Shown here: positions 1 to 64,000 of the stretch, piece after piece
How positions within the stretch are numbered: the first letter of the stretch is position 1
Layout: every line of letters begins with the position of its first letter
NCBI GenBank assembly: GCA_032718475.1
Contig: JAUCBJ010007821.1
Span: forward strand, 1 to 64,000
Source of the DNA: Nemertoderma westbladi
Lineage: Eukaryota > Animalia > Xenacoelomorpha
Length of the DNA stretch: 64,000 bases
Reading direction: 5' to 3'
Translations under genes and position numbers: made by a program
Notes under the pieces: generated by a model
What the model was told of the DNA's origin: nothing
The model's database searches: none
Seen by the model: the letters and a program-made list of their open reading frames with translations, nothing else

Positions 1-1055
1 TTATCATGTAACAGGATTCGTTTTCGTCGGAGAACTCGTCTGTATAGAATCCTTCCATCTCAGATTGATCAGTGTCGTTCACATCACTGAATTGGACATG
101 TAGCTCGGAATCACTTACCTGATTCGGACTATTTCGATCGAATTCAGCGTGCAACAAGATATGATGTTTCGCACCACACTTTGCACACCTTATGTCAGAG
201 AAACAGGTTCGCCATTGGTGTCCTTGTCTGAGGCAATTATAACATAACCGCTTATCCCACATGACTTCGCGTCTCTCCGTTAATGATTTCTTTAGAAATT
301 CATCACACCTATTCAAATGGTGGGTCCCGTCACACAGCGCACATTTCGGTTTGATGTTACTTACCTTATTCTGAGTCACATTGTGTACACTTGCCTTTTC
401 TTCGGGCTTTCTCACCTGAATTCTCTTGGGAGACGTGGGAGGAGTTTTTCTTACCTGTTCTCTTCTGTCATTTGCTCGAGACTTGAATTTACTTACCTGA
501 TCTTTAGGCATTTTATTGACATAATAAGATCTATCAGTGTCTATCCCGCTATCTTCTCCTTGAGAAGTCTGGCTTTCGCCGTCGTCTGTATAACACACTG
601 GTGTTACCTTTCTCCTAGAGACGGGTTTTTCACTTACCTTGTTTTCCGGTGTCTTCTCTCGGGACTGCTTGAGGAGTTGCAATTTCACTTCTCCATCCAA
701 GAATGTCATGAGATCAGCCATGGTAGGGTCTCGTCGTTGTTGTTCCATCATATATAGTACTTTCTTATCCCAGCGTGTGCCTACCCCACCTTTGTAAAGT
801 GTAAAGTAGAAGCCACAGCTCCAATGACCATAGAACTTTGGTATTCATGAGACTTTCCTAACCAATCTAATTGTCTACAGATCTCTTGAATCTCATCGGA
901 AAACTCTATTATCCCACTGCTGATGAACTTTCTGGGCGCTACTAATTTTGCATATAAATACTTAGCGATATTATTCCTATTACCATACCTGATGTTTAGT
1001 GTGTCCCAAACTTGTCTTAATCCGTCTGGATGTCCAATAAACTTTAACGCCATTA
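1..1055 (-). pseudogene. 3' part of gag of an older BEL/Pao retrotransposon (continuation of 23451-25897)
   Basis: Joining across the TSD ACTTG restores ...CLEGSPK-LMALKFIGHPDGL.... There is a frameshift near 800, then RWDKKV..PTMADLMTFL and BEL-type knuckles CYNCLRQGHQWRTC / CAKCGAKHHILLH at about 145-250. Confidence 0.85.
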
Positions 1056-1060
1056 ACTTG

Positions 1061-4000
1061 TGTTACGGTATATGGCGCTGTATCCACAGTATTAGTCCAT
1101 TATGCAGTATGCAGTATTAGTCCATTATGCAGTATGCAATATTAGTCCGTTATACTGTACGTAATATTAGTCCGTTGTGCAGTATAATTATTTAGATAAG
1201 GCACAGTGTGGTGACATTTAGGTAAGGAAGTTAAAACGCCCATATATTTTGCATCCATTCATTTTGTATAGTATGTAGCCCTACCTACGTAATTTTGTAT
1301 TAGGATATATGTAGATAGTTCCAGGGTAGCGAGTTTACTCGGACCCTGGATTTTTGTGCTTGCTGATATTAGTTTGATAGGGCTAGCATATAGGGACGCC
1401 GTCCTGGCCATTCAGCAGCCAGAGACGTGAACCATTACCATATATGGTAATAATTTGAGCAATAGGGCTACAATCCGGCCTCCTTATTGGATTAACTGCT
1501 TCCAGGTTGGTCTAATGCTAGCATGGACTGGAGAGCCAATAGGAGAGCGATTGAGTCACCCTATTGCATCATCCCATATGGATCACCTATAAATTGGCGG
1601 TGTGCCGGTAGAGCCTTACTGTTCAACCTGTTATCGATCGATTCAACCTTCACTGCTGTTGTACTTGCTGAGCTGTCTCTATTCAATTTTGACGGATTTT
1701 AGAGTATTTTTGCAATTTGATTAATTTCTTGAAATGATTTGCTAGTGCGATTACTCTTGCTTGTGTTTCTCAATTAATTCCTTCGATTACTGCTAATTAC
1801 AACTGAACTATGATTTCTACCTTTTGATTAATGGTTCTATGTGATTCTTTTCTGCGCAATAATCCTAAGGGATTTCTGAGACTGTCAGACTTTGTGATTT
1901 GCATGCGCCGCTACGGTAGCTATTAGCATAATGGAGGTCTAAGGCGCCAGTGGGCGGTGGGCACATCGGGGGGTTGAGCGACTAAGGGAGAGCGGAGGAT
2001 TCAAAAGCGGGCAACGCTGGCGGGGGTCAACGTTGCGGTCGGGCAGTTTGGACTGTGGGTTGGAGACCGCTCGCCGGTACAGTAATTAGGGGGCTGATGA
2101 TCCAAGGTTTTGTCTCTATTTAGTATTAGGGGGCAGGAATTGGGTTAGTTAGGAAGCCTAGATGTACCCGGGAGGGGCCTGCATACCTTACAGTGGTAAT
2201 GGTGAAAAATATCGAGACTTGAAAAATATCGAGAGTAAAAATAACGAGAGTAAAAATATCGAGAGTAAAAATAACGAGTGTTGAAAATTAACGTGATTAA
2301 AAAATATCGAGAGTAAAAATAACGCGAGATGAAAAATATCGAAAATAACGAGTGTTGAAAAATATCGAGTGTTGAAAAATATCGAGAGTAAAAATATCGA
2401 GTGTTGAAAAATATCGAGAGTAAAAATATCGAGTGTTGAAAAATATCGAGAGTAAAAATATCGAGTGTTGAAAAATATCGAGAGTAAAAATATCGAGTGT
2501 TGAAAAATATCGAGAGTAAAAATATCGAGTGTTGAAAAATATCGAGAGTAAAAATATCGAGTGTTGAAAAATATCGAGTGTTGAAAAATATCGAGAGTAA
2601 AAATATTGCATTTTGCTTGAGCATTTTATTTAGAATTATGGAACAATATTGCAGTGCATGGGTTACAACAGTGCAAGTGCTAGTGAATGGCATTATGTAA
2701 TACACCTTGGGTACCCATTTACCAGATTTATTATACTAGCTAGTTTTTGCTATTTTTTTAATAAATATGATAAATGAAGTGCTAGCTATAAATTTTGATA
2801 AATATTATAAATATTGTTAAATATTATATTAGAACACGTATAAGCTACCAAATATTTATAAATATTGTTGTTCTAGAACATTTTTAGTAAAAAAAATTAT
2901 CATACAACCCTTATTTAAAAAAATTGTTACTATCGATATTTTTACTCTCGATATTTTTCAACATTCTATATTTTTTTCAACACTCGACATTTTTACTCTC
3001 GATATTTTTCAACATTCTATATTTTTTTCAACACTCGAAATTTTTACTCTCGATATTTTTCAACACTCGATATTTTTCAACACTCGATATTTTTCAACAC
3101 TCGATATTATTCAACACTCGATATTTTTACTCTCGATATTTTTCAACACTCGATATTTTTACTCTCGATATTTTTCAACACTCGATATTTTTACTCTCGA
3201 TATTTTTCAACACTCGATATTTTTACTCTCGATATTTTTCAACACTCGATATTTTTACTCTCGATATTTTTCAACACTCGATATTTTTACTCTCGATATT
3301 TTTCAACACTCGATATTTTTACTCTCGATATTTTTCAACACTCGATATTTTTACTCTCGATATTTTTCAACACTCGATATTTTTACTCTCGATATTTTTA
3401 CTCTCGATATTTTTCAACACTCGGTATTTTTACTCTCGATATTTTTACCCTCGATATTTTTACTCTCGATATTTTTTGAACTCTCGATATTATCGTTATT
3501 TTTCAACACTCGATGTTTTTACTCGCGTTATTTTTACTCTCGATATTTTTCATGTCTCGATATTTTTCAATATAACCCTTACAGTAAGTAAGTAAGTAAG
3601 TAAGTAAGTTGCGAAGTAAGTAGATTGCGAATTAGTCAATTGCGAATTATTATGTTGCGAATTATATAATTGCAGATTGTATAATTGCAAGTCGTGCTAT
3701 TGTGATCTGTGATTGCTGACGCTGATTGGTGTGTTACTGAAGTGTGCCTATGATTACGAATGCTTAGGTAGGCGCCCCCTTTCCTTTTGATTGATTTCTA
3801 TCTCTTAGTTTACTGTAAATAATTACTGATTAGGTCAAAGTAATACAGTATTTTAGGCTGTTACATATTTGTGACTGTAATTAATTAGTAAAATTAAGAA
3901 TTAGTACGCAGCATAGCAGAGAGTAGCTAAGGTAATAATTAGAGTACCGTAAACTATTCACGTTGAGCGGTTATTTGAATTAGCGGGCAATAAACTAGAT

Positions 4001-4633
4001 CGCAATAGTTAGTACGCAAGACACTAGTAAGTTGCTGGCCTAAAGCCAGCTGCAGGCAAGTTTAGACCCAGAGCGGTATCACCCACGAAAGACATTGTAC
4101 TGTACCAATTTTGATTTATTTTAAACATTCTCGCATTCACACATTTCGTTAGGGAACCCTCCGTATTCGCGATTAGAAAAGACGTAGGCATTAGCGTACT
4201 TCAACAGTAGTAAAATTAGGCGTAAGAATATACTCTGAGTGCAAAGCCCCTCGCACTCGTCTTAAGTAAGCTTAGGGAGCCGACTCGGGTTTATTGTTTT
4301 GGTTATTCCCGCGTGGCTCATAGATTCGAACAGTTAGCTCTCTATCGAGCGATCGGTAGAGAAAGGAACAAGCGATTTTGCAGGAGCTGTGTAAATTTAG
4401 TAAAATATATTAGCGGACGGCAGATTAGCGCCATCCAACGGTAAGTAGCGGTTTTGTATTTAGCAACCCTTACAATTTAGTAATAGCACGCTCCTGATCC
4501 CCTTTACTTAACAGTAGAGCAGTCTTTGTGTCTTATTGGTTAGGCGAGAGCTCATTAGGTTGGCAGAGAGGTATACGGGTATTTGTCTGTTCAACAGTTC
4601 TGCTGTTAGTATAGGTGTCGCGGTTGTTTAACA
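1061..4633 (+). repeat. 5' LTR of element 1 (2182 bp plus 1391-bp insertion)
   Basis: Matches 21264-23445 once 2195-3585 is removed. TATAAA at 1588, ~25-bp tandem repeats at 1088-1185, (GTAA)n at 3584-3608. Confidence 0.95.
2195..3577. mobile_element. Non-autonomous foldback-type DNA transposon (Merlin- or Mutator-like termini)
   Basis: Absent from the 3' LTR. TSD CTTACAGT (2187-2194, 3578-3585; 9 bp if CCTTACAGT). GG...CC ends with imperfect TIR GGTAATGGTGAAAAATATCGAGAC / GGTTATATTGAAAAATATCGAGAC. Arms are inverted arrays of 15+17-bp units around an AT-rich spacer. Confidence 0.9.
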
Positions 4634-5808
4634 GTAAGGTATGTGTTATTGTCTGCTGTAGGCCTACCGCGTACAGTAGGACATAGAGTATATTCTTAGG
4701 CCGTGAAGATTTAGATTTACTGATACTTCGTAACAGTAAGGTACGGTATGTTTTATTGGCTGTTGCTTGCAGCAGTCAATAGTGTATTCTTAGGTTGTTA
4801 GTTTATATTACTGTATTCACTGGCTGCGTACACTAGTACAGTAGTACATTAGGCTGATTGCTGTTACTGCGTACGGTAGAAGGACATTTGTTTGCCGTAC
4901 CACACACAGTATCATTAGGCTGTTAGGTTGGTGTACTGTTTTACTTACTGTACTGCATACAGTGGATGTACGGTAGTGCGTTTTGCTAATTGCGAATACA
5001 GCAGTTCCTTAGGCCTTAGGGCAAACAGTAATTAGTAAGTTTTTTGAAAATTTTAGCTAGGTTTGCGAGAATTCAGTTTTCGGTCAAAATTATTTGTAAA
5101 ATTCTAGAGTTTTGTACCGGCATGACCGGTATGTTAGGTAACCGTTTAGTTATTTTATACCATCTGGAGATACATGGCAAGACGGAACTTCTGAGTTTGG
5201 GGTTCGTGTGGGTCTGCGGGTTCGGTTTGCAATCAGCGAAGGGACTGAATCTTTGGACGCGGACGTGGAATCTCACAGCAAACAAGGTTAGTTGTTCTGT
5301 TGGCACCACTGTGTTTGTGGAAGCAGTAAAAAATTACCGGTTGTTTAACTGCGAAGCTGAACTCAATTTATTAGTTCTGTAGTTAGGATATTTAGGTTTA
5401 GCCGGCCATGGTTTTTGAATCGCTCAAGTTAGAGAGAGAGTTAGAGAGAGTCGCAACCCGAAGATGTAGCCACGCGCTAGTGGATACATATAATATTTGA
5501 AATTAAAATTACGTTGATTATTTTTTTTATTAGAGCTATATATAAAATTAGAAATATTCGGGTGGCAAGTTTATTTTGAATATTTTGTATTAGATTCAAG
5601 GTTATTTTGTGCTATACCGGTATTTAATATTATATAGTAGCTATATAATAATATTTTGTTTAAATATTGTGCTAGTATTTGCTATAACTATATACCCCAT
5701 TAAATTCACAATATTGCATTGCGAATTTATTTGACATTTTGGACCAACTGATTATTTGACAATTAATTTGACCGTATTTCGGTTAAATTATAATTATATC
5801 TCGAACTT

Positions 5809-8800
5809 TTGCGAGATTTTTGCCGGAAGGCAAACATTATTAAGACTATGAGTGTCTCAGACAAAGAGGCACTAGAGGACAGCTATGAGACGGCGGCTGG
5901 ACCGCCGACTGACGATAGCGTAAATATTACTGTTGACGACAATGCCGACTATGACGACGCAGCGAGCGACGCTGACGTAAGTGAACAGGAGGACGAGACA
6001 GTGACTAGTGAGGAAGAAGAACTACCTCAGGTAATAGTATTAGGATCCCCTACCACTACTGTAAGGAAGGACCGCACAGCAGCCCGGACAGAGGTGAGTG
6101 ATAGGGAGGGTAGTGTAGCAGAAGCGAGAGCCCGGAGCCCGGTTTCCAGACCTGTGGGTATGGTAAGTGCCGTGGTCCCAACGGCTGTTAGGAGTACCCG
6201 TAGTTCCCGAAATAATCCTTCAAGTCCACCGAGTGTGAGTCAGGTAAGCGAGAGAGAACTTGATATCGCGATAAAGAAGAAACTTCGCGCGCACGCCGGA
6301 CATATAACTCGGACGACGGACAAGGTAAGGAAGATGTTAGCCGACTCAGCGAACATCGGACGGGAAGGGTTAGTAGAGATTAGAAGAGGATATAACTCAG
6401 CGTTATTCAAGCAGACGGAGGAGCTTGCAGTCCTAGCGAAGAAGGCAGTAGAGTCTCAGTCGAGCGACGTGGCGACGAGGATTTACGACAGGGTTTTAGC
6501 AGCCTTGTTGGAGCACCGCGAGTTATCGGAGCGATTCCGACGAGTTAGGACGGAGAACTGGCTGCTATGGGCATCACAAACGCAGGCGACTCAGGTGAGT
6601 GACGCAGATTTAAGAGACTTAGTGGAGCGGGAAGAGATCCAAGATAAGGAAGAGCGCCGTTATCAGAGGGAAGTTACTAGCTGGCTGATGCAGAATGGAG
6701 TGGTGGTACCAGGCCAGGTGCTACCGACGACGGAGAACATTCAACAGAGGACGTTAACTCCACCCGACGATGCATCCAGAGACAGCGGCGATTCCCAGGT
6801 TAGTCACGCGCGAGGGAAAGTTATATGTGCTAGATCCCTTGTTTCTCACAACTCGGCGGAGGAGAGAAGACGCCGACTAGACGAACAGCAGGCGGAAGTT
6901 TTGCGTGCATCGGAAGCACGGAAGGAAGCTGAGCGGGAACGGGAGCGCGCACGTAAGTTAGACGCAAAGTTGCGGGAGTTGGAAGACAAAGGTAAGCGTG
7001 AGCAAGCGGAACGCGAACGAAAAGAACGCGAACTCCAACTGAAACGCGAACAGAAAGAACGCGAACTCCAACTTGAACGCGAACGGGAAGCGAAGAAACG
7101 CGAACTCCAACTCGAACGCGAACAGGAAGCGAAGAAACGCGAACTCCAACTCGAACGCGAACAGGAAGCGAAGAAACGCGAACTCCAACTCGAACGCGAA
7201 CAGAAAGAACGCGAAATCGAACTTGAACGCGAACGCAAGGAACGCGAACTCGAGATCGAGAAGGAGCGACAGATGTTGTATGAAGAAAAGGCGCGACTGG
7301 AAGAAGAGAGCGTAGCGAGACGAGCGAGGGAAGAAGAAGAACGTAAACTGGCGCAGTTGGAAAGTGCGAGATTAAGTTTAGAGAGCGAAGAACGGACTAG
7401 GAAGGCGAACGAAATCGCCGAGAAGGGGATGCGAATGATCGAAGAATGTGGGGCGAGTGTAGGGACAGAGTTGCGAGAACTGTTCGCACTGCAGAAGGCC
7501 AAACAGGAAGCGAGAACTCCGGCTATACGCGAGTCGACGACGACCAGAATTCCTATACCCGGTCCAGCTATTACGAGTACACGGATCGCTAAACCGTTCT
7601 CTACATATCGCACGCCAGTTGGTATTAGTGCTTCACCTATCGCGCAGGATCTACGTCATCGGAACACCGCACCACTATACACCGAACGAGAGAATGAAGA
7701 GTTTAGAGAAACTCCGACGGGACGAGTACTTGGCGAACCGAACCCGCGGGTTTGGAATACGCGGACGGAGCGCCGACCCAGTTCGACGGAGAACTTCCGG
7801 GTTAAACCGGAAGAGGGATCATATGAGAGACAGCGGATTACTCAGATAGAGCCGACTATACAACAGAACCCTAGCCAGGAATTTATTACGAGGGATGAGT
7901 TAAGTGCTAGTTTAGCGCAAGCTATATCGCCGCACATCCAACCTATAACGGACATGCTTAGCAACCTACGGTTAAAGGAAGCAGCCCAGGTAAGAAGTAA
8001 TTCTAATCCCAGCAGGCCTGAGTTAGATAAAGTCCAGCCTAGTCAACGAGTACGTATATCGGAGGAAACTATACCACATAGACCTCAGGTAAGGACGCCT
8101 GTCCCGAATATCCATAATCCCAATTTCGAAAATTCGGCAGAGAAATTTATTGAGGATGCTTGGATCAGGGCCTCGGCGCGCAAACCATCGCGAGCGCTAA
8201 GGACTGACACCGAGTCAAGCGATGAAGAGGAAGAAATGAGACGTCAGAAGTCCCGAAACTATAAGGAAAGAAGGACCGACGCGGAGCAGGTAAGTTGCAA
8301 CCACCGGGAAAGGACCAGACTTAACAACCCTGCGGAACTAAACCATTTGTTAACCCGGAACGACGCAACCCTTAGGGACATAGGTAAGTTTGCTGCTAGG
8401 CAAGGACTGCCGACGCAACAACCCCAGAAGTTTATGGGCAACCATAAGCATTGGAGGACCTTCAAAACCTATGTCGACGAGCAGCTAACCAACAGCACCT
8501 TTACTCCCAACGAGAAGTTCAACTATTTGCTTCAGATGCTCCATCGAGAACCTAGAGCCATTGCTGATAACTTCGTCGGCAATGAAAGGGCATTTGAGTT
8601 AGCGATGAAGACGCTTAGTGACATCTACGGGAATAAAACCAAGATGGCGCAGTCGATAGTAGAAGACTTGGGTAAGGGCGGAAGGATTACAACTCCGTTA
8701 GAGCTGTTGAACTTAGCGAACGCTATTTCGAACGCATTGGACATCTTGAGGACGGTGAATCTACCTCATCATGGTGATCACGCCGAGGTTTTGAAAAGCG

Positions 8801-11800
8801 TAATAAGACGTTTAAACATGCGTTATCGACAGAAATGGCGCAAATTAGAGAATAAGTTGGAGGGCCAAGGTAAAGTATTGACACTTCAGCATATTCATGA
8901 CATGATAGCCACAGACGCAGTAGCAGAGATGAAATCAAACTTCTCAGAAGAGAATATGAGGGAGTCTAAACCTGTTACCGGTAAGTCTATGGTAAGTTTT
9001 GACGATGACAGGACCACTGTGACATTTAACTCAGTAGACAGATATAATTCGAGTACCCCAGCCTTTAGATCAGACTCGCGAGTATGGTCAGGTGAGCGGT
9101 TAGATAGACCTAGGTTAAAGCAACAGGAGTTGCCGGATGGATTTGTAGGTTGCCAATACTGTTTACTAAAGGAGGTAAGATCTGACGACCATAAGTTAGA
9201 TAGTTGCAGACGGTTCAAAGAATTAAATTCGGAACAGAGAAGAGTTCAAGTGCGGACGTTGGACACCTGTTGGGCATGTCTTGCGCCAGGTCATGTACGG
9301 CGGCAGTGCCCGAACAGCAAGGACGGATGCATGGAATGCGGCAGACTACATCACAAGTTGCTACATGCGGATTTCCACACCCCAACGGACCGTTACTTAC
9401 AGCGAAATCCTCACAGGAAGGGGAGCAAAGAACCCGTATCGATAAGGAGGAATACGTACACTGGCATCCAGGACGATGGTTACCAACCAGGTTCGTCGGA
9501 CGAGGATGGCGAGTCGAGCGCAAGAGAAGTGACCTGCCAAGGTTTCACCGCGGATAGTTCATCGACCAGCGCACGGACGTATTTATCATCGGCCACGTCG
9601 GAAATATTTAGCGTGATTCCGGTGAAACTCACTGGAGATAAGGGATCGAAACGAATATATGTGATGTTGGACACTGCGTCCACATTATCGTATATCGACG
9701 AGGAAGTGGCGAGAGCCGTTTCTAGCTTCCAGGACGCCGAGGAGATCCAAATAGAGTTGAAGTCTATGCACGGGGTAGGAGACCTCAAGGGACACAGAAT
9801 TTCGGTAGAACTAGATTCCCTACTTCCGAGAGACCAACACACTCGACAAGAACGGAAAGCTTTGCCATTGGACGGATTTAAGTGTCTAGCTATGAAGGGA
9901 TTCGGCAGGCAGTTAGGTAAGGTGCCGCCGATGAGTCCCATAGCACAGGAGTATTTTGACAAGCTCAGGATACCCAGACACCAGGTAGGTTATAGGAATG
10001 TTTCTATGTTGATTGGTGCAGAACAGCTGATCGCACACCAGATATGGGAAACGAGACCAGCTGAGCCGCATGTCAATGGACCACATGCCCATAGGACCAT
10101 ATTAGGTTGGTATACACGAGTACCCATGTCTTATGAGTTTACAGGTGGCGACAAGCCAATAAACAGATACGACGAATTACAGCCTATAACTCAACCACCG
10201 TTAGTAGAACCACCAGACATAGACGAGTTTAGGAGAACCTGTATTGACCACTATAGTGACTTTAGCGAGTCGGACGAGGAGTTGATTCCCGATAATGTTA
10301 GGTTGTCGGAACCACTTCACAACGACCGGACAGATAGTGAACCCGAGGACTACTGTTATCAGACCCGTGGGTCTGGTTCAGCGGCCCACGCTACTTATCT
10401 GACTAACGTTTTGACTTATACAGACATAGTGGAGGGTCAAGTGGCTAAATATCGAGACCTAGACATTTTCCAATACAGTGAGGAGGAATTACAGAAGGAA
10501 TTGATACGCCAGGACCTCGAGACAGGAGCCAGAACCGTCGAATGGCTGGATAGGGACGCAATGGAACCCGGTGGATATGACCTAGCCATGTCTACTGATG
10601 AGAAACGGTCGCTGGAGATGATGGAAGACACCATACGTCTGCTACCGACTGGACATTTTGAAGTTGGAATGTTGTGGCGTCGACAACCACCTAAGTTGGA
10701 GAACAACTACAACTTAGCCTTGAAAAGATTGAACGGAGTAAGGGCTCGGTTGTTGAAGAATCCAGGCATTAGGGAGAAGTATTGCGCCCAGATCAACAAC
10801 TATTTCGCCAAGGGATTTGCTGGGAAGGTAGAGGACCCTGACTTAGTGACAGACCAGACTTATTACCTTCCACACCACTATGTGACTCACCCTGACAAGC
10901 CAGACAAAGTCCGAGTAGTCAACGACTGCGCAGCAGTCTATAGAGGTATGTCCCTGAATTCAGAGTTGATGGATGGTCCCAACCTGAACAACTATTTGAT
11001 TGGAATACTGTTGCGTTTTAGACAGCGGCGATTCGCATTTACTTGTGACATCGAGGCGATGTTCCACCAGGTAAGAGCCTGTAAGGCAGACCAGGATAGC
11101 CTTCGCTTTCTCTGGTACGAGAATGAAGACTTATCCGGCCCAGTGGTTACATACCAAATGTACGTTAGGATATTTGGCGCCCGCGATAGTCCGAATGGCA
11201 CGCTGTTCGTTTTAAAGAAAACGGCAACAGCCCAGATTGGTAAGTATCCAGTAGAAGTAATCGAGTCCATCTTGAGAAACTTCTATATGGACGACGGATT
11301 GGTGTCCAAGGACACAGCGGAACAAGCCATAGAAGTGGCTCACGGCCTGCAGGAGTGCTTGGCTACAGGGGGTTTTCCTCTGACCAAGTTCACTACGAAT
11401 TCGGAGGCCCTATTAGAATCGTTCCCGGTGAAAGATCGCGGGAGCGGAGACATTGAATTGGGGGTAGAACCAATCCCCATGGCGCGAGTACTGGGACTCG
11501 CTTGGAACCCGAACTCAGACAAGTTCCAGGTAAGAGTTAGATTTGAGCCCAGTAGCCCAGACAAAGTTTTGACAAAGAGGATTTGCTTATCGACTTTAAG
11601 TAGACTATTTGACCCGATGAACTTTATCAGTCCGGTTATATTACAGGCACGAGCGTGCATGAGGAAAATTTGGTTGTCCGACGTAGAGTGGGACGAACCA
11701 ATATCTCCTATACATGCAAAGCAGTGGAGGGAGTGGGAAGCCGAGTTGCATCTATTGAAAAATATAGATGTACCCCGTTCCTACTTTCCGAATCAGCTGG

Positions 11801-14259
11801 TATTTCCAACTGATTTAGAGCTGCACCTGTTCAGTGACGCAAGTGACACCGGCTTTGGTATGGTAGCCTACCTTCGCCGAGAGGTAAGTCAGGACAAATT
11901 TGAGACGGCCTTTGTGACTTCTAGATCAAAGACAATGCCGGTCAAATACATGACTGTCCCTCGTGCAGAGTTACAGGCGGCTGTAGTTTCAGTCGAGGTA
12001 AGTAAGCAGATAATTGAGGAGTTAGACACGACATTGACCTTATTCTATTGGACGGACGCATCCTTGGTGTTAGTATACATTGCGGCCGACAATATTGCAC
12101 TAAAGACATTTGTGGCCAATAGACGCGCTCAGATCGTTGATTTTTCGACGAAGGAACAATGGAGACATTGTCCGGGAGTGTTGAACCCGGCCGACATAAC
12201 TTCGAGAGGTGCAATGCCGGCGGAATTCTGTCAGGAAGAGTCGCAGGAGTTTTGGTTGCATGGACCTGATTTTCTAACGAGGACACAGGAACATTGGCCA
12301 GAGCGACTAAAGATAGTGACCAATCCGATGCCTGAAGATGCGGAAGTCAAAGTGGAGAAAGTCTCTAAGTCGAAGTCTAAAGCCAAACTTAAGTCATTGG
12401 AGCGGCCTGAAGAGTCATTGGAGCGGCCTGAAGAGTCATTGGAGCGGCCCGGAGACCTGTCAGACCAACAGACTTACGTGACTACTGGGTCAGGAAGGGT
12501 AAGTTACGACGTAAAACCACCCTTACAGACTAAACCGGAGTCACAATTGGTAAGTGACGGACAGAAAATGACCGACACAATGGAGTCTTTGGTTTCCAAA
12601 CCTGCGGGTTTGGATTCGAAACTTCCATTAGTTAGCGGACAACCGTCGCTGGCATTAGAGCCATGTAGTATTTATGACAAATTACTAAATTCGTCTGCCT
12701 CTTGGCTGACAATTTGTAAAAGAACTGCGTGGTTAAGCCGATACATTTTGTACCTTTGTTTAAAACATTCGAAACATTCGAGAGAACCATTGAGCACCAA
12801 TAGTGAGCGAATTCGGAAATTGAAACAACCTCTGACAGAGGATGAGATTGATCAAGCGGAATTAAAGCATTTGAAGCATTATCAAATGTGTGCCTTCCCT
12901 AAAGAATTCCATCTATTATCGGCTCAACGACCAGTTCTCTATAAACCCCTTAGAAAATGGAGTCCATTAATCCATAAGGGTTTAATTTGTCATAGATCGA
13001 GAATCCAGACTGTCGACATAAACTCACAGTTTCGGTTCCCAGTGATAATCCCTAGTCACCCAATAGAATTGCAAAGAGCGATTCTATGGGATATACACAA
13101 GAGGTTGCATCACGCGGGAAAGTTACACTGTCTGTCGGCAGCGAGACAGCGATTCATTCTATTGCAGCCAAGCAGGGCAGTAGGCACCATGTACGACGCC
13201 TGTCTGGTTTGCAAGAGGGTGAACGCCAGAGTATTGGAACAGGATATGGCTGAACTCCCGGAAGCGAGAGTGCAGGCATATGACCCACCCTTTACGAACA
13301 CAGGGGTGGACTGTTTTGGTCCGATTGAAGCAAAGAGTGGACGGCTGACCCACAAGCGATGGGGTCTGCTACTGACATGTATGGCTAGTAGAGCCATACA
13401 CATTGAGCGTGTGGCAGACATGTCGACCAAATCTCTGCTCCTGGCCTTAAAGAGATTTATGGCCAGGAGAGGACTAGTAAAGGCGTTCTACTCTGATAAG
13501 GGTACAAACTTTGTCGGAGGGAATAGCGAGTTGAACGCGGCTCATAAAGCGGCACAGAATAAGGAAATTTCTGCAGCACTTTTGCCGCAACGAGTAGAAT
13601 GGAGATTCAATACTCCTGAAAGTCCTTGGAGAGGAGGAAGTTGGGAGCGTTTGGTTCGCTCTGTGAAGCAGGCCATTGCCAAAACATTGCCTGTGAACAA
13701 ACAACTTACCGACGACGAACTGGTCACAGCTTTCATTGAAATCGAGCATACCCTAAACTCGAGGCCGATAGCTATGTTGCCAGACGGTGTTGCATTAACG
13801 CCGAATCATTTGCTAATGCAGAGTCCAGCATTTCTTGTGCCGGCATCAGAACCCATTAGTGCCGACCTATATAGTCGTAAAAGCTGGAAAGTGACTCAAT
13901 TAGTAGCGTACACATTCTGGGAATATTGGCGGGAATACTATCTTCCCACCATATCCACCAGAACAAAGTGGTACAAAACGGTTCGGAGTCTCCAAAGGGG
14001 AGATTACGTGTTGATAACCGAACCCATTGTCAAGAGAAAGTATTGGGAGACTGGAGTGATCTTGCACACACACCCAGACGTGCAAAACATAGTGCGCACA
14101 GTCACTGTGAAAATTAGGTGCAAGTGTCCGCACCCAAAAAAGTGTAAAACTAATGGTTTACACACCTTGGACCGACCAGTCCAAGATATCGTGTTATTAG
14201 AGGAGACACGTATCGAGACGGGAGATTATAATTTGTCTCCTGCCTCAAAACAGAATTAG
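5809..14259 (+). CDS. BEL/Pao gag-pol polyprotein (first ATG at 5848)
   Basis: 2816 aa. Coiled-coil repeats, three Cys-His knuckles ending CMECGRLHHKLLH, protease MLDTAS, RT FTCDIE..FYMDD, RNase H FSDAS..PRAEL..YWTDA, integrase HHCC + GVDCFGP..SDKGTNF..GGSWE. Confidence 0.97.
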   Translation: MRDFCRKANIIKTMSVSDKEALEDSYETAAGPPTDDSVNITVDDNADYDDAASDADVSEQEDETVTSEEEELPQVIVLGSPTTTVRKDRTAARTEVSDREGSVAEARARSPVSRPVGMVSAVVPTAVRSTRSSRNNPSSPPSVSQVSERELDIAIKKKLRAHAGHITRTTDKVRKMLADSANIGREGLVEIRRGYNSALFKQTEELAVLAKKAVESQSSDVATRIYDRVLAALLEHRELSERFRRVRTENWLLWASQTQATQVSDADLRDLVEREEIQDKEERRYQREVTSWLMQNGVVVPGQVLPTTENIQQRTLTPPDDASRDSGDSQVSHARGKVICARSLVSHNSAEERRRRLDEQQAEVLRASEARKEAERERERARKLDAKLRELEDKGKREQAERERKERELQLKREQKERELQLEREREAKKRELQLEREQEAKKRELQLEREQEAKKRELQLEREQKEREIELERERKERELEIEKERQMLYEEKARLEEESVARRAREEEERKLAQLESARLSLESEERTRKANEIAEKGMRMIEECGASVGTELRELFALQKAKQEARTPAIRESTTTRIPIPGPAITSTRIAKPFSTYRTPVGISASPIAQDLRHRNTAPLYTERENEEFRETPTGRVLGEPNPRVWNTRTERRPSSTENFRVKPEEGSYERQRITQIEPTIQQNPSQEFITRDELSASLAQAISPHIQPITDMLSNLRLKEAAQVRSNSNPSRPELDKVQPSQRVRISEETIPHRPQVRTPVPNIHNPNFENSAEKFIEDAWIRASARKPSRALRTDTESSDEEEEMRRQKSRNYKERRTDAEQVSCNHRERTRLNNPAELNHLLTRNDATLRDIGKFAARQGLPTQQPQKFMGNHKHWRTFKTYVDEQLTNSTFTPNEKFNYLLQMLHREPRAIADNFVGNERAFELAMKTLSDIYGNKTKMAQSIVEDLGKGGRITTPLELLNLANAISNALDILRTVNLPHHGDHAEVLKSVIRRLNMRYRQKWRKLENKLEGQGKVLTLQHIHDMIATDAVAEMKSNFSEENMRESKPVTGKSMVSFDDDRTTVTFNSVDRYNSSTPAFRSDSRVWSGERLDRPRLKQQELPDGFVGCQYCLLKEVRSDDHKLDSCRRFKELNSEQRRVQVRTLDTCWACLAPGHVRRQCPNSKDGCMECGRLHHKLLHADFHTPTDRYLQRNPHRKGSKEPVSIRRNTYTGIQDDGYQPGSSDEDGESSAREVTCQGFTADSSSTSARTYLSSATSEIFSVIPVKLTGDKGSKRIYVMLDTASTLSYIDEEVARAVSSFQDAEEIQIELKSMHGVGDLKGHRISVELDSLLPRDQHTRQERKALPLDGFKCLAMKGFGRQLGKVPPMSPIAQEYFDKLRIPRHQVGYRNVSMLIGAEQLIAHQIWETRPAEPHVNGPHAHRTILGWYTRVPMSYEFTGGDKPINRYDELQPITQPPLVEPPDIDEFRRTCIDHYSDFSESDEELIPDNVRLSEPLHNDRTDSEPEDYCYQTRGSGSAAHATYLTNVLTYTDIVEGQVAKYRDLDIFQYSEEELQKELIRQDLETGARTVEWLDRDAMEPGGYDLAMSTDEKRSLEMMEDTIRLLPTGHFEVGMLWRRQPPKLENNYNLALKRLNGVRARLLKNPGIREKYCAQINNYFAKGFAGKVEDPDLVTDQTYYLPHHYVTHPDKPDKVRVVNDCAAVYRGMSLNSELMDGPNLNNYLIGILLRFRQRRFAFTCDIEAMFHQVRACKADQDSLRFLWYENEDLSGPVVTYQMYVRIFGARDSPNGTLFVLKKTATAQIGKYPVEVIESILRNFYMDDGLVSKDTAEQAIEVAHGLQECLATGGFPLTKFTTNSEALLESFPVKDRGSGDIELGVEPIPMARVLGLAWNPNSDKFQVRVRFEPSSPDKVLTKRICLSTLSRLFDPMNFISPVILQARACMRKIWLSDVEWDEPISPIHAKQWREWEAELHLLKNIDVPRSYFPNQLVFPTDLELHLFSDASDTGFGMVAYLRREVSQDKFETAFVTSRSKTMPVKYMTVPRAELQAAVVSVEVSKQIIEELDTTLTLFYWTDASLVLVYIAADNIALKTFVANRRAQIVDFSTKEQWRHCPGVLNPADITSRGAMPAEFCQEESQEFWLHGPDFLTRTQEHWPERLKIVTNPMPEDAEVKVEKVSKSKSKAKLKSLERPEESLERPEESLERPGDLSDQQTYVTTGSGRVSYDVKPPLQTKPESQLVSDGQKMTDTMESLVSKPAGLDSKLPLVSGQPSLALEPCSIYDKLLNSSASWLTICKRTAWLSRYILYLCLKHSKHSREPLSTNSERIRKLKQPLTEDEIDQAELKHLKHYQMCAFPKEFHLLSAQRPVLYKPLRKWSPLIHKGLICHRSRIQTVDINSQFRFPVIIPSHPIELQRAILWDIHKRLHHAGKLHCLSAARQRFILLQPSRAVGTMYDACLVCKRVNARVLEQDMAELPEARVQAYDPPFTNTGVDCFGPIEAKSGRLTHKRWGLLLTCMASRAIHIERVADMSTKSLLLALKRFMARRGLVKAFYSDKGTNFVGGNSELNAAHKAAQNKEISAALLPQRVEWRFNTPESPWRGGSWERLVRSVKQAIAKTLPVNKQLTDDELVTAFIEIEHTLNSRPIAMLPDGVALTPNHLLMQSPAFLVPASEPISADLYSRKSWKVTQLVAYTFWEYWREYYLPTISTRTKWYKTVRSLQRGDYVLITEPIVKRKYWETGVILHTHPDVQNIVRTVTVKIRCKCPHPKKCKTNGLHTLDRPVQDIVLLEETRIETGDYNLSPASKQN

Positions 14260-15049
14260 TGTTGGACGCAACTCACTTCGTATGCATTCCTCGTATGCAA
14301 ATACAAGGAAATGCATAGGAGCGGGGTTGTGGTGATTTGCGTTGAGTTTTGTCTGGTGGGTATCAAAACAGATTGTTTTGTCTGGTGGGTATCAAAACAA
14401 AATTTTATTTTCAAAATTTTTGGAAAATTAGAAAATTTTAAAAATTAGAAGTGAACCCAAGACAATTCCAGACGCTGTGTATAGACGCGTTTTAGAATTC
14501 GTCTATAGATAAACAGTAATTTGAAAAGTCGTGAAGCCTGGAAAATAGCATTTAGAAACCATGGTGACGGCTATATTACGTAGGAGTGTAAATTGAGTTT
14601 AGCAACTTCCACAGATTGGTGCCAACAGTGCAACTAAGGTGCTAAAGGTTAGTAGCACCAGAGGCGTACATGGACCCCACTCAGTAGTTTGCAGTGATGT
14701 GTGATGTTCGATTATCAAACCTGTGGGTTTGGTATAGTCGAGTATTGTGGCTATAGTCCTTTCTAACTACTGTAGTTTAGTACGAGTAATGGGAGTAGTT
14801 TGGGCATCAAAAAGTGAGTTGGTCACGGCCAGTTTATCTCCAAAGTTTTTGCGCTATGCATGGGAATAGGTTAGAGGATAGTTAGTTAGGAAGAGACGGG
14901 ATCTAGAGAGTCGAACCTGAACTGCTGGAAGGCAGCGGGGGGGGTTCGGGAGGTCTGTCCTTCGGCGACATCTAACTGATTACCCACAGTGTAATTGGTT
15001 TGCGTAACGGAACACTTATTGGGATATATATGTATATACGCGGGGCATA

Positions 15050-15710
15050 ATGGAGAAGGATATTAGAGCGCAACCGCGCAGAGGATTTACTGCCAGAGAG
15101 GAGGCGGAGTTACCATTCGCGCGACCGGGATGTAAAGATTCGAACGTTTACTACCATGGGCGGTCGGTGATGGAGCTAAATGGGAAATACAAACCCACGA
15201 TTCCCGACCGACTAGACGAGCAACATCCAGAACCGATATTAACGCGATGTCCAGCTCACCAGTTCCTTAGATACAACGAGGGAGGTTACCCGATGAGCGA
15301 CCCGATGATCAGTATCGACTTCAGCGAAAGCGACCTCCGAGACCCATTACGCCGACCGTTACGACTTTAGATCCGTATACAGAGATTAAACCTGTTCGAC
15401 ACCCAGTTTGATAGACACGGCGGCGGCCATTTCGCTATACCGAGCCTATAAAGACCTAGAGGCGCGGCGCGAAGCGGCACGGGACTCGAGTTCCTGGACC
15501 ACGTTCACTTCGCTTCACCAGGAAAGGAAGGTCACGCCTGAGTATCCAGACGAGATTCGCGCCGTCCATCCGTCTACTAACTATACCCACGATCCGCGGT
15601 TTATACGATATTTACTCCAAATTATTTCGGGAAGTTTCGAGGCACGCACTATTAAGCCCGAATATGTCCAATCCTTTATATATCATCGTCGCTCTGATAT
15701 ATACGTCTAG
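15050..15710 (+). other. Short accessory ORFs downstream of pol (106 aa and 100 aa), function unknown
   Basis: GC-richer, coding-like block 3' of pol with no recognised domain; duplicated at 19357-20017. Confidence 0.4.
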
Positions 15711-15920
15711 ATTTATTACCCAGCGCACAATTGGCGGCCTAAGGAGACTCGTTTGGGGTCATTGACCTCTGAACGAGTGGAGGATCAGGACCGCCGCGCC
15801 CACAGCGACAACAGCCGGAGCTCACAGCTCGCGGCAAGTACCAGAAGGAGGAGTCCTTGGCAAGCGTCAAGCTAAGGACGAGCACTCGACTTATCGACTT
15901 TAAGTAGACTATTTGACCCG

Positions 15921-18563
15921 ATGAACTTTATCAGTCCGGTTATATTACAGGCACGAGCGTGCATGAGGAAAATTTGGTTGTCCGACGTAGAGTGGGACGA
16001 ACCAATATCTCCTATACATGCAAAGCAGTGGAGGGAGTGGGAAGCCGAGTTGCATCTATTGAAAAATATAGATGTACCCCGTTCCTACTTTCCGAATCAG
16101 CTGGTATTTCCAACTGATTTAGAGCTGCACCTGTTCAGTGACGCAAGTGACACCGGCTTTGGTATGGTAGCCTACCTTCGCCGAGAGGTAAGTCAGGACA
16201 AATTTGAGACGGCCTTTGTGACTTCTAGATCAAAGACAATGCCGGTCAAATACATGACTGTCCCTCGTGCAGAGTTACAGGCGGCTGTAGTTTCAGTCGA
16301 GGTAAGTAAGCAGATAATTGAGGAGTTAGACACGACATTGACCTTATTCTATTGGACGGACGCATCCTTGGTGTTAGTATACATTGCGGCCGACAATATT
16401 GCACTAAAGACATTTGTGGCCAATAGACGCGCTCAGATCGTTGATTTTTCGACGAAGGAACAATGGAGACATTGTCCGGGAGTGTTGAACCCGGCCGACA
16501 TAACTTCGAGAGGTGCAATGCCGGCGGAATTCTGTCAGGAAGAGTCGCAGGAGTTTTGGTTGCATGGACCTGATTTTCTAACGAGGACACAGGAACATTG
16601 GCCAGAGCGACTAAAGATAGTGACCAATCCGATGCCTGAAGATGCGGAAGTCAAAGTGGAGAAAGTCTCTAAGTCGAAGTCTAAAGCCAAACTTAAGTCA
16701 TTGGAGCGGCCTGAAGAGTCATTGGAGCGGCCTGAAGAGTCATTGGAGCGGCCCGGAGACCTGTCAGACCAACAGACTTACGTGACTACTGGGTCAGGAA
16801 GGGTAAGTTACGACGTAAAACCACCCTTACAGACTAAACCGGAGTCACAATTGGTAAGTGACGGACAGAAAATGACCGACACAATGGAGTCTTTGGTTTC
16901 CAAACCTGCGGGTTTGGATTCGAAACTTCCATTAGTTAGCGGACAACCGTCGCTGGCATTAGAGCCATGTAGTATTTATGACAAATTACTAAATTCGTCT
17001 GCCTCTTGGCTGACAATTTGTAAAAGAACTGCGTGGTTAAGCCGATACATTTTGTACCTTTGTTTAAAACATTCGAAACATTCGAGAGAACCATTGAGCA
17101 CCAATAGTGAGCGAATTCGGAAATTGAAACAACCTCTGACAGAGGATGAGATTGATCAAGCGGAATTAAAGCATTTGAAGCATTATCAAATGTGTGCCTT
17201 CCCTAAAGAATTCCATCTATTATCGGCTCAACGACCAGTTCTCTATAAACCCCTTAGAAAATGGAGTCCATTAATCCATAAGGGTTTAATTTGTCATAGA
17301 TCGAGAATCCAGACTGTCGACATAAACTCACAGTTTCGGTTCCCAGTGATAATCCCTAGTCACCCAATAGAATTGCAAAGAGCGATTCTATGGGATATAC
17401 ACAAGAGGTTGCATCACGCGGGAAAGTTACACTGTCTGTCGGCAGCGAGACAGCGATTCATTCTATTGCAGCCAAGCAGGGCAGTAGGCACCATGTACGA
17501 CGCCTGTCTGGTTTGCAAGAGGGTGAACGCCAGAGTATTGGAACAGGATATGGCTGAACTCCCGGAAGCGAGAGTGCAGGCATATGACCCACCCTTTACG
17601 AACACAGGGGTGGACTGTTTTGGTCCGATTGAAGCAAAGAGTGGACGGCTGACCCACAAGCGATGGGGTCTGCTACTGACATGTATGGCTAGTAGAGCCA
17701 TACACATTGAGCGTGTGGCAGACATGTCGACCAAATCTCTGCTCCTGGCCTTAAAGAGATTTATGGCCAGGAGAGGACTAGTAAAGGCGTTCTACTCTGA
17801 TAAGGGTACAAACTTTGTCGGAGGGAATAGCGAGTTGAACGCGGCTCATAAAGCGGCACAGAATAAGGAAATTTCTGCAGCACTTTTGCCGCAACGAGTA
17901 GAATGGAGATTCAATACTCCTGAAAGTCCTTGGAGAGGAGGAAGTTGGGAGCGTTTGGTTCGCTCTGTGAAGCAGGCCATTGCCAAAACATTGCCTGTGA
18001 ACAAACAACTTACCGACGACGAACTGGTCACAGCTTTCATTGAAATCGAGCATACCCTAAACTCGAGGCCGATAGCTATGTTGCCAGACGGTGTTGCATT
18101 AACGCCGAATCATTTGCTAATGCAGAGTCCAGCATTTCTTGTGCCGGCATCAGAACCCATTAGTGCCGACCTATATAGTCGTAAAAGCTGGAAAGTGACT
18201 CAATTAGTAGCGTACACATTCTGGGAATATTGGCGGGAATACTATCTTCCCACCATATCCACCAGAACAAAGTGGTACAAAACGGTTCGGAGTCTCCAAA
18301 GGGGAGATTACGTGTTGATAACCGAACCCATTGTCAAGAGAAAGTATTGGGAGACTGGAGTGATCTTGCACACACACCCAGACGTGCAAAACATAGTGCG
18401 CACAGTCACTGTGAAAATTAGGTGCAAGTGTCCGCACCCAAAGAAGTGTAAAACTAATGGTTTACACACCTTGGACCGACCAGTCCAAGATATCGTGTTA
18501 TTAGAGGAGACACGTATCGAGACGGGAGATTATAATTTGTCTCCTGCCTCAAAACAGAATTAG
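15921..18563 (+). CDS. Duplicated RNase H-integrase half of pol (880 aa)
   Basis: Identical protein to the C-terminal 880 aa of 5809-14259. Confidence 0.8.
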   Translation: MNFISPVILQARACMRKIWLSDVEWDEPISPIHAKQWREWEAELHLLKNIDVPRSYFPNQLVFPTDLELHLFSDASDTGFGMVAYLRREVSQDKFETAFVTSRSKTMPVKYMTVPRAELQAAVVSVEVSKQIIEELDTTLTLFYWTDASLVLVYIAADNIALKTFVANRRAQIVDFSTKEQWRHCPGVLNPADITSRGAMPAEFCQEESQEFWLHGPDFLTRTQEHWPERLKIVTNPMPEDAEVKVEKVSKSKSKAKLKSLERPEESLERPEESLERPGDLSDQQTYVTTGSGRVSYDVKPPLQTKPESQLVSDGQKMTDTMESLVSKPAGLDSKLPLVSGQPSLALEPCSIYDKLLNSSASWLTICKRTAWLSRYILYLCLKHSKHSREPLSTNSERIRKLKQPLTEDEIDQAELKHLKHYQMCAFPKEFHLLSAQRPVLYKPLRKWSPLIHKGLICHRSRIQTVDINSQFRFPVIIPSHPIELQRAILWDIHKRLHHAGKLHCLSAARQRFILLQPSRAVGTMYDACLVCKRVNARVLEQDMAELPEARVQAYDPPFTNTGVDCFGPIEAKSGRLTHKRWGLLLTCMASRAIHIERVADMSTKSLLLALKRFMARRGLVKAFYSDKGTNFVGGNSELNAAHKAAQNKEISAALLPQRVEWRFNTPESPWRGGSWERLVRSVKQAIAKTLPVNKQLTDDELVTAFIEIEHTLNSRPIAMLPDGVALTPNHLLMQSPAFLVPASEPISADLYSRKSWKVTQLVAYTFWEYWREYYLPTISTRTKWYKTVRSLQRGDYVLITEPIVKRKYWETGVILHTHPDVQNIVRTVTVKIRCKCPHPKKCKTNGLHTLDRPVQDIVLLEETRIETGDYNLSPASKQN

Positions 18564-19356
18564 TGTTGGACGCAACTCACTTCGTATGCATTCCTCGTAT
18601 GCAAATACAAGGAAATGCATAGGAGCGGGGTTGTGGTGATTTGCGTTGAGTTTTGTCTGGTGGGTATCAAAACAGATTGTTTTGTCTGGTGGGTATCAAA
18701 ACAAAATTTTATTTTCAAAATTTTTGGAAAATTAGAAAATTTTAAAAATTAGAAGTGAACCCAAGACAATTCCAGACGCTGTGTATAGACGCGTTTTAGA
18801 ATTCGTCTATAGATAAACAGTAATTTGAAAAGTCGTGAAGCCTGGAAAATAGCATTTAGAAACCATGGTGACGGCTATATTACGTAGGAGTGTAAATTGA
18901 GTTTAGCAACTTCCACAGATTGGTGCCAACAGTGCAACTAAGGTGCTAAAGGTTAGTAGCACCAGAGGCGTACATGGACCCCACTCAGTAGTTTGCAGTG
19001 ATGTGTGATGTTCGATTATCAAACCTGTGGGTTTGGTATAGTCGAGTATTGTGGCTATAGTCCTTTCTAACTACTGTAGTTTAGTACGAGTAATGGGAGT
19101 AGTTTGGGCATCAAAAAGTGAGTTGGTCACGGCCAGTTTATCTCCAAAGTTTTTGCGCTATGCATGGGAATAGGTTAGAGGATAGTTAGTTAGGAAGAGA
19201 CGGGATCTAGAGAGTCGAACCTGAACTGCTGGAAGGCAGCGGGGGGGGGGGTTCGGGAGGTCTGTCCTTCGGCGACATCTAACTGATTACCCACAGTGTA
19301 ATTGGTTTGCGTAACGGAACACTTATTGGGATATATATGTATATACGCGGGGCATA

Positions 19357-20436
19357 ATGGAGAAGGATATTAGAGCGCAACCGCGCAGAGGATTTACTGC
19401 CAGAGAGGAGGCGGAGTTACCATTCGCGCGACCGGGATGTAAAGATTCGAACGTTTACTACCATGGGCGGTCGGTGATGGAGCTAAATGGGAAATACAAA
19501 CCCACGATTCCCGACCGACTAGACGAGCAACATCCAGAACCGATATTAACGCGATGTCCAGCTCACCAGTTCCTTAGATACAACGAGGGAGGTTACCCGA
19601 TGAGCGACCCGATGATCAGTATCGACTTCAGCGAAAGCGACCTCCGAGACCCATTACGCCGACCGTTACGACTTTAGATCCGTATACAGAGATTAAACCT
19701 GTTCGACACCCAGTTTGATAGACACGGCGGCGGCCATTTCGCTATACCGAGCCTATAAAGACCTAGAGGCGCGGCGCGAAGCGGCACGGGACTCGAGTTC
19801 CTGGACCACGTTCACTTCGCTTCACCAGGAAAGGAAGGTCACGCCTGAGTATCCAGACGAGATTCGCGCCGTCCATCCGTCTACTAACTATACCCACGAT
19901 CCGCGGTTTATACGATATTTACTCCAAATTATTTCGGGAAGTTTCGACGCACGCACTATTAAGCCCGAATATGTCCAATCCTTTATATATCATCGTCGCT
20001 CTGATATATACGTCTAGATTTATTACCCAGCGCACAATTGGCGGCCTAAGGAGACTCGTTTGGGGTCATTGACCTCTGAACGAGTGGAGGATCAGGACCG
20101 CCGCGCCCACAGCGACAACAGCCGGAGCTCACAGCTCGCGGCAAGTACCAGAAGGAGGAGTCCTTGGCAAGCGTCAAGCTAAGGACGAGCAGTTCCATTC
20201 TATAGTTGAAGAAAGAGGAGTTGGCGGAGGCGCCCACAGGGACACGGCAAATGGGACGAGGCCGAGGGAGGAGCACCAGTCGGGAGATAGTCGGTGCCCA
20301 GGGAACGTCGTCGCCGGTTCCGGGAAGTGACGCCTCAAGGACGCCGTCAACAGAGTCTACAGGGGGTAGACTGGTGTATCTGGGGAGGGGACAAACGAGA
20401 GGAGCGAGCCCGAGAGACCCAGGAGCTAGCCGATGA
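19357..20436 (+). other. Accessory 3' ORF block of element 1 (106, 100 and 76 aa fragments)
   Basis: Successive same-strand short ORFs between pol and the 3' LTR, possibly one decayed or spliced ORF2. Confidence 0.4.
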
Positions 20437-21263
20437 GACTATATTATCACGGAGCGACAAACTCTAGACATATACATCATCGTCGCTCTGATGTATATCG
20501 TAGGTTTTGATCAATCATTCGACTGGACTCATATACACTAGTCGTATCCATATTTTAGAATTTTATTTTCGAAGGCCGAAAAATATTGAAAGGAAATACT
20601 TTTATTTTGTAGTCCGTTGGAAATAGTGATTTTGAGCCTATACTATATTTGATTTTGTGTATATGACTTTATTTGCTCTAAAGTTTATTGAAAGAGGCAA
20701 AGGAAGTGATTGGGGAGACAAACCCGCGGGTTTGGCTTACTCCTTTCACTTACCTGAGCAATCATCAAACCAAGATGATTTGCGTTTTTTATAAGAAATT
20801 AAGTAAAGTCCGAAAATGAAAGAAATTATTACGTATTTTATATTTAATTTGATTATCGGCCTTTAATGCAATTTAGTTAAAAATTTAGCCTCAAATACGT
20901 TTATATTTAGTTTATCTTGTTAATGTTGATCGTTAATTTGAGATGGGAAATGGGGGACATTGTCCTAGCCATGTTCCATTTCAATATGTAGACCGTTAAT
21001 TTGTAAATAAATAAAGGAAGTAATATTTTGTAAATTTAATTTTGTATGTAGTAATCATTATGTAGTAAGAACGAGAAACAATATTTTGTAAATTTAATTT
21101 GTATGTAATTCATTATGCAATATCTATAGCAATATTTGTAAATAGTAGGAATTATAGTATCAAGTATTTAGATTGGTTGGAAGAAATTTATTTTGTTTTG
21201 TATACATCACCTTATACTCTTCTACAATTGGAGGGAAACATTGTATGATTTCCCTTGGAGCGG

Positions 21264-23445
21264 TGTTACGGTATATGGCGCTGTATCCACATTATTAGTC
21301 ATTATGCAGTATGCAGTATTAGTCCGTTATGCAGTATGCAATATTAGTCCGTTATACTGTACGTAATATTAGTCCGTTGTGCAGCATGATATTTTAGATA
21401 AGGCATAATAGCGCAGTGGTATTTAGGTAGGGAAATCAAAACGCCCATATATTTGAAACCATCCATTTTGTATAGTATGTAGCCCTACCTACGTAATTTT
21501 GTATTAGGATATATGTAGATAGTTCCAGGGTAGCGAGTTTATTCGGACCCTGGATTTTGTGCTTGCTGATATTAGTTTGATAGGGCTAGCATATAGGGAC
21601 GCCGTCCTGGCCATTCAGCAGCCAGAGACGTGAACCATTACCATATATGGTAATAATTTGAGCAATAGGGCTACAATCCGGCCTCCTTATTGGATTAACT
21701 GCTTCCAGGTTGGTCTAATGCTAGCATGGACTGGAGAGCCAATAGGAGAGCGATTGAGTCACCCTATTGCATCATCCCATATGGATCACCTATAAATTGG
21801 CGGTGTGCCGGTAGAGCCTTACTGTTCAACCTGTTATCGATCGATTCAACCTTCACTGCTGTTGTACTTGCTGAGCTGTCTCTATTCAATTTTGACGGAT
21901 TTTAGAGTATTTTTGCAATTTGATTAATTTCTTGAAATGATTTGCTAGTGCGATTACTCTTGCTTGTGTTTCTCAATTAATTCCTTCGATTACTGCTAAT
22001 TACAACTGAACTATGATTTCTACCTTTTGATTAATGGTTCTATGTGATTCTTTTCTGCGCAATAATCCTAAGGGATTTCTGAGACTGTCAGACTTTGTGA
22101 TTTGCATGCGCCGCTACGGTAGCTATTAGCATAATGGAGGGCTAAGGCGCCAGTGGGCGGTGGGCACATCGGGGGGTTGAGCGACTAAGGGAGAGCGGAG
22201 GATTCAAAAGCGGGCAACGCTGGCGGGGGTCAACGTTGCGGTCGGGCAGTTTGGACTGTGGGTTGGAGACCGCTCGCCGGTACAGTAATTAGGGGGCTGA
22301 TGATCCAAGGTTTTGTCTCTATTTAGTATTAGGGGGCAGGAATTGGGTTAGTTAGGAAGCCTAGATGTACCCGGGAGGGGCCTGCATACCTTACAGTAAG
22401 TAAGTAAGTAAGTAAGTAAGTTGCGAAGTAAGTAGATTGCGAATTAGTCAATTGCGAATTATTATGTTGCGAATTATATAATTGCAGATTGTATAATTGC
22501 AAGTCGTGCTATTGTGATCTGTGATTGCTGACGCTGATTGGTGTGTTACTGAAGTGTGCCTATGATTACGAATGCTTAGGTAGGCGCCCCCTTTCCTTTT
22601 GATTGATTTCTATCTCTTAGTTTACTGTAAATAATTACTGATTAGGTCAAAGTAATACAGTATTTTAGGCTGTTACATATTTGTGACTGTAATTAATTAG
22701 TAAAATTAAGAATTAGTACGCAGCATAGCGGAGAGTAGCTAAGGTAATAATTAGAGTACCGTAAACTATTCACGTTGAGCGGTTATTTGAATTAGCGGGC
22801 AATAAACTAGATCGCAATAGTTAGTACGCAAGACACTAGTAAGTTGCTGGCCTAAAGCCAGCTGCAGGCAAGTTTAGACCCAGAGCGGTAACACCTACGA
22901 AAGACATTGTACTGTACCAATTTTGATTTATTTTAAATATTCTCGCATTCACACATTTCGTTAGGGAACCCTCCGTATTCGCGATTAGAAAAGACGTAGG
23001 CATTAGCGTACTTCAACAGTAGTAAAATTAGGCGTAAGAATATACTCTGAGTGCAAAGCCCCTCGCACTCGTCTTAAGTAAGCTTAGGGAGCCGACTCGG
23101 GTTTATTGTTTTGGTTATTCCCGCGTGGCTCATAGATTCGAACAGTTAGCTCTCTATCGAGCGATCGGTAGAGAAAGGAACAAGCGATTTTGCAGGAGCT
23201 GTGTAAATTTAGTAAAATATATTAGCGGACGGCAGATTAGCGCCATCCAACGGTAAGTAGCGGTTTTGTATTTAGCAACCCTTACAATTTAGTAATAGCA
23301 CGCTCCTGATCCCCTTTACTTAACAGTAGAGCAGTCTTTGTGTCTTATTGGTTAGGCGAGAGCTCATTAGGTTGGCAGAGAGGTATACGGGTATTTGTCT
23401 GTTCAACAGTTCTGCTGTTAGTATAGGTGTCGCGGTTGTTTAACA
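21264..23445 (+). repeat. 3' LTR of element 1 (2182 bp)
   Basis: TGTTACGG...TTTAACA, preceded by a weak purine tract GGAGCGG. Confidence 0.95.
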
Positions 23446-23450
23446 ACTTG

Positions 23451-25897
23451 GGAGATCCTTCCAAGCACTCGATGAGGTATCTAAGTTTTTCTCCATTAGA
23501 TAGTACAGAGTTCTGTATGTTATCTTTGTAATATTCATTAAAAGGTAACCATTTCATCTCATCTCCATTGAACTTGACGATCTCTCCCACCTTTACCGCT
23601 TGCCGGGCTTCGGTTCTAGCCATTTGACGCGTAAAACTTTCTTGGGCCATCGTGTTATTTAATATCGAGTTATCGGTATATAAATTTCTCGGATTATGAT
23701 CAGGTCTATAGGGAATGTCATTATCAACAGGTCTATAATTACCCTTAATAGGGTTCACTATAGGAGTTTCTACTTCGCTAGCAGTATATATGCGTGTAGG
23801 CTCCACACCTTGCGCATGCGATACTTCAGACCTAACAGGTTGACACATTGTTACAGAGGGTGGTGGTATACCCTTTTGGGTATTTACTAATTTATCGCGT
23901 TCGAGCGCGATACTTTGCTGCACTTCTTGCAACTCTAGCCTACTTTCCCTTACTGTGCCCTTGAATTGCTGGACAGTCTCCTGCATCTGCCCGAGCAGGA
24001 TATCCATCCCCCGCCGTCTCTCGTCCACCCATTCGACCGCCGAAGCGGGAGTCGCCAACGTTGTAGCGAGCGGACGAGGGACAACGGGCGACAAATCAGG
24101 AATATTTCGCTCGGGGTCCAGGACCTGAACTGTCTCCTGGGCAGTTCTACGGGGCACAGGTAGCTTAGTGCTATGCAGAGGGAATTTAGAGGTAGTTTCA
24201 GGGAGCACAGGTGTGTCTATCACCGAAGGGGTGATTTCAAGAACAGGCCTAATTATTTCAGGCTCATCTACTATAGTAGGGAGTCTTTCTATTTTAATTA
24301 TTTGGTCTGTGGGCTCTGTACTACCTAAGTTGGTGTTATTTAGTTGCCTTCTAACAGCTGGAGGCAAATCAGGCAATTTCTGACGGTGGAATGTTCTTTT
24401 ACGTCTACTTAGACGAGATCTATTTCCCTTGCCTTCAGTATCGGTGGTATCGCCTTCCTCAGATGATGTATATCCCTGTCTTTTGGGAGTAGATCGATTC
24501 ATCATCTGCATATTACTAGCTGTTAACTGTTTATTTATGCAGTCTTGATTCTCCTGAATGTTTTCCAATTCTAATTGGGTGGTTTCTTCAGTCGCTCTCC
24601 GTTCGGCTTCTGCCACTGCCTCCGCTACTGCTACTGCCGCTTTTGCCTCTGCCGCTGCCACTGCCGCTGCCGCTTTTGTTTCTGCTTCTGCAGCTGCCAC
24701 TGCTGCTGCTACTGCCGCTGCTTTTCTGTCTTCTATACGTTTTTTCTTTACTTGTTCTTCCTGGACTCGTGTGATGCGCAGTTGTTCATCAAATTTAGCC
24801 TGATTCGCAGCCCTCATTTCCACATCGATGGCATCCAACACAAGCTTGGTTCCTTCACTATTAGGGCTAAGTCCCTCTAACCTTCTCCTCAACTCGTCAT
24901 CACCTAAAAAACGTTGATAGTCTGACAGATAGATGTCAATGGCATCCCTCTTATGCAGTTTCTCTGCCGTCGCTTCACTTTCCACTTGGGAAAAAGTAGC
25001 GTCTGTTGATTCTCCATGGGTTGAGCGCTCCTCTAGCTGAGCTTTCCACTGAGCTGTTCCTTGAACCTGGAGACTCACCCGTTGAAACCAAGTCTTTACG
25101 GCAACTTGTAACGACGTGTCTTGCCTTCGTTTAGAAGCCTCCTCAAAGGCCGATAATATTAGCCTGATTCGTAGAACTCTTTCTCTAACTTGATAAAGCA
25201 GCAATCCCTGCTCTTGAGGTCCTTGAGGTTGTTGAAACAGTTGTTCTTTTAATCGCTCTATAGAGCTGAAGAATCCCTGTGCGTATCCGGCTGCGGACCT
25301 CTTCCACACAGCTGGATCTATGGTTTCCTTGGCTACTCCCATCCGGTGTATGTCTTCCCAGGCAGCTTCGGATAAATCAAACGGGAGTCCAGGTCCGGGA
25401 AAGTTCCATTGCGACTCGACCATGGACTTCAGTTCTTCCCTTGTGTATCCAGCATAACTATCTCTAGTTGAACGCTGGCTTCTTGCCCAATCGATCTGGT
25501 GTTCTTCCACAGCGATCAATAACCTAGTGAGTACGGCTGCAGGAAGGATGAGAAGGGGATCTGAATAAGCCTCATCCGTCATCCTTGTTCCGCGTTCGGG
25601 TGTCAGCTCTACAGTATCTTCACTACTGGAGCTGTTGGGCCGCTGAGAAATAAGTTCTTGGCTCGCGGGTTGTTGCTGTTCCGCTGCTTCTTGGTCCCGC
25701 TTGACCTGAGCTCGAGTGCCTATGACAGACCTACGATGTTGGACCAGCCTAGGTTCTTTTATTACTACTGGAGGGATGACCTTCCTCACAGTGGGAGGTG
25801 AACTGAACTTACGACCAGACGGTTCTACGTCTCTATCTGAGTCGCATATAGTTACATCTAATAAACTGTCTGACAGGTTCTGCTTAATATCAGACAT
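23451..25897 (-). pseudogene. 5' part of gag of the older BEL element, disrupted by element 1
   Basis: KFNGDEMKWLPF..LSNGEKLRYLIECLEGSP is the BEL gag motif. The ORF-track tail 23345-23445 is read-through into the inserted LTR. Confidence 0.88.
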
Positions 25898-28800
25898 GAC
25901 TATGTATACCGTTGAATGTCTACTGCTGTATTACAGTCTGAGCAAGTCTAGTAACTCAGTATTAACTGCTAGCCTAGTAATTAATTACCGGTACTGCTAC
26001 TCAGTGTAGCGTGATATATAATATATTAGAACACCGGTATGCTTATGGTATATATAACTATATAAGTATTATTACAGACTAGGTTTATCACAGAATACCG
26101 GTATAATTTTAGCACAAATATATATAAATATATAATAGGCCTATCGGGAATACCGGTATACAGCTTACAGTTTGTAGTATATATAATTCTAGACTAGAAT
26201 TAATTACAAGTACCGGTATAATTTCAGCCTAAATTTATAGAAATAAAGATAATAGGCCTATCGTAAATACCGGTATATCAATTATTTTAAATAATTGAAT
26301 TTCTGAATTTTAGGGTTACTTTGTTACTTTACTTACTTTATTACCGTTATTTGAGCAGTAGTCCAACTGATATTGAGACCTAATGGTTGTATGGTAGGCC
26401 TACTATTTATAAATCGTTAGATTTGATTTATAATATATATATACCCGTTTTAATGGGTTTTGTCAATGTTTGAAATAAATGTTATTATTTCTGGGGTAAT
26501 CACTACACAAAGCGGTACGCTTTCAGTGAAGTGTTACGTACAGGACACTAAAACAAATGATTCTAATTTACCTAAGTTACTTAATACTACAAATTACGTA
26601 CGATTCGGGTTGAGATTACAATCTCTAAATAAACACAAAAATTTACAAAAACACAAAATACGAATTTTTAGGGTAATTTTACAAGAAGTCTACAAACCAG
26701 CCTAACAAAGGGTTAGAAAACTGGTTATTACAACGGACAGGGTACTGCGGTTATTTGAAAATAATACGTAGTAGTAAATACACTGCGTTGTCCAGATAGG
26801 AAAATACCACCGCCTGACGACCTATAGCCGTATCGCTATAGGTTCTACGTTATGTATCACGGAGTGTTCCTACCTAGAAGTTAATAGAGCTAATCGAACG
26901 TGCCTATTAACCACTTTACAACACAAATATAATGCCTACACTAATTACTTTCGGAAAGCACTGTACACTAAACCCTAAATTAGGTACGAGTACTTGTACA
27001 ACAGATAATCAGTAGTTAAATATACTTGAACAGCTAAAAGAACCACGGCATCTGCTGGAGTGACCGATGCACAAAATCACCAGTCTTTACCTACGCCAAG
27101 CAGCCCGTGTAGTACCGGGGTTAATTTAACTATAGCGGTATGTATAACAAACACAATTACTGTAGGAACAAACTTGGGGAATGAATGTTGCGAATAATCG
27201 CATAAACTCTGAATAATAAATATTACGCTACGCGTACAAACTACTCAAACAAAATGCAGACCGAACACTGACAGACTACTATCAAGCCTAAACAAACTAC
27301 GGTATATGCAGACTCCGAAATAATTAGGTAGTATGCGTTCTAACCCAGTAGTACGACTTATTCTTTAATTGGGGGTTTACCTTACAGCGTTCGCTGCCCC
27401 TACTTCCTAACCGTTCTTTATCGGACAAGTGATCTACACACGCTGCAATCCGCTCAGACCTAATAACAGCCAGACAACTATCCAGCCTACAAATTATCTA
27501 AATAAAATTATACGCTACCCGTACAGACTTACACAAACAAAGTACAGACTAAACGATGGCAGACTACTCTCAAGCCTAAATAAACTACAGGACATGCAGA
27601 CTCCGAAATGATTAGGGAGTATGCGTTCTAACCCAGTAGTACGACTTATTCTTTAGTTGGGGGTTTACCTTACAGCATTCGCTGCCCCTACTTCCTAACC
27701 GTACTTAATCGGACAGGTGATCTACACACACTGCAATCCGTTCAGACTTAACAGCAATCAGACAACAGCTCAGCCTACAAATTGTCTGTACAATCTGATC
27801 AGGCTTACACGCCTTCTGTTCAATACTGGCCTACAAACAAATAAAACTTGACAGAAATAAGTAAAAATCTCAATAAAAAACCAGGGCTGCAGTCCCTGAT
27901 TAATTATTAAGGCCTACCGGTATATAACTATCAAAATCGAATAATACTAATGTACTTATACGGGAAGTACCGGTTAGGACAGTTAGGCCTACGGACCTAC
28001 AGAAGTACCGGTTCTGGCAGTTGGACCTACGGACCTACGGCAGTACCGGTTCTGGCAGTTGGGCCTACTGACCTACAGATGTACCTTTCAGGTTTACCGG
28101 TTGACCGGTACTTTCAACTTTATTGCTTACTGCAATAAAGAAGCTATATCCTTTAATGTTCGCGCTTTCAGACCTTTGGCAGTTTAATCCGCCAAATTAA
28201 GATGTCTTCTAGATATTAAATCGCTTTTTAGCCTATGACAAGTATTTGATTCACTACACTAGTCGAAACCAATCTGTGCGCGATCATTCACCCGCTGGAT
28301 ATTCCCGGGAGATTGGGTTCGACGGTTTAATTTTATTGCTATGTAAGCCTAATGTATTATTCGACTGACAGTATTATATAATCTCTGACAATATTATTCA
28401 CCTTCGGGAATATTAACAGTTCCTTTAGGACGTGGCGCTTTATCTATATAAACAGAGTTATGACTTAAACTACTCACAACGATATGGCTTAATTATAATT
28501 CACATATATGGCGCATTCTTTAGGAAATGCTTCTTTAACAGACTCACTCATACACAATGCTGCACAATACTGCACACTAATCTGCCAATCTTCACTGATT
28601 TTAGTCACATATAAAAGGAACACAGACTGACTCATGTAGGGTCTATCAAATAACATTAGATTCACTTCAAACCACTTTAACATAAGTCACAATCGTTATT
28701 GGTAACCTTTCTCTCTTACCTTCGGTATATCAAGAATATTGGGTTTCGGGGTTATTTCTCGTTATTCCAATATAATAATTCATCAACAAATATAATGAAT

Positions 28801-29363
28801 AACCGACAACAAATAGCAGTATACAGTATCGATTGAGCAGGTAATTTTAGCAGTTTCAGCAGTTATACGTCAGTTATTAAAAGCCGTGTGTGCCGTGTGT
28901 CAGCAGTGATTACGAAATTGCAGTTAAAGGATATATGTCCTTATAATTAAACCTACTAGTGTTGAGCTAAAAAGCAGAAAGCACAAAACACTACAAAGCC
29001 GTTCTTTCGTGGCTTTGAAAAACTCGTGACTACTACTCTATACGAGGATACCAACTACCCTTATTCCACGAAGCTCCCGTTCAACACAGAGAAAGAGCAG
29101 TGAGATAGGAAAATTTCAGTTCAGTAGCTCTGTGATAGGTCAAAATCAAGGCTAACTCAAATTCTATTGGGAGATACAAAAACAAGGCTATGACGCAACC
29201 TCCCTAGGCTGGTTGGCCGATTAAACAGAGCCCAGATACCTGCGTACAGCAAATCAGCCAGTAAGCTGGTAGCTTGCACTATTTTTAGCTATAGATCCCT
29301 TTAGAGTATTCTAGCGACCGGGGGGGAACTGGCCAACAAGGCAAACGAATCAGTTATCCCACA
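25898..29363 (-). other. Probable 5' leader and LTR of the older BEL element, boundaries uncertain
   Basis: Non-coding region upstream of gag with composition like element 1's leader. Candidate TG start at 29363. No second LTR in the window to confirm it. Confidence 0.3.
27272..27790. repeat. Diverged tandem duplication, period about 288 bp
   Basis: GACTCCGAAA...GTATGCGTTCTAACCCAGTAGTACGACTTATTCTTT at 27311 and 27599. Confidence 0.85.
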
Positions 29364-29457
29364 AAAGCTTTTACAATATTTGAATTCCCCTCCATGCCCC
29401 AACCCCCCCCCCCCCCCCCCCCCTCCAATATGTAGGCCTAGGTCTAATAATCAACAA

Positions 29458-29748
29458 CAAAAACGTGTTTTCATAATATAATTAATTTTGCCAGTTCAAC
29501 CAAAAACGTGTTTTCATAATATAATTAATTTTGCAAGTTTATCCAAAAACGTGTTTTCATAATATAATTAATTTTGCAAGTTCATCCAAAAATGTGTTTT
29601 CATAATATAATTAATTTTGCAAGTTCATCCAAAAACGTGTTTTCATAATATAATTAATTTTGCCAGTTCAACCAAAAACGTGTTTTCATAATATAATTAA
29701 TTTTACAACATCACCAAAAACGTGTTTTCATAATATAATTAATTTTGG
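29458..29748. repeat. 43-bp AT-rich minisatellite, about 7 copies
   Basis: Unit CAAAAACGTGTTTTCATAATATAATTAATTTTGCAAGTTCATC. Confidence 0.9.
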
Positions 29749-29765
29749 CCGAATTCAGCCACCGT

Positions 29766-31276
29766 AGTTAAGGTCTCACAACTGTATAGAAACCAACTGA
29801 ATCACAATCAATAAGTGCAACGGTTATATTATTAACACATATTAATCTCCTCTATTCTACTGAGTGGCCTGTCCAATAGATGCGCTCTAATCACTTCCAA
29901 TGCGTTTTCCCCACCCATCATTGGCTTAACCTGATTAATTGTCACCTCGCCACTCCCTGTTGCCACTATCCCCACGTGCTAGCCTTGCTAGCCCCTTTGT
30001 CCCTCTGAGATGGTTTGACCTCTCAACTTTCCATGTGGCTGGCGAAGTGTATCGCCTTAGTTGGTTATGAGGTGACATTATTATTGGTAATGTCACCTTC
30101 CCAACTATAATTGGTAAAATGCCACTAGTCCCATTTTCGGTGGGTAATCTGAGCGCACGGAGGCGCATCATCCGGACAAGCCGGCATTTATTTATGTTCA
30201 TTTAAAAGGGAAGTACAAAAGAAAATCAAATAGCAGAAGTATATAAAATAGCAATGTTAGTAAAATAATTGATATGACATTTGAGGATAATTAAAACAGA
30301 CTTTTACATCTGCATTTGAACACAAATATAAAAGAAAAATTTATTACAAGAACCATCTCAAAGAAAGAGAAACACAATTACAACATATTCAATACAAATT
30401 AAAAATATTGTGTCGTCCTTAATATTAATCCTTCAAAACCTGGAGGTCTCTCCAAGACGTAAAGCATCCCCCCCCCCCCCCTCCTTAAAGTTAAACCCAG
30501 TTTTTATCGTAATAATCAAGGATACACTGCCTTTTCAATGATATACTTGTTTTAACATCATTTAGGATGGAGTTTATGAGGATCTTGTTGAACTGATCAC
30601 GGTAGGTAAATTCTGGATACTGTTGACTTTTTAGAACTGCTTTAATATCATATCGGTGGCAACAGAGATATGGTAAACTAGGTGTAGTATATTTAAAAGA
30701 TCCCACTGCATAATCATCATAGATATTATCTTTAATTTGGCTAGTCATGTGCCGAGTTAGCACATGACTAAACAGATAAGTTACTTTTCTGTTATTGCAG
30801 TTGAAAGCTGCATAAATTGTACGGCAGTATGCATGGTGTACTAAGTTGCCTAGTCCTTGAGAACCAAATAGTAATAATAATGTATTATCAGATACATAAT
30901 TCCCTACGTGTAAAACACAGCGCATTGCTTTCCTCCAATATTTATCGAGTATATTGGTGCGGTAGTGCAAGGAATTGAATCCGCTTACACCCCCCCCCCC
31001 CCCCCATGCTATCTTCCCGGTGAGAAGATAGCATCAACCTTAAGTGCGCTTCAATTCCGCTGGAATCCAATCTAATATTGGATGTGGGGTGGAATTTTCT
31101 TCTCGGGGTCGGCTTTCCAGGCTGACCCCCATGGGTCTGTTATCACTACCCATCCTTGGTACATCTGCGAGCTAAGCTGTACCAAGGCATCTGGCGTCTC
31201 TGTTTTAGATGATCGCCCTCACTCCTCATACAATTTTACCTCTCGGACTTTGTTCTCCCTTCCTCTCTCACTAGTC
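29766..31276 (-). mobile_element. Decayed 3' end of a BEL-related LTR element (3' UTR, hairpin, PPT, truncated LTR)
   Basis: Reverse complement of 30990-31150 resembles 50041-50195 of element 2. The LTR starts at 30989 (TGTAAGCGGATTCAATTCC) and, with 29766-30148, matches the solo LTR 55998-56633. Confidence 0.8.
30149..30960 (-). mobile_element. Insertion in the LTR, probably a truncated non-LTR retrotransposon 3' fragment
   Basis: Absent from the solo LTR copy. Carries a 159-aa open frame resembling a post-RT LINE region, then an AT-rich tail. Confidence 0.45.
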
Positions 31277-31603
31277 CCTGTGCCTAACTTATTACAAGTT
31301 TGTGATTGGTCGATCCCGTGCCTAACTTGTTACATGTTTGTAATTAGTCCATCCCGTGCCTAATTTGTTTCAAGTTTGTAATTGGTCGTTCCCGTTCCTA
31401 ACTTGTTACAAGTCATTGTCATTGTCATTGACCTATGCCGTACCGGTACAGCATACTGCAGTACTGTTGTACTTGTAATGCTGTAATGTAAATAAATTAG
31501 ACTTCTCTGATTACTGATTATATTGATTTTAATTATAAATTATTTGTTGTTGGACTGCTGGGTCTATCTGAGTTACACGACTGCAATTCCGGTCACTGAT
31601 ATT

Positions 31604-32863
31604 ATGTCCTCTAAGCGAACCAGCACCTATGGTGCCGAAGCTGAGCCAACGACTGCCAGTTTTCGTCGAAAGAGTATCAACGCAAATGGATGCAAATCGG
31701 TTGGACTTGGAACTGACAAAACCAAACAGAAAGGCCAAATGGACAAACATTCAACCAGTATAATAGGCCTCAAGGGGTCGGCTGAAATCCCAGCTGGAGT
31801 CGGTACGAATCGTCCTGACGGCTACGGATAGTTCGAGATTGAATGTTCGGGAAAAAACTGCACAATCTCCATGATCTGCATTACAACTCGCGGCACTGAC
31901 TTCGGTAAAGTCGACTTTTACTGCGGGAAGTGTGCTAGAAGCCAACTAAATAGTATCTCACAAGCCTTAATCGAGAGTGAATTACGACTGGACGAGAAAA
32001 TAAAATCACATAGCCACCTACTCAAACAGTTAAATGAAACCATGGTGAAACACGAATAAAAAATGGAGTTACTTCGGTCAGAACTGAAGGATCATGTGGA
32101 CACTACAGAAGCATCAACTACTGCCCTTGAACAGGATGTCGACCGACTACGGGAGACCAACCAAGTAGTAGATATGCCTGTGACACCGCGTATGGACGAT
32201 GACGTTATTGCCGAGGATATCGCCAGTCAATGGCAGACTGCAGGTCTGGGGAACCGTAACCGCCGTTGGAATCGTAATAATATCCCACAAGCGAACCCGT
32301 CGAATATGGCCCTCCTCGCCCGTCAACTGAAGGATGAGGAAAGTGAGCATAGCAAACGAAAGAACAACCTTGTTGTAAAAGGACATACAGCAAATGATAA
32401 TGTAACTCAACTAATCATTAACATTGCATTTTCCCTCAACGTCGACTTAGCTGAAGCCGAAATAACTACGAAAAACATTAGAAGAAATGAAGATGAAAAT
32501 TTGCCACCAATAGTAATCGTAACTCTACCTGCAGTGAAAAAGTCAATGATTTTGAGGAAGGCGCGTGAACTACGACAATCTGAGAATTACAGCCATATAT
32601 ATATATCTCAAGATTATACACCAGCGGAAAGCAAGCTCCAATATGAGCTCCGTGAAAAACGACGTGCACTGATCACACAACAACCTGATAAGCAGTGGAT
32701 AATCTACCGAGGCCAAGTCAAAGATGCGGCTACGATCAAACAAGCCACTCGAGGACAACCTACAACACTTTCACCTAACGATCAAACACAATCGTCTCGC
32801 GTATTCTACAGATCTCCCCCATCAACCCAACCAACAGTCGATCTAACTCAGTCTCTAGATTGA
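31604..32863 (+). pseudogene. LINE ORF1 with two in-frame stops
   Basis: One frame with TAG at 31829 and TAA at 32057. Cys motif C..C...FYCGKC, coiled coil, KRKNNLVVKG..PIVIV..IYISQDYT typical of CR1/L2 ORF1. Confidence 0.75.
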
Positions 32864-32890
32864 CTTCGTGTATTTTCTTCACCTGTTGCT

Positions 32891-35800
32891 GTGAGCTCCA
32901 CTAACTCGGCTGTCTCACATTCAGATATTGCTCACTCGACTGCTCGAAGCTCAAGAATCTCAGATTTGGTTGACTCCGGCAACATTATTGACCAAGCAGG
33001 TACTGCTCAAGAAACCGACTGCAACGGTGATCAGCATATACAACCTCGAAGTCCATGTGACCAACATCGAGCAATATCTTTCAGCAATGTCAATGCACGT
33101 TCCATACGCAACAAAATCCCAAACATCATGGACTACGTCATCACTAAACGTATCAACATATGTGCTGTTACAGAGACTTGGCTAAGTAGTGACGATGACG
33201 CGGTTCGGGCACTTTGTCAAATCGCCGGATATTCTCTATTCGATTCACCCAGGCGAACTGGCAGGGGTGGCGGGACAGGGATAATTGCAGCACATCCATT
33301 CCACGCTAAACTTAGTCAAGACGGCGTGTTTGATTCTTTTGAATACTCAACATGGAAAATCTACAATGTAAAGAAACTAATATTTATTATTGTAATAATT
33401 TATCGACGCCCATATTCTACTAACCACCCTGTAACAGTTCAACAGTTTATCATTGATTTCCCTGTATTCATCGAACCTCTACTCACAATTAAGCAGAAAA
33501 TAATTATAACTGCCGACTTCAATATCCATATAAATGATGCTAATGACAACTACACTGCAAAATTCCTGGATCAAATAGCTGGAATTGGCCTCACCCAACA
33601 TGTCACGGTTCCGACTCATATATCAGGAAATACCATTGACTTAATCATCACACGGAACAATAATGAGCTACTAATCAGTAAACCATCCATAGGCGAGCAA
33701 TTATCTGATCATTACTTTGTGAATGCTCTCATCAAACACCCATTCTCTCTACCGACAATTAAAACGGTGACCTCTCGCAACCTTAAGGATATAAATCTGG
33801 AAAAGTTTCGGATGGACATACAACAGTCGGCATTATGTAAACAACACATCTACTCAACGCTTAATGTGGAATCCTCGGTGACTATGTACAATGATGAACT
33901 AACATCTATCATTGACCAACACGCACCATTAACCACCAGAAATATAAAAGTTCGCAACTCAAACCCCTGGTACAACGGCGCGCTCAGCGAATTAAAGCGA
34001 AAACGACGACAGGCAGAAAGAAAATGGAGACGGACTCGGCTGCCGCTCGACGCTGCTTACCTAGCTGCTGCTCGTGATCGTTACAGCCACGCCATAGCGA
34101 ACGCCCAGAAAAAGTTCTACACCAATAAAATCATCGCATGCGGCAAAGATCAGAAACAACTTTTCACATTCATAAAAACACTCACTATACCAACTGCAGA
34201 GCAAGAACTTCCTGCCCCTCACAGCTCACTCTCACTTCCTGATTCTTTTGGTGATTTCTTTGTTAACAAAATTGAAAAGATTCGAGATGAACTATCAGTG
34301 ATCCGAACTGAAATTAACAATGTACCGGTGTCATATAATGACGATGATGTTCCTCTGACTACAGCTGAATTCTCATGTTTTTCTCCGTGTACTGAAGAAG
34401 CTGTAAACAAACTGATTATGAATGCGCCCAACAAACAGTGCCCCCTTGATCCCATCCCGACTTTCATCTTAAAACAAGTAATAACTGAACTGTTGCCTTT
34501 GATTACCAACATTGTAAACAAATCAATAACAACAGGAAGTTTTCCTGAACAATGGCGTGAAGCAATAATTACAGCAGCCCTAAAGAATGTGAAACTCGAG
34601 TCCATAATATTCCAGAATTTTCGACCAGTCAGTGGATTGGCTTTTTTATCGAAACTCACTGAACGCGCAGCTATATCTCAGCTAATGCCGCACATCAAGC
34701 CTCTGTTTCCCATCAACCAATCAGCGTACATGCAGAACCACAGCACAGAAACGACCCTTCTCCGTGTGCATTCAGATATTTTAATGGCCATGGACGACCA
34801 ACGAGTAACACTTTTAGTTTTCCTAGATTTGAGTGCTGCTTTTGATACTGTTGATCGCAAAACTCTTCTCGACGTACTACGAACGAAAATGAATATAACC
34901 GATGTGGCTCACCAGTGGTTCACAGAATATCTTACAAATAGAACTCAGCGTGTGATAATCAAAGGATGCTGCTCAAAATCACTATGTGTCCGCCATGGGT
35001 TTCCCCAGGGCTCGTGCCTTGGCTGCATATTGTTTATAATATACGTAACGGCAATATACCAGATAATCGAACGCCATCTACCGGACGTACAAGGTTACGC
35101 CGATGATAACCAACTATATCTTTCTTTTAAACCTGACAGTGAATCGAACGAGAACGGAGCGGTAAAAGCTATGGAACTGTGCATTGATGAACTTCGCAAT
35201 TGGTTCATAAACAACTGGCTAAAAATAAATGATACCAAAACGGAATTTCTAATTATCGGTACTGATCAGCAACTATCGAAAGTAAATACATCATCAATTA
35301 CAGTTGGCGGCCACACAATAAATAAAACTGACAACGTTCGCAACCTTGGCGCTTATTTTGATAGTACAATGTCTATGAACACCTTTGTCACCAAAACGTG
35401 TAGCAGTGCATTCTATCACCTGAGAAATATACAGCGAATTCGACCGTTTTTAAACAAGACAACTACCGAGTCACTGATACACGCGTTTATATCGTCCAAA
35501 CTAGACTATTGTAATGCACTTTATTACGGAATTCCGGACTATCAAATAGCGCGTCTACAACGGGTTCAAAACGCGGCCGCTCGTTTGGTTTCGGGTGTTC
35601 GAAAGTTTGAACACATAACGGCAACGCCCACGCTGAAAGCACTGCATTGGCTGCCAGTAAAGAAGCGGATTGAATATAAAATAATACTCATTGTTTTTAA
35701 ATCCCTCCACAACAAAGCGCCGAAATACATCGATGAACTCATCAGCGTCTACCGCTCACCATACCATAGTCGATCTACTGATGCGCTTGTACTCCGTGTT

Positions 35801-35959
35801 CCGCCGCACAAACACGCCACACTCGGCCGTCGCGCCTTTGCAGTGTCCGGCCCAACCCTGTGGAACCAGCTACCGCGGCACATTCGCCTCACTCCAACAA
35901 TAGATGAATTTAAATCACTGCTAAAAACGCACCTATTTAAGACAAGTTATTCTTATTAG
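32891..35959 (+). CDS. LINE ORF2: AP endonuclease + reverse transcriptase
   Basis: NVNARS, VTETWL, ADFN, IDL, SDH (APE); LDLSAAFDTV, GFPQGSCLG, YADD (RT); L2-like tail KLDYCN..LHWLPV..LWNQLP. Confidence 0.95.
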   Translation: MSSTNSAVSHSDIAHSTARSSRISDLVDSGNIIDQAGTAQETDCNGDQHIQPRSPCDQHRAISFSNVNARSIRNKIPNIMDYVITKRINICAVTETWLSSDDDAVRALCQIAGYSLFDSPRRTGRGGGTGIIAAHPFHAKLSQDGVFDSFEYSTWKIYNVKKLIFIIVIIYRRPYSTNHPVTVQQFIIDFPVFIEPLLTIKQKIIITADFNIHINDANDNYTAKFLDQIAGIGLTQHVTVPTHISGNTIDLIITRNNNELLISKPSIGEQLSDHYFVNALIKHPFSLPTIKTVTSRNLKDINLEKFRMDIQQSALCKQHIYSTLNVESSVTMYNDELTSIIDQHAPLTTRNIKVRNSNPWYNGALSELKRKRRQAERKWRRTRLPLDAAYLAAARDRYSHAIANAQKKFYTNKIIACGKDQKQLFTFIKTLTIPTAEQELPAPHSSLSLPDSFGDFFVNKIEKIRDELSVIRTEINNVPVSYNDDDVPLTTAEFSCFSPCTEEAVNKLIMNAPNKQCPLDPIPTFILKQVITELLPLITNIVNKSITTGSFPEQWREAIITAALKNVKLESIIFQNFRPVSGLAFLSKLTERAAISQLMPHIKPLFPINQSAYMQNHSTETTLLRVHSDILMAMDDQRVTLLVFLDLSAAFDTVDRKTLLDVLRTKMNITDVAHQWFTEYLTNRTQRVIIKGCCSKSLCVRHGFPQGSCLGCILFIIYVTAIYQIIERHLPDVQGYADDNQLYLSFKPDSESNENGAVKAMELCIDELRNWFINNWLKINDTKTEFLIIGTDQQLSKVNTSSITVGGHTINKTDNVRNLGAYFDSTMSMNTFVTKTCSSAFYHLRNIQRIRPFLNKTTTESLIHAFISSKLDYCNALYYGIPDYQIARLQRVQNAAARLVSGVRKFEHITATPTLKALHWLPVKKRIEYKIILIVFKSLHNKAPKYIDELISVYRSPYHSRSTDALVLRVPPHKHATLGRRAFAVSGPTLWNQLPRHIRLTPTIDEFKSLLKTHLFKTSYSY

Positions 35960-37754
35960 TTCATTTTTTCATATTTTTCGTTTTAACATCGCCATTTGTT
36001 TTAACCCCGCCAACATTCGTTTTAACTCATCTTTATTTGTTTTAACCCCGCCAGCGTCGTTTTAATTCATCCTTCATTTGTTTTTCAACGCCAGCATTAG
36101 TTATAAACTCATACGTCATTTGTTTTATAGAACTCGTCGGCGTTTGTTTTAACTTGTCCTTCAATTGTTTCAACTCGGCCAACAACCCATTGTTTGTTTT
36201 AACTCAATACTTGTCTGTTTTTAATTATGAAATATTTATTTTTACTTCATTGATTGCCTTTCGTGCAGCGCCTAGAATAATTAGTATCATTTTTAAATAG
36301 GCGCTATATAAATTATACATTATTATTATTATTATTAAGTTTGTAATCAGTCGATCCCGTGCCTAACTTGTTACAAGTTAGTAATTGGTCGTTCCCGTTC
36401 CTAACTTGTTACAAGTTTGTAATCAGTCGATCCCGTGCCTAACTTGTTACAAGTTAGTAATTGGTCGTTCCCGTTCCTAACTTGTTACAAGTTTGTAATC
36501 AGTCGATCCCGTGCCTAACTTGTTACAAGTTAGTAATTGGTCGTTCCCGTTCCTAACTTGTTACAAGTTTGTAATCAGTCGATCCCGTGCCTAACTTGTT
36601 ACAAGTTTGTAATCAGTCGATCCCGTGCCTAACTTGTTACAAGTTAGTAATTGGCCGATCCCGTGCCTAAGTTGTTACAAGTTTGTAATTGGCCGATCCC
36701 GTTCCTAACTTGTTACAAGTTTGTAATCAGTCGATCCCGTGCCTAACTTGTTACAAGTTTGTAATCAGTCGATCCCGTGCCTAACTTGTTACAAGTTAGT
36801 AATTGGCCGATCCCGTGCCTAAGTTGTTACAAGTTTGTAATTGGCCGATCCCGTTCCTAACTTGTTAAAAGTTTGTAATTAGTCGATCCCATGCCTAACT
36901 TGTTAGAAGTTAGTAATTGGCCGATCCCGTGCCTAACGTGTTACAAGTTCGTAATTAGTCGATCTCGTGCCTAACTTGTTACAAGTTAGTAATTGGCCGA
37001 ACCCGTGCTTAAGTTGTTACAAGTTTGTAATTGGTCGATCCCGTGCCTAACTTATTACAAGTTAGTAATTGGCCGATCCCGTGCCTAACTTGTTACAAGT
37101 TTGTAATTGGTCGACCCCGTTCCTAACTTCTAACTTGTTACAAGTTTGTAATTAGTCGATTCCGTGCCTAACTTATTATAAGTTAGTAATTGGCCGATCC
37201 CGTGCCTAACTTGTTACAAGTTTGTAATTGGTCGACCCCGTTCCTAACTTGTTACAAGTTTGTAATTAGTCGATTCCGTGCCTAACTTGTTACAAGTTTG
37301 TAATTAGTGCGCCAACCAAATCTTTATTGGAAATATTAGATTCAAAAATACAAACAAATACTAATTTTCGTTAAAATTGACTTAATTTTCTGCCGTTAAA
37401 TTATATTACTTAATTTACCATCAGGGATACTTTCAGTAAGAAGTGGGACCTTCGCGCAGCACGTGAGATAACTTTACTAATACTTTATACTAAGTATAAA
37501 CTCGAAAGGGTTATAAATAACATGTAAACATATCATCTCCCCCTGAACAATTTTACCCTGCAGCGACAGACTGGATAATTGCAGAAGGGTTAAACCATGG
37601 AATACTAAATATACTCGATAAAATTCATAAAAAATTTTTTGAATTTTATCGATTATCTGCTCATTATCTTTAACATTATATTATTCAATTAAAGTTAACC
37701 GCGTACGTACTTATTTTAATATGTAAATTATGTAAACATTTTATTATATATTTA

Positions 37755-37802
37755 TATCATTGAAGACGTGTGTTAGTTAATACACGAAATGGCCATATGA
37801 TA
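37755..37802 (+). ncRNA. Probable minimal type I hammerhead ribozyme (Penelope-like terminal repeat remnant)
   Basis: TATCA-TTGAAGA-c-GTGTGTTA/TAATACAC-GAAA-TGGCCA-TA-TGATA gives stem I, a core with a C3U variant, stem II and a palindromic stem III. Confidence 0.55.
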
Positions 37803-37929
37803 AAAGGAATTTGTTTTACTTAGAATCGTGGCTTAGACCCTTACAACACCAATATAACTCGATTTTAATATGTATTCGCCGCGAACGACATCTTTCAAAC
37901 TCGCTTCATATTTAAAGCGAATACAGTCA

Positions 37930-38976
37930 CACAATGGTTGGCATAGTGTCCTTTAAGATGCGTCTCAAGAAAGTCATGGGCGGTCCACCATGCTTATTCA
38001 CTCCATGAGGCCGCCAAAGCACAAGATTATGCAACTGGTTGGTCCTCACGGCGAAAGAAATGTCCTGCAAAGCGGATGAGGCTTTGTTCTAGTGTCAAGT
38101 TGGGGGAACCAATAAGACACCTCCAATGTTATATATTGTCTGGTTGGAGATGTGTGCATTGTACATGATACAGTGAAACCGGCGTAGCATTCTTGTGAAT
38201 GTGCCATCCAGAGATTTGGTGTCCTCAGCAGTTAGAGCCCAGCAGTAGTTCCAGCGAACTACTGCTGCTCTAAATAATCGGACCTTAAGTTTCCGATGAA
38301 TTCTATGTGACTTCTAAATCATGGAAAGCCCATTCAAGTCTGCACATGCCTTTCCCTTAAGTATTCGAAGGTCCTCACCTGACTTCCGGATCCATGATCC
38401 CAGATAACAGAAGTCGTCCACATGCTCAAGCATACCATCCTTTGAGCTTATGCTCATCCGGTCAGAGACTTACTGAGGACTTTCAAAGTTAACTGTCACA
38501 ATTTTGGTCTTTTTGGAGTTAATAAAAAGACCAACACTAGAAGCAGCCTGTTCTAATGAGCTGAGCAGCCATTGGGCTCCCTCTAGTGATTCTGAGAGAA
38601 CTCCTAAGTCATCAGCAAAGTCTAGATCAGTTAGGTACTTGGGAGAATTTCCTCTGGAGTTCTCTGGAGTTCTGGAGCCAGTAGGTGGAGTTATCATCAC
38701 CCCATCATCATTATGATGATCTAAGGACATGCGTAGAACATAGTCAACAACAATTATGAACAAGAATGGCGCAAGTGAGTCTCCTTGGAGGACTCCCCAT
38801 AACACTTCAAATGGTTCTGTGTCACCGTCAACAGTAGACACAAATGTTGTCGAACCATCGTATACTGATCTGATTGCTGCAATAATTTCATCAGGAATCC
38901 CATATAATGAAAGTATGTTGAACATACGTGAGCGAGAGACTGAATCAAAGGCCTTGAAAAAGTCAACAAAGATAAC
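37930..38976 (-). pseudogene. RTE-clade LINE reverse transcriptase remnant (3' part)
   Basis: FVDFFKAFDSV, GVLQGDSLAPFLF, LDFADD, KTK, DFCYLGSW; stops and frameshifts downstream. Confidence 0.85.
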
Positions 38977-38981
38977 ACCCA

Positions 38982-39519
38982 TGTTAACTTATTCAATCCC
39001 GCCAACACCCCATAAAGTTGTAAGCCGATAAGCAATATTGGGAGCCACGAGATTGGGCAATTAACCAACTCGTGCCATCCCAATAAGAGTGGGAAGGAAG
39101 CACACAATAGAGGGTCAGGGGCCAAACCCCTAACCCAAGGAGAACAGGTGGAGTGAACGGGAATACTCCACGGGGCGCCAACAAGGGTATTAACCAATCA
39201 GAGGGGGGAATGGCATCGATTGAGTAGCAGTAAGGCCACCGTGCAATATAACCAATAACCTATTAATCAGTGATTCAGTTATCTCAGTGCAGCAGTGCTA
39301 GCGTAGGGTACAGCCAATTAGTTTAGTTAGGGGATCACGGGACTTTAGTTACCGTATCCCGCCTACCGTATAATTCACAATATATCTATATCCTATAACC
39401 TATTATTATACACCGAACTTCAGAACTCAGTTATCTTTATTTCACTCTTATACACGGCGGGGACGCGTGGACTAAATACCACATCGGATAAATCGGGATC
39501 CCTCCTGGATCCCGTCACA
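38982..39519 (+). repeat. 5' LTR of element 2
   Basis: Matches 50196-50733; I saw one mismatch (LTR position 6). Confidence 0.96.
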
Positions 39520-39733
39520 GTAACTAAACCGAGCTGCCGCCCTAGTTAAACTCTAAGAACTGCAACCTAGCTAGCCGAATCATCAGGCTAGGAGGCCCAG
39601 GCGGACCCCGGGCGAAGATCAAACGATCCGCGAGGCCGCGACCAGGCGGTATAGGCCCACGACGCCGGAGCCATCGGTAACGGGTGACCCGGAAGTCCAA
39701 GAGAAGGGGGACCGTCTGGAATCAGAATCCGAG

Positions 39734-42700
39734 TTGAGAGGAGAGGGACTCGAGCCGGAGGATAGAGAGAACGAGGTCGAGGGAGAAAGAGACGAGTCGA
39801 CACGAGACGGAGAACGGCGCGCCGATGTCGCCGGCCAGCTACCGGCCGAGGGCGACGAGCGGCCCACCGAAACGGCGACGGTGGGGCCGACGGTACGACG
39901 CCGGACGCGAAGAGACGGAGGAGAGATTGGTACCGATGTCGCCGGCCAGCTAAAGGCCGAGGGCGACGGACGGCCCACCGGAACGGCGACGGTGGAGCCG
40001 CCGGTACGACGTCGAACCCGGAGGGCCGGAGGAGAGGTCGGCGACGAGGACGTCGGGGTATCAGAGCGACTTCGACGGGCCTACAACGCGACCCGAAGGA
40101 TGATAAAGGACGCCAAGAAGGAAGGGGCGAAGGTAGACGAGGTGAGACTGAGAAAGCGACTAGGTGAGTCGGATAGACACATAAATTACCTAATACGTTT
40201 TGGGCAAAGAGAACTAGCCGAAACGAGAGCACACGGGATTGCCGGGGAACTGTTTGTACTATGGGAGTGTGGGAGTATGGAACCTAGTGTAGCGTCAGTG
40301 TACATAGGGCCATACTTGGTCGATGCCCGGGGAGTAAAACCAGTAGGCTGGAGGGAACCCGAAGGGGGCGAATCCGAGGTTAACCCCGAGGATTCGGCCT
40401 CGTCGGTCGGAGAAAGCTCCGGGAAGCGGGGGGAAATCAGTAGGTCGGGAAGGCGGGGGAAATCCGTCGTAACCGATAAGTCTGTTACATCCTCCGCGAA
40501 AGGAAGAGCGGTGAGAGAGATAGGTGCCGAATATCGTCTCAGCATGGCAGCGAAAGATCATAGAGAAATGAAGGAACGGCTAGAGGAAGGGAGGGTGCGG
40601 TTAGAGAGGGAAACGGCATTGCTTAAAGAAACAGGAGAGAGGGCCGAAAGGGCTTTGAAAAGCCTAAGGGAGTATGATGAGATAGAGGAAAGGGAGTGTA
40701 GGGAGCGTGAGGCGAGAGAGGAAAGGGGGCGCAAGGAGCGTGAGGCAAGGGAGGAAAGGGAACGCAAGGAGCGTGAGGCGGAACGCAAGGAGCGTGAGGC
40801 GAGAATGGAAAAGGAACGCAAGGAGCGTGAGGCGAGAGAGGAAGGGGAACGCAAGGAGCGTGAGGCAAGGGAGGAAAGGGAACGCAAGGAGCGTGAGGCG
40901 GAACGCAAGGAGCGTGAGGCGAGAGAGGAAAAGGAACGTAAGGAGCGCGAAGTGAGACGAAGGGAGAGTATTAAGAGTGCTGCAGAGTCGGCCATTAGGG
41001 ACACCCGGGAGCGTGAGAGAAGAGTGGCAGAGACTGAGGGAGAAAACAAGAAAATAGAGAGACAACAGAGTGAGTCTGCGGGAGATGAGATTAAACGGGC
41101 GCACGAGTTGCAACTCGTGCGAAAAGCGCCGTCTGAAAGCGGGGCCGGCTCGGGTATTTTTAGGGAGCCGGGGGCCGTAGAAACATTTATTAATACCCCA
41201 CTGACAGGGACCGCACGACAGACTCAAGACTGGTGCGACCGTACGAGCGGGGGGGGTAATAATGATATTGGTACTGTAGACGTTGTTGATATTAATAGTA
41301 CCGTATGGGATAACACTAATCAAACCTTTATTGCAGGAAATACTTTGCCTAGTGGTAGTAATTTAAATTTAAATCAGAACAATCCCAATACTAATGTAGA
41401 AAATAATCCTAATGTTGATGTAGTTACGCAAAATAATTCAAATAATCAAAATAATAATCCGAACTCGGACCTACAAAATAATTTAAATAACGCAATTACG
41501 CAAAATAATTCGAATAATTTAAATAATGACCCATGCCCGAATTTACAAAATAACTCAGATAACGTAGTCGCGCAGAATAATGCAAATGGTTTTGTTTCAA
41601 ACGAGCAAATTGATTCCGTTTCTAATATAGGTGCTATTAATGCAAACACGTCGGGCCTACATAACCAGGGAGCAGAGGGCCTGGTAGGCCACGTAGTTAG
41701 TGGACAGGGAGCAGAGGGCCTGGTAGGCCACGTAGTTAGTAGACAGGGAGCAGAGGGCCTGGTAGGCCACGTGGTTGGTAGGGAGGGAGTAGAGGGCCTG
41801 GTAGGCCACGCAATAGCAGAGGGAGAGGCGGGGGTGAACAGACCCGACCGTGGTAGGGTTGATGTGTCGACTAGAGAGGTATATAATAGCGGGGAAAGAG
41901 GTAGCGAAGTTAGATGTAGCGAGTGGGGGGGGGGGGGCTACGAGGGCCCCACAACAGAGAGTTAGCGGCGAGAAGGGGGGGGGCAGAGAGTGTCCCACAG
42001 CCGTCAGCGGATAATGCGAGGGCCGAACAAGGTAAACCGCAACAACCGGCGACGGAAAGTAATAGGGGGATTGCGAGTATCCCCAGCGACGTGCGATCGA
42101 GCAGAGAAAGACAGGTTGACGTCGCGGGAGGGCAGACGGAGCGTCGAGCCCGATCAGAGGAGGAAAGAAGAACAGTGGGGTTTAACCGGGAGGTCGACGA
42201 GAGATCTCGTGAGCGGGAATATTCCACTGATAGGAGAAGAGAGGAAGACAGTAGTAGGAGTATCGCCGCAAACGATAGAAGAGCGAGGACGGACAGCGAG
42301 CCGTCGGTAGTCGAGATGAGAACGGAGAGTCAGTGGGGTCGGACTCCGGGAGATTGCCGTCGCCCCGGAGGGATGCGATCCGGTGAGACGCATTACACGG
42401 CGAGAGAGGGGTACGCGATGTACCGGTACGAAGATGAAAACAGTGGAGAGGGGGGTCGAAGAGAAACTTTCCGACGGAATATACCTACCGATCGAGAATA
42501 CGGTAGCCGCGGGGAGGATTATTCGAGAAGAATAAACTTCGATCCCGAGCAACACATGCAGACTGTAGGGCATACTGTAGGTCTTACTGCACATACCGTA
42601 GGCCATACTGAGAGAGGCAATGTAGGCGATAGGATAGCGCGGACAACGGGATTAAACCCGGAAGTCGCGGAATACATACCGGCGAGTAGGCCAGAAGCTG

Positions 42701-45616
42701 ATAGGCCTATACCGGTACCAGCACAGCAGTATGACTACAGCATGCAGGGACATAACATATACCCAGGGGAAGGGGGAATTATTGCGGATAGGTGCATGGG
42801 CCCCAACATATTAACATCAACCCCATTCCCAAACATACCGGTGGGGGGGGGGACAGGGTGACATTCCCCCATCACAATATCAACAATATACCCCGATGGT
42901 AGCAAGAACAACGAAACCCTTGGACGAAAACAGGTCGTGTGATACAGACATATGGAGGGGGCCGCTACCCCCGATGACATATCCGAGTCAGAGAAGATCA
43001 AGAAATAGGACGGACGAACCGCACCAGACAGGGGAAACTATACAGCACCCGTCGAATCCATTAGAAGCGCAGGCAATGGGGATGGCCACGTTGATCGATG
43101 CGTTGAAAACGAGGATCGAATTACCACCCGTGGAACCGTTCAAATTCGATGGGAGCAGGCCGGAAGAATACTTACAGTTTCGGCGAATGTATAGTAACGA
43201 AATACTAACAAAAAACTTGACGCAGGCGGAGTGCCTAAAATATCTACAAGTGTACACGGGAGGCCCAGCATACGATATCGTGAGGCAATACCAGGGAATA
43301 GAGGGCGGCTTCACGACAGCATGGCGGGCACTGGATAGGGAATACGGGCACCCGGCCAAGATCATCAGGCAGACGCTGAGAGGCATAACATCGGGTGGCC
43401 TACAGGATAATCCCGTTAGCATTAAGACGTTTGCTAACAAAGTCGAGAAGGCGCTGATCGTGCTGAAGACGCTAGACGCGCCATACGAGCTCAACGCGTC
43501 CAATAACATCACCACGATAGCGCAGGCACTACCGAGCTGGCTGCGCAACAAATGGAGGAAGATCGCTTTCTCCACCCGAGACAAGAAGGGTGCGGAACCA
43601 GGTTTAGAAGAAATGTCAAACTTCTTAAATTACGAGGCCGAACTAATAACGGACCCAGTTTATAGTGAAGATAGCCTGGGAAAGGGACCAAAGACAGATC
43701 ACTACAGGCCCAAACCAGAGCACAATACATCGAACGCGTTACCGAGACTCAGGCAATCATTGCCATATGCAGCGACGCAGGGGACTGCAAGTCCACAGAC
43801 AAGCGAAGATAAGACAACATCAAGGGACGGACAGGGGAACAATAACAACATGAATAAACATAACCCCAGTACGTCCAGTAGGCCAAATCCAGTCAATAAG
43901 AATAGTAGGGACTTTGGTACAAATATAACTGCGATACGCAACGCATTGTATAAAGAGGGCTACGACCCAAAGAGCAAATGCCAGTTACACGCAAATGCGC
44001 TTCATAAAACCATGAACTGCAGGTACTGGCAGGCGCTACCGAGGCAAGACCAGATAGATTACGCGTCGAGCAATAAAATCTGCTCGCGATGTGTAAAGAG
44101 TGGACACAAGGCCAGGGAATGCCAAGAGAAGCCGGTCAAGTTTGGCCAAAGGAGAGGCCAGACGATGGCAACGAGCACAGTAGGGGCGAAGAGGAGAGGA
44201 ACAGTGCTACTTGGAGTAGTACCAGTACGAGTGATCGGGGAAGGCAATCGATCAGTAACAACACTAATGCTGGTTGATAGTGGAGCTGCCTTCACATTAG
44301 TTGAGGAATGGGTAGCCGAAGAAATAGGGTTGAGAACGAGGCCAAGCAGGATGGCGGTGACAACCATCTCTAGCAAAGACGAGATCCTAGAGATGAGGAC
44401 AGGACGGTGCGCAATTGCAGCAGTGGCACCAGGATGCGATTATGGGGCAACCATCGACCCCATCCAAGTAATAGAGTCAATTAACATCAATGCCAGGCGG
44501 CCAACCAACATCGAGGTCGAGCAATACAAATTCCTGGATAACATTGACTTCTCAATCCCAGACGTGGACGTTAGGAAGGTATCCATCATAGTAGGCATGG
44601 ACTGCCCAACGGCCCACGAGAGAATGCAAACGGTCTTCGGCGAAGACAAGCAGAGCGACCCGGTGGCCATATTAACACCATTCGGGTGGACGCTGAGTGG
44701 TCCAATTAAGAGCAAGATACCATTCCATGTGTCCGAGAGTTCAGGATGCATGGTGCCAGGAACTGACGAGATAGAGGAGAGGCCAGAGATGGCTAGACAG
44801 CTAGAAGTAGAAGCAACACCAAGAGAGTGGGCGGAGGAGAATGGTATGGATGCAGAAGATCTAGAGACGATGGGTTGGAATAAGGGTCCCAGGAAGTATC
44901 GGTATGGAGATGGGGAGGAGCGGACGGTGGAGTGTCGGGAGGACAAACCGGAGAAGTGTCCGGTGGAGTGTCCAGAGGAGCGCCCGGAAGAGACGCCGGT
45001 CCGGTTGAGAGGCATACCGACAAGGGGGAAGCCGAGTAAGAATACAAGATGGAAAGGGAGAAGATGTGAGACGATCAGACCAGGGGCAGAGAAGCCCATG
45101 AATAAACATATGGTGGACAAAGGAGGCGGGAGAGTAGGAGGCGTGCTGCGCACGCACGCGGAACTGACAGAGTGCGAGGGGGCATTACATGGGCAGGCAT
45201 CGTGTATACCAAAGGACGAACGGGGGTCGTTGAAGCCTTTAATGCCAGCACACATATTAAGGGGGAGGCCAGCAGAGGTGGCATCTAAGATTAAGGAGAA
45301 GAACAGGGGCGGCATTATGCCACCGGGTGACACGTTGAAGGGTGGCACTTTGCCGCCAAGGGACGACCACGAGATCAGAAACATAAATAGAAGACAGCAT
45401 TTCCAAAAACAGGAGAAAAGACCACCTATCGAATTAACAAGGAGAGCGGAGCGAAGAATTAGAGAACCTATAGGGGGGCAGTGGGAGAGTTGCCTGCTGG
45501 AGGAATCACCCCTTGGGTCGCTGAGTTGTCCAACAGGTTGGACTGGGATGGAAGAGTTAGATCCGCAAAAGGGTGCGGGCAGAGGTGTTACCTGTCTTCT
45601 AGAAGGGGCACCTTAG
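39734..45616 (+). CDS. BEL gag-protease with RT/RNase H/integrase core deleted; two frame breaks at G runs
   Basis: Three consecutive ORFs broken at G13 (about 41925) and G9 (about 42844). KFDG..YLQF gag motif, CSRCVKSGHKAREC, protease LVDSGA..FGWTLSGP, integrase-tail remnant LKPLMPAHILRGRP; no YxDD. Confidence 0.8.
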
Positions 45617-45724
45617 AAGTGGAGTTAGAGTGGAGTTTAGTCGTCCAAGTTTTGGACTGAGGGGGGTGGGATTGAGGGCGAGACGCCCTTCCCACACAAA
45701 TAAAAATAAAATAAAAATAAAAAT

Positions 45725-46450
45725 AAGAGTTAGAGTTAGTAGGTACGTAGTACCTAGAGTTAGAGAGTTAGTAGGTACGTAGTACCTAGTTAGAGTTAGA
45801 GTTAGTAGGTACGTAGTACCTAGAGTTAGTTAGTAGGTACGTAGTACCGATAGTTAGAGAGTTAGTAGGTACGTAGTACCTAGTTAGAGTTAGAGTTAGA
45901 GGGTACGTAGTACCGATAGTTAGAGAGTTAGTAGGTACGTAGTACCTAGTTAGAGTTAGAGTTAGTAGGTACGTAATACCTAGTTAGAGTTAGAGTTAGA
46001 GGGTAGGTAGTACCGATAGTTAGAGAGTTAGTAGGTACGTAGTACCTAGTCAGAGTTAGAGTTAGAGGGTACGTAGTACCGATAGTTAGAGTTAGTAGGT
46101 ACGTAATACCTAGTTAGAGTTAGAGTTAGAGGGTAGGTAGTACCGATAGTTAGAGAGTTAGTAGGTACGTAGTACCTAGTCAGAGTTAGAGTTAGAGGGT
46201 ACGTAGTACCGATAGTTAGAGTTAGTAGGTACGTGGTACCTAGTTAGAGTTAGAGTTAGAGGGTATGTAGTACCGATAGTTAGAGTTAGTAGGTACGTGG
46301 TACCTAGTTAGAGTTAGAGAGTTAGAGGGTACGTAGTACCAATAGAGAGTTAGAGTTAGAGGGTACGTAGTACCGATAGTTAGAGAGTTAGTAGGTACGT
46401 AGTACCTAGTTAGAGTTAGAGTTAGAGGGTACGTAGTACCATTAGTTAGA
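45725..46450. repeat. Internal ~30-bp tandem array in element 2
   Basis: Units of (TAGAGT)n plus TAGGTAC-GTA-GTACCTA hairpin core, over 20 copies. Confidence 0.9.
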
Positions 46451-46941
46451 GAGAGAGAGTAAGAGGTAAAAAGGGGTAAAATAGGATATAGATATTAGTT
46501 AGCAGTAAGTAGAGTTAGTAGCGAGAGGGGGGCATATGAGTGCAGCTGGATAAATCGTGTGGCCACACGACGCATACTGCTGTACTGCATAGGCCCACTG
46601 AGTAGGCCAGAATATGGATCAGAGAATAGAATAAATCCATAGGCAGTAGTAAGTAGTAGGACAGTAGAATCAAAGCAAAATAAATAAATAAATAGAATAG
46701 GGCTAAAATCGAAAAATAGTGGTAACACAAGGAAAGTCGTTCTAGAACATAATAAAAGTAACGGACGGAAATTGTAAATTAGGCTGATTTACTAGCTCCG
46801 AAATTAATTAGATTAAATTAAGCTTGAAAGGCGCAGTTAAGTAGAAAAGTAGGCCATTATCGAACTGTACGAAACATCTTAATACATCACTCATCTGTAT
46901 TGCGCCTTGGTAAGGCACCACCCTACAGGTGAGCGAGTGTA

Positions 46942-49485
46942 GTGTTCGGAATGGCGAGTAAGCTGATCAGGAAGAGAAAGGCGGAGTCAGGAGGAAAAGA
47001 AATATTGGTGGATTTCACCGAAAGACACCCAGAGGAGAAGACGAGAGGATACTACGAGAGGTTGAAAAGGGGTCACGCGGCACGAGCGCTGCAGGATCAC
47101 TTCCGGGAGGCGCACGAACAGCGGTTGGTCGGGACCTACGGGACGCCGTCGCTGGACAACGCGATCTTCCAACACTTCCACTACGTGGTGAAGGGAGACG
47201 AGGCGAAGTTCGGGATTCCGAAGTATCCGAGGGAATCGCCGAGGAAGGACTGGAAAAGATTCATAGAGTCCGTCAACAGAGGAGGATATATGATCCTAGA
47301 TGACGAGGGAACCGTGGAAGACGAAGCGGGTTCGAGACGAGGAACGGCAGGGTCGGCCAGGACCATACTCCTGCATTTGGCAGCGCCAAATGGGGACATC
47401 TTCTTATTCGACCTAGGGACGTATGGGAAGAAGGACGGGCCGAAATTAGACCGATTGCCAAAAGCGGTACAAGTCTTAGTAAGAGAGAAGTCGACGACGA
47501 AAGTGGGATCGGCGATTCGCGAGGACGCGGAGAGGATCATCGGTCCGGACGCCACCAACCTCCTGGATATGCAGAAAGTCTTTATGGCTATGACTGCACC
47601 GGATGGATTGGGGGTGGTCGAGAACTCAGGCCAATGCGGGGCGGTGGCGATGGGCCAATTATTGGGGCTCGTATGCCACAAACCGATGGACTGGGGGAAG
47701 TTTAGGGAAGAATACGGAGCAGAACTAGCGAACTCGCTGAAGTGGGGAGCGAGACCGGGAAAGCAGGAGGTATATCAGTTTCGCAGAGGAGCGATAAAGG
47801 TATATCAGAAGCGATATATCCTGCAGGAGGACTGGATGATGATAAGTTTGCTTAACTTATTCATGACCGTAGTTATCGAAAGGGAACCAGGGGCATTTCT
47901 GTTATCGGGATCACCCCTAAGCTACAGGAGAGCCTTTAAAGTGGCCTTTGACGGTCTGGTAGACCACCCGGGGCTGAAGGGCGAGTCGGTGTACTACAAC
48001 AGCCGACATCTGGTAGACGGGGAGACAGATACACCGTATCAGAGATGGGAGCAGCTAGAGGCGGACAGACGAGAAGCAAAGCGACTGGAAGAAGTCGCTA
48101 GACGGGAGAGGATAGAAGCAGAGGAGAGGGAAGAGGAGGCCAGGGCACAGAGTTACGGCTTCGAGGAACAGGCGGGCCTAGACGAACTTCATTGGACTTC
48201 GTCAGGGAGTTCGGGGGAGTCTCTAGGGCGAGAATTGGGATGGACGGTGGGATCGCCGAAACAGTCGACGTCGGGGTTGCAAACGATGCCCATGCCAGCG
48301 GGCGCCGAGGGCGACCAACCGCCAAGGAAGCTAAGGGAGCTAGAGGGATGGAGAGCTACGGGCGAGAGCCAAGGCGGGAAGGGACATAGTGGATCCATCG
48401 GGATACCGGGGTTGGAAACACTACCAGAAGAGGAAGACGGCGACGACGAGTTCGGAGAGATACCGCCCATCGAGAGGATAGGCCACTCGGACACGGACTG
48501 GGTTGGCGGAAGGGTGGTGACAGCCAGTGGGGCAAGGGCCTTCTGGAACAGATCCGGCAAGCGGACCTGGGTGCACGAGGGGCCGGCGATGGATTTCGCG
48601 GGGAGCACCATCAGGTTGGGCGAGCAACCGGGAACGGCACCACGGATAGTATTCGGGGAGACGATGCCCGAAAGGGGCGGAGAGATAGACGTAAACAGGG
48701 AGAGCAACGTAGAGAAGTTCACCTACCAGCGACTCCATAGACCGCGGAGATCGCTTGGGACGAAAGACGAGGTGGGACGGGAGACATTGGTACTCGGCTG
48801 CGACTACTGTGGGAGACAGACCCATCGGGAAAGCAGCTGCCTATACCGGTTCCAACGGGGAACCTTTTGTCTCTATTGTAGAGAACCAAGTCACAGGATG
48901 GGGGCGTGTCCACGGTTGCATAACCGATGTCCAAAGTGCCACTTTCGGGGACACTACGGACGCGAGTGCGACTGGATGAGCGACGAGGAGAAGTTCACGA
49001 GGTTCGAGGAGTGGGCCGACGTCGGGGCCATGACGCGCCAGCGCATGAAGGCCCAAGAGTTCAAGTGGGGTTTCTTCCTCATAAACCAGGAGACCCACAT
49101 GGAAATCATAAAGCGAAGGTTACCGTTTACCTATCAAGAGGTAGCTACGGCGGCATCGTTCGCCGGAGTTATGAACACGCAACGGTACCTGGACAGGTGG
49201 ACACCAGAGAACCGGAGGGAGTTTAGGGATTTCTTGGCGGAACACGTACCAAAGGCAATGAAAATGATCCTATGGGACGCCACACGAGGGAGACAACCAG
49301 GCCATTCTGAGGGGCCACCGGCGAAGCGGTATCGGGCTTTAATAACACCAGCGCCCAAGGAGCCGACGACCGGGATCAGCAAGGAAGTGGCAGCGAAGGT
49401 CCGGAAGCAGAAAGCGGATGATGCCAGAGGAGCGGTGATAACCAAGAAACGGGCCAGGGAAGAGGACGTGAGGAGGAACAGATAA
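46942..49485 (+). CDS. Putative DEDDy 3'-5' exonuclease (WRN/Mut-7/EXD-like) with three CCHC zinc knuckles (first ATG 46951)
   Basis: ExoI-like MILDDEG; LLHLAAPNGDIFLFDL; LPKAVQVLVREKSTTKVGSAIREDAERI (ExoII-like); LLDMQ; ExoIII-like QKRYILQED. Knuckles CDYCGRQTHRESSC, CLYCREPSHRMGAC, CPKCHFRGHYGREC. Confidence 0.75.
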   Translation: MFGMASKLIRKRKAESGGKEILVDFTERHPEEKTRGYYERLKRGHAARALQDHFREAHEQRLVGTYGTPSLDNAIFQHFHYVVKGDEAKFGIPKYPRESPRKDWKRFIESVNRGGYMILDDEGTVEDEAGSRRGTAGSARTILLHLAAPNGDIFLFDLGTYGKKDGPKLDRLPKAVQVLVREKSTTKVGSAIREDAERIIGPDATNLLDMQKVFMAMTAPDGLGVVENSGQCGAVAMGQLLGLVCHKPMDWGKFREEYGAELANSLKWGARPGKQEVYQFRRGAIKVYQKRYILQEDWMMISLLNLFMTVVIEREPGAFLLSGSPLSYRRAFKVAFDGLVDHPGLKGESVYYNSRHLVDGETDTPYQRWEQLEADRREAKRLEEVARRERIEAEEREEEARAQSYGFEEQAGLDELHWTSSGSSGESLGRELGWTVGSPKQSTSGLQTMPMPAGAEGDQPPRKLRELEGWRATGESQGGKGHSGSIGIPGLETLPEEEDGDDEFGEIPPIERIGHSDTDWVGGRVVTASGARAFWNRSGKRTWVHEGPAMDFAGSTIRLGEQPGTAPRIVFGETMPERGGEIDVNRESNVEKFTYQRLHRPRRSLGTKDEVGRETLVLGCDYCGRQTHRESSCLYRFQRGTFCLYCREPSHRMGACPRLHNRCPKCHFRGHYGRECDWMSDEEKFTRFEEWADVGAMTRQRMKAQEFKWGFFLINQETHMEIIKRRLPFTYQEVATAASFAGVMNTQRYLDRWTPENRREFRDFLAEHVPKAMKMILWDATRGRQPGHSEGPPAKRYRALITPAPKEPTTGISKEVAAKVRKQKADDARGAVITKKRAREEDVRRNR

Positions 49486-50195
49486 GTTCCCGGAGACGAG
49501 GGAATGAGACTGAGACTGGGAAGTGGTGCGCCTGGAAGGCGCCGCATGTAACGTACGAACTATTAAGTATAAATTTAATTAATGCAAATAACTATATAAG
49601 TGCAATTTGTATGTACGTACGTAGTGATTAGCAGTAAAATACATACGTTTGGAGTAAGTACTATAGTCATACAACCTTTCTCAATTAGCTACTGGGACTG
49701 GGGGACAATTGACTATGGCACTATGGACGAGACAACTGACAATTTCACGCTTCTTGAGTGCGACGGCACGAGAGGGGGGGGAGGTTCGTCAGGAGAGATA
49801 AAACAGTCAAAGTGGAGGTTGAGAATCGGAAGTGAAGAGTGCGAAGTGCGGAGAGAGTGCGAACGCAATTCTAGTGTGGGGGGGGGAGAATAAGAGGCTG
49901 AGTGAGGGACGAGGAGGTCCGGGGGTATGAGAGAGTTAGGGTGAGAGTGAAGGTGAGATAGGGCGAAAATGTTGGGGAAACAAAAATCGCGTGAAGAGGT
50001 GAGCGCGATCGGCCCGACATGAGACGCCAGGCACACAGGGTAGCGTTATCATACCCATAGGGGGCGGCCTGGAAAGCCGGCTCCTAGAGAAAAGAATTCC
50101 ACCCCACACCCGATACTAGATCGGGATCCAGCGGGATTGTAACGCACTTTTTGGTTGATGCTATCTTCTTACCGGGAAGATAGCATGGGGGGGAG

Positions 50196-50733
50196 TGTTA
50201 GCTTATTCAATCCCGCCAACACCCCATAAAGTTGTAAGCCGATAAGCAATATTGGGAGCCACGAGATTGGGCAATTAACCAACTCGTGCCATCCCAATAA
50301 GAGTGGGAAGGAAGCACACAATAGAGGGTCAGGGGCCAAACCCCTAACCCAAGGAGAACAGGTGGAGTGAACGGGAATACTCCACGGGGCGCCAACAAGG
50401 GTATTAACCAATCAGAGGGGGGAATGGCATCGATTGAGTAGCAGTAAGGCCACCGTGCAATATAACCAATAACCTATTAATCAGTGATTCAGTTATCTCA
50501 GTGCAGCAGTGCTAGCGTAGGGTACAGCCAATTAGTTTAGTTAGGGGATCACGGGACTTTAGTTACCGTATCCCGCCTACCGTATAATTCACAATATATC
50601 TATATCCTATAACCTATTATTATACACCGAACTTCAGAACTCAGTTATCTTTATTTCACTCTTATACACGGCGGGGACGCGTGGACTAAATACCACATCG
50701 GATAAATCGGGATCCCTCCTGGATCCCGTCACA
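50196..50733 (+). repeat. 3' LTR of element 2
   Basis: TGTTAGC...CGTCACA followed by the TSD. Confidence 0.96.
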
Positions 50734-50738
50734 ACCCA

Positions 50739-50900
50739 GATGCCTAAAGTCTTTCTTTTTTGATAACTCTTCAATTATCCTTCTAAGTGCCAAAATGGGC
50801 TCCATGGTCCCACGACCTTTCACGGAACCCATTCTGATTTCCATGGAGCAGTCTCTCAATGGGATCCCTGATGCGATTTAATAAAAATGCTATTTATTCC
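50739..50900 (-). pseudogene. RTE-clade RT remnant (5' part), continuous with 37930-38976
   Basis: NQNGFR..GRGTMEPILALRRIIEELSKKKDFRHLG joins VIFVDF across the TSD. Confidence 0.85.
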
Positions 50901-51810
50901 ATTGACAATGACTAGGACCATTTTCTCCAATGCCTGCCCAGAATTGTAGAGTGACAGAGCAGGGGGTATCGTTGAACATATGTTACCAGTGAAATTAAAA
51001 ACAAAGCTTCCAAATCATAATTTTCGTCATCCCTGAAGCGCCATATATTTGAAACTGATTGATTTTACATGTTATCTACCCAGCCCCCCTCCCCTCCCCA
51101 TTAGTTGAGTTAGTCCACTGTCGTTACTGTTGGTGTTATTATAGCTGTCGTTTTCTCCTCTCCGTGTTTATTACATTTTTAAAATTCATCATGGCGCATA
51201 ATAATACAGTATATAATGTAGTAAATAGACCTCGTTAACTTCCTCTAGCAATAAAATAAAAATAAATATTTTATACAAAACATTGCCGCCAGAAACTTCT
51301 TGTTATAACTTACCGCCACTAGCTTAATCTCTTATCTTAACTCTTATCAACACTTAGCTTAACTTATCCTCATATGCAGCTCAGTGTTTTCCAACCATTA
51401 TGAACTCTACTAGTCAATCCCGTCTTGGAATTTACTTTTATTTTTCTTGTTTTCCATGTGAATTTGGATAAAGTTTCTAGTAGTAGCTGTATTTATAGTT
51501 AAAATCTAATCTATGGTGGTTCTCGTGTCTCGATGTAATTATTCTATTGTAACTTTTTTATGACAATATATGGACCGGGCCTATATCCCCGAGATAAGAG
51601 ATAAGAACCAGTTGACAAAGTGATTAATTAAGCGTTCAGATAGCTGATAAGCTGACATAATGTAAACTACAGTAAATTACATATATGTACATAATTGTAT
51701 GAAAAGTTGTTCCCGTTCAGGGTTAATGATCCGTGTTTATTTATGTAAATATTTACATTGTAAAGAGTTATTGAATTAATTAAATAAAGTTAGATTTCTT
51801 AAACATTACA

Positions 51811-54228
51811 ATGTTGCCTAGATGTGTGCAATGCTCATCAGTGAGACAGGCCCATCATTTGAAGATATGTCTAGCTGGTTTCATACTCCTTGTGCCTTTC
51901 GTGGTATATTTCACGACAGAAGTCAAAAACAATGATAATATTTATGATTCCTTACCACTGAATCTGCATCCCTGGAAGAAGGTATTAAACACCACCAAGC
52001 AATTACGTGATGTCTTAGACAGCACATGGATGAATGACTTACATCCTGACAAACTGTTTCCTGTAGACTTAGTCTACACCTGGGTGAATGGTTCAGACCC
52101 TGAAATGTTAGTAGAATTGGAGAAAGTCCAAAGGGAATTGGAATGGGAGATGAACATGGAAGGGAGGGTGAGGAGTGACCAATCCCACCCCGACGATCGC
52201 ACAAGTTCCAGCCGTTTCTATGACAACGAGGAGTTGCGATACTCCCTACGTTCTGTTGACCTGTATGCCCCGTGGCTTCAACACATTTACATCGTGACCA
52301 ATGGGCAAATCCCATACTGGTTGAACCTTAGCAATCCCCGGGTTACCATAGTAACTCACAATGAGATATTTGCTAACAAGTCGAATCTTCCCACCTTCGG
52401 TTCCCCCGCCATAGAGTCTCAACTTCATCGCATTCCAGGTCTCTCCGAGAACTTCCTCTACCTCAATGATGATTTTATGTTTGGTGCGCCAATCTGGCCC
52501 TCAGACTTTATCACACGCACCAATGGACCGCGTATCTACAAGACGAATTGGGCCGCCTCTGGAAAAAAAAACAACTTGCCATTCGGCAATTACGGCAATA
52601 CTGTGACTTATGTGAATGAATTATATAACAAAATGTTCGGGCGCAGGACCCGGTATATGATATCCCATATACCGTTATTTCTCAATAAACTAATTATAGA
52701 GGAATTACATGAAATCTTTCATGAAGAATTCATTAAAACAGCTTCCCATAAACTACGTCACGATGAAGATATGCAATTTGCCTTCTCCTACTTCAACTAT
52801 CTGATGGATGCCAAAGTGGAACTTGATTTTAGCCAAGTTTTTGATAATCTCGACACAGACGACTCCGGGGTGCTATCCAACAGAGAGTTGAGAGTGCTCA
52901 CAAGCAGGCTTTACCCAATACCGCTATCAAACTCCAGTTTAATTGAAATGGAGAATTTCATATCCGACTGCATTGAAAGTAACACAGAGAAATCGCTGCA
53001 GTTAGACAAGGACAACAACTCAACCAGCCGAACAGTATCTAGAGAAATCTTCCTTTCATGTAAACCTCTCCTGTTGATGATAAATAAATCCTCTATCTAC
53101 AGCAGTCGCAATAAATATCAGTTCGAAACCATGCAGGTCTCCACAAAATTTGGAAACCCGGAAACTAGGTTTCCGTAAGATTCTGATAAATTTCGAAGAT
53201 TTTTGAGATTTTCACTCCCTAAACACCTCAGATTAAAGGGAAAGAGAATTTAGTACTGTACGTACAGTACAATTTAAACCATCAAAAGTAGATCGAATTT
53301 ATAAGAATTTATAAAGTCAAACAATATACTCCAAATTTCTGAATTTCATGTCAATATATGGCCCTGTGAATTAAAAATGCTTCTGAATATAATTTATTTC
53401 CACACAAAAACTGATTTTCTGTATCTTGTTTTTATAATTTTGCTGAATAAAATTGCTTCGGAATATAATTTAGTTCCACAAAAAACTTACCGGTACTACA
53501 CTACTACAACTACCAGGTTATATTATTTTCTGTTAGATCATTTACTTTCAGTTTGGATCCGGTAGAAACTATCTGACTTTTATGCGCTAGTGCTACTATC
53601 AGATTGACTGAAGCCATACTACTGTCCTACTAACTAAACAGCCTGTGATCAGTTGTTAAATTATTCGTGAATTCCATCCATACTAACTAACTGTAAATAG
53701 AAAACTTGGTACAATTACAGAATTAACATCGAACTTGAGAACTTGCAGTCAAATTATTATTTGGATTCTTTTATTTTAAGCCAGAAAGCCTATGTATCTA
53801 ATTAGAATAACACTCAAATTGGTATAAATTAATAACTTAAGAATTAAAATCAGCTTAAGTGCTGCAGCCCTACTCAACCATCCCCAAATATTGCTCACTT
53901 TCACACTTAATCCAGTTGGGACACTGGAATCAATTAATTCAAAATTCGAGATTTTCGATGAAAAATTGTGGTTTCCGGAAGGTTTCAAATTTTCTGGAAG
54001 CTTGAAGCCATGTCAATCTTCCATGAGCAATATGTGTACATAACAAACAGCGTTTCCGAAACAATTAAACAGATGGATGAATACCGTCGCCACACTAAGA
54101 AGTTTATTTGTATTAATGATGGCGTCGATCAAAACAAACCCAATGCCCACATTGTTAAGGGAATCGTGAGGGAACTCTTGGAGACTCTATACCCAAAACC
54201 GTCCCAGTTTGAACTGTTGCAACACTAG
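51811..54228 (+). CDS. GNPTAB-like: Stealth-family GlcNAc-1-phosphotransferase (GNPTAB-like); coding segments 51811-53133 and 54013-54228
   Basis: N-terminal TM, CR1 [15 protein letters not shown]2 [26 protein letters not shown]3 [14 protein letters not shown]-hand [15 protein letters not shown]4 KFICIND..PSQFE. Confidence 0.9.
53134..54004. mobile_element. hAT-like MITE inside the Stealth gene
   Basis: 8-bp TSD AAACCATG / AAGCCATG; imperfect TIR CAGGTCTCCACAAAATTTG / CAAGCTTCCAGAAAATTTG; subterminal GGAAAC/GTTTCC motifs. Removal restores the frame. Confidence 0.8.
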
Positions 54229-54597
54229 GAAATGCAAATGGAAATTGGTTTGCGGCATTCGACCGGAACGTGCTGCTAATATTGGCCAGATCAACCTGGC
54301 CTAAACTATACAACATACTTCGGCACTGTGATATGGGATTGTAATATAAATATTTTACTGGGTACCAGGTACTTTATTTTATTTAGAATATATTTTACAT
54401 TTGGTGCAATAATGTTTAAAATAGCTTCAGTTGGTAAAATTATTGCATATTATATATTACTTTTCGGTTAAATATTTAATAATACATTTATTTTTAGTAG
54501 GCCCGTATCTTATTGGCAGTGCCATATTAGATTAGGATATCAAATGGACATTTAATCTGTATTCCGTTTCTGTAATTCCGTCTCTGCTACTGACCGG

Positions 54598-55130
54598 TGT
54601 ACAAGGCTGAGATAACTCCCTCTTGAAATGACTCCCCAGTCAGAACACTCCTCAGTCGTCTCACCCTAGGCTCAGAACACTCCACAGTCGTCTCACCCTA
54701 GGCTCAGAACACCCCCCAGTCATCTCAGCCTAGGCTGGGAACACTCCCCAGTCCAGCCTAGGCTGAGAACACTCCCCAGTCATCTCAGCCTAGGCTGAGA
54801 ACACTCCCCAGTTCTTTCAGCCTAGGCTGAGAACACTCCCCAGTTATCTCAGCCTAGGCTGAGAACACTCCCCTTAGGCTGATATGACTCCCCTAATTGA
54901 GTTATAATTCATATCCATCCATACCTGTGTTATTTTCGAATATTGCAAAAATAAACTGTAACCTATGTTATTGAGTTTTCGTTTATTGTTTTGGTTAGAA
55001 AAGCCCGCCACTGTAACCTGCTCCTTTCCGTTAATTATAAAATCTAAGGAGAAAACTGGGGAGTGTTCTCAGCCTAGTCTGAGAAGACTGGGGAGTGATA
55101 TTTGCTGGGGAGTAATCTCAGCCTGTTACA
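54598..55130. mobile_element. Ginger-like MITE
   Basis: TGT...ACA ends, ~23-bp TIR, 4-bp TSD CCGG, internal ~31-bp repeats with palindrome CTCAGCCTAGGCTGAG. It sits in the left end of another TIR element ending near 55373. Confidence 0.75.
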
Positions 55131-55416
55131 CCGGACCAATTGCATGATTGACCGGACCACCCATTGCCATTTAAAGGAGCACGTTACAGAGGCGTGTTCC
55201 GCGTTGGGGGAAGCAAAAGAATAAACTAAAGTTAATACATGTTACAAGATTATGCAGATTACGTAATTGTGGTAATAATGGTCCGGTCAATAATACACAA
55301 CTAAAATATAAATCAAATATAAAGCTTCAATACGGTATTTAGAGGCTCCGGTCAATGGGTCCGGTCAGTAACCACTTCCTAATTATTTTGTACATGTCTC
55401 CAATGTGGTTGAAAAA

Positions 55417-55759
55417 GGTTGGGCGCTATCTTCGCCCGCGTACATCCTTCGCCCGCAAGGCAATCTTCGCCCGCGAGCAACCTTCGCCCAATTTGTGTTA
55501 GTAACCATTTTAGTAACAAATTGAGGGAAGGAGACGGCCTTTTCTAACCAAAACAATAAACGATGGTGTTACTAATTGAGGGAAAGGAGCAGGTTACAGA
55601 GACGGCTTTTTCTATCCAAAACAATAATTGTTTATTGGGCGAAGATTCCTGCGGGTGAAGGTTTCCGCCAGGCGATAGTTGCTCATTTTGAGGGCGAAGA
55701 TTGCCGGGCAACATTGGATGCGGGCGAAGCATTCTCGCGTGCAAAGTTTGCTGCGTACC
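55417..55759. mobile_element. Mutator/Merlin-like MITE
   Basis: 9-bp TSD GTTGAAAAA (55408-55416, 55760-55768), GG...CC ends, inverted arrays of CTTCGCCCGC / GCGGGCGAAG. Confidence 0.75.
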
Positions 55760-55997
55760 GTTGAAAAAACGATATACCATCAAAAAGAGAATCATCAAAA
55801 ATACATAGAAAATTGGCACCCCCTATCACCCCCCCCCCCCCCCCCCCTTGAGGTAAAATTTTCCAATTGTTGTTTCTTTATTTCACCTAGAGCAGAATTT
55901 AATGAGGATTACAAATCTGAAAACCGCTTAGTGGGATCTCTTTCAGTGCTCGAGGAGTTATCACTGTTTTTCCGTATGACGGTCTGTCCGTCAAATT

Positions 55998-56633
55998 TGT
56001 AAGCGGATTCAATTCCATGCATTACCCACCGAAAATGGGATTAGTGGCATTTTACCAATATAGTTGGTGACATTACCAATAATAATGTCACCTCATAACC
56101 AACTGGGGCGATACACGCCGTAAGCCACAGAGAAAGTTGAGAGGTCAAACCACCTCAGAGAGACAAACAAGTTAGTAAGGCTAGCTTGTAGGAACAGTGG
56201 CAATAGGGAGTGGCGAGGTGACAATTAATCAGGTTAAGCCAATGGTGGGCGGGAAAGCACATTGGTGGTGATTAGAGCGCATCTATTGGATATCCAGGCC
56301 ACTCAGTGGCGTAGGGGTAATTTAATATGTGTCAATGATATAAGCGTTGTGATTATTGATTATTAGTTTAGTTGGTTCCTTACAGTTGTGAGACCGGAAT
56401 AGTTTTAACCGTCGTTACTAACCGTTGTATTGCATGCTATTATATTCAGACTGTGCTATTATCGTTTACTGTGATTATTAATACTGACAACCAAACTCAG
56501 TTATTTTGAACGGCCTTTGGCCTACTATACTGTATATGCAGGCGACAGCTCAGCAGCCCACGGACGCGGCGGCGCGTATAATTCACACACCGGTCGGGAT
56601 CCGATACTGCCAACTCTGTTGGTTACCGTCACA
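55998..56633 (+). mobile_element. Solo LTR (636 bp)
   Basis: TGT...ACA, 5-bp TSD AAATT; homologous to the minus-strand LTR at 29766-30989. Confidence 0.9.
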
Positions 56634-57699
56634 AAATTGTAAGAAAGACCGAAGACCGACAGACAGACAAATAGACTAGATTCTGACATCGGAAATGGAA
56701 TCAGCGACCCCGAAAACCCCCGTAATGAACCCAATTTTGGCGGGACGGTTTAAACTTTAAAGGGCATTTTCTCGGAATGACATTTTTCATTTTCAAATTA
56801 CTACTCCTCCGTCATTTTTCAACCAATTTTCCTTCTTTTATGGCTCATTCGAACGAGCTTTGGAAGCTCTTTAAAAGTTATCTTATGGAATTTTGATAAA
56901 TACATGTACTGTATTACCATTTTTTATAATTAGCCAATTTTAATTAAAAATATGATAATTAATTAATTAAATTAATTAATTAAAATAACAATGGCTAATT
57001 AAAAATTATATAAGATAACTTTTGTAGGGACGATCACGCTGAGTCCAAAAAAGTTGGTTTTAAGAAATTTGGACCAAAATTGAGGGACTCTTAGCAATTT
57101 TAGTGAAATCTTTAACTCCGCCGCCAGCCGCTAGGGGGATGCTACAAATTTTCAAATTTTACTATAAAGGCTATTTGGCCTTCCATACAGTGGTTTACCA
57201 TGTATGACCATTTTAAAAAAAGGTTCATGGTGGGTAAACCCCCCACCCCCCCCCCCCCCCCACCCCCCTTAACTAAATCACTAGCTATCATAACATAATA
57301 ATAACTGACAATAAGCGATGTTGATAAATGATTTTTAACTATTCGTTCTATAACATAAATTTTATAAAATGTTCTAGAATATACCTTTACTCATTGTTAC
57401 TATGACAACAATGCCGTGTTCTAGAACGCCATATATATTATATATTTATATTTTCTATTATGAGAGTAGCCTGAAAAAATAGCTAGTAACAAGCGCGAAA
57501 TCGCGCAAAGGTCCGCGTTTACTAACGTATGAACTGTCTCCTTGAATGGCTTACTACCAATCTTACAACAACAAAAACAGTCATCGGAATGGGGGATTGA
57601 ACTCGGTACCTAGAGATCCCAAGTTCCACGCTCTTGTTGCTGTCGGGTGCGTAACTGGAAATAATTAGGTACCGTGATCCATTACTCAGTCCACCTTGA

Positions 57700-57920
57700 A
57701 TTCCAAGAATTCCATATCTTGTCGCTTATGCTATACACACAGTGGAAGTTGGGATTTGGTATTTTGGATTTGGTTGTGATTTGGTAGACGGGAGCGGGAT
57801 TCTAATGTATCGAGCCAGTGCTCTTGAATACCAACGAAGTCGTGTGTCGAGTACGCTTGAAATGTATTCAATGTTAGAGGAAATACCATGGGTGATTATA
57901 AGCGTATTTACTGAGAAATC
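57700..57920 (-). pseudogene. Possible LINE AP-endonuclease N-terminal remnant
   Basis: With frameshifts it reads YN.HGISSNIEYISSVL..HDFVGIQEHWL, resembling APE motifs I-II. Confidence 0.4.
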
Positions 57921-58488
57921 AGAAAATGTACATTTATGTTAATGTCTAGAATATTGGAACCTAGGTTACGTCCCTCCCTCCCACTTTTCAGGGTCACCAT
58001 ATCATATTTCCCGGCACTTTGTAGGCCTATACTAAAACTCGTGACTAAAACTCTCGAAATATTTCTCACAGCCCAGCTGCATAATTTCCAAAAACCCTAC
58101 TGTTTCTTCACTGACAGGCAATACGTAATGTGTATTTCCTAATTCTTAGCACTGAGTTCTTTACCAAGGTCACCACTGATTGGTTCTTAAATAAGATTTA
58201 CTTGTATTACCAGTGTCGGAAAAATCAGCATGCTGCATTGCAGTGTCATTAAGAATGCTATGTCGGCTTATCGACAAAAGTTTAATATATATATTAACAT
58301 ACAATACAACCCTTGAATTAGTATAAATTGTGATTTTTAATTTGAATTAAGTAAAACATGAGTTGACTTAAGTTACATGCAATTAGCGATCAGCTGACGG
58401 CAAACAGCTGGTCGGAAGGTTTTATTCCGCATCTGGAGGCATTCGCAAGAGAACAAGCCAGAAAACGGGAGAAGGAAAGGGTGCAGTC

Positions 58489-61400
58489 ACGGTGGGAGGG
58501 ACATTGGTTTTGATGATGGGGCTTGTCTCGGTGGGAGGGACATTGGTTTTGGGGATGGGGCTGGTCTCGGTGGGAGGGACCGAGGTTTTGGGGATAGGGC
58601 TGGTCTCGGTGGGAGGGACATTGTTTTTGGGGATAGGGCTGGTCTCGGTGGGAGGCACATTGGTTTTGGGGATAGGGCTCTGGTCTCGGTGGGAGGGTCA
58701 TTGGTTTTGGGGATGGGGTTGGTCTCGGTGGAAGGGTCATTGGTTTTGGGGATAGGGCTGGTCTCGGTGGGAGGGACATTGGTTTTGGGGATAGGGCTGG
58801 TCTCGGTGGGAGGCACATTGGTTTTGGTGATGGGGCTGGTCTCGGTGGGAGGGTCATTGGTTTTGGGGATGGGGCTTGTCTCGGTGGGAGGGTCATTGGT
58901 TTTGGTGATGGGGCTTGTCTCGGTGGGAGGGTCATTGGTTTTGGTGATGGGGCTTGTCTCGGTGGGAGGTTCATTGGTTTTGGGGATGGGGCTGGTCTCG
59001 GTGGGTGGAACATTGGTTTTGGGGATGGGGCTGGTCTCGGTGGGAGGGTCATTGGTTTTGGGGATAGGGCTCTGGTCTCGGTGGGAGGGACATTGGTTTT
59101 GGGGATGGGGCTGGTCTCGGTGGGAAGGTCATTGGTTTTGGGGATAGGGCTGGTCTCGGTGGGTGGGACATTGGTTTTGGGGATGGGGCTGGTCTCGGTG
59201 GGTGGGACATTGGTTTTGGGGATGGGGCTGGTCTTGGTGGGAGGGGCATTGGTGGTTTTGGGGATGGGGCTGGTCTCGGTGGGAGGGACAATGGTTTTGG
59301 GGATAGGGCTGGTCTCGGTGGGAGGGGCATTGGTTTTGGGGATGGGGCTGGTTCTCGGTGGGAGGGACATTGGGTTTGGGGATGGTCTAGGTGGGTGGGA
59401 CATTGGTTTTGGTGATGGGGCTTGTCTCGGTGGGAGGTTCATTGGTTTTGGGGATGGGGCTGGTCTCGGTGGGTGGGACATTGTTTTTGGGGATTGGGCT
59501 GGTCTCGGTGGGAGGGACATTGGTTTTAGGGATGGAGCTGGTCTCGGTGGGAGGGACATTTGGTTTTGGGGATGAGGTTGGTCTCGGTGGGAGGGACATT
59601 GGTTTTGGGGATGGGGCTTGTCTCGGTGGGAGGGTCATTGGCTTTGGGGATGGGGCTGGTCTCGGTGGGTGGGACATTGGTTTTGGGGATGGGGCTGTTC
59701 TCGGTGGGATGGACATTGGTTTTGGGGATGGAGCTGGCCTAGGTTGGTGGAACATTAATTTTGGGGATGGGGCTGGTCTCGGTGGGAAGGACATTGGTTT
59801 TGGGGATGGGTCTGGTCGCGGTGAGAGGGACATTGGTTTTGGGGATGGGTCTGGTCGCGGTGAGAGGGACATTGGTTTGGGGGATGGGTCTGGTCGCGGT
59901 GAGAAGGACATTGGTTTGGGGGATGGGTCTGGTCTCGGTGGGTGGGTCATTGGTTTTGGGGATGGCGCCGGTCTCGGTGGGTGGGACATTGGTTTTGGGG
60001 ATGGGGCTGGTCTCGGTGGGAGGGACATTGGTGGTTTTGGAAATGGGGCTGGTCTCGGTGGGCGGGACATTGGTTTTGGGAATGGGGCTTGTTCTCGGTG
60101 GGAGGGACATTGGTTTTGGGGATGGGGCTGGTCTCGGTGGGAGGGTCATTGGTTTTGGGGATGGGACTGGTCTCGGTGGGAGGGACATTGGGTTTGGGGT
60201 TGGTCTAGGTGGGTGGGACATTGGTTTTGGTGATGGGGCTTGTCTCGGTGGGAGGTTCATTGGTTTTGGGGATGGGGCTGGTCTCGGTGGGTGGGACATT
60301 GGTTTTGGGGATGGGGCTGGTCTCGGTGGGAGGGACATTGGTTTTGGGGATGGGGCTGGTCTCGGTGGGAGGGACATTGGTTTTGGGGATGGGACTGGCC
60401 TAGGTGGGTGGGACATTGGTTTTGGTGATGGTGCTTGTCTCGGTGGGAGGGTCATTGGTTTTGGGAATGGGACTGGCCTGGGTGGGTGGGACATTGGTTT
60501 TGGTGATGGGGCTTGTCTCGGTGGGAGGATCATTGGTTTTGGGAATGGGGCTGGTCTCGGTGGGTGGGACATTGGTTTTGGGGATGGGGCTGGTCTCGGT
60601 GGGTGGGACATTGTTTTTGGGGATTGGGCTGGTCTCGGTGGGAGGGACATTGGTTTTAGGGATGGAGCTGGTCTCGGTGGGAGGGACATTTGGTTTTGGG
60701 GATGAGGTTGGTCTCGGTGGGAGGGACATTGGTTTTGGGGATGGGGCTTGTCTCGGTGGGAGGGTCATTGGCTTTGGGGATGGGGCTGGTCTCGGTGGGT
60801 GGGACATTGGTTTTGGGGATGGGGCTGTTCTCGGTGGGATGGACATTGGTTTTGGGGATGGAGCTGGCCTAGGTTGGTGGAACATTAATTTTGGGGATGG
60901 GGCTGGTCTCGGTGGGAAGGACATTGGTTTTGGGGATGGGTCTGGTCGCGGTGAGAGGGACATTGGTTTTGGGGATGGGTCTGGTCGCGGTGAGAGGGAC
61001 ATTGGTTTGGGGGATGGGTCTGGTCGCGGTGAGAAGGACATTGGTTTGGGGGATGGGTCTGGTCTCGGTGGGTGGGTCATTGGTTTTGGGGATGGCGCCG
61101 GTCTCGGTGGGTGGGACATTGGTTTTGGGGATGGGGCTGGTCTCGGTGGGAGGGACATTGGTGGTTTTGGAAATGGGGCTGGTCTCGGTGGGCGGGACAT
61201 TGGTTTTGGGAATGGGGCTTGTTCTCGGTGGGAGGGACATTGGTTTTGGGGATGGGGCTGGTCTCGGTGGGAGGGTCATTGGTTTTGGGGATGGGACTGG
61301 TCTCGGTGGGAGGGACATTGGGTTTGGGGTTGGTCTAGGTGGGTGGGACATTGGTTTTGGTGATGGGGCTTGTCTCGGTGGGAGGTTCATTGGTTTTGGG

Positions 61401-62465
61401 GATGGGGCTGGTCTCGGTGGGTGGGACATTGGTTTTGGGGATGGGGCTGGTCTCGGTGGGAGGGACATTGGTTTTGGGGATGGGGCTGGTCTCGGTGGGA
61501 GGGACATTGGTTTTGGGGATGGGACTGGCCTAGGTGGGTGGGACATTGGTTTTGGTGATGGTGCTTGTCTCGGTGGGAGGGTCATTGGTTTTGGGAATGG
61601 GACTGGCCTGGGTGGGTGGGACATTGGTTTTGGTGATGGGGCTTGTCTCGGTGGGAGGATCATTGGTTTTGGGAATGGGGCTGGTCTCGGTGGGTGGGAC
61701 ATTGGTTTTGGGGATGGGGCTGGTCTCGGTGGGAGGGACATTGGTTTTGGGGATGGGTCTGGTCGCGGTGAGAGGGACATTGGTTTTGGGAATGGGTCTG
61801 GTCGCGGTGAGAGGGACATTGGTTTTGGGGATGGGGCTGGTCTCGGTGGGAGGGACATTGGTTTTTTGGGGATGGGTCTGGTCGCGGTGAGAGGGACATT
61901 GGTTTTGGGGATGGGTCTGGTCGCGGTGAGAGGGACATTGGTTTTGGGGATGGGGCTGGTCTCGGTGGGAGGGACATTGGTTTTTTGGGGATGGGTCTGG
62001 TCGCGGTGAGAGGGACATTGGTTTTGGGGGTGGGTCTGGTCGCGGTGGGAGGTACATTGGTTTTGGGGATGGGGCTGGTCTCGGTGGGAGGGACATTGGT
62101 TTTGGGGGATGGGTCTGGTCGCGGTGGGAGGGACATTGGTTTTGGGGGTGGGGCTGGTCTCGGTGGGAGGGACATTGGTTTTTGGGGATGGGTCTGGTCT
62201 CGGTGGAGGGGCATTGGTTTTGGGGATGGGTCTGGTCTCGGTGGGAGGGACATTGGTTTTGGGGATGGGGCTGGTCTCGGTGGGAGGGACATTGGTTTTT
62301 TGGGGATGGGTCTGGTCGCGGTGAGAGGGACATTGGTTTTGGGGATGGGGCTGGTCTCGGTGGGAGGGACATTGGTTTTTTGGGGATGGGTCCGGTCGCG
62401 GTGAGGGGCATTGGTTTGGGGGATGGGTCTGGTCGCGGTGGGTGGGATATTCGTTTTGGGGATGG
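58489..62465. repeat. G-rich 39-bp satellite, about 100 copies
   Basis: Unit GGTCTCGGTGGGAGGGACATTGGTTTTGGGGATGGGGCT; higher-order block repeated at offset 1130. Confidence 0.95.
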
Positions 62466-63898
62466 GCTCGGATCGGATCGGGCATTTAATGCTCGGGTTC
62501 TTACCTTGGATCAATCCTCGCGGCCACGCGCTCCGACCCTTCGCGATTTCAGGTTCGGTGTTCATTTCATGTATGCCGTTACACAGACCTGAAGTTAAAT
62601 TTGGCGTATTTAATATGTATTTTGATCCACGGTAGTCTTCGGATATCTTGTGGGGCGAGCCACAAAGTCAGTAATAATTCGATTTAACAATTTTTTCTTT
62701 TGTAAAATTTATTATAATAAAAACGTCGATTAGTGCGACAAGCATATAGTACCGTATCGCTAAACACACATTTAGTGCGGTCCGACTGGGTTTAATGGAA
62801 TATTTGCATTGTTAATCGTTGCGTTTATTGTGAATATAATATTTAACCACCAACTACGAATTTAATTGTTATTAGAATTTAACGATTTTGGTTTTGAAAA
62901 AATTGTTGAGTTGGGGTTTAAAATTTGGACCCGATAGCAGATAGAATATTATAATATTATTTCCAAACAAGTTTCATTATTGGGTATTGTTTAACCAACG
63001 TTAATTAACTATATGCATCAAATAAAGATGTAAAATTATATAAAAATCACCTAAAGTTCGTTAATATAATCTGGACCCAGGATTGTAGCTAACAAACTTG
63101 TTGTTAATCAAAACTTAGTTTTTGGGGTAGGGCGACCTGAGTTTCGGTTATAATTAATTATATTAAATACAAACAGATCTAACAACTACGTCGCATTTAA
63201 GGCACAAACAATCCCAATGTAATAAAAATCTTACTAAAACGGCTATTTATTAATGTAAATATTTCACAGATACCAACCGATGGCGAGGGATAAAATAAAA
63301 CTAAACCAAACCATTGTTAATAAATGTATAAACATCGCTAAAACAAAATACTTATAGAAATTTAGTCACTTATATTTATAATAATAAGAGGTGGATATTA
63401 TTAATTTGTTATAAATTAAATTCCAATTCCCTTCCCTACCAGTGTTAGTCTTTACTTAATTAACCAGAACACAAACAAGACATTAAGTTGGTGTACATAA
63501 AGTCATTACTGAATTAATATAGTAGATGTTCTAGGTTGATTGATCATCACCTTGGGGATTGTGGGGCGAGCCACGCACTAAGTACACCGGCAACCCGGAT
63601 TCAACCGAGTTGTTTGTCTATCGGAGTGTCGGAAACGTTTGAAGGTTAATAACCTTAGTTGTCAGTTAATAGTCGGAAATAGAATTTGCGTGGGGGTATC
63701 AGCAGTTCTTCAGTCTACCGCTAGAGGGCGAGTGGTACCCGTATAAGCTGATTGCTTACTTCGTTCTGCGAGAATGCTTAATGTACTTCTACATGTTCCT
63801 GTATATTAATAATATCGCAACCATACTAAGTACAACAAAGCATATTAAATGTGACTTGTCGATTTCGTAACAAAAGTCAACCACAACAAACTAACTAT

Positions 63899-64000
63899 TA
63901 GTTAGTAACGTCCTGAGAGGCTGTTACTAACTATAGTAGTTAGTAACGTCCTGAGAGGCTGTTACTAACTATAGTAGTTAGTAACGTCCTGAGGGGCTGT
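63899..64000. repeat. 38-bp hairpin-forming tandem repeat, truncated by the window end
   Basis: TAGTTAGTAAC-GTCCTGAGAGGCT-GTTACTAACTA-TAG, period 38. Confidence 0.85.

Follow-up and report, generated by a model that had tools for sequence, protein, structure and literature searches.

Element 1 occupies positions 1061–23445 of a 64,000-nt stretch of Nemertoderma westbladi DNA (GCA_032718475.1, JAUCBJ010007821.1), the whole of which is referred to here as the window. Its long terminal repeat (LTR) ends were set by the second LTR copy and by a 5-bp target duplication, ACTTG, at 1056–1060 and 23446–23450. The 5′ LTR (1061–4633, plus strand; TGTTA...TAACA) is split by a later insertion, and the 3′ LTR (21264–23445, plus strand) is uninterrupted with a length of 2182 bp; identity between the two copies amounts to 97.8% over 1061–2194 and 99.6% over 3578–4633. 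The insertion (2195–3577; 1383 bp) is foldback-like, with long inverted arms composed of 15/17-bp units and an 8-bp target duplication (CTTACAGT). It is present in the 5′ LTR only, where it leaves the LTR site at 2182–2191, considered below, intact. An Rfam search of positions 1000–5800 returned no above-threshold match near Element 1, and the insertion arms gave two snoR25 matches below threshold, which were judged to be due to chance. The only TATAAA of the LTR is located at 1588–1593 (plus strand), with a CCAAT at 1535 and a predicted transcription start near 1618, and the sole AATAAA of the 3′ LTR is found at 22801. When positions 21200–23500 were compared with contigs of four sequencing runs, many variant copies were observed (5187 contigs from X1; 40 of 240 variants listed; positions 22387–22427 fell outside the comparison).

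Downstream of the 5′ LTR, a single gag-pol frame (5794–14259, plus strand; 2821 aa from stop to stop) encompasses DUF1759, zinc knuckles, protease, reverse transcriptase (RT), Peptidase_A17 (the RNase H region), integrase and DUF5641. The frame contains both the YMDD motif of RT and the acidic motifs of RNase H. As one frame holds the Pfam domains DUF1759, Peptidase_A17, Integrase_H2C2 and DUF5641, in that order, Element 1 is assigned to BEL/Pao, and it is a young LTR retrotransposon of this superfamily. Among the matches listed for its protein, all 120 carry PF05380, the best are approximately 40% identical, and the named ones derive from aquatic animals. No chromodomain match was obtained in the Pfam search, the RT region used as query yielded no structure match in the PDB, and a viral contig search returned 29 pattern matches, none of them a relative of Element 1. 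A 4.3-kb internal tandem duplication (11586–20191, plus strand) is represented by copies at 11586–15884 and 15890–20191 that are 99.9% identical, and a short purine tract, GGAGCGG (21257–21263, plus strand), abuts the 3′ LTR.

Two further elements, which the earlier note had not described, were identified in the window. Element 2 is of BEL/Pao type (38982–50733, plus strand), with LTRs at 38982–39519 and 50196–50733 (99.8% identical) and the target duplication ACCCA; gag and protease are present, and no RT or integrase match was found within it. Its LTR displays no significant DNA likeness to that of Element 1. Element 0 is an older BEL/Pao-type element on the minus strand, into whose gag frame Element 1 has inserted. 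A tRNA scan of the 64-kb window detected no tRNA gene, and a bacterial promoter scan, a type unsuited to this DNA, detected nothing. A Stealth/GNPTAB-like gene was also noted, with best matches at 46%.

The post-LTR tract of Element 1 and its LTR complement

The sequence directly following the 5′ LTR, in the position of a primer-binding site, is GTAAGGTATG (4634–4643), with no TGG, and represents the exact reverse complement of the LTR site CATACCTTAC (2182–2191, plus strand; contiguous, no intron), predicted to be the 3′ segment of a self-primer. This observation of the earlier note was borne out once the LTR ends had been fixed and the 10-mers counted: the window contains GTAAGGTATG a single time and two copies of its reverse complement. 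The coordinates given for the first of these copies were correct, and those for the copy in the 3′ LTR (22386–22395) were one base off, this copy being located at 22385–22394. Two G-U pairs lengthen the helix to 12, with 4634–4645 (plus strand) facing 2180–2191 through 10 Watson-Crick and two G-U pairs. Also as described in the earlier note, the site in the uninterrupted 3′ LTR is followed by one A and then by six GTAA units (22396–22419). In the 5′ LTR copy this (GTAA)6 array (plus strand) lies at 3584–3607; it is not kept in relatives, and may have a role in a translation-only mRNA or in pairing with 4941–4952.

The match to its own LTR, when considered for Element 1 on its own, is suggestive only. 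Among dinucleotide shuffles of the LTR, 4 of 3000 reached 10 bases at spacer 0 and 29 of 3000 did so when spacers of 0–10 were permitted. In a positional control, a 10-base LTR complement was present at 14 of 1157 leader positions (4634–5790), or 1.2%, the site itself being counted. Because the leader is rich in 10-base LTR complements (eight tracts versus 2.4 expected; 3 of 500 shuffles), a value of ~1% is the safer chance figure for this element alone.

A second complementary site, CCTTACTGTT (1614–1623, plus strand), which the earlier note had not mentioned, pairs with the junction between LTR end and tract (4630–4639) and may act as a competitor or regulator of the main site at 2182–2191. 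When the natural leader (2.5–3 kb, insertion included) was folded to minimum energy from each of five starts, the 2182/4634 helix never formed, the tract being taken either by a local hairpin (4631–4652) or by the 1614 site. The local fold of 4560–4760 was unremarkable (z –1.46). Splicing within Element 1 itself did not provide an intron-split primer, the best spliced match comprising six bases.

Own-LTR complementarity in Element 2, in relatives and probably in Element 0

The post-LTR tract of Element 2, GTAACTAAA (39520–39528, plus strand), likewise lacks TGG and is perfectly complementary to a site in that element's LTR, TTTAGTTAC (39344–39352, plus strand). Such a match was attained in 9 of 3000 shuffles, and a nine-base complement was found at none of the other 1078 downstream positions. 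The tracts of Elements 1 and 2 differ at four of nine positions, each difference being matched in the respective LTR. The Element 2 helix formed only when the RNA was started at 39320 or later (mean pair probability 0.82–0.91, compared with <0.01 for three earlier starts). Element 0 harbours a candidate tract of 11 bases (27937–27947, minus strand), 3 bases past ...GTACA, that is the exact complement of a candidate site (28364–28354, minus strand) starting right after CAG. A strong candidate donor at 28719, 355 bases upstream of this site, would contribute five further pairs (two of them G-U) from its exon end, and an AATAAA is located 27 bases past the site. The tract was selected as the best of 102 CA+0–5+GT starts with an LTR end inferred without a second copy; because no second copy fixes that end, Element 0 is graded as no more than a likely third element of self-priming type in the window, in an intron-split form.

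A metagenome scan yielded 80 loci in 53 DNA groups, in 19 of which a second copy defines the LTR end; one locus (L018) was added with an inferred LTR end, the remaining groups being without LTR DNA. Among these 19, TGG was present after a 1–2-base spacer in two (L035 and L042) and not in the other 17. Counting Elements 1 and 2, there were 19 non-TGG families, and under a strict script 14 of them had at least 10 perfect pairs between tract and own LTR; among 420 cross-family pairs, 16 reached this level. A relaxed script, with a looser acceptor filter and G-U pairs allowed, both set after the strict-script misses were known, and with L018 added, recovered own-LTR matches in 18 of 20 non-TGG families versus 28 of 462 cross-family pairs; scores below ten were those of Element 2 (9), L041 (8) and the two TGG families (4 and 5). 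Some cross-family matches represent real sharing, and the tracts are A-rich. In total, 17 of the 18 non-TGG relatives match their own LTR over 10–15 bases, and the two TGG relatives exhibit no own-LTR match.

The 19 families scoring at least 9 carry 18 distinct tracts, of which all but one (18/19) begin with GT, and the matches end at the same AC. The GT is positioned 0–5 bases past the LTR end, or 9 bases past it in L022, whose end is unsure. Sixteen of the 19 families have an AATAAA or ATTAAA located downstream of the predicted primer end, which is the order required for strand transfer; none was found in the other three. A blind run was performed on 28 loci whose LTR end was not known, and four of five valid matches fell on a GT located 0–5 bases after CA: 22 loci gave nothing, the rows of L075 were edge artefacts, L023 was a misfit and four fitted. 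In a quick tree, one group (support 99) held 17 of 18 self-type relatives, and the two TGG relatives were placed separately (92). Element 1 forms a long branch, 33–39% identical to all relatives, and its unsure placement means that kinship with the intron-split clade is not established.

A GT-AG LTR intron of 71–536 bases interrupts the complement in 14 of the 17 matching relatives, a form not foreseen in the earlier note, such that 4–9 bases derive from the upstream exon end and 5–11 from the start of the next exon; in the other three the complement is contiguous, as in Elements 1 and 2. The intron is missing to the base in two natural copies, namely the 5′ copy of L058 and the 3′ copy of L077 as compared with L078, and the LTR intron of L058 and L077/L078 is evidently spliced, be those records DNA or RNA. 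A TATA match was detected in 2 of 20 relatives, placing the site ~100 and 145 bases of spliced RNA past the predicted start.

A self-priming model and its alternatives

The proposal of the earlier note that priming is independent of tRNA gained support from the covariation test suggested there: the pairing holds with other letters in Element 2 and in 17 of 18 non-TGG relatives. With a probability of roughly 70%, Element 1 would prime minus-strand DNA from its own RNA at 2182–2191 instead of from a tRNA, in a Tf1-like manner at an internal site. A transcript from near 1618 would carry this site ~570 bases in, where it would pair with the tract, probably aided by nucleocapsid protein, either in cis or within an RNA dimer. 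By analogy with Tf1, RNase H of the element's own RT, the likeliest cutter, would cleave just 3′ of the site, leaving an ...AC-3′OH primer on a long 5′ fragment. RT would then copy U5 and continue through the remainder of R as far as the cut, and the poly(A) signal downstream of the cut would leave a shared R for the first strand transfer, the cut-off part being recopied from the 3′ LTR. The distance of the site from the predicted start (~565–575 bases, given the only TATAAA of the LTR at 1588) had been flagged as an anomaly relative to Tf1; the site would indeed be internal, and the anomaly is lessened by the relatives, whose site is also internal, after the LTR intron. To our knowledge, no case of a primer of several hundred bases has yet been tested, which counts against the self-priming reading, as do the folding results for Elements 1 and 2, and the model gives no account of the plus-strand stop on such a long primer.

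For the 14 relatives with a split complement, splicing would build the primer, whereas Elements 1 and 2 would carry it ready-made. Plus-strand synthesis copying the primer in each round would rewrite the tract from spliced RNA, which would account for the perfect matches across exon junctions. The LTR intron could persist because the 3′ LTR would serve as the source from which sequence upstream of the cut is recopied, and there, behind an exon of 6 kb, splicing should be poor. A wider reading is more likely than not, though held with less confidence than that for Element 1: a broad animal BEL/Pao lineage would have exchanged tRNA priming for a leader-cut primer, mostly built by the spliceosome across an LTR exon junction, with only the cap-proximal spliced copy priming and with Element 1 as an intron-less member whose primer fragment exceeds 500 bases.

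It is unlikely, yet the foremost of the alternatives, that a host RNA (a tRNA half, a tRNA fragment or a small nuclear RNA) acts as primer and that the helix between LTR and tract is structural or regulatory, masking the binding site. The ICTV describes the family as tRNA-primed (PMC8742986), and half-tRNA priming operates without TGG according to the available text of PMC6317226. Such a primer is difficult to reconcile with 18 distinct tracts in 19 families, each fitting its own LTR in register with the same AC end, or with the absence of the match from the two true TGG relatives, and neither a tRNA gene nor an Rfam match was found near Element 1. A somewhat smaller chance is assigned to Tf1 priming proper, in which the primer would be the transcript's extreme 5′ end (up to 1619) and 2182–2191 would be secondary. 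The site at 1614–1623 is 26 bases past the TATA, pairs with 4630–4639 and reaches into U5; its flanked duplex is the stronger of the two (–28.2 versus –18.8 kcal/mol) and appears when folding is begun at 1610. However, only six of its perfect pairs lie beyond the LTR end, within the tract, a start 25–30 bases past the TATA leaves at most seven bases, and the relatives pair 10–15 bases at internal sites.

The earlier note had also raised the possibility that the primer end is generated at the (GTAA)n donor array. In this variant of self-priming, the end would be released when the spliceosome performs its first step at the GTAAGT donor that follows the site. Six overlapping donor-consensus hexamers do begin one base past the site, but the extra A of the released exon would face the terminal A of the LTR and be unpairable. 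Moreover, only L073 and L076 have a GT(A/G) at most one base away from the end, 15 of 17 matching relatives lack it, 13 of the 17 have a C there, and the donor of the relatives lies upstream, with the predicted end 5–11 bases after the acceptor; the suggestion did not hold up in these families and is regarded as improbable. The lowest credence is given to the possibility that the Element 1 match arose by chance or as a by-product of short inverted motifs common to LTR and leader, as the 14 complements among 1157 leader positions and the unsure placement of Element 1 among relatives might imply. Set against this are the exact register, the GT start and the AC end, all as in relatives, the recurrence of the pattern in Element 2 and probably Element 0, and the lack of an alternative binding site.

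Comparison with known priming systems

In Tf1, the transcript's initial 11 bases pair with the binding site and the cut by RNase H falls between bases 11 and 12, as stated in the accessible part of PMC7175516. Like Element 1, Tf1/Tf2 of Schizosaccharomyces pombe and the Tf1/sushi group have no tRNA site and possess a post-LTR tract complementary over ~11 bases to their own R; an RNase H cut makes their primer, a step proposed for Element 1 by analogy (PMC7175516 and PMC5341516, in the portions available). Tf1/sushi elements belong to Ty3/gypsy, whereas Element 1 displays BEL/Pao domains without a chromodomain match, and Tf1 self-priming has been shown by experiment, that of Element 1 being a proposal drawn from sequence. 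As read here, Element 1 would work like Tf1 self-priming yet is no member of the Tf1/sushi group, and its priming site sets it apart from the BEL/Pao profile.

That profile (Belpaoviridae) includes a site of 18 bases that is complementary to the 3′ end of tRNA-Arg or tRNA-Gly, along with LTRs of 0.2–1.2 kb and genomes of 4.2–10 kb, BEL/Pao replication being poorly understood (PMC8742986). Element 1 conforms to it in domain content and order, the single gag-pol frame, TG...CA LTRs, a 5-bp target duplication and an animal host, but differs in having no tRNA site, an LTR of 2.18 kb and a length of ~16.7 kb without the insertion and the duplication. The tRNA-Arg/-Gly site is a typical trait in the ICTV profile and not the basis on which the family is delimited; Element 1, with no TGG, does not show this trait, and a TGG start is present in L035 and L042.

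Self-priming appears to have arisen in more than one superfamily, as the available text of PMC6317226 predicts it for Tcn1 (gypsy) and for TAR/Houba/Osr-1 (copia) of plants from complementarity, the approach also taken here. These lineages belong to other superfamilies than Element 1, and the same portion of that source makes no mention of an intron-split primer (PMC6317226). The half-tRNA-primed elements Osser, Bryco and Bianca resemble Element 1 in having a binding site without TGG. In these systems one tRNA serves a whole lineage, whereas the BEL/Pao tracts described here vary by family and track their own LTR. Half-tRNA priming is also known from copia and Ty5, and an internally encoded primer has reportedly been described for Cer7 of C. 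elegans. A full-text literature search, with subscription journals, Repbase and GyDB outside its scope, retrieved no paper that reports self-priming for BEL/Pao or a primer built by splicing, and terms for PBS, tRNA or primer binding were absent from the accessible portions of PMC3118150, PMC554778 and PMC6238403.

As far as we know, Tf1-type gypsy elements are the only ones in which self-priming has been shown, with predictions for a few plant lineages. If the proposed mechanism is correct, BEL/Pao would be a third superfamily with self-priming, and reverse transcription would be newly dependent on host splicing. An internal, often splice-assembled primer would explain why an LTR that goes through an RNA stage retains an intron, and self-priming would explain why such elements are missed by tRNA-based site finders. 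These elements would also escape control by tRNA fragments aimed at the binding site. For Element 1, the model makes a prediction that is exact to the base, namely an RNA end at 2191.

The LTRs and leader of Element 1

In the upstream LTR (1061-4633) of Element 1, the BEL/Pao LTR retrotransposon at 1061-23445, a foldback-like insertion (2195-3577) with inverted arms of ~410 bp, built of 15/17-bp units, lies 3 bases past the predicted self-primer end (2191), and is present in a single LTR of the element. Within the same LTR, the bases at 1614-1628 are complementary to those at 4622-4639 once a gap of 3 bases is allowed; this segment reads like the join of the primer end and the first strong-stop bases, and it may represent either the relic of a captured intermediate or else a regulatory helix.

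Degenerate repeats of ~100 bp occur in the leader at 4627-4960, where the LTR end and the adjoining tract at the primer-binding-site position (4634-4645) are duplicated at 4731-4750, with five additional bases in the copy. Leader bases 4685-4698 show a 14-base pairing with U5 (the 3' portion of the LTR), and leader bases 4941-4952 are complementary to the (GTAA)6 array of the LTR. Differences between the two LTRs were almost all located within the first 350 bases (1061-1400 versus 21264-21600), a concentration which suggests that they arose by gene conversion or template switching and do not reflect age.

Insertion site and internal duplication of Element 1

Element 1 is flanked by an older BEL/Pao-type element on the minus strand (1-1060 and 23446-25930), having inserted into the gag frame of the latter, and this frame and a DUF1759-like region run on across the target duplication of Element 1. 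Inside Element 1, a tandem duplication of 4.3 kb (11586-20191; 99.9%) was observed, representing either an assembly artefact or a recent event.

Tracts in BEL/Pao relatives

A near-identical tract is common to three families with dissimilar LTRs, represented by loci L004 (2969-2979), L056 (4135-4145) and L069 (2247-2258), with a one-base change in L069 relative to the other two resulting in a G-U pair. The tract of a further locus, L041 (1123-1133 and 973-977), has a potential 11-base match across an intron whose acceptor is CGG in both LTR copies, possibly indicative of a non-canonical acceptor or a dead copy.

Element 2 and other features of the window

The non-autonomous, BEL/Pao-type Element 2 (38982-50733) encodes an additional 850-aa frame (46933-49485) with no Pfam match. 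Its residues 60-330, which are followed by zinc knuckles, are similar to 3'-5' exonuclease clusters in Atlas (score 0.94), 34% of whose members carry PF01612; this likeness is a lead only. Element 2 also contains a long tandem array of 66-bp units (45726-46468), and further long arrays of 38-bp (36337-37305) and 39-bp units (58486-62466) are present elsewhere, as is a LINE-type element with endonuclease and RT (32060-35959). Finally, a Stealth/GNPTAB-like frame of 464 aa (51784-53178), with 46% to the catalytic part of GNPTAB, is compact and apparently without introns.

Follow-up and report, generated by a model that had tools for sequence, protein, structure and literature searches.

ORF3, an open reading frame carried by a retroelement of Nemertoderma westbladi, appears to be an accessory gene conserved across a multicopy family of BEL/Pao elements, and in its predicted product an exonuclease domain of the WRN/EXD2 type is linked to three CCHC zinc knuckles. 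We consider it very probable that the domain belongs to the DnaQ/DEDDy family, and within it to the WRN/EXD2 type, and that ORF3 is at the same time under purifying selection. The gene lies in element 2, one of two retroelements considered here from the window, that is, the whole stretch of 64,000 nt analysed. The arrangement itself, a retroelement with an accessory DEDDy ORF, has already been published for LTR elements of rotifers (PMC5408684).

Element 2 and its third open reading frame

The features of element 2 are listed in Table 1. Its two LTRs differ at a single site (537 of 538 identical), indicating a very recent insertion. Pfam searches identified a BEL-type gag (DUF1759, PF03564, E = 5.5e-11) and an aspartyl protease (PF13650, E = 2.5e-5) in frame C, and gave no match to frames A and B. 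The gag shares 23% identity with that of element 1, in the same window, whose 2821-aa polyprotein contains Peptidase_A17 and DUF5641. With this polyprotein as the query in tblastn, the gag of element 2 was recovered at E = 1e-6 and its knuckle and protease regions weakly, and nothing credible was found for RT, RNase H or the integrase core, which bears out the pol deletion proposed in the initial annotation. The ~300 codons past the protease contain at most faint pol traces, and their comparison with the pol of element 1 by blastp gave no significant match (best E = 0.33). Since RT, RNase H and the integrase core are absent, element 2 is a non-autonomous derivative, for which an RT tree is impossible; it is assigned to BEL/Pao by its gag and protease, its LTRs and its 5-bp duplication. 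Integrase-like words in the post-protease frame were recognized by eye only.

Table 1. Features of element 2 and of ORF3 (window coordinates)
Feature	Position	Strand	Remarks
Target-site duplication, 5 bp	left 38977..38981, right 50734-50738	+	flanks both LTRs
5' LTR, 538 bp, TG...CA	38982..39519	+	one substitution vs 3' LTR
9-nt LTR segment complementary to first 9 nt past 5' LTR	39344..39352, second copy 50558-50566	+	candidate self-primer
Primer-binding position	39520..39528	+	no TGG start
5' open frame A, 796 aa, charged, low-complexity	39575..41965	+	overlaps frame B at 13-G run
5' open frame B, 313 aa	41920..42861	+	overlaps frame C at 10-G run
Frame C, gag-protease, 933 aa	42815..45616	+	DUF1759, knuckle, aspartyl protease, then ~300 open codons
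Tandem repeat block	45698..46534	+	between pol remnant and ORF3
A+T-rich spacer	46535..46953	+	AATAAA at 46630, 46679, 46687, 46751; ambiguous splice site 46927-46933
ORF3, 843 aa from first ATG	46954..49485	+	no transmembrane segment
Putative DnaQ/DEDDy-family exonuclease domain, ~aa 100-312	47239..47877	+
ExoI D120, E122 (DDE, aa 120-122)	47299-47307	+
ExoII K187-G189-D195	47500-47526	+	D195 codon 47524-47526
ExoIII Y292, E296, D297 (YILQED, aa 292-297)	47815-47832	+
Linker, ~290 aa: charged, then Gly/Ser/Pro-rich	47878..48740	+	from composition
Three CX2CX4HX4C zinc knuckles	48799..48969	+	starts 48799, 48868, 48928 (aa 620, 643, 663)
Polypurine tract	50187..50195	+
3' LTR	50196..50733	+

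Without TGG at its start, the primer-binding position is not a standard tRNA site, and no tRNA gene was found in the window. The complementarity of its 9 nt to a segment of the LTR has a chance probability of ~0.003 in a Markov control, and pairing of this kind resembles self-priming of the Tf1 type (PMC4600332). A splice-made primer junction was also sought in both LTRs; the best in element 2 was of 10 nt, at offset 1, and element 1 gave none of 10 nt or more. The self-complementary primer position recurs in element 1, which lacks an ORF3-like ORF, so that self-priming does not in general require the nuclease.

The region 46942-49485 contains no stop codon (the stop-to-stop frame is 46933-49485). 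A stop-free frame of the length of ORF3 has a chance probability of ~1e-16 at the local base composition, and the two other plus-strand frames contain 49 and 14 stops over the same interval. An uninterrupted ORF of 847 aa had been described here; the frame is indeed open, but that count began at a GTG, and 843 aa are obtained from the first ATG. Residue numbers in this work count from 46942. Two antisense frames (47181-47774 and 48189-48722) were taken as shadows of ORF3. A candidate acceptor, CCCTACAG ending at 46928, is present as annotated, but its reading as an acceptor is ambiguous, since the continuation GTGAG fits a donor equally well. In the BEL/Pao elements roo, Cer7 and Tas, an env-like ORF3 between pol and the 3' LTR encodes membrane glycoproteins. 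ORF3 occupies the same env-like position, as had been noted initially, being preceded by the gag-protease frame and its pol remnant and followed by the 3' LTR, but a hydropathy scan found no transmembrane anchor in it; the highest 19-residue value is 1.3 and falls within the nuclease domain. ORF3 is therefore not an env gene.

The ORF3 domain and the DEDDy exonucleases

The nuclease domain is distant from known proteins. It shares 12-21% identity with known exonucleases and matched nothing in Pfam, NCBIfam, PHROGs or PDB sequences; a plasmid search returned one match at E = 4, and viral and metagenome contigs contained nothing for the nuclease or knuckle regions. No relative was found among 5.8 billion proteins searched with the whole ORF3 (words from its first 500 residues), nor for aa 100-330 among the shorter proteins of that set. 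The single match among 1.84 billion representatives (E = 2e-15) was rejected as an artefact, a 19-residue match occurring 14 times in a tandem-repeat protein. In both of these large sets the searches covered the N-terminal half of ORF3.

Profiles of four subfamilies were built from reference sequences: WRN-like (17), RNase D (10), NrnC (6) and Pol I (6). The WRN-like profile gave the ORF3 domain 4.7 bits, against 3.4 for the best of 1000 shuffles; of 1000 shuffles, 38 did as well as the domain with the RNase D profile, 133 with that of NrnC and 303 with that of Pol I. A profile of 38 WRN/EXD2-type domains scored 14.6 bits (E = 8.6e-7 as a single comparison), the best of 1000 shuffles reaching 4.7 bits and the reversed ORF -1.3. 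When the same profile was run against 634 six-frame fragments of the window, the ORF3 domain came first (E = 0.004, the next at 1.1). The statistically supported match is restricted to aa 139-217, and the placement of ExoI and ExoIII relies on a MAFFT alignment and on a guided structure model. In the ESM Atlas, the PF01612 set accounted for 25 of the 30 feature matches of aa 60-350, the other five being unnamed clusters, and the best match (0.94) had 179 of 256 features in common. The WRN/EXD2-type relationship that had been suggested is thus supported by the profiles and the ESM Atlas, but not by the Pfam search proposed as a check.

ExoI-like DDE and ExoIII-like Y...ED motifs had been annotated, and both lie at the expected coordinates, the latter as YILQED. 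The annotated ExoII pattern KVG....D has no match as written; KVG is followed by five residues and then D, the spacing of human WRN (KAGVGIEGD), and all 17 bacterial WRN-like references contain KxGxxxxxD. In a MAFFT alignment with the 38 references, D120, E122 and G189 fall on columns conserved in all 38, D195 on a column with Asp in 37 and Y292 on one with Tyr in 36. The column of E296 holds Asp in 36 references and gaps in the remaining two: where the canonical ExoIII Asp would stand, four residues past the Tyr, ORF3 has Glu296, with Asp297 one place further and ~20 additional residues ahead of the motif. The description of the DEDDy site as intact therefore stands for D120, E122, D195 and Y292 but not for the ExoIII acid, and the active site is predicted to be D-E-D-E with Tyr. 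Because hmmalign aligned only the central part with ExoII, leaving out ExoI and ExoIII, and hhalign against exonucleases gave a probability of 40% locally and 7% globally (ExoI and ExoIII being unaligned globally), these two motifs are placed less firmly than ExoII. Overall, ORF3 resembles the WRN/EXD2/mut-7 (Nibbler) group of PF01612 in having DxE, KxGxxxxxD and a Tyr-containing ExoIII in register, and differs from it in lying below Pfam detection, in its ExoIII Glu and pre-ExoIII insertion, and in its mobile-element context.

AlphaFold2 run without an alignment failed to fold the domain (pLDDT 32); guided by an alignment of 32 exonucleases, it gave a model with pLDDT 70.9 and pTM 0.72, which is partly circular, having been fed exonucleases, so that its structure matches are not independent. 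The best Foldseek match of this guided model was the RNase D of T. brucei (E = 1e-5), and EXD2 and Egalitarian were matched as well; its structure neighbours also include Nibbler/mut-7, EXD1, QIP and giant-virus exonucleases. With VIA, the exonuclease domain of apicoplast Pol, diDNase, WRN, the T. brucei enzyme (TbRND) and RNase D were tied at Z 12-13 (rmsd 3.1-3.6, 157-175 residues aligned). The guided model is compatible with DnaQ-fold nucleases and does not constitute independent proof.

The three CCHC knuckles were found where they had been annotated, and not one of 20000 shuffled ORF3 sequences contained even a single CX2CX4HX4C. To judge from composition, the Gly/Ser/Pro-rich part of the linker ahead of them is probably disordered. 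The knuckle array of TbRND was the second-best match of the knuckle region among PDB sequences, at a non-significant E of 0.13, and the ESM Atlas leads for aa 575-800 were all <0.9. TbRND (PDB 7C42, 7C4C) also carries tandem CCHC knuckles after a DEDD exonuclease, but it is a cellular mitochondrial enzyme with four knuckles, a 28-aa linker and a canonical DEDD site (PMC7797062). ORF3 has three knuckles, a linker of ~300 aa and additional N- and C-terminal regions, and the common architecture is probably convergent.

Variation among copies and comparison with other element-borne exonucleases

Three DNA runs each contained over half of the sequence words from the ORF3 region. In run X1, 8068 contigs fell on 46560-50190, with identities from 99% down to under 90%, and they spanned ORF3 plus its non-coding flanks. 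Both ORF3 and these flanks are multicopy.

Among the best 40 of 548 variant rows, 38 were within ORF3, 29 of them synonymous and 9 not (p = 2e-9), the synonymous expectation derived from the observed mutation spectrum being ~29%. The nuclease domain had 54 rows, and the 40 of them that were listed comprised 30 synonymous and 10 other changes (p = 2e-9), and p was still 4e-5 with all 14 remaining rows counted as non-synonymous. When both listings were pooled, 56 of the 73 distinct listed variants were synonymous (41 of 51 in the nuclease domain), an implied ratio of ~0.13 that refers to the best-supported rows rather than to a random sample, and to non-independent sites. The knuckle half is thinly sampled, with only nine listed variants past aa 312, six of them synonymous. 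None of the 73 creates a stop codon. No listed variant alters D120, E122, D195, Y292, E296 or D297, and the one listed change at D195 (40 of 54 rows) is synonymous. As a frame control, the same 73 variants were read in the other frames: the antisense frame with common third codon positions gave 51 synonymous, as expected, and the other four gave 3 to 17.

Of the 12 indels listed, out of 43 in 46560-50190, 11 fell outside ORF3 and one, in frame, inside it, a contrast that is inflated by repeats in the flanks, ORF3 making up 70% of the interval. No indel among those listed fell in the nuclease domain. Contig joints in run X1 indicated that some copies carry deletions inside ORF3. All variants were read from short contigs, which may derive from pol-less or from complete elements.

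ORF3 is thus under purifying selection among related copies. That it should be multicopy and non-neutral was a test set beforehand, and the run X1 contigs and the 56 of 73 synonymous variants bear it out. The initial annotation had based selection on the intactness of ORF3 while pol was deleted; selection holds, but through variation among copies, and not through this single copy, whose intactness is no evidence because its LTRs differ at only 1 of 538 sites.

DEDDy ORF3s downstream of pol are reported for the rotifer elements Juno and Vesta and for Terminons, and in the available text of these reports their activity is undemonstrated (PMC5408684, PMC5718144, PMC6431247, PMC6338049). The likeness to ORF3 is drawn here from their published descriptions. 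The ORF3s of Juno/Vesta and Athena/Terminon are, as here, separate DEDDy-family ORFs in the env position, without a transmembrane segment and with one catalytic Asp replaced by Glu (PMC5408684). They differ in their host elements, the rotifer clades Juno and Vesta as opposed to BEL/Pao, and in being RNase D-like with a DEED site, in which the third acid is changed (PMC5408684), whereas the ORF3 studied here is changed at the ExoIII acid and has a WRN-type ExoII. A triple CCHC array is not described for them in the text available, and the rotifer ORF3s sequenced there (env and GDSL types) showed no departure from neutrality, in contrast to the strong selection found here (PMC5408684). Dada transposases also contain a transposon-encoded DEDDy exonuclease domain, but in a DNA transposon, inserted inside the transposase and with all four acids canonical (PMC3706591). 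In the main texts of a largely open-access literature, we found no retroelement exonuclease that was BEL/Pao-borne, WRN-type or fused to knuckles.

Possible roles of the ORF3 product

ORF3 is somewhat more likely to be catalytically active than inactive. Our preferred reading, with a probability of roughly 0.4, is that it binds the element's own RNA and trims its 3' end. In TbRND, single-stranded RNA is gripped by the CCHC knuckles, which enhance both binding and cleavage at a DEDD site with two metals, and trace activity is left when the ExoIII Asp is missing (PMC7797062). By analogy, the knuckles of ORF3 would hold the single-stranded RNA of the element and feed its 3' end to a two-metal site, and the protein would be an RNA-binding 3'-5' exoribonuclease, perhaps with reduced activity. 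It might strip tails or decay marks from genomic RNA, or trim the self-primer to its duplex, as a self-primer of this type would need a defined 3' end; that the nuclease trims the self-primer of element 2 is speculative. Action on the RNA of the element or its family is favoured because ORF3 is selected in a family of which at least one copy borrows a helper RT. The own-RNA reading is preferred to an inactive adaptor, to the destruction of small RNAs and to a role on DNA. The more specific proposal, that a BEL/Pao lineage lacking RT and integrase keeps an active RNA exonuclease for self-primer trimming or for destroying silencing small RNAs, is doubtful.

An unlikely alternative, though the best placed, is that ORF3 is a catalytically weak or dead RNA-binding adaptor, comparable to Egalitarian or EXD1, which carries, exports or shields the RNA of the element. 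The Glu in place of the ExoIII Asp would suit such a protein, the fold matches of the guided model include both of these proteins, Egalitarian and EXD1, the three knuckles could bind RNA without catalysis, and inactive DEDD derivatives that retain RNA binding are noted in the rotifer report (PMC5408684). Nevertheless, D120, E122, D195 and Y292 are all retained and are unaltered by the listed variants (40 of 54 rows), Glu296 is still acidic and adjoins Asp297, and the ExoII motif is WRN-like, all of which speaks against this reading.

Nibbler/mut-7, EXD1 and QIP, all structure neighbours of the guided model, operate in small-RNA pathways. ORF3 might accordingly lower silencing of its family by degrading or over-trimming piRNAs or siRNAs, or by removing their tails, an explanation that ranks next and that we also regard as unlikely. 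Strong selection on ORF3 would agree with it, TbRND trims the tails of small guide RNAs (PMC7797062) and arenavirus ExoN is described as suppressing host immunity. The benefit would, however, be common to copies without the gene, making selection at the level of the copy harder to explain; our literature search found no TE-encoded exonuclease with such a role, and rotifer families bearing ORF3 are still covered by small RNAs (PMC5408684).

An accessory role in reverse transcription, as a proofreader for the helper RT or a trimmer of cDNA ends in the particle, seems improbable. ORF3 is separate from pol and is retained in an element without RT, no packaging route is known, and the diverse cloud of copies, many of whose contigs are under 90% identity, does not suggest high fidelity. 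Such a role would nonetheless fit the VIA ranking, in which WRN ties for first place with polymerase proofreading domains, and knuckles of the nucleocapsid type bind ssDNA too. DNA 3'-end processing has been proposed for the DEDDy domain of Dada (PMC3706591). Finally, the missing domain matches in Pfam, NCBIfam, PHROGs and PDB sequences and the 12-21% identity might suggest a recently captured host gene carried as a neutral passenger, or chance acidic motifs in an unrelated protein, but this is very improbable, being largely refuted by purifying selection together with a profile score far over shuffles (14.6 vs 4.7 bits), and opposed also by the multicopy flanks and by the lack of a close cellular homologue among the 5.8 billion or 1.84 billion proteins.

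Since the rotifer report of 2017, in which activity was undemonstrated, it has been an open question why some retroelements encode 3'-5' exonucleases. The present case adds the BEL/Pao group, motifs of the WRN/EXD2 type, a built-in putative RNA-binding module and purifying selection. Primer trimming or small-RNA destruction, if true, would give a retrotransposon-borne exonuclease a demonstrated enzymatic role, of which we found none in the literature examined. The ORF3 family is high-copy and recently active, and offers a compact and testable enzyme candidate. A further question is how an accessory gene can be retained by selection when its element relies on a helper for RT.

Element 1 and its surroundings

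The window holds two BEL elements, and the features in and around them are listed in the table. No exonuclease ORF, of the kind that element 2 carries with a WRN/EXD2-type domain and three CCHC knuckles, was found in element 1 (1061-23445). Gag-like minus-strand frames lie on both of its sides, so the insertion apparently interrupted the gag of a third BEL element; one of the frames contains the start of the BEL-type gag domain DUF1759 and the other the knuckles. The fragment of element 2 found elsewhere in the window (30999-31151) is not adjoined by an LTR. Regarding the remaining features, the Stealth-family protein has a weak EF-hand match and is surrounded by transposons, and the 39-bp array is a source of many spurious long ORFs.

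Features of the window
Feature	Position	Strand	Details
Element 1 (BEL)	1061-23445		LTRs ~2.2 kb
Inverted-repeat insertion in its 5' LTR	about 2195-3576		
Polyprotein of element 1	5794-14259		2821 aa
Internal tandem duplication of element 1	11586-15884 and 15890-20191		4.3 kb; copies 99.9% identical
Gag-like frames flanking element 1	2-844 and 23345-25930	-	one each side
Element 2 fragment	30999-31151	-	3' untranslated region and polypurine tract; 83% identical
LINE	32060-35959	+	endonuclease and RT
38-bp tandem array	36185-37441		after LINE
Stealth-family protein	51784-53178	+	464 aa, single frame; CR1, CR2, CR3, E to 2e-45
39-bp tandem array	58432-62700		G/T-rich, ~4 kb

Coding capacity of element 2

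In element 2, the 5' coding region is divided among three overlapping frames, with runs of 13 G and 10 G in the overlaps (window 41925 and 42843); the split may reflect either slippage in this copy or an assembly error. Past the protease, the same frame stays open for ~300 codons (44700-45616), a length with a chance of about 2e-7 at this base composition. Integrase-like words in it are no more than faint, which suggests an old, reshaped pol remnant rather than a fresh deletion.

Candidate primer sites

A TGG primer site is absent after the 5' LTR in both elements. Instead, the first bases past this LTR could pair without a mismatch with part of the element's own LTR: 9 bases in element 2 (39520-39528, complementary to 39344-39352; chance 0.003) and 10 in element 1 (4634-4643, complementary to 2182-2191 and 22385-22394; chance 0.002). 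In both, the complementary LTR segment is followed by one base and then GT, which in element 1 begins a canonical donor, GTAAGT. Judged from these sequences, both elements are candidates for Tf1-like self-priming.
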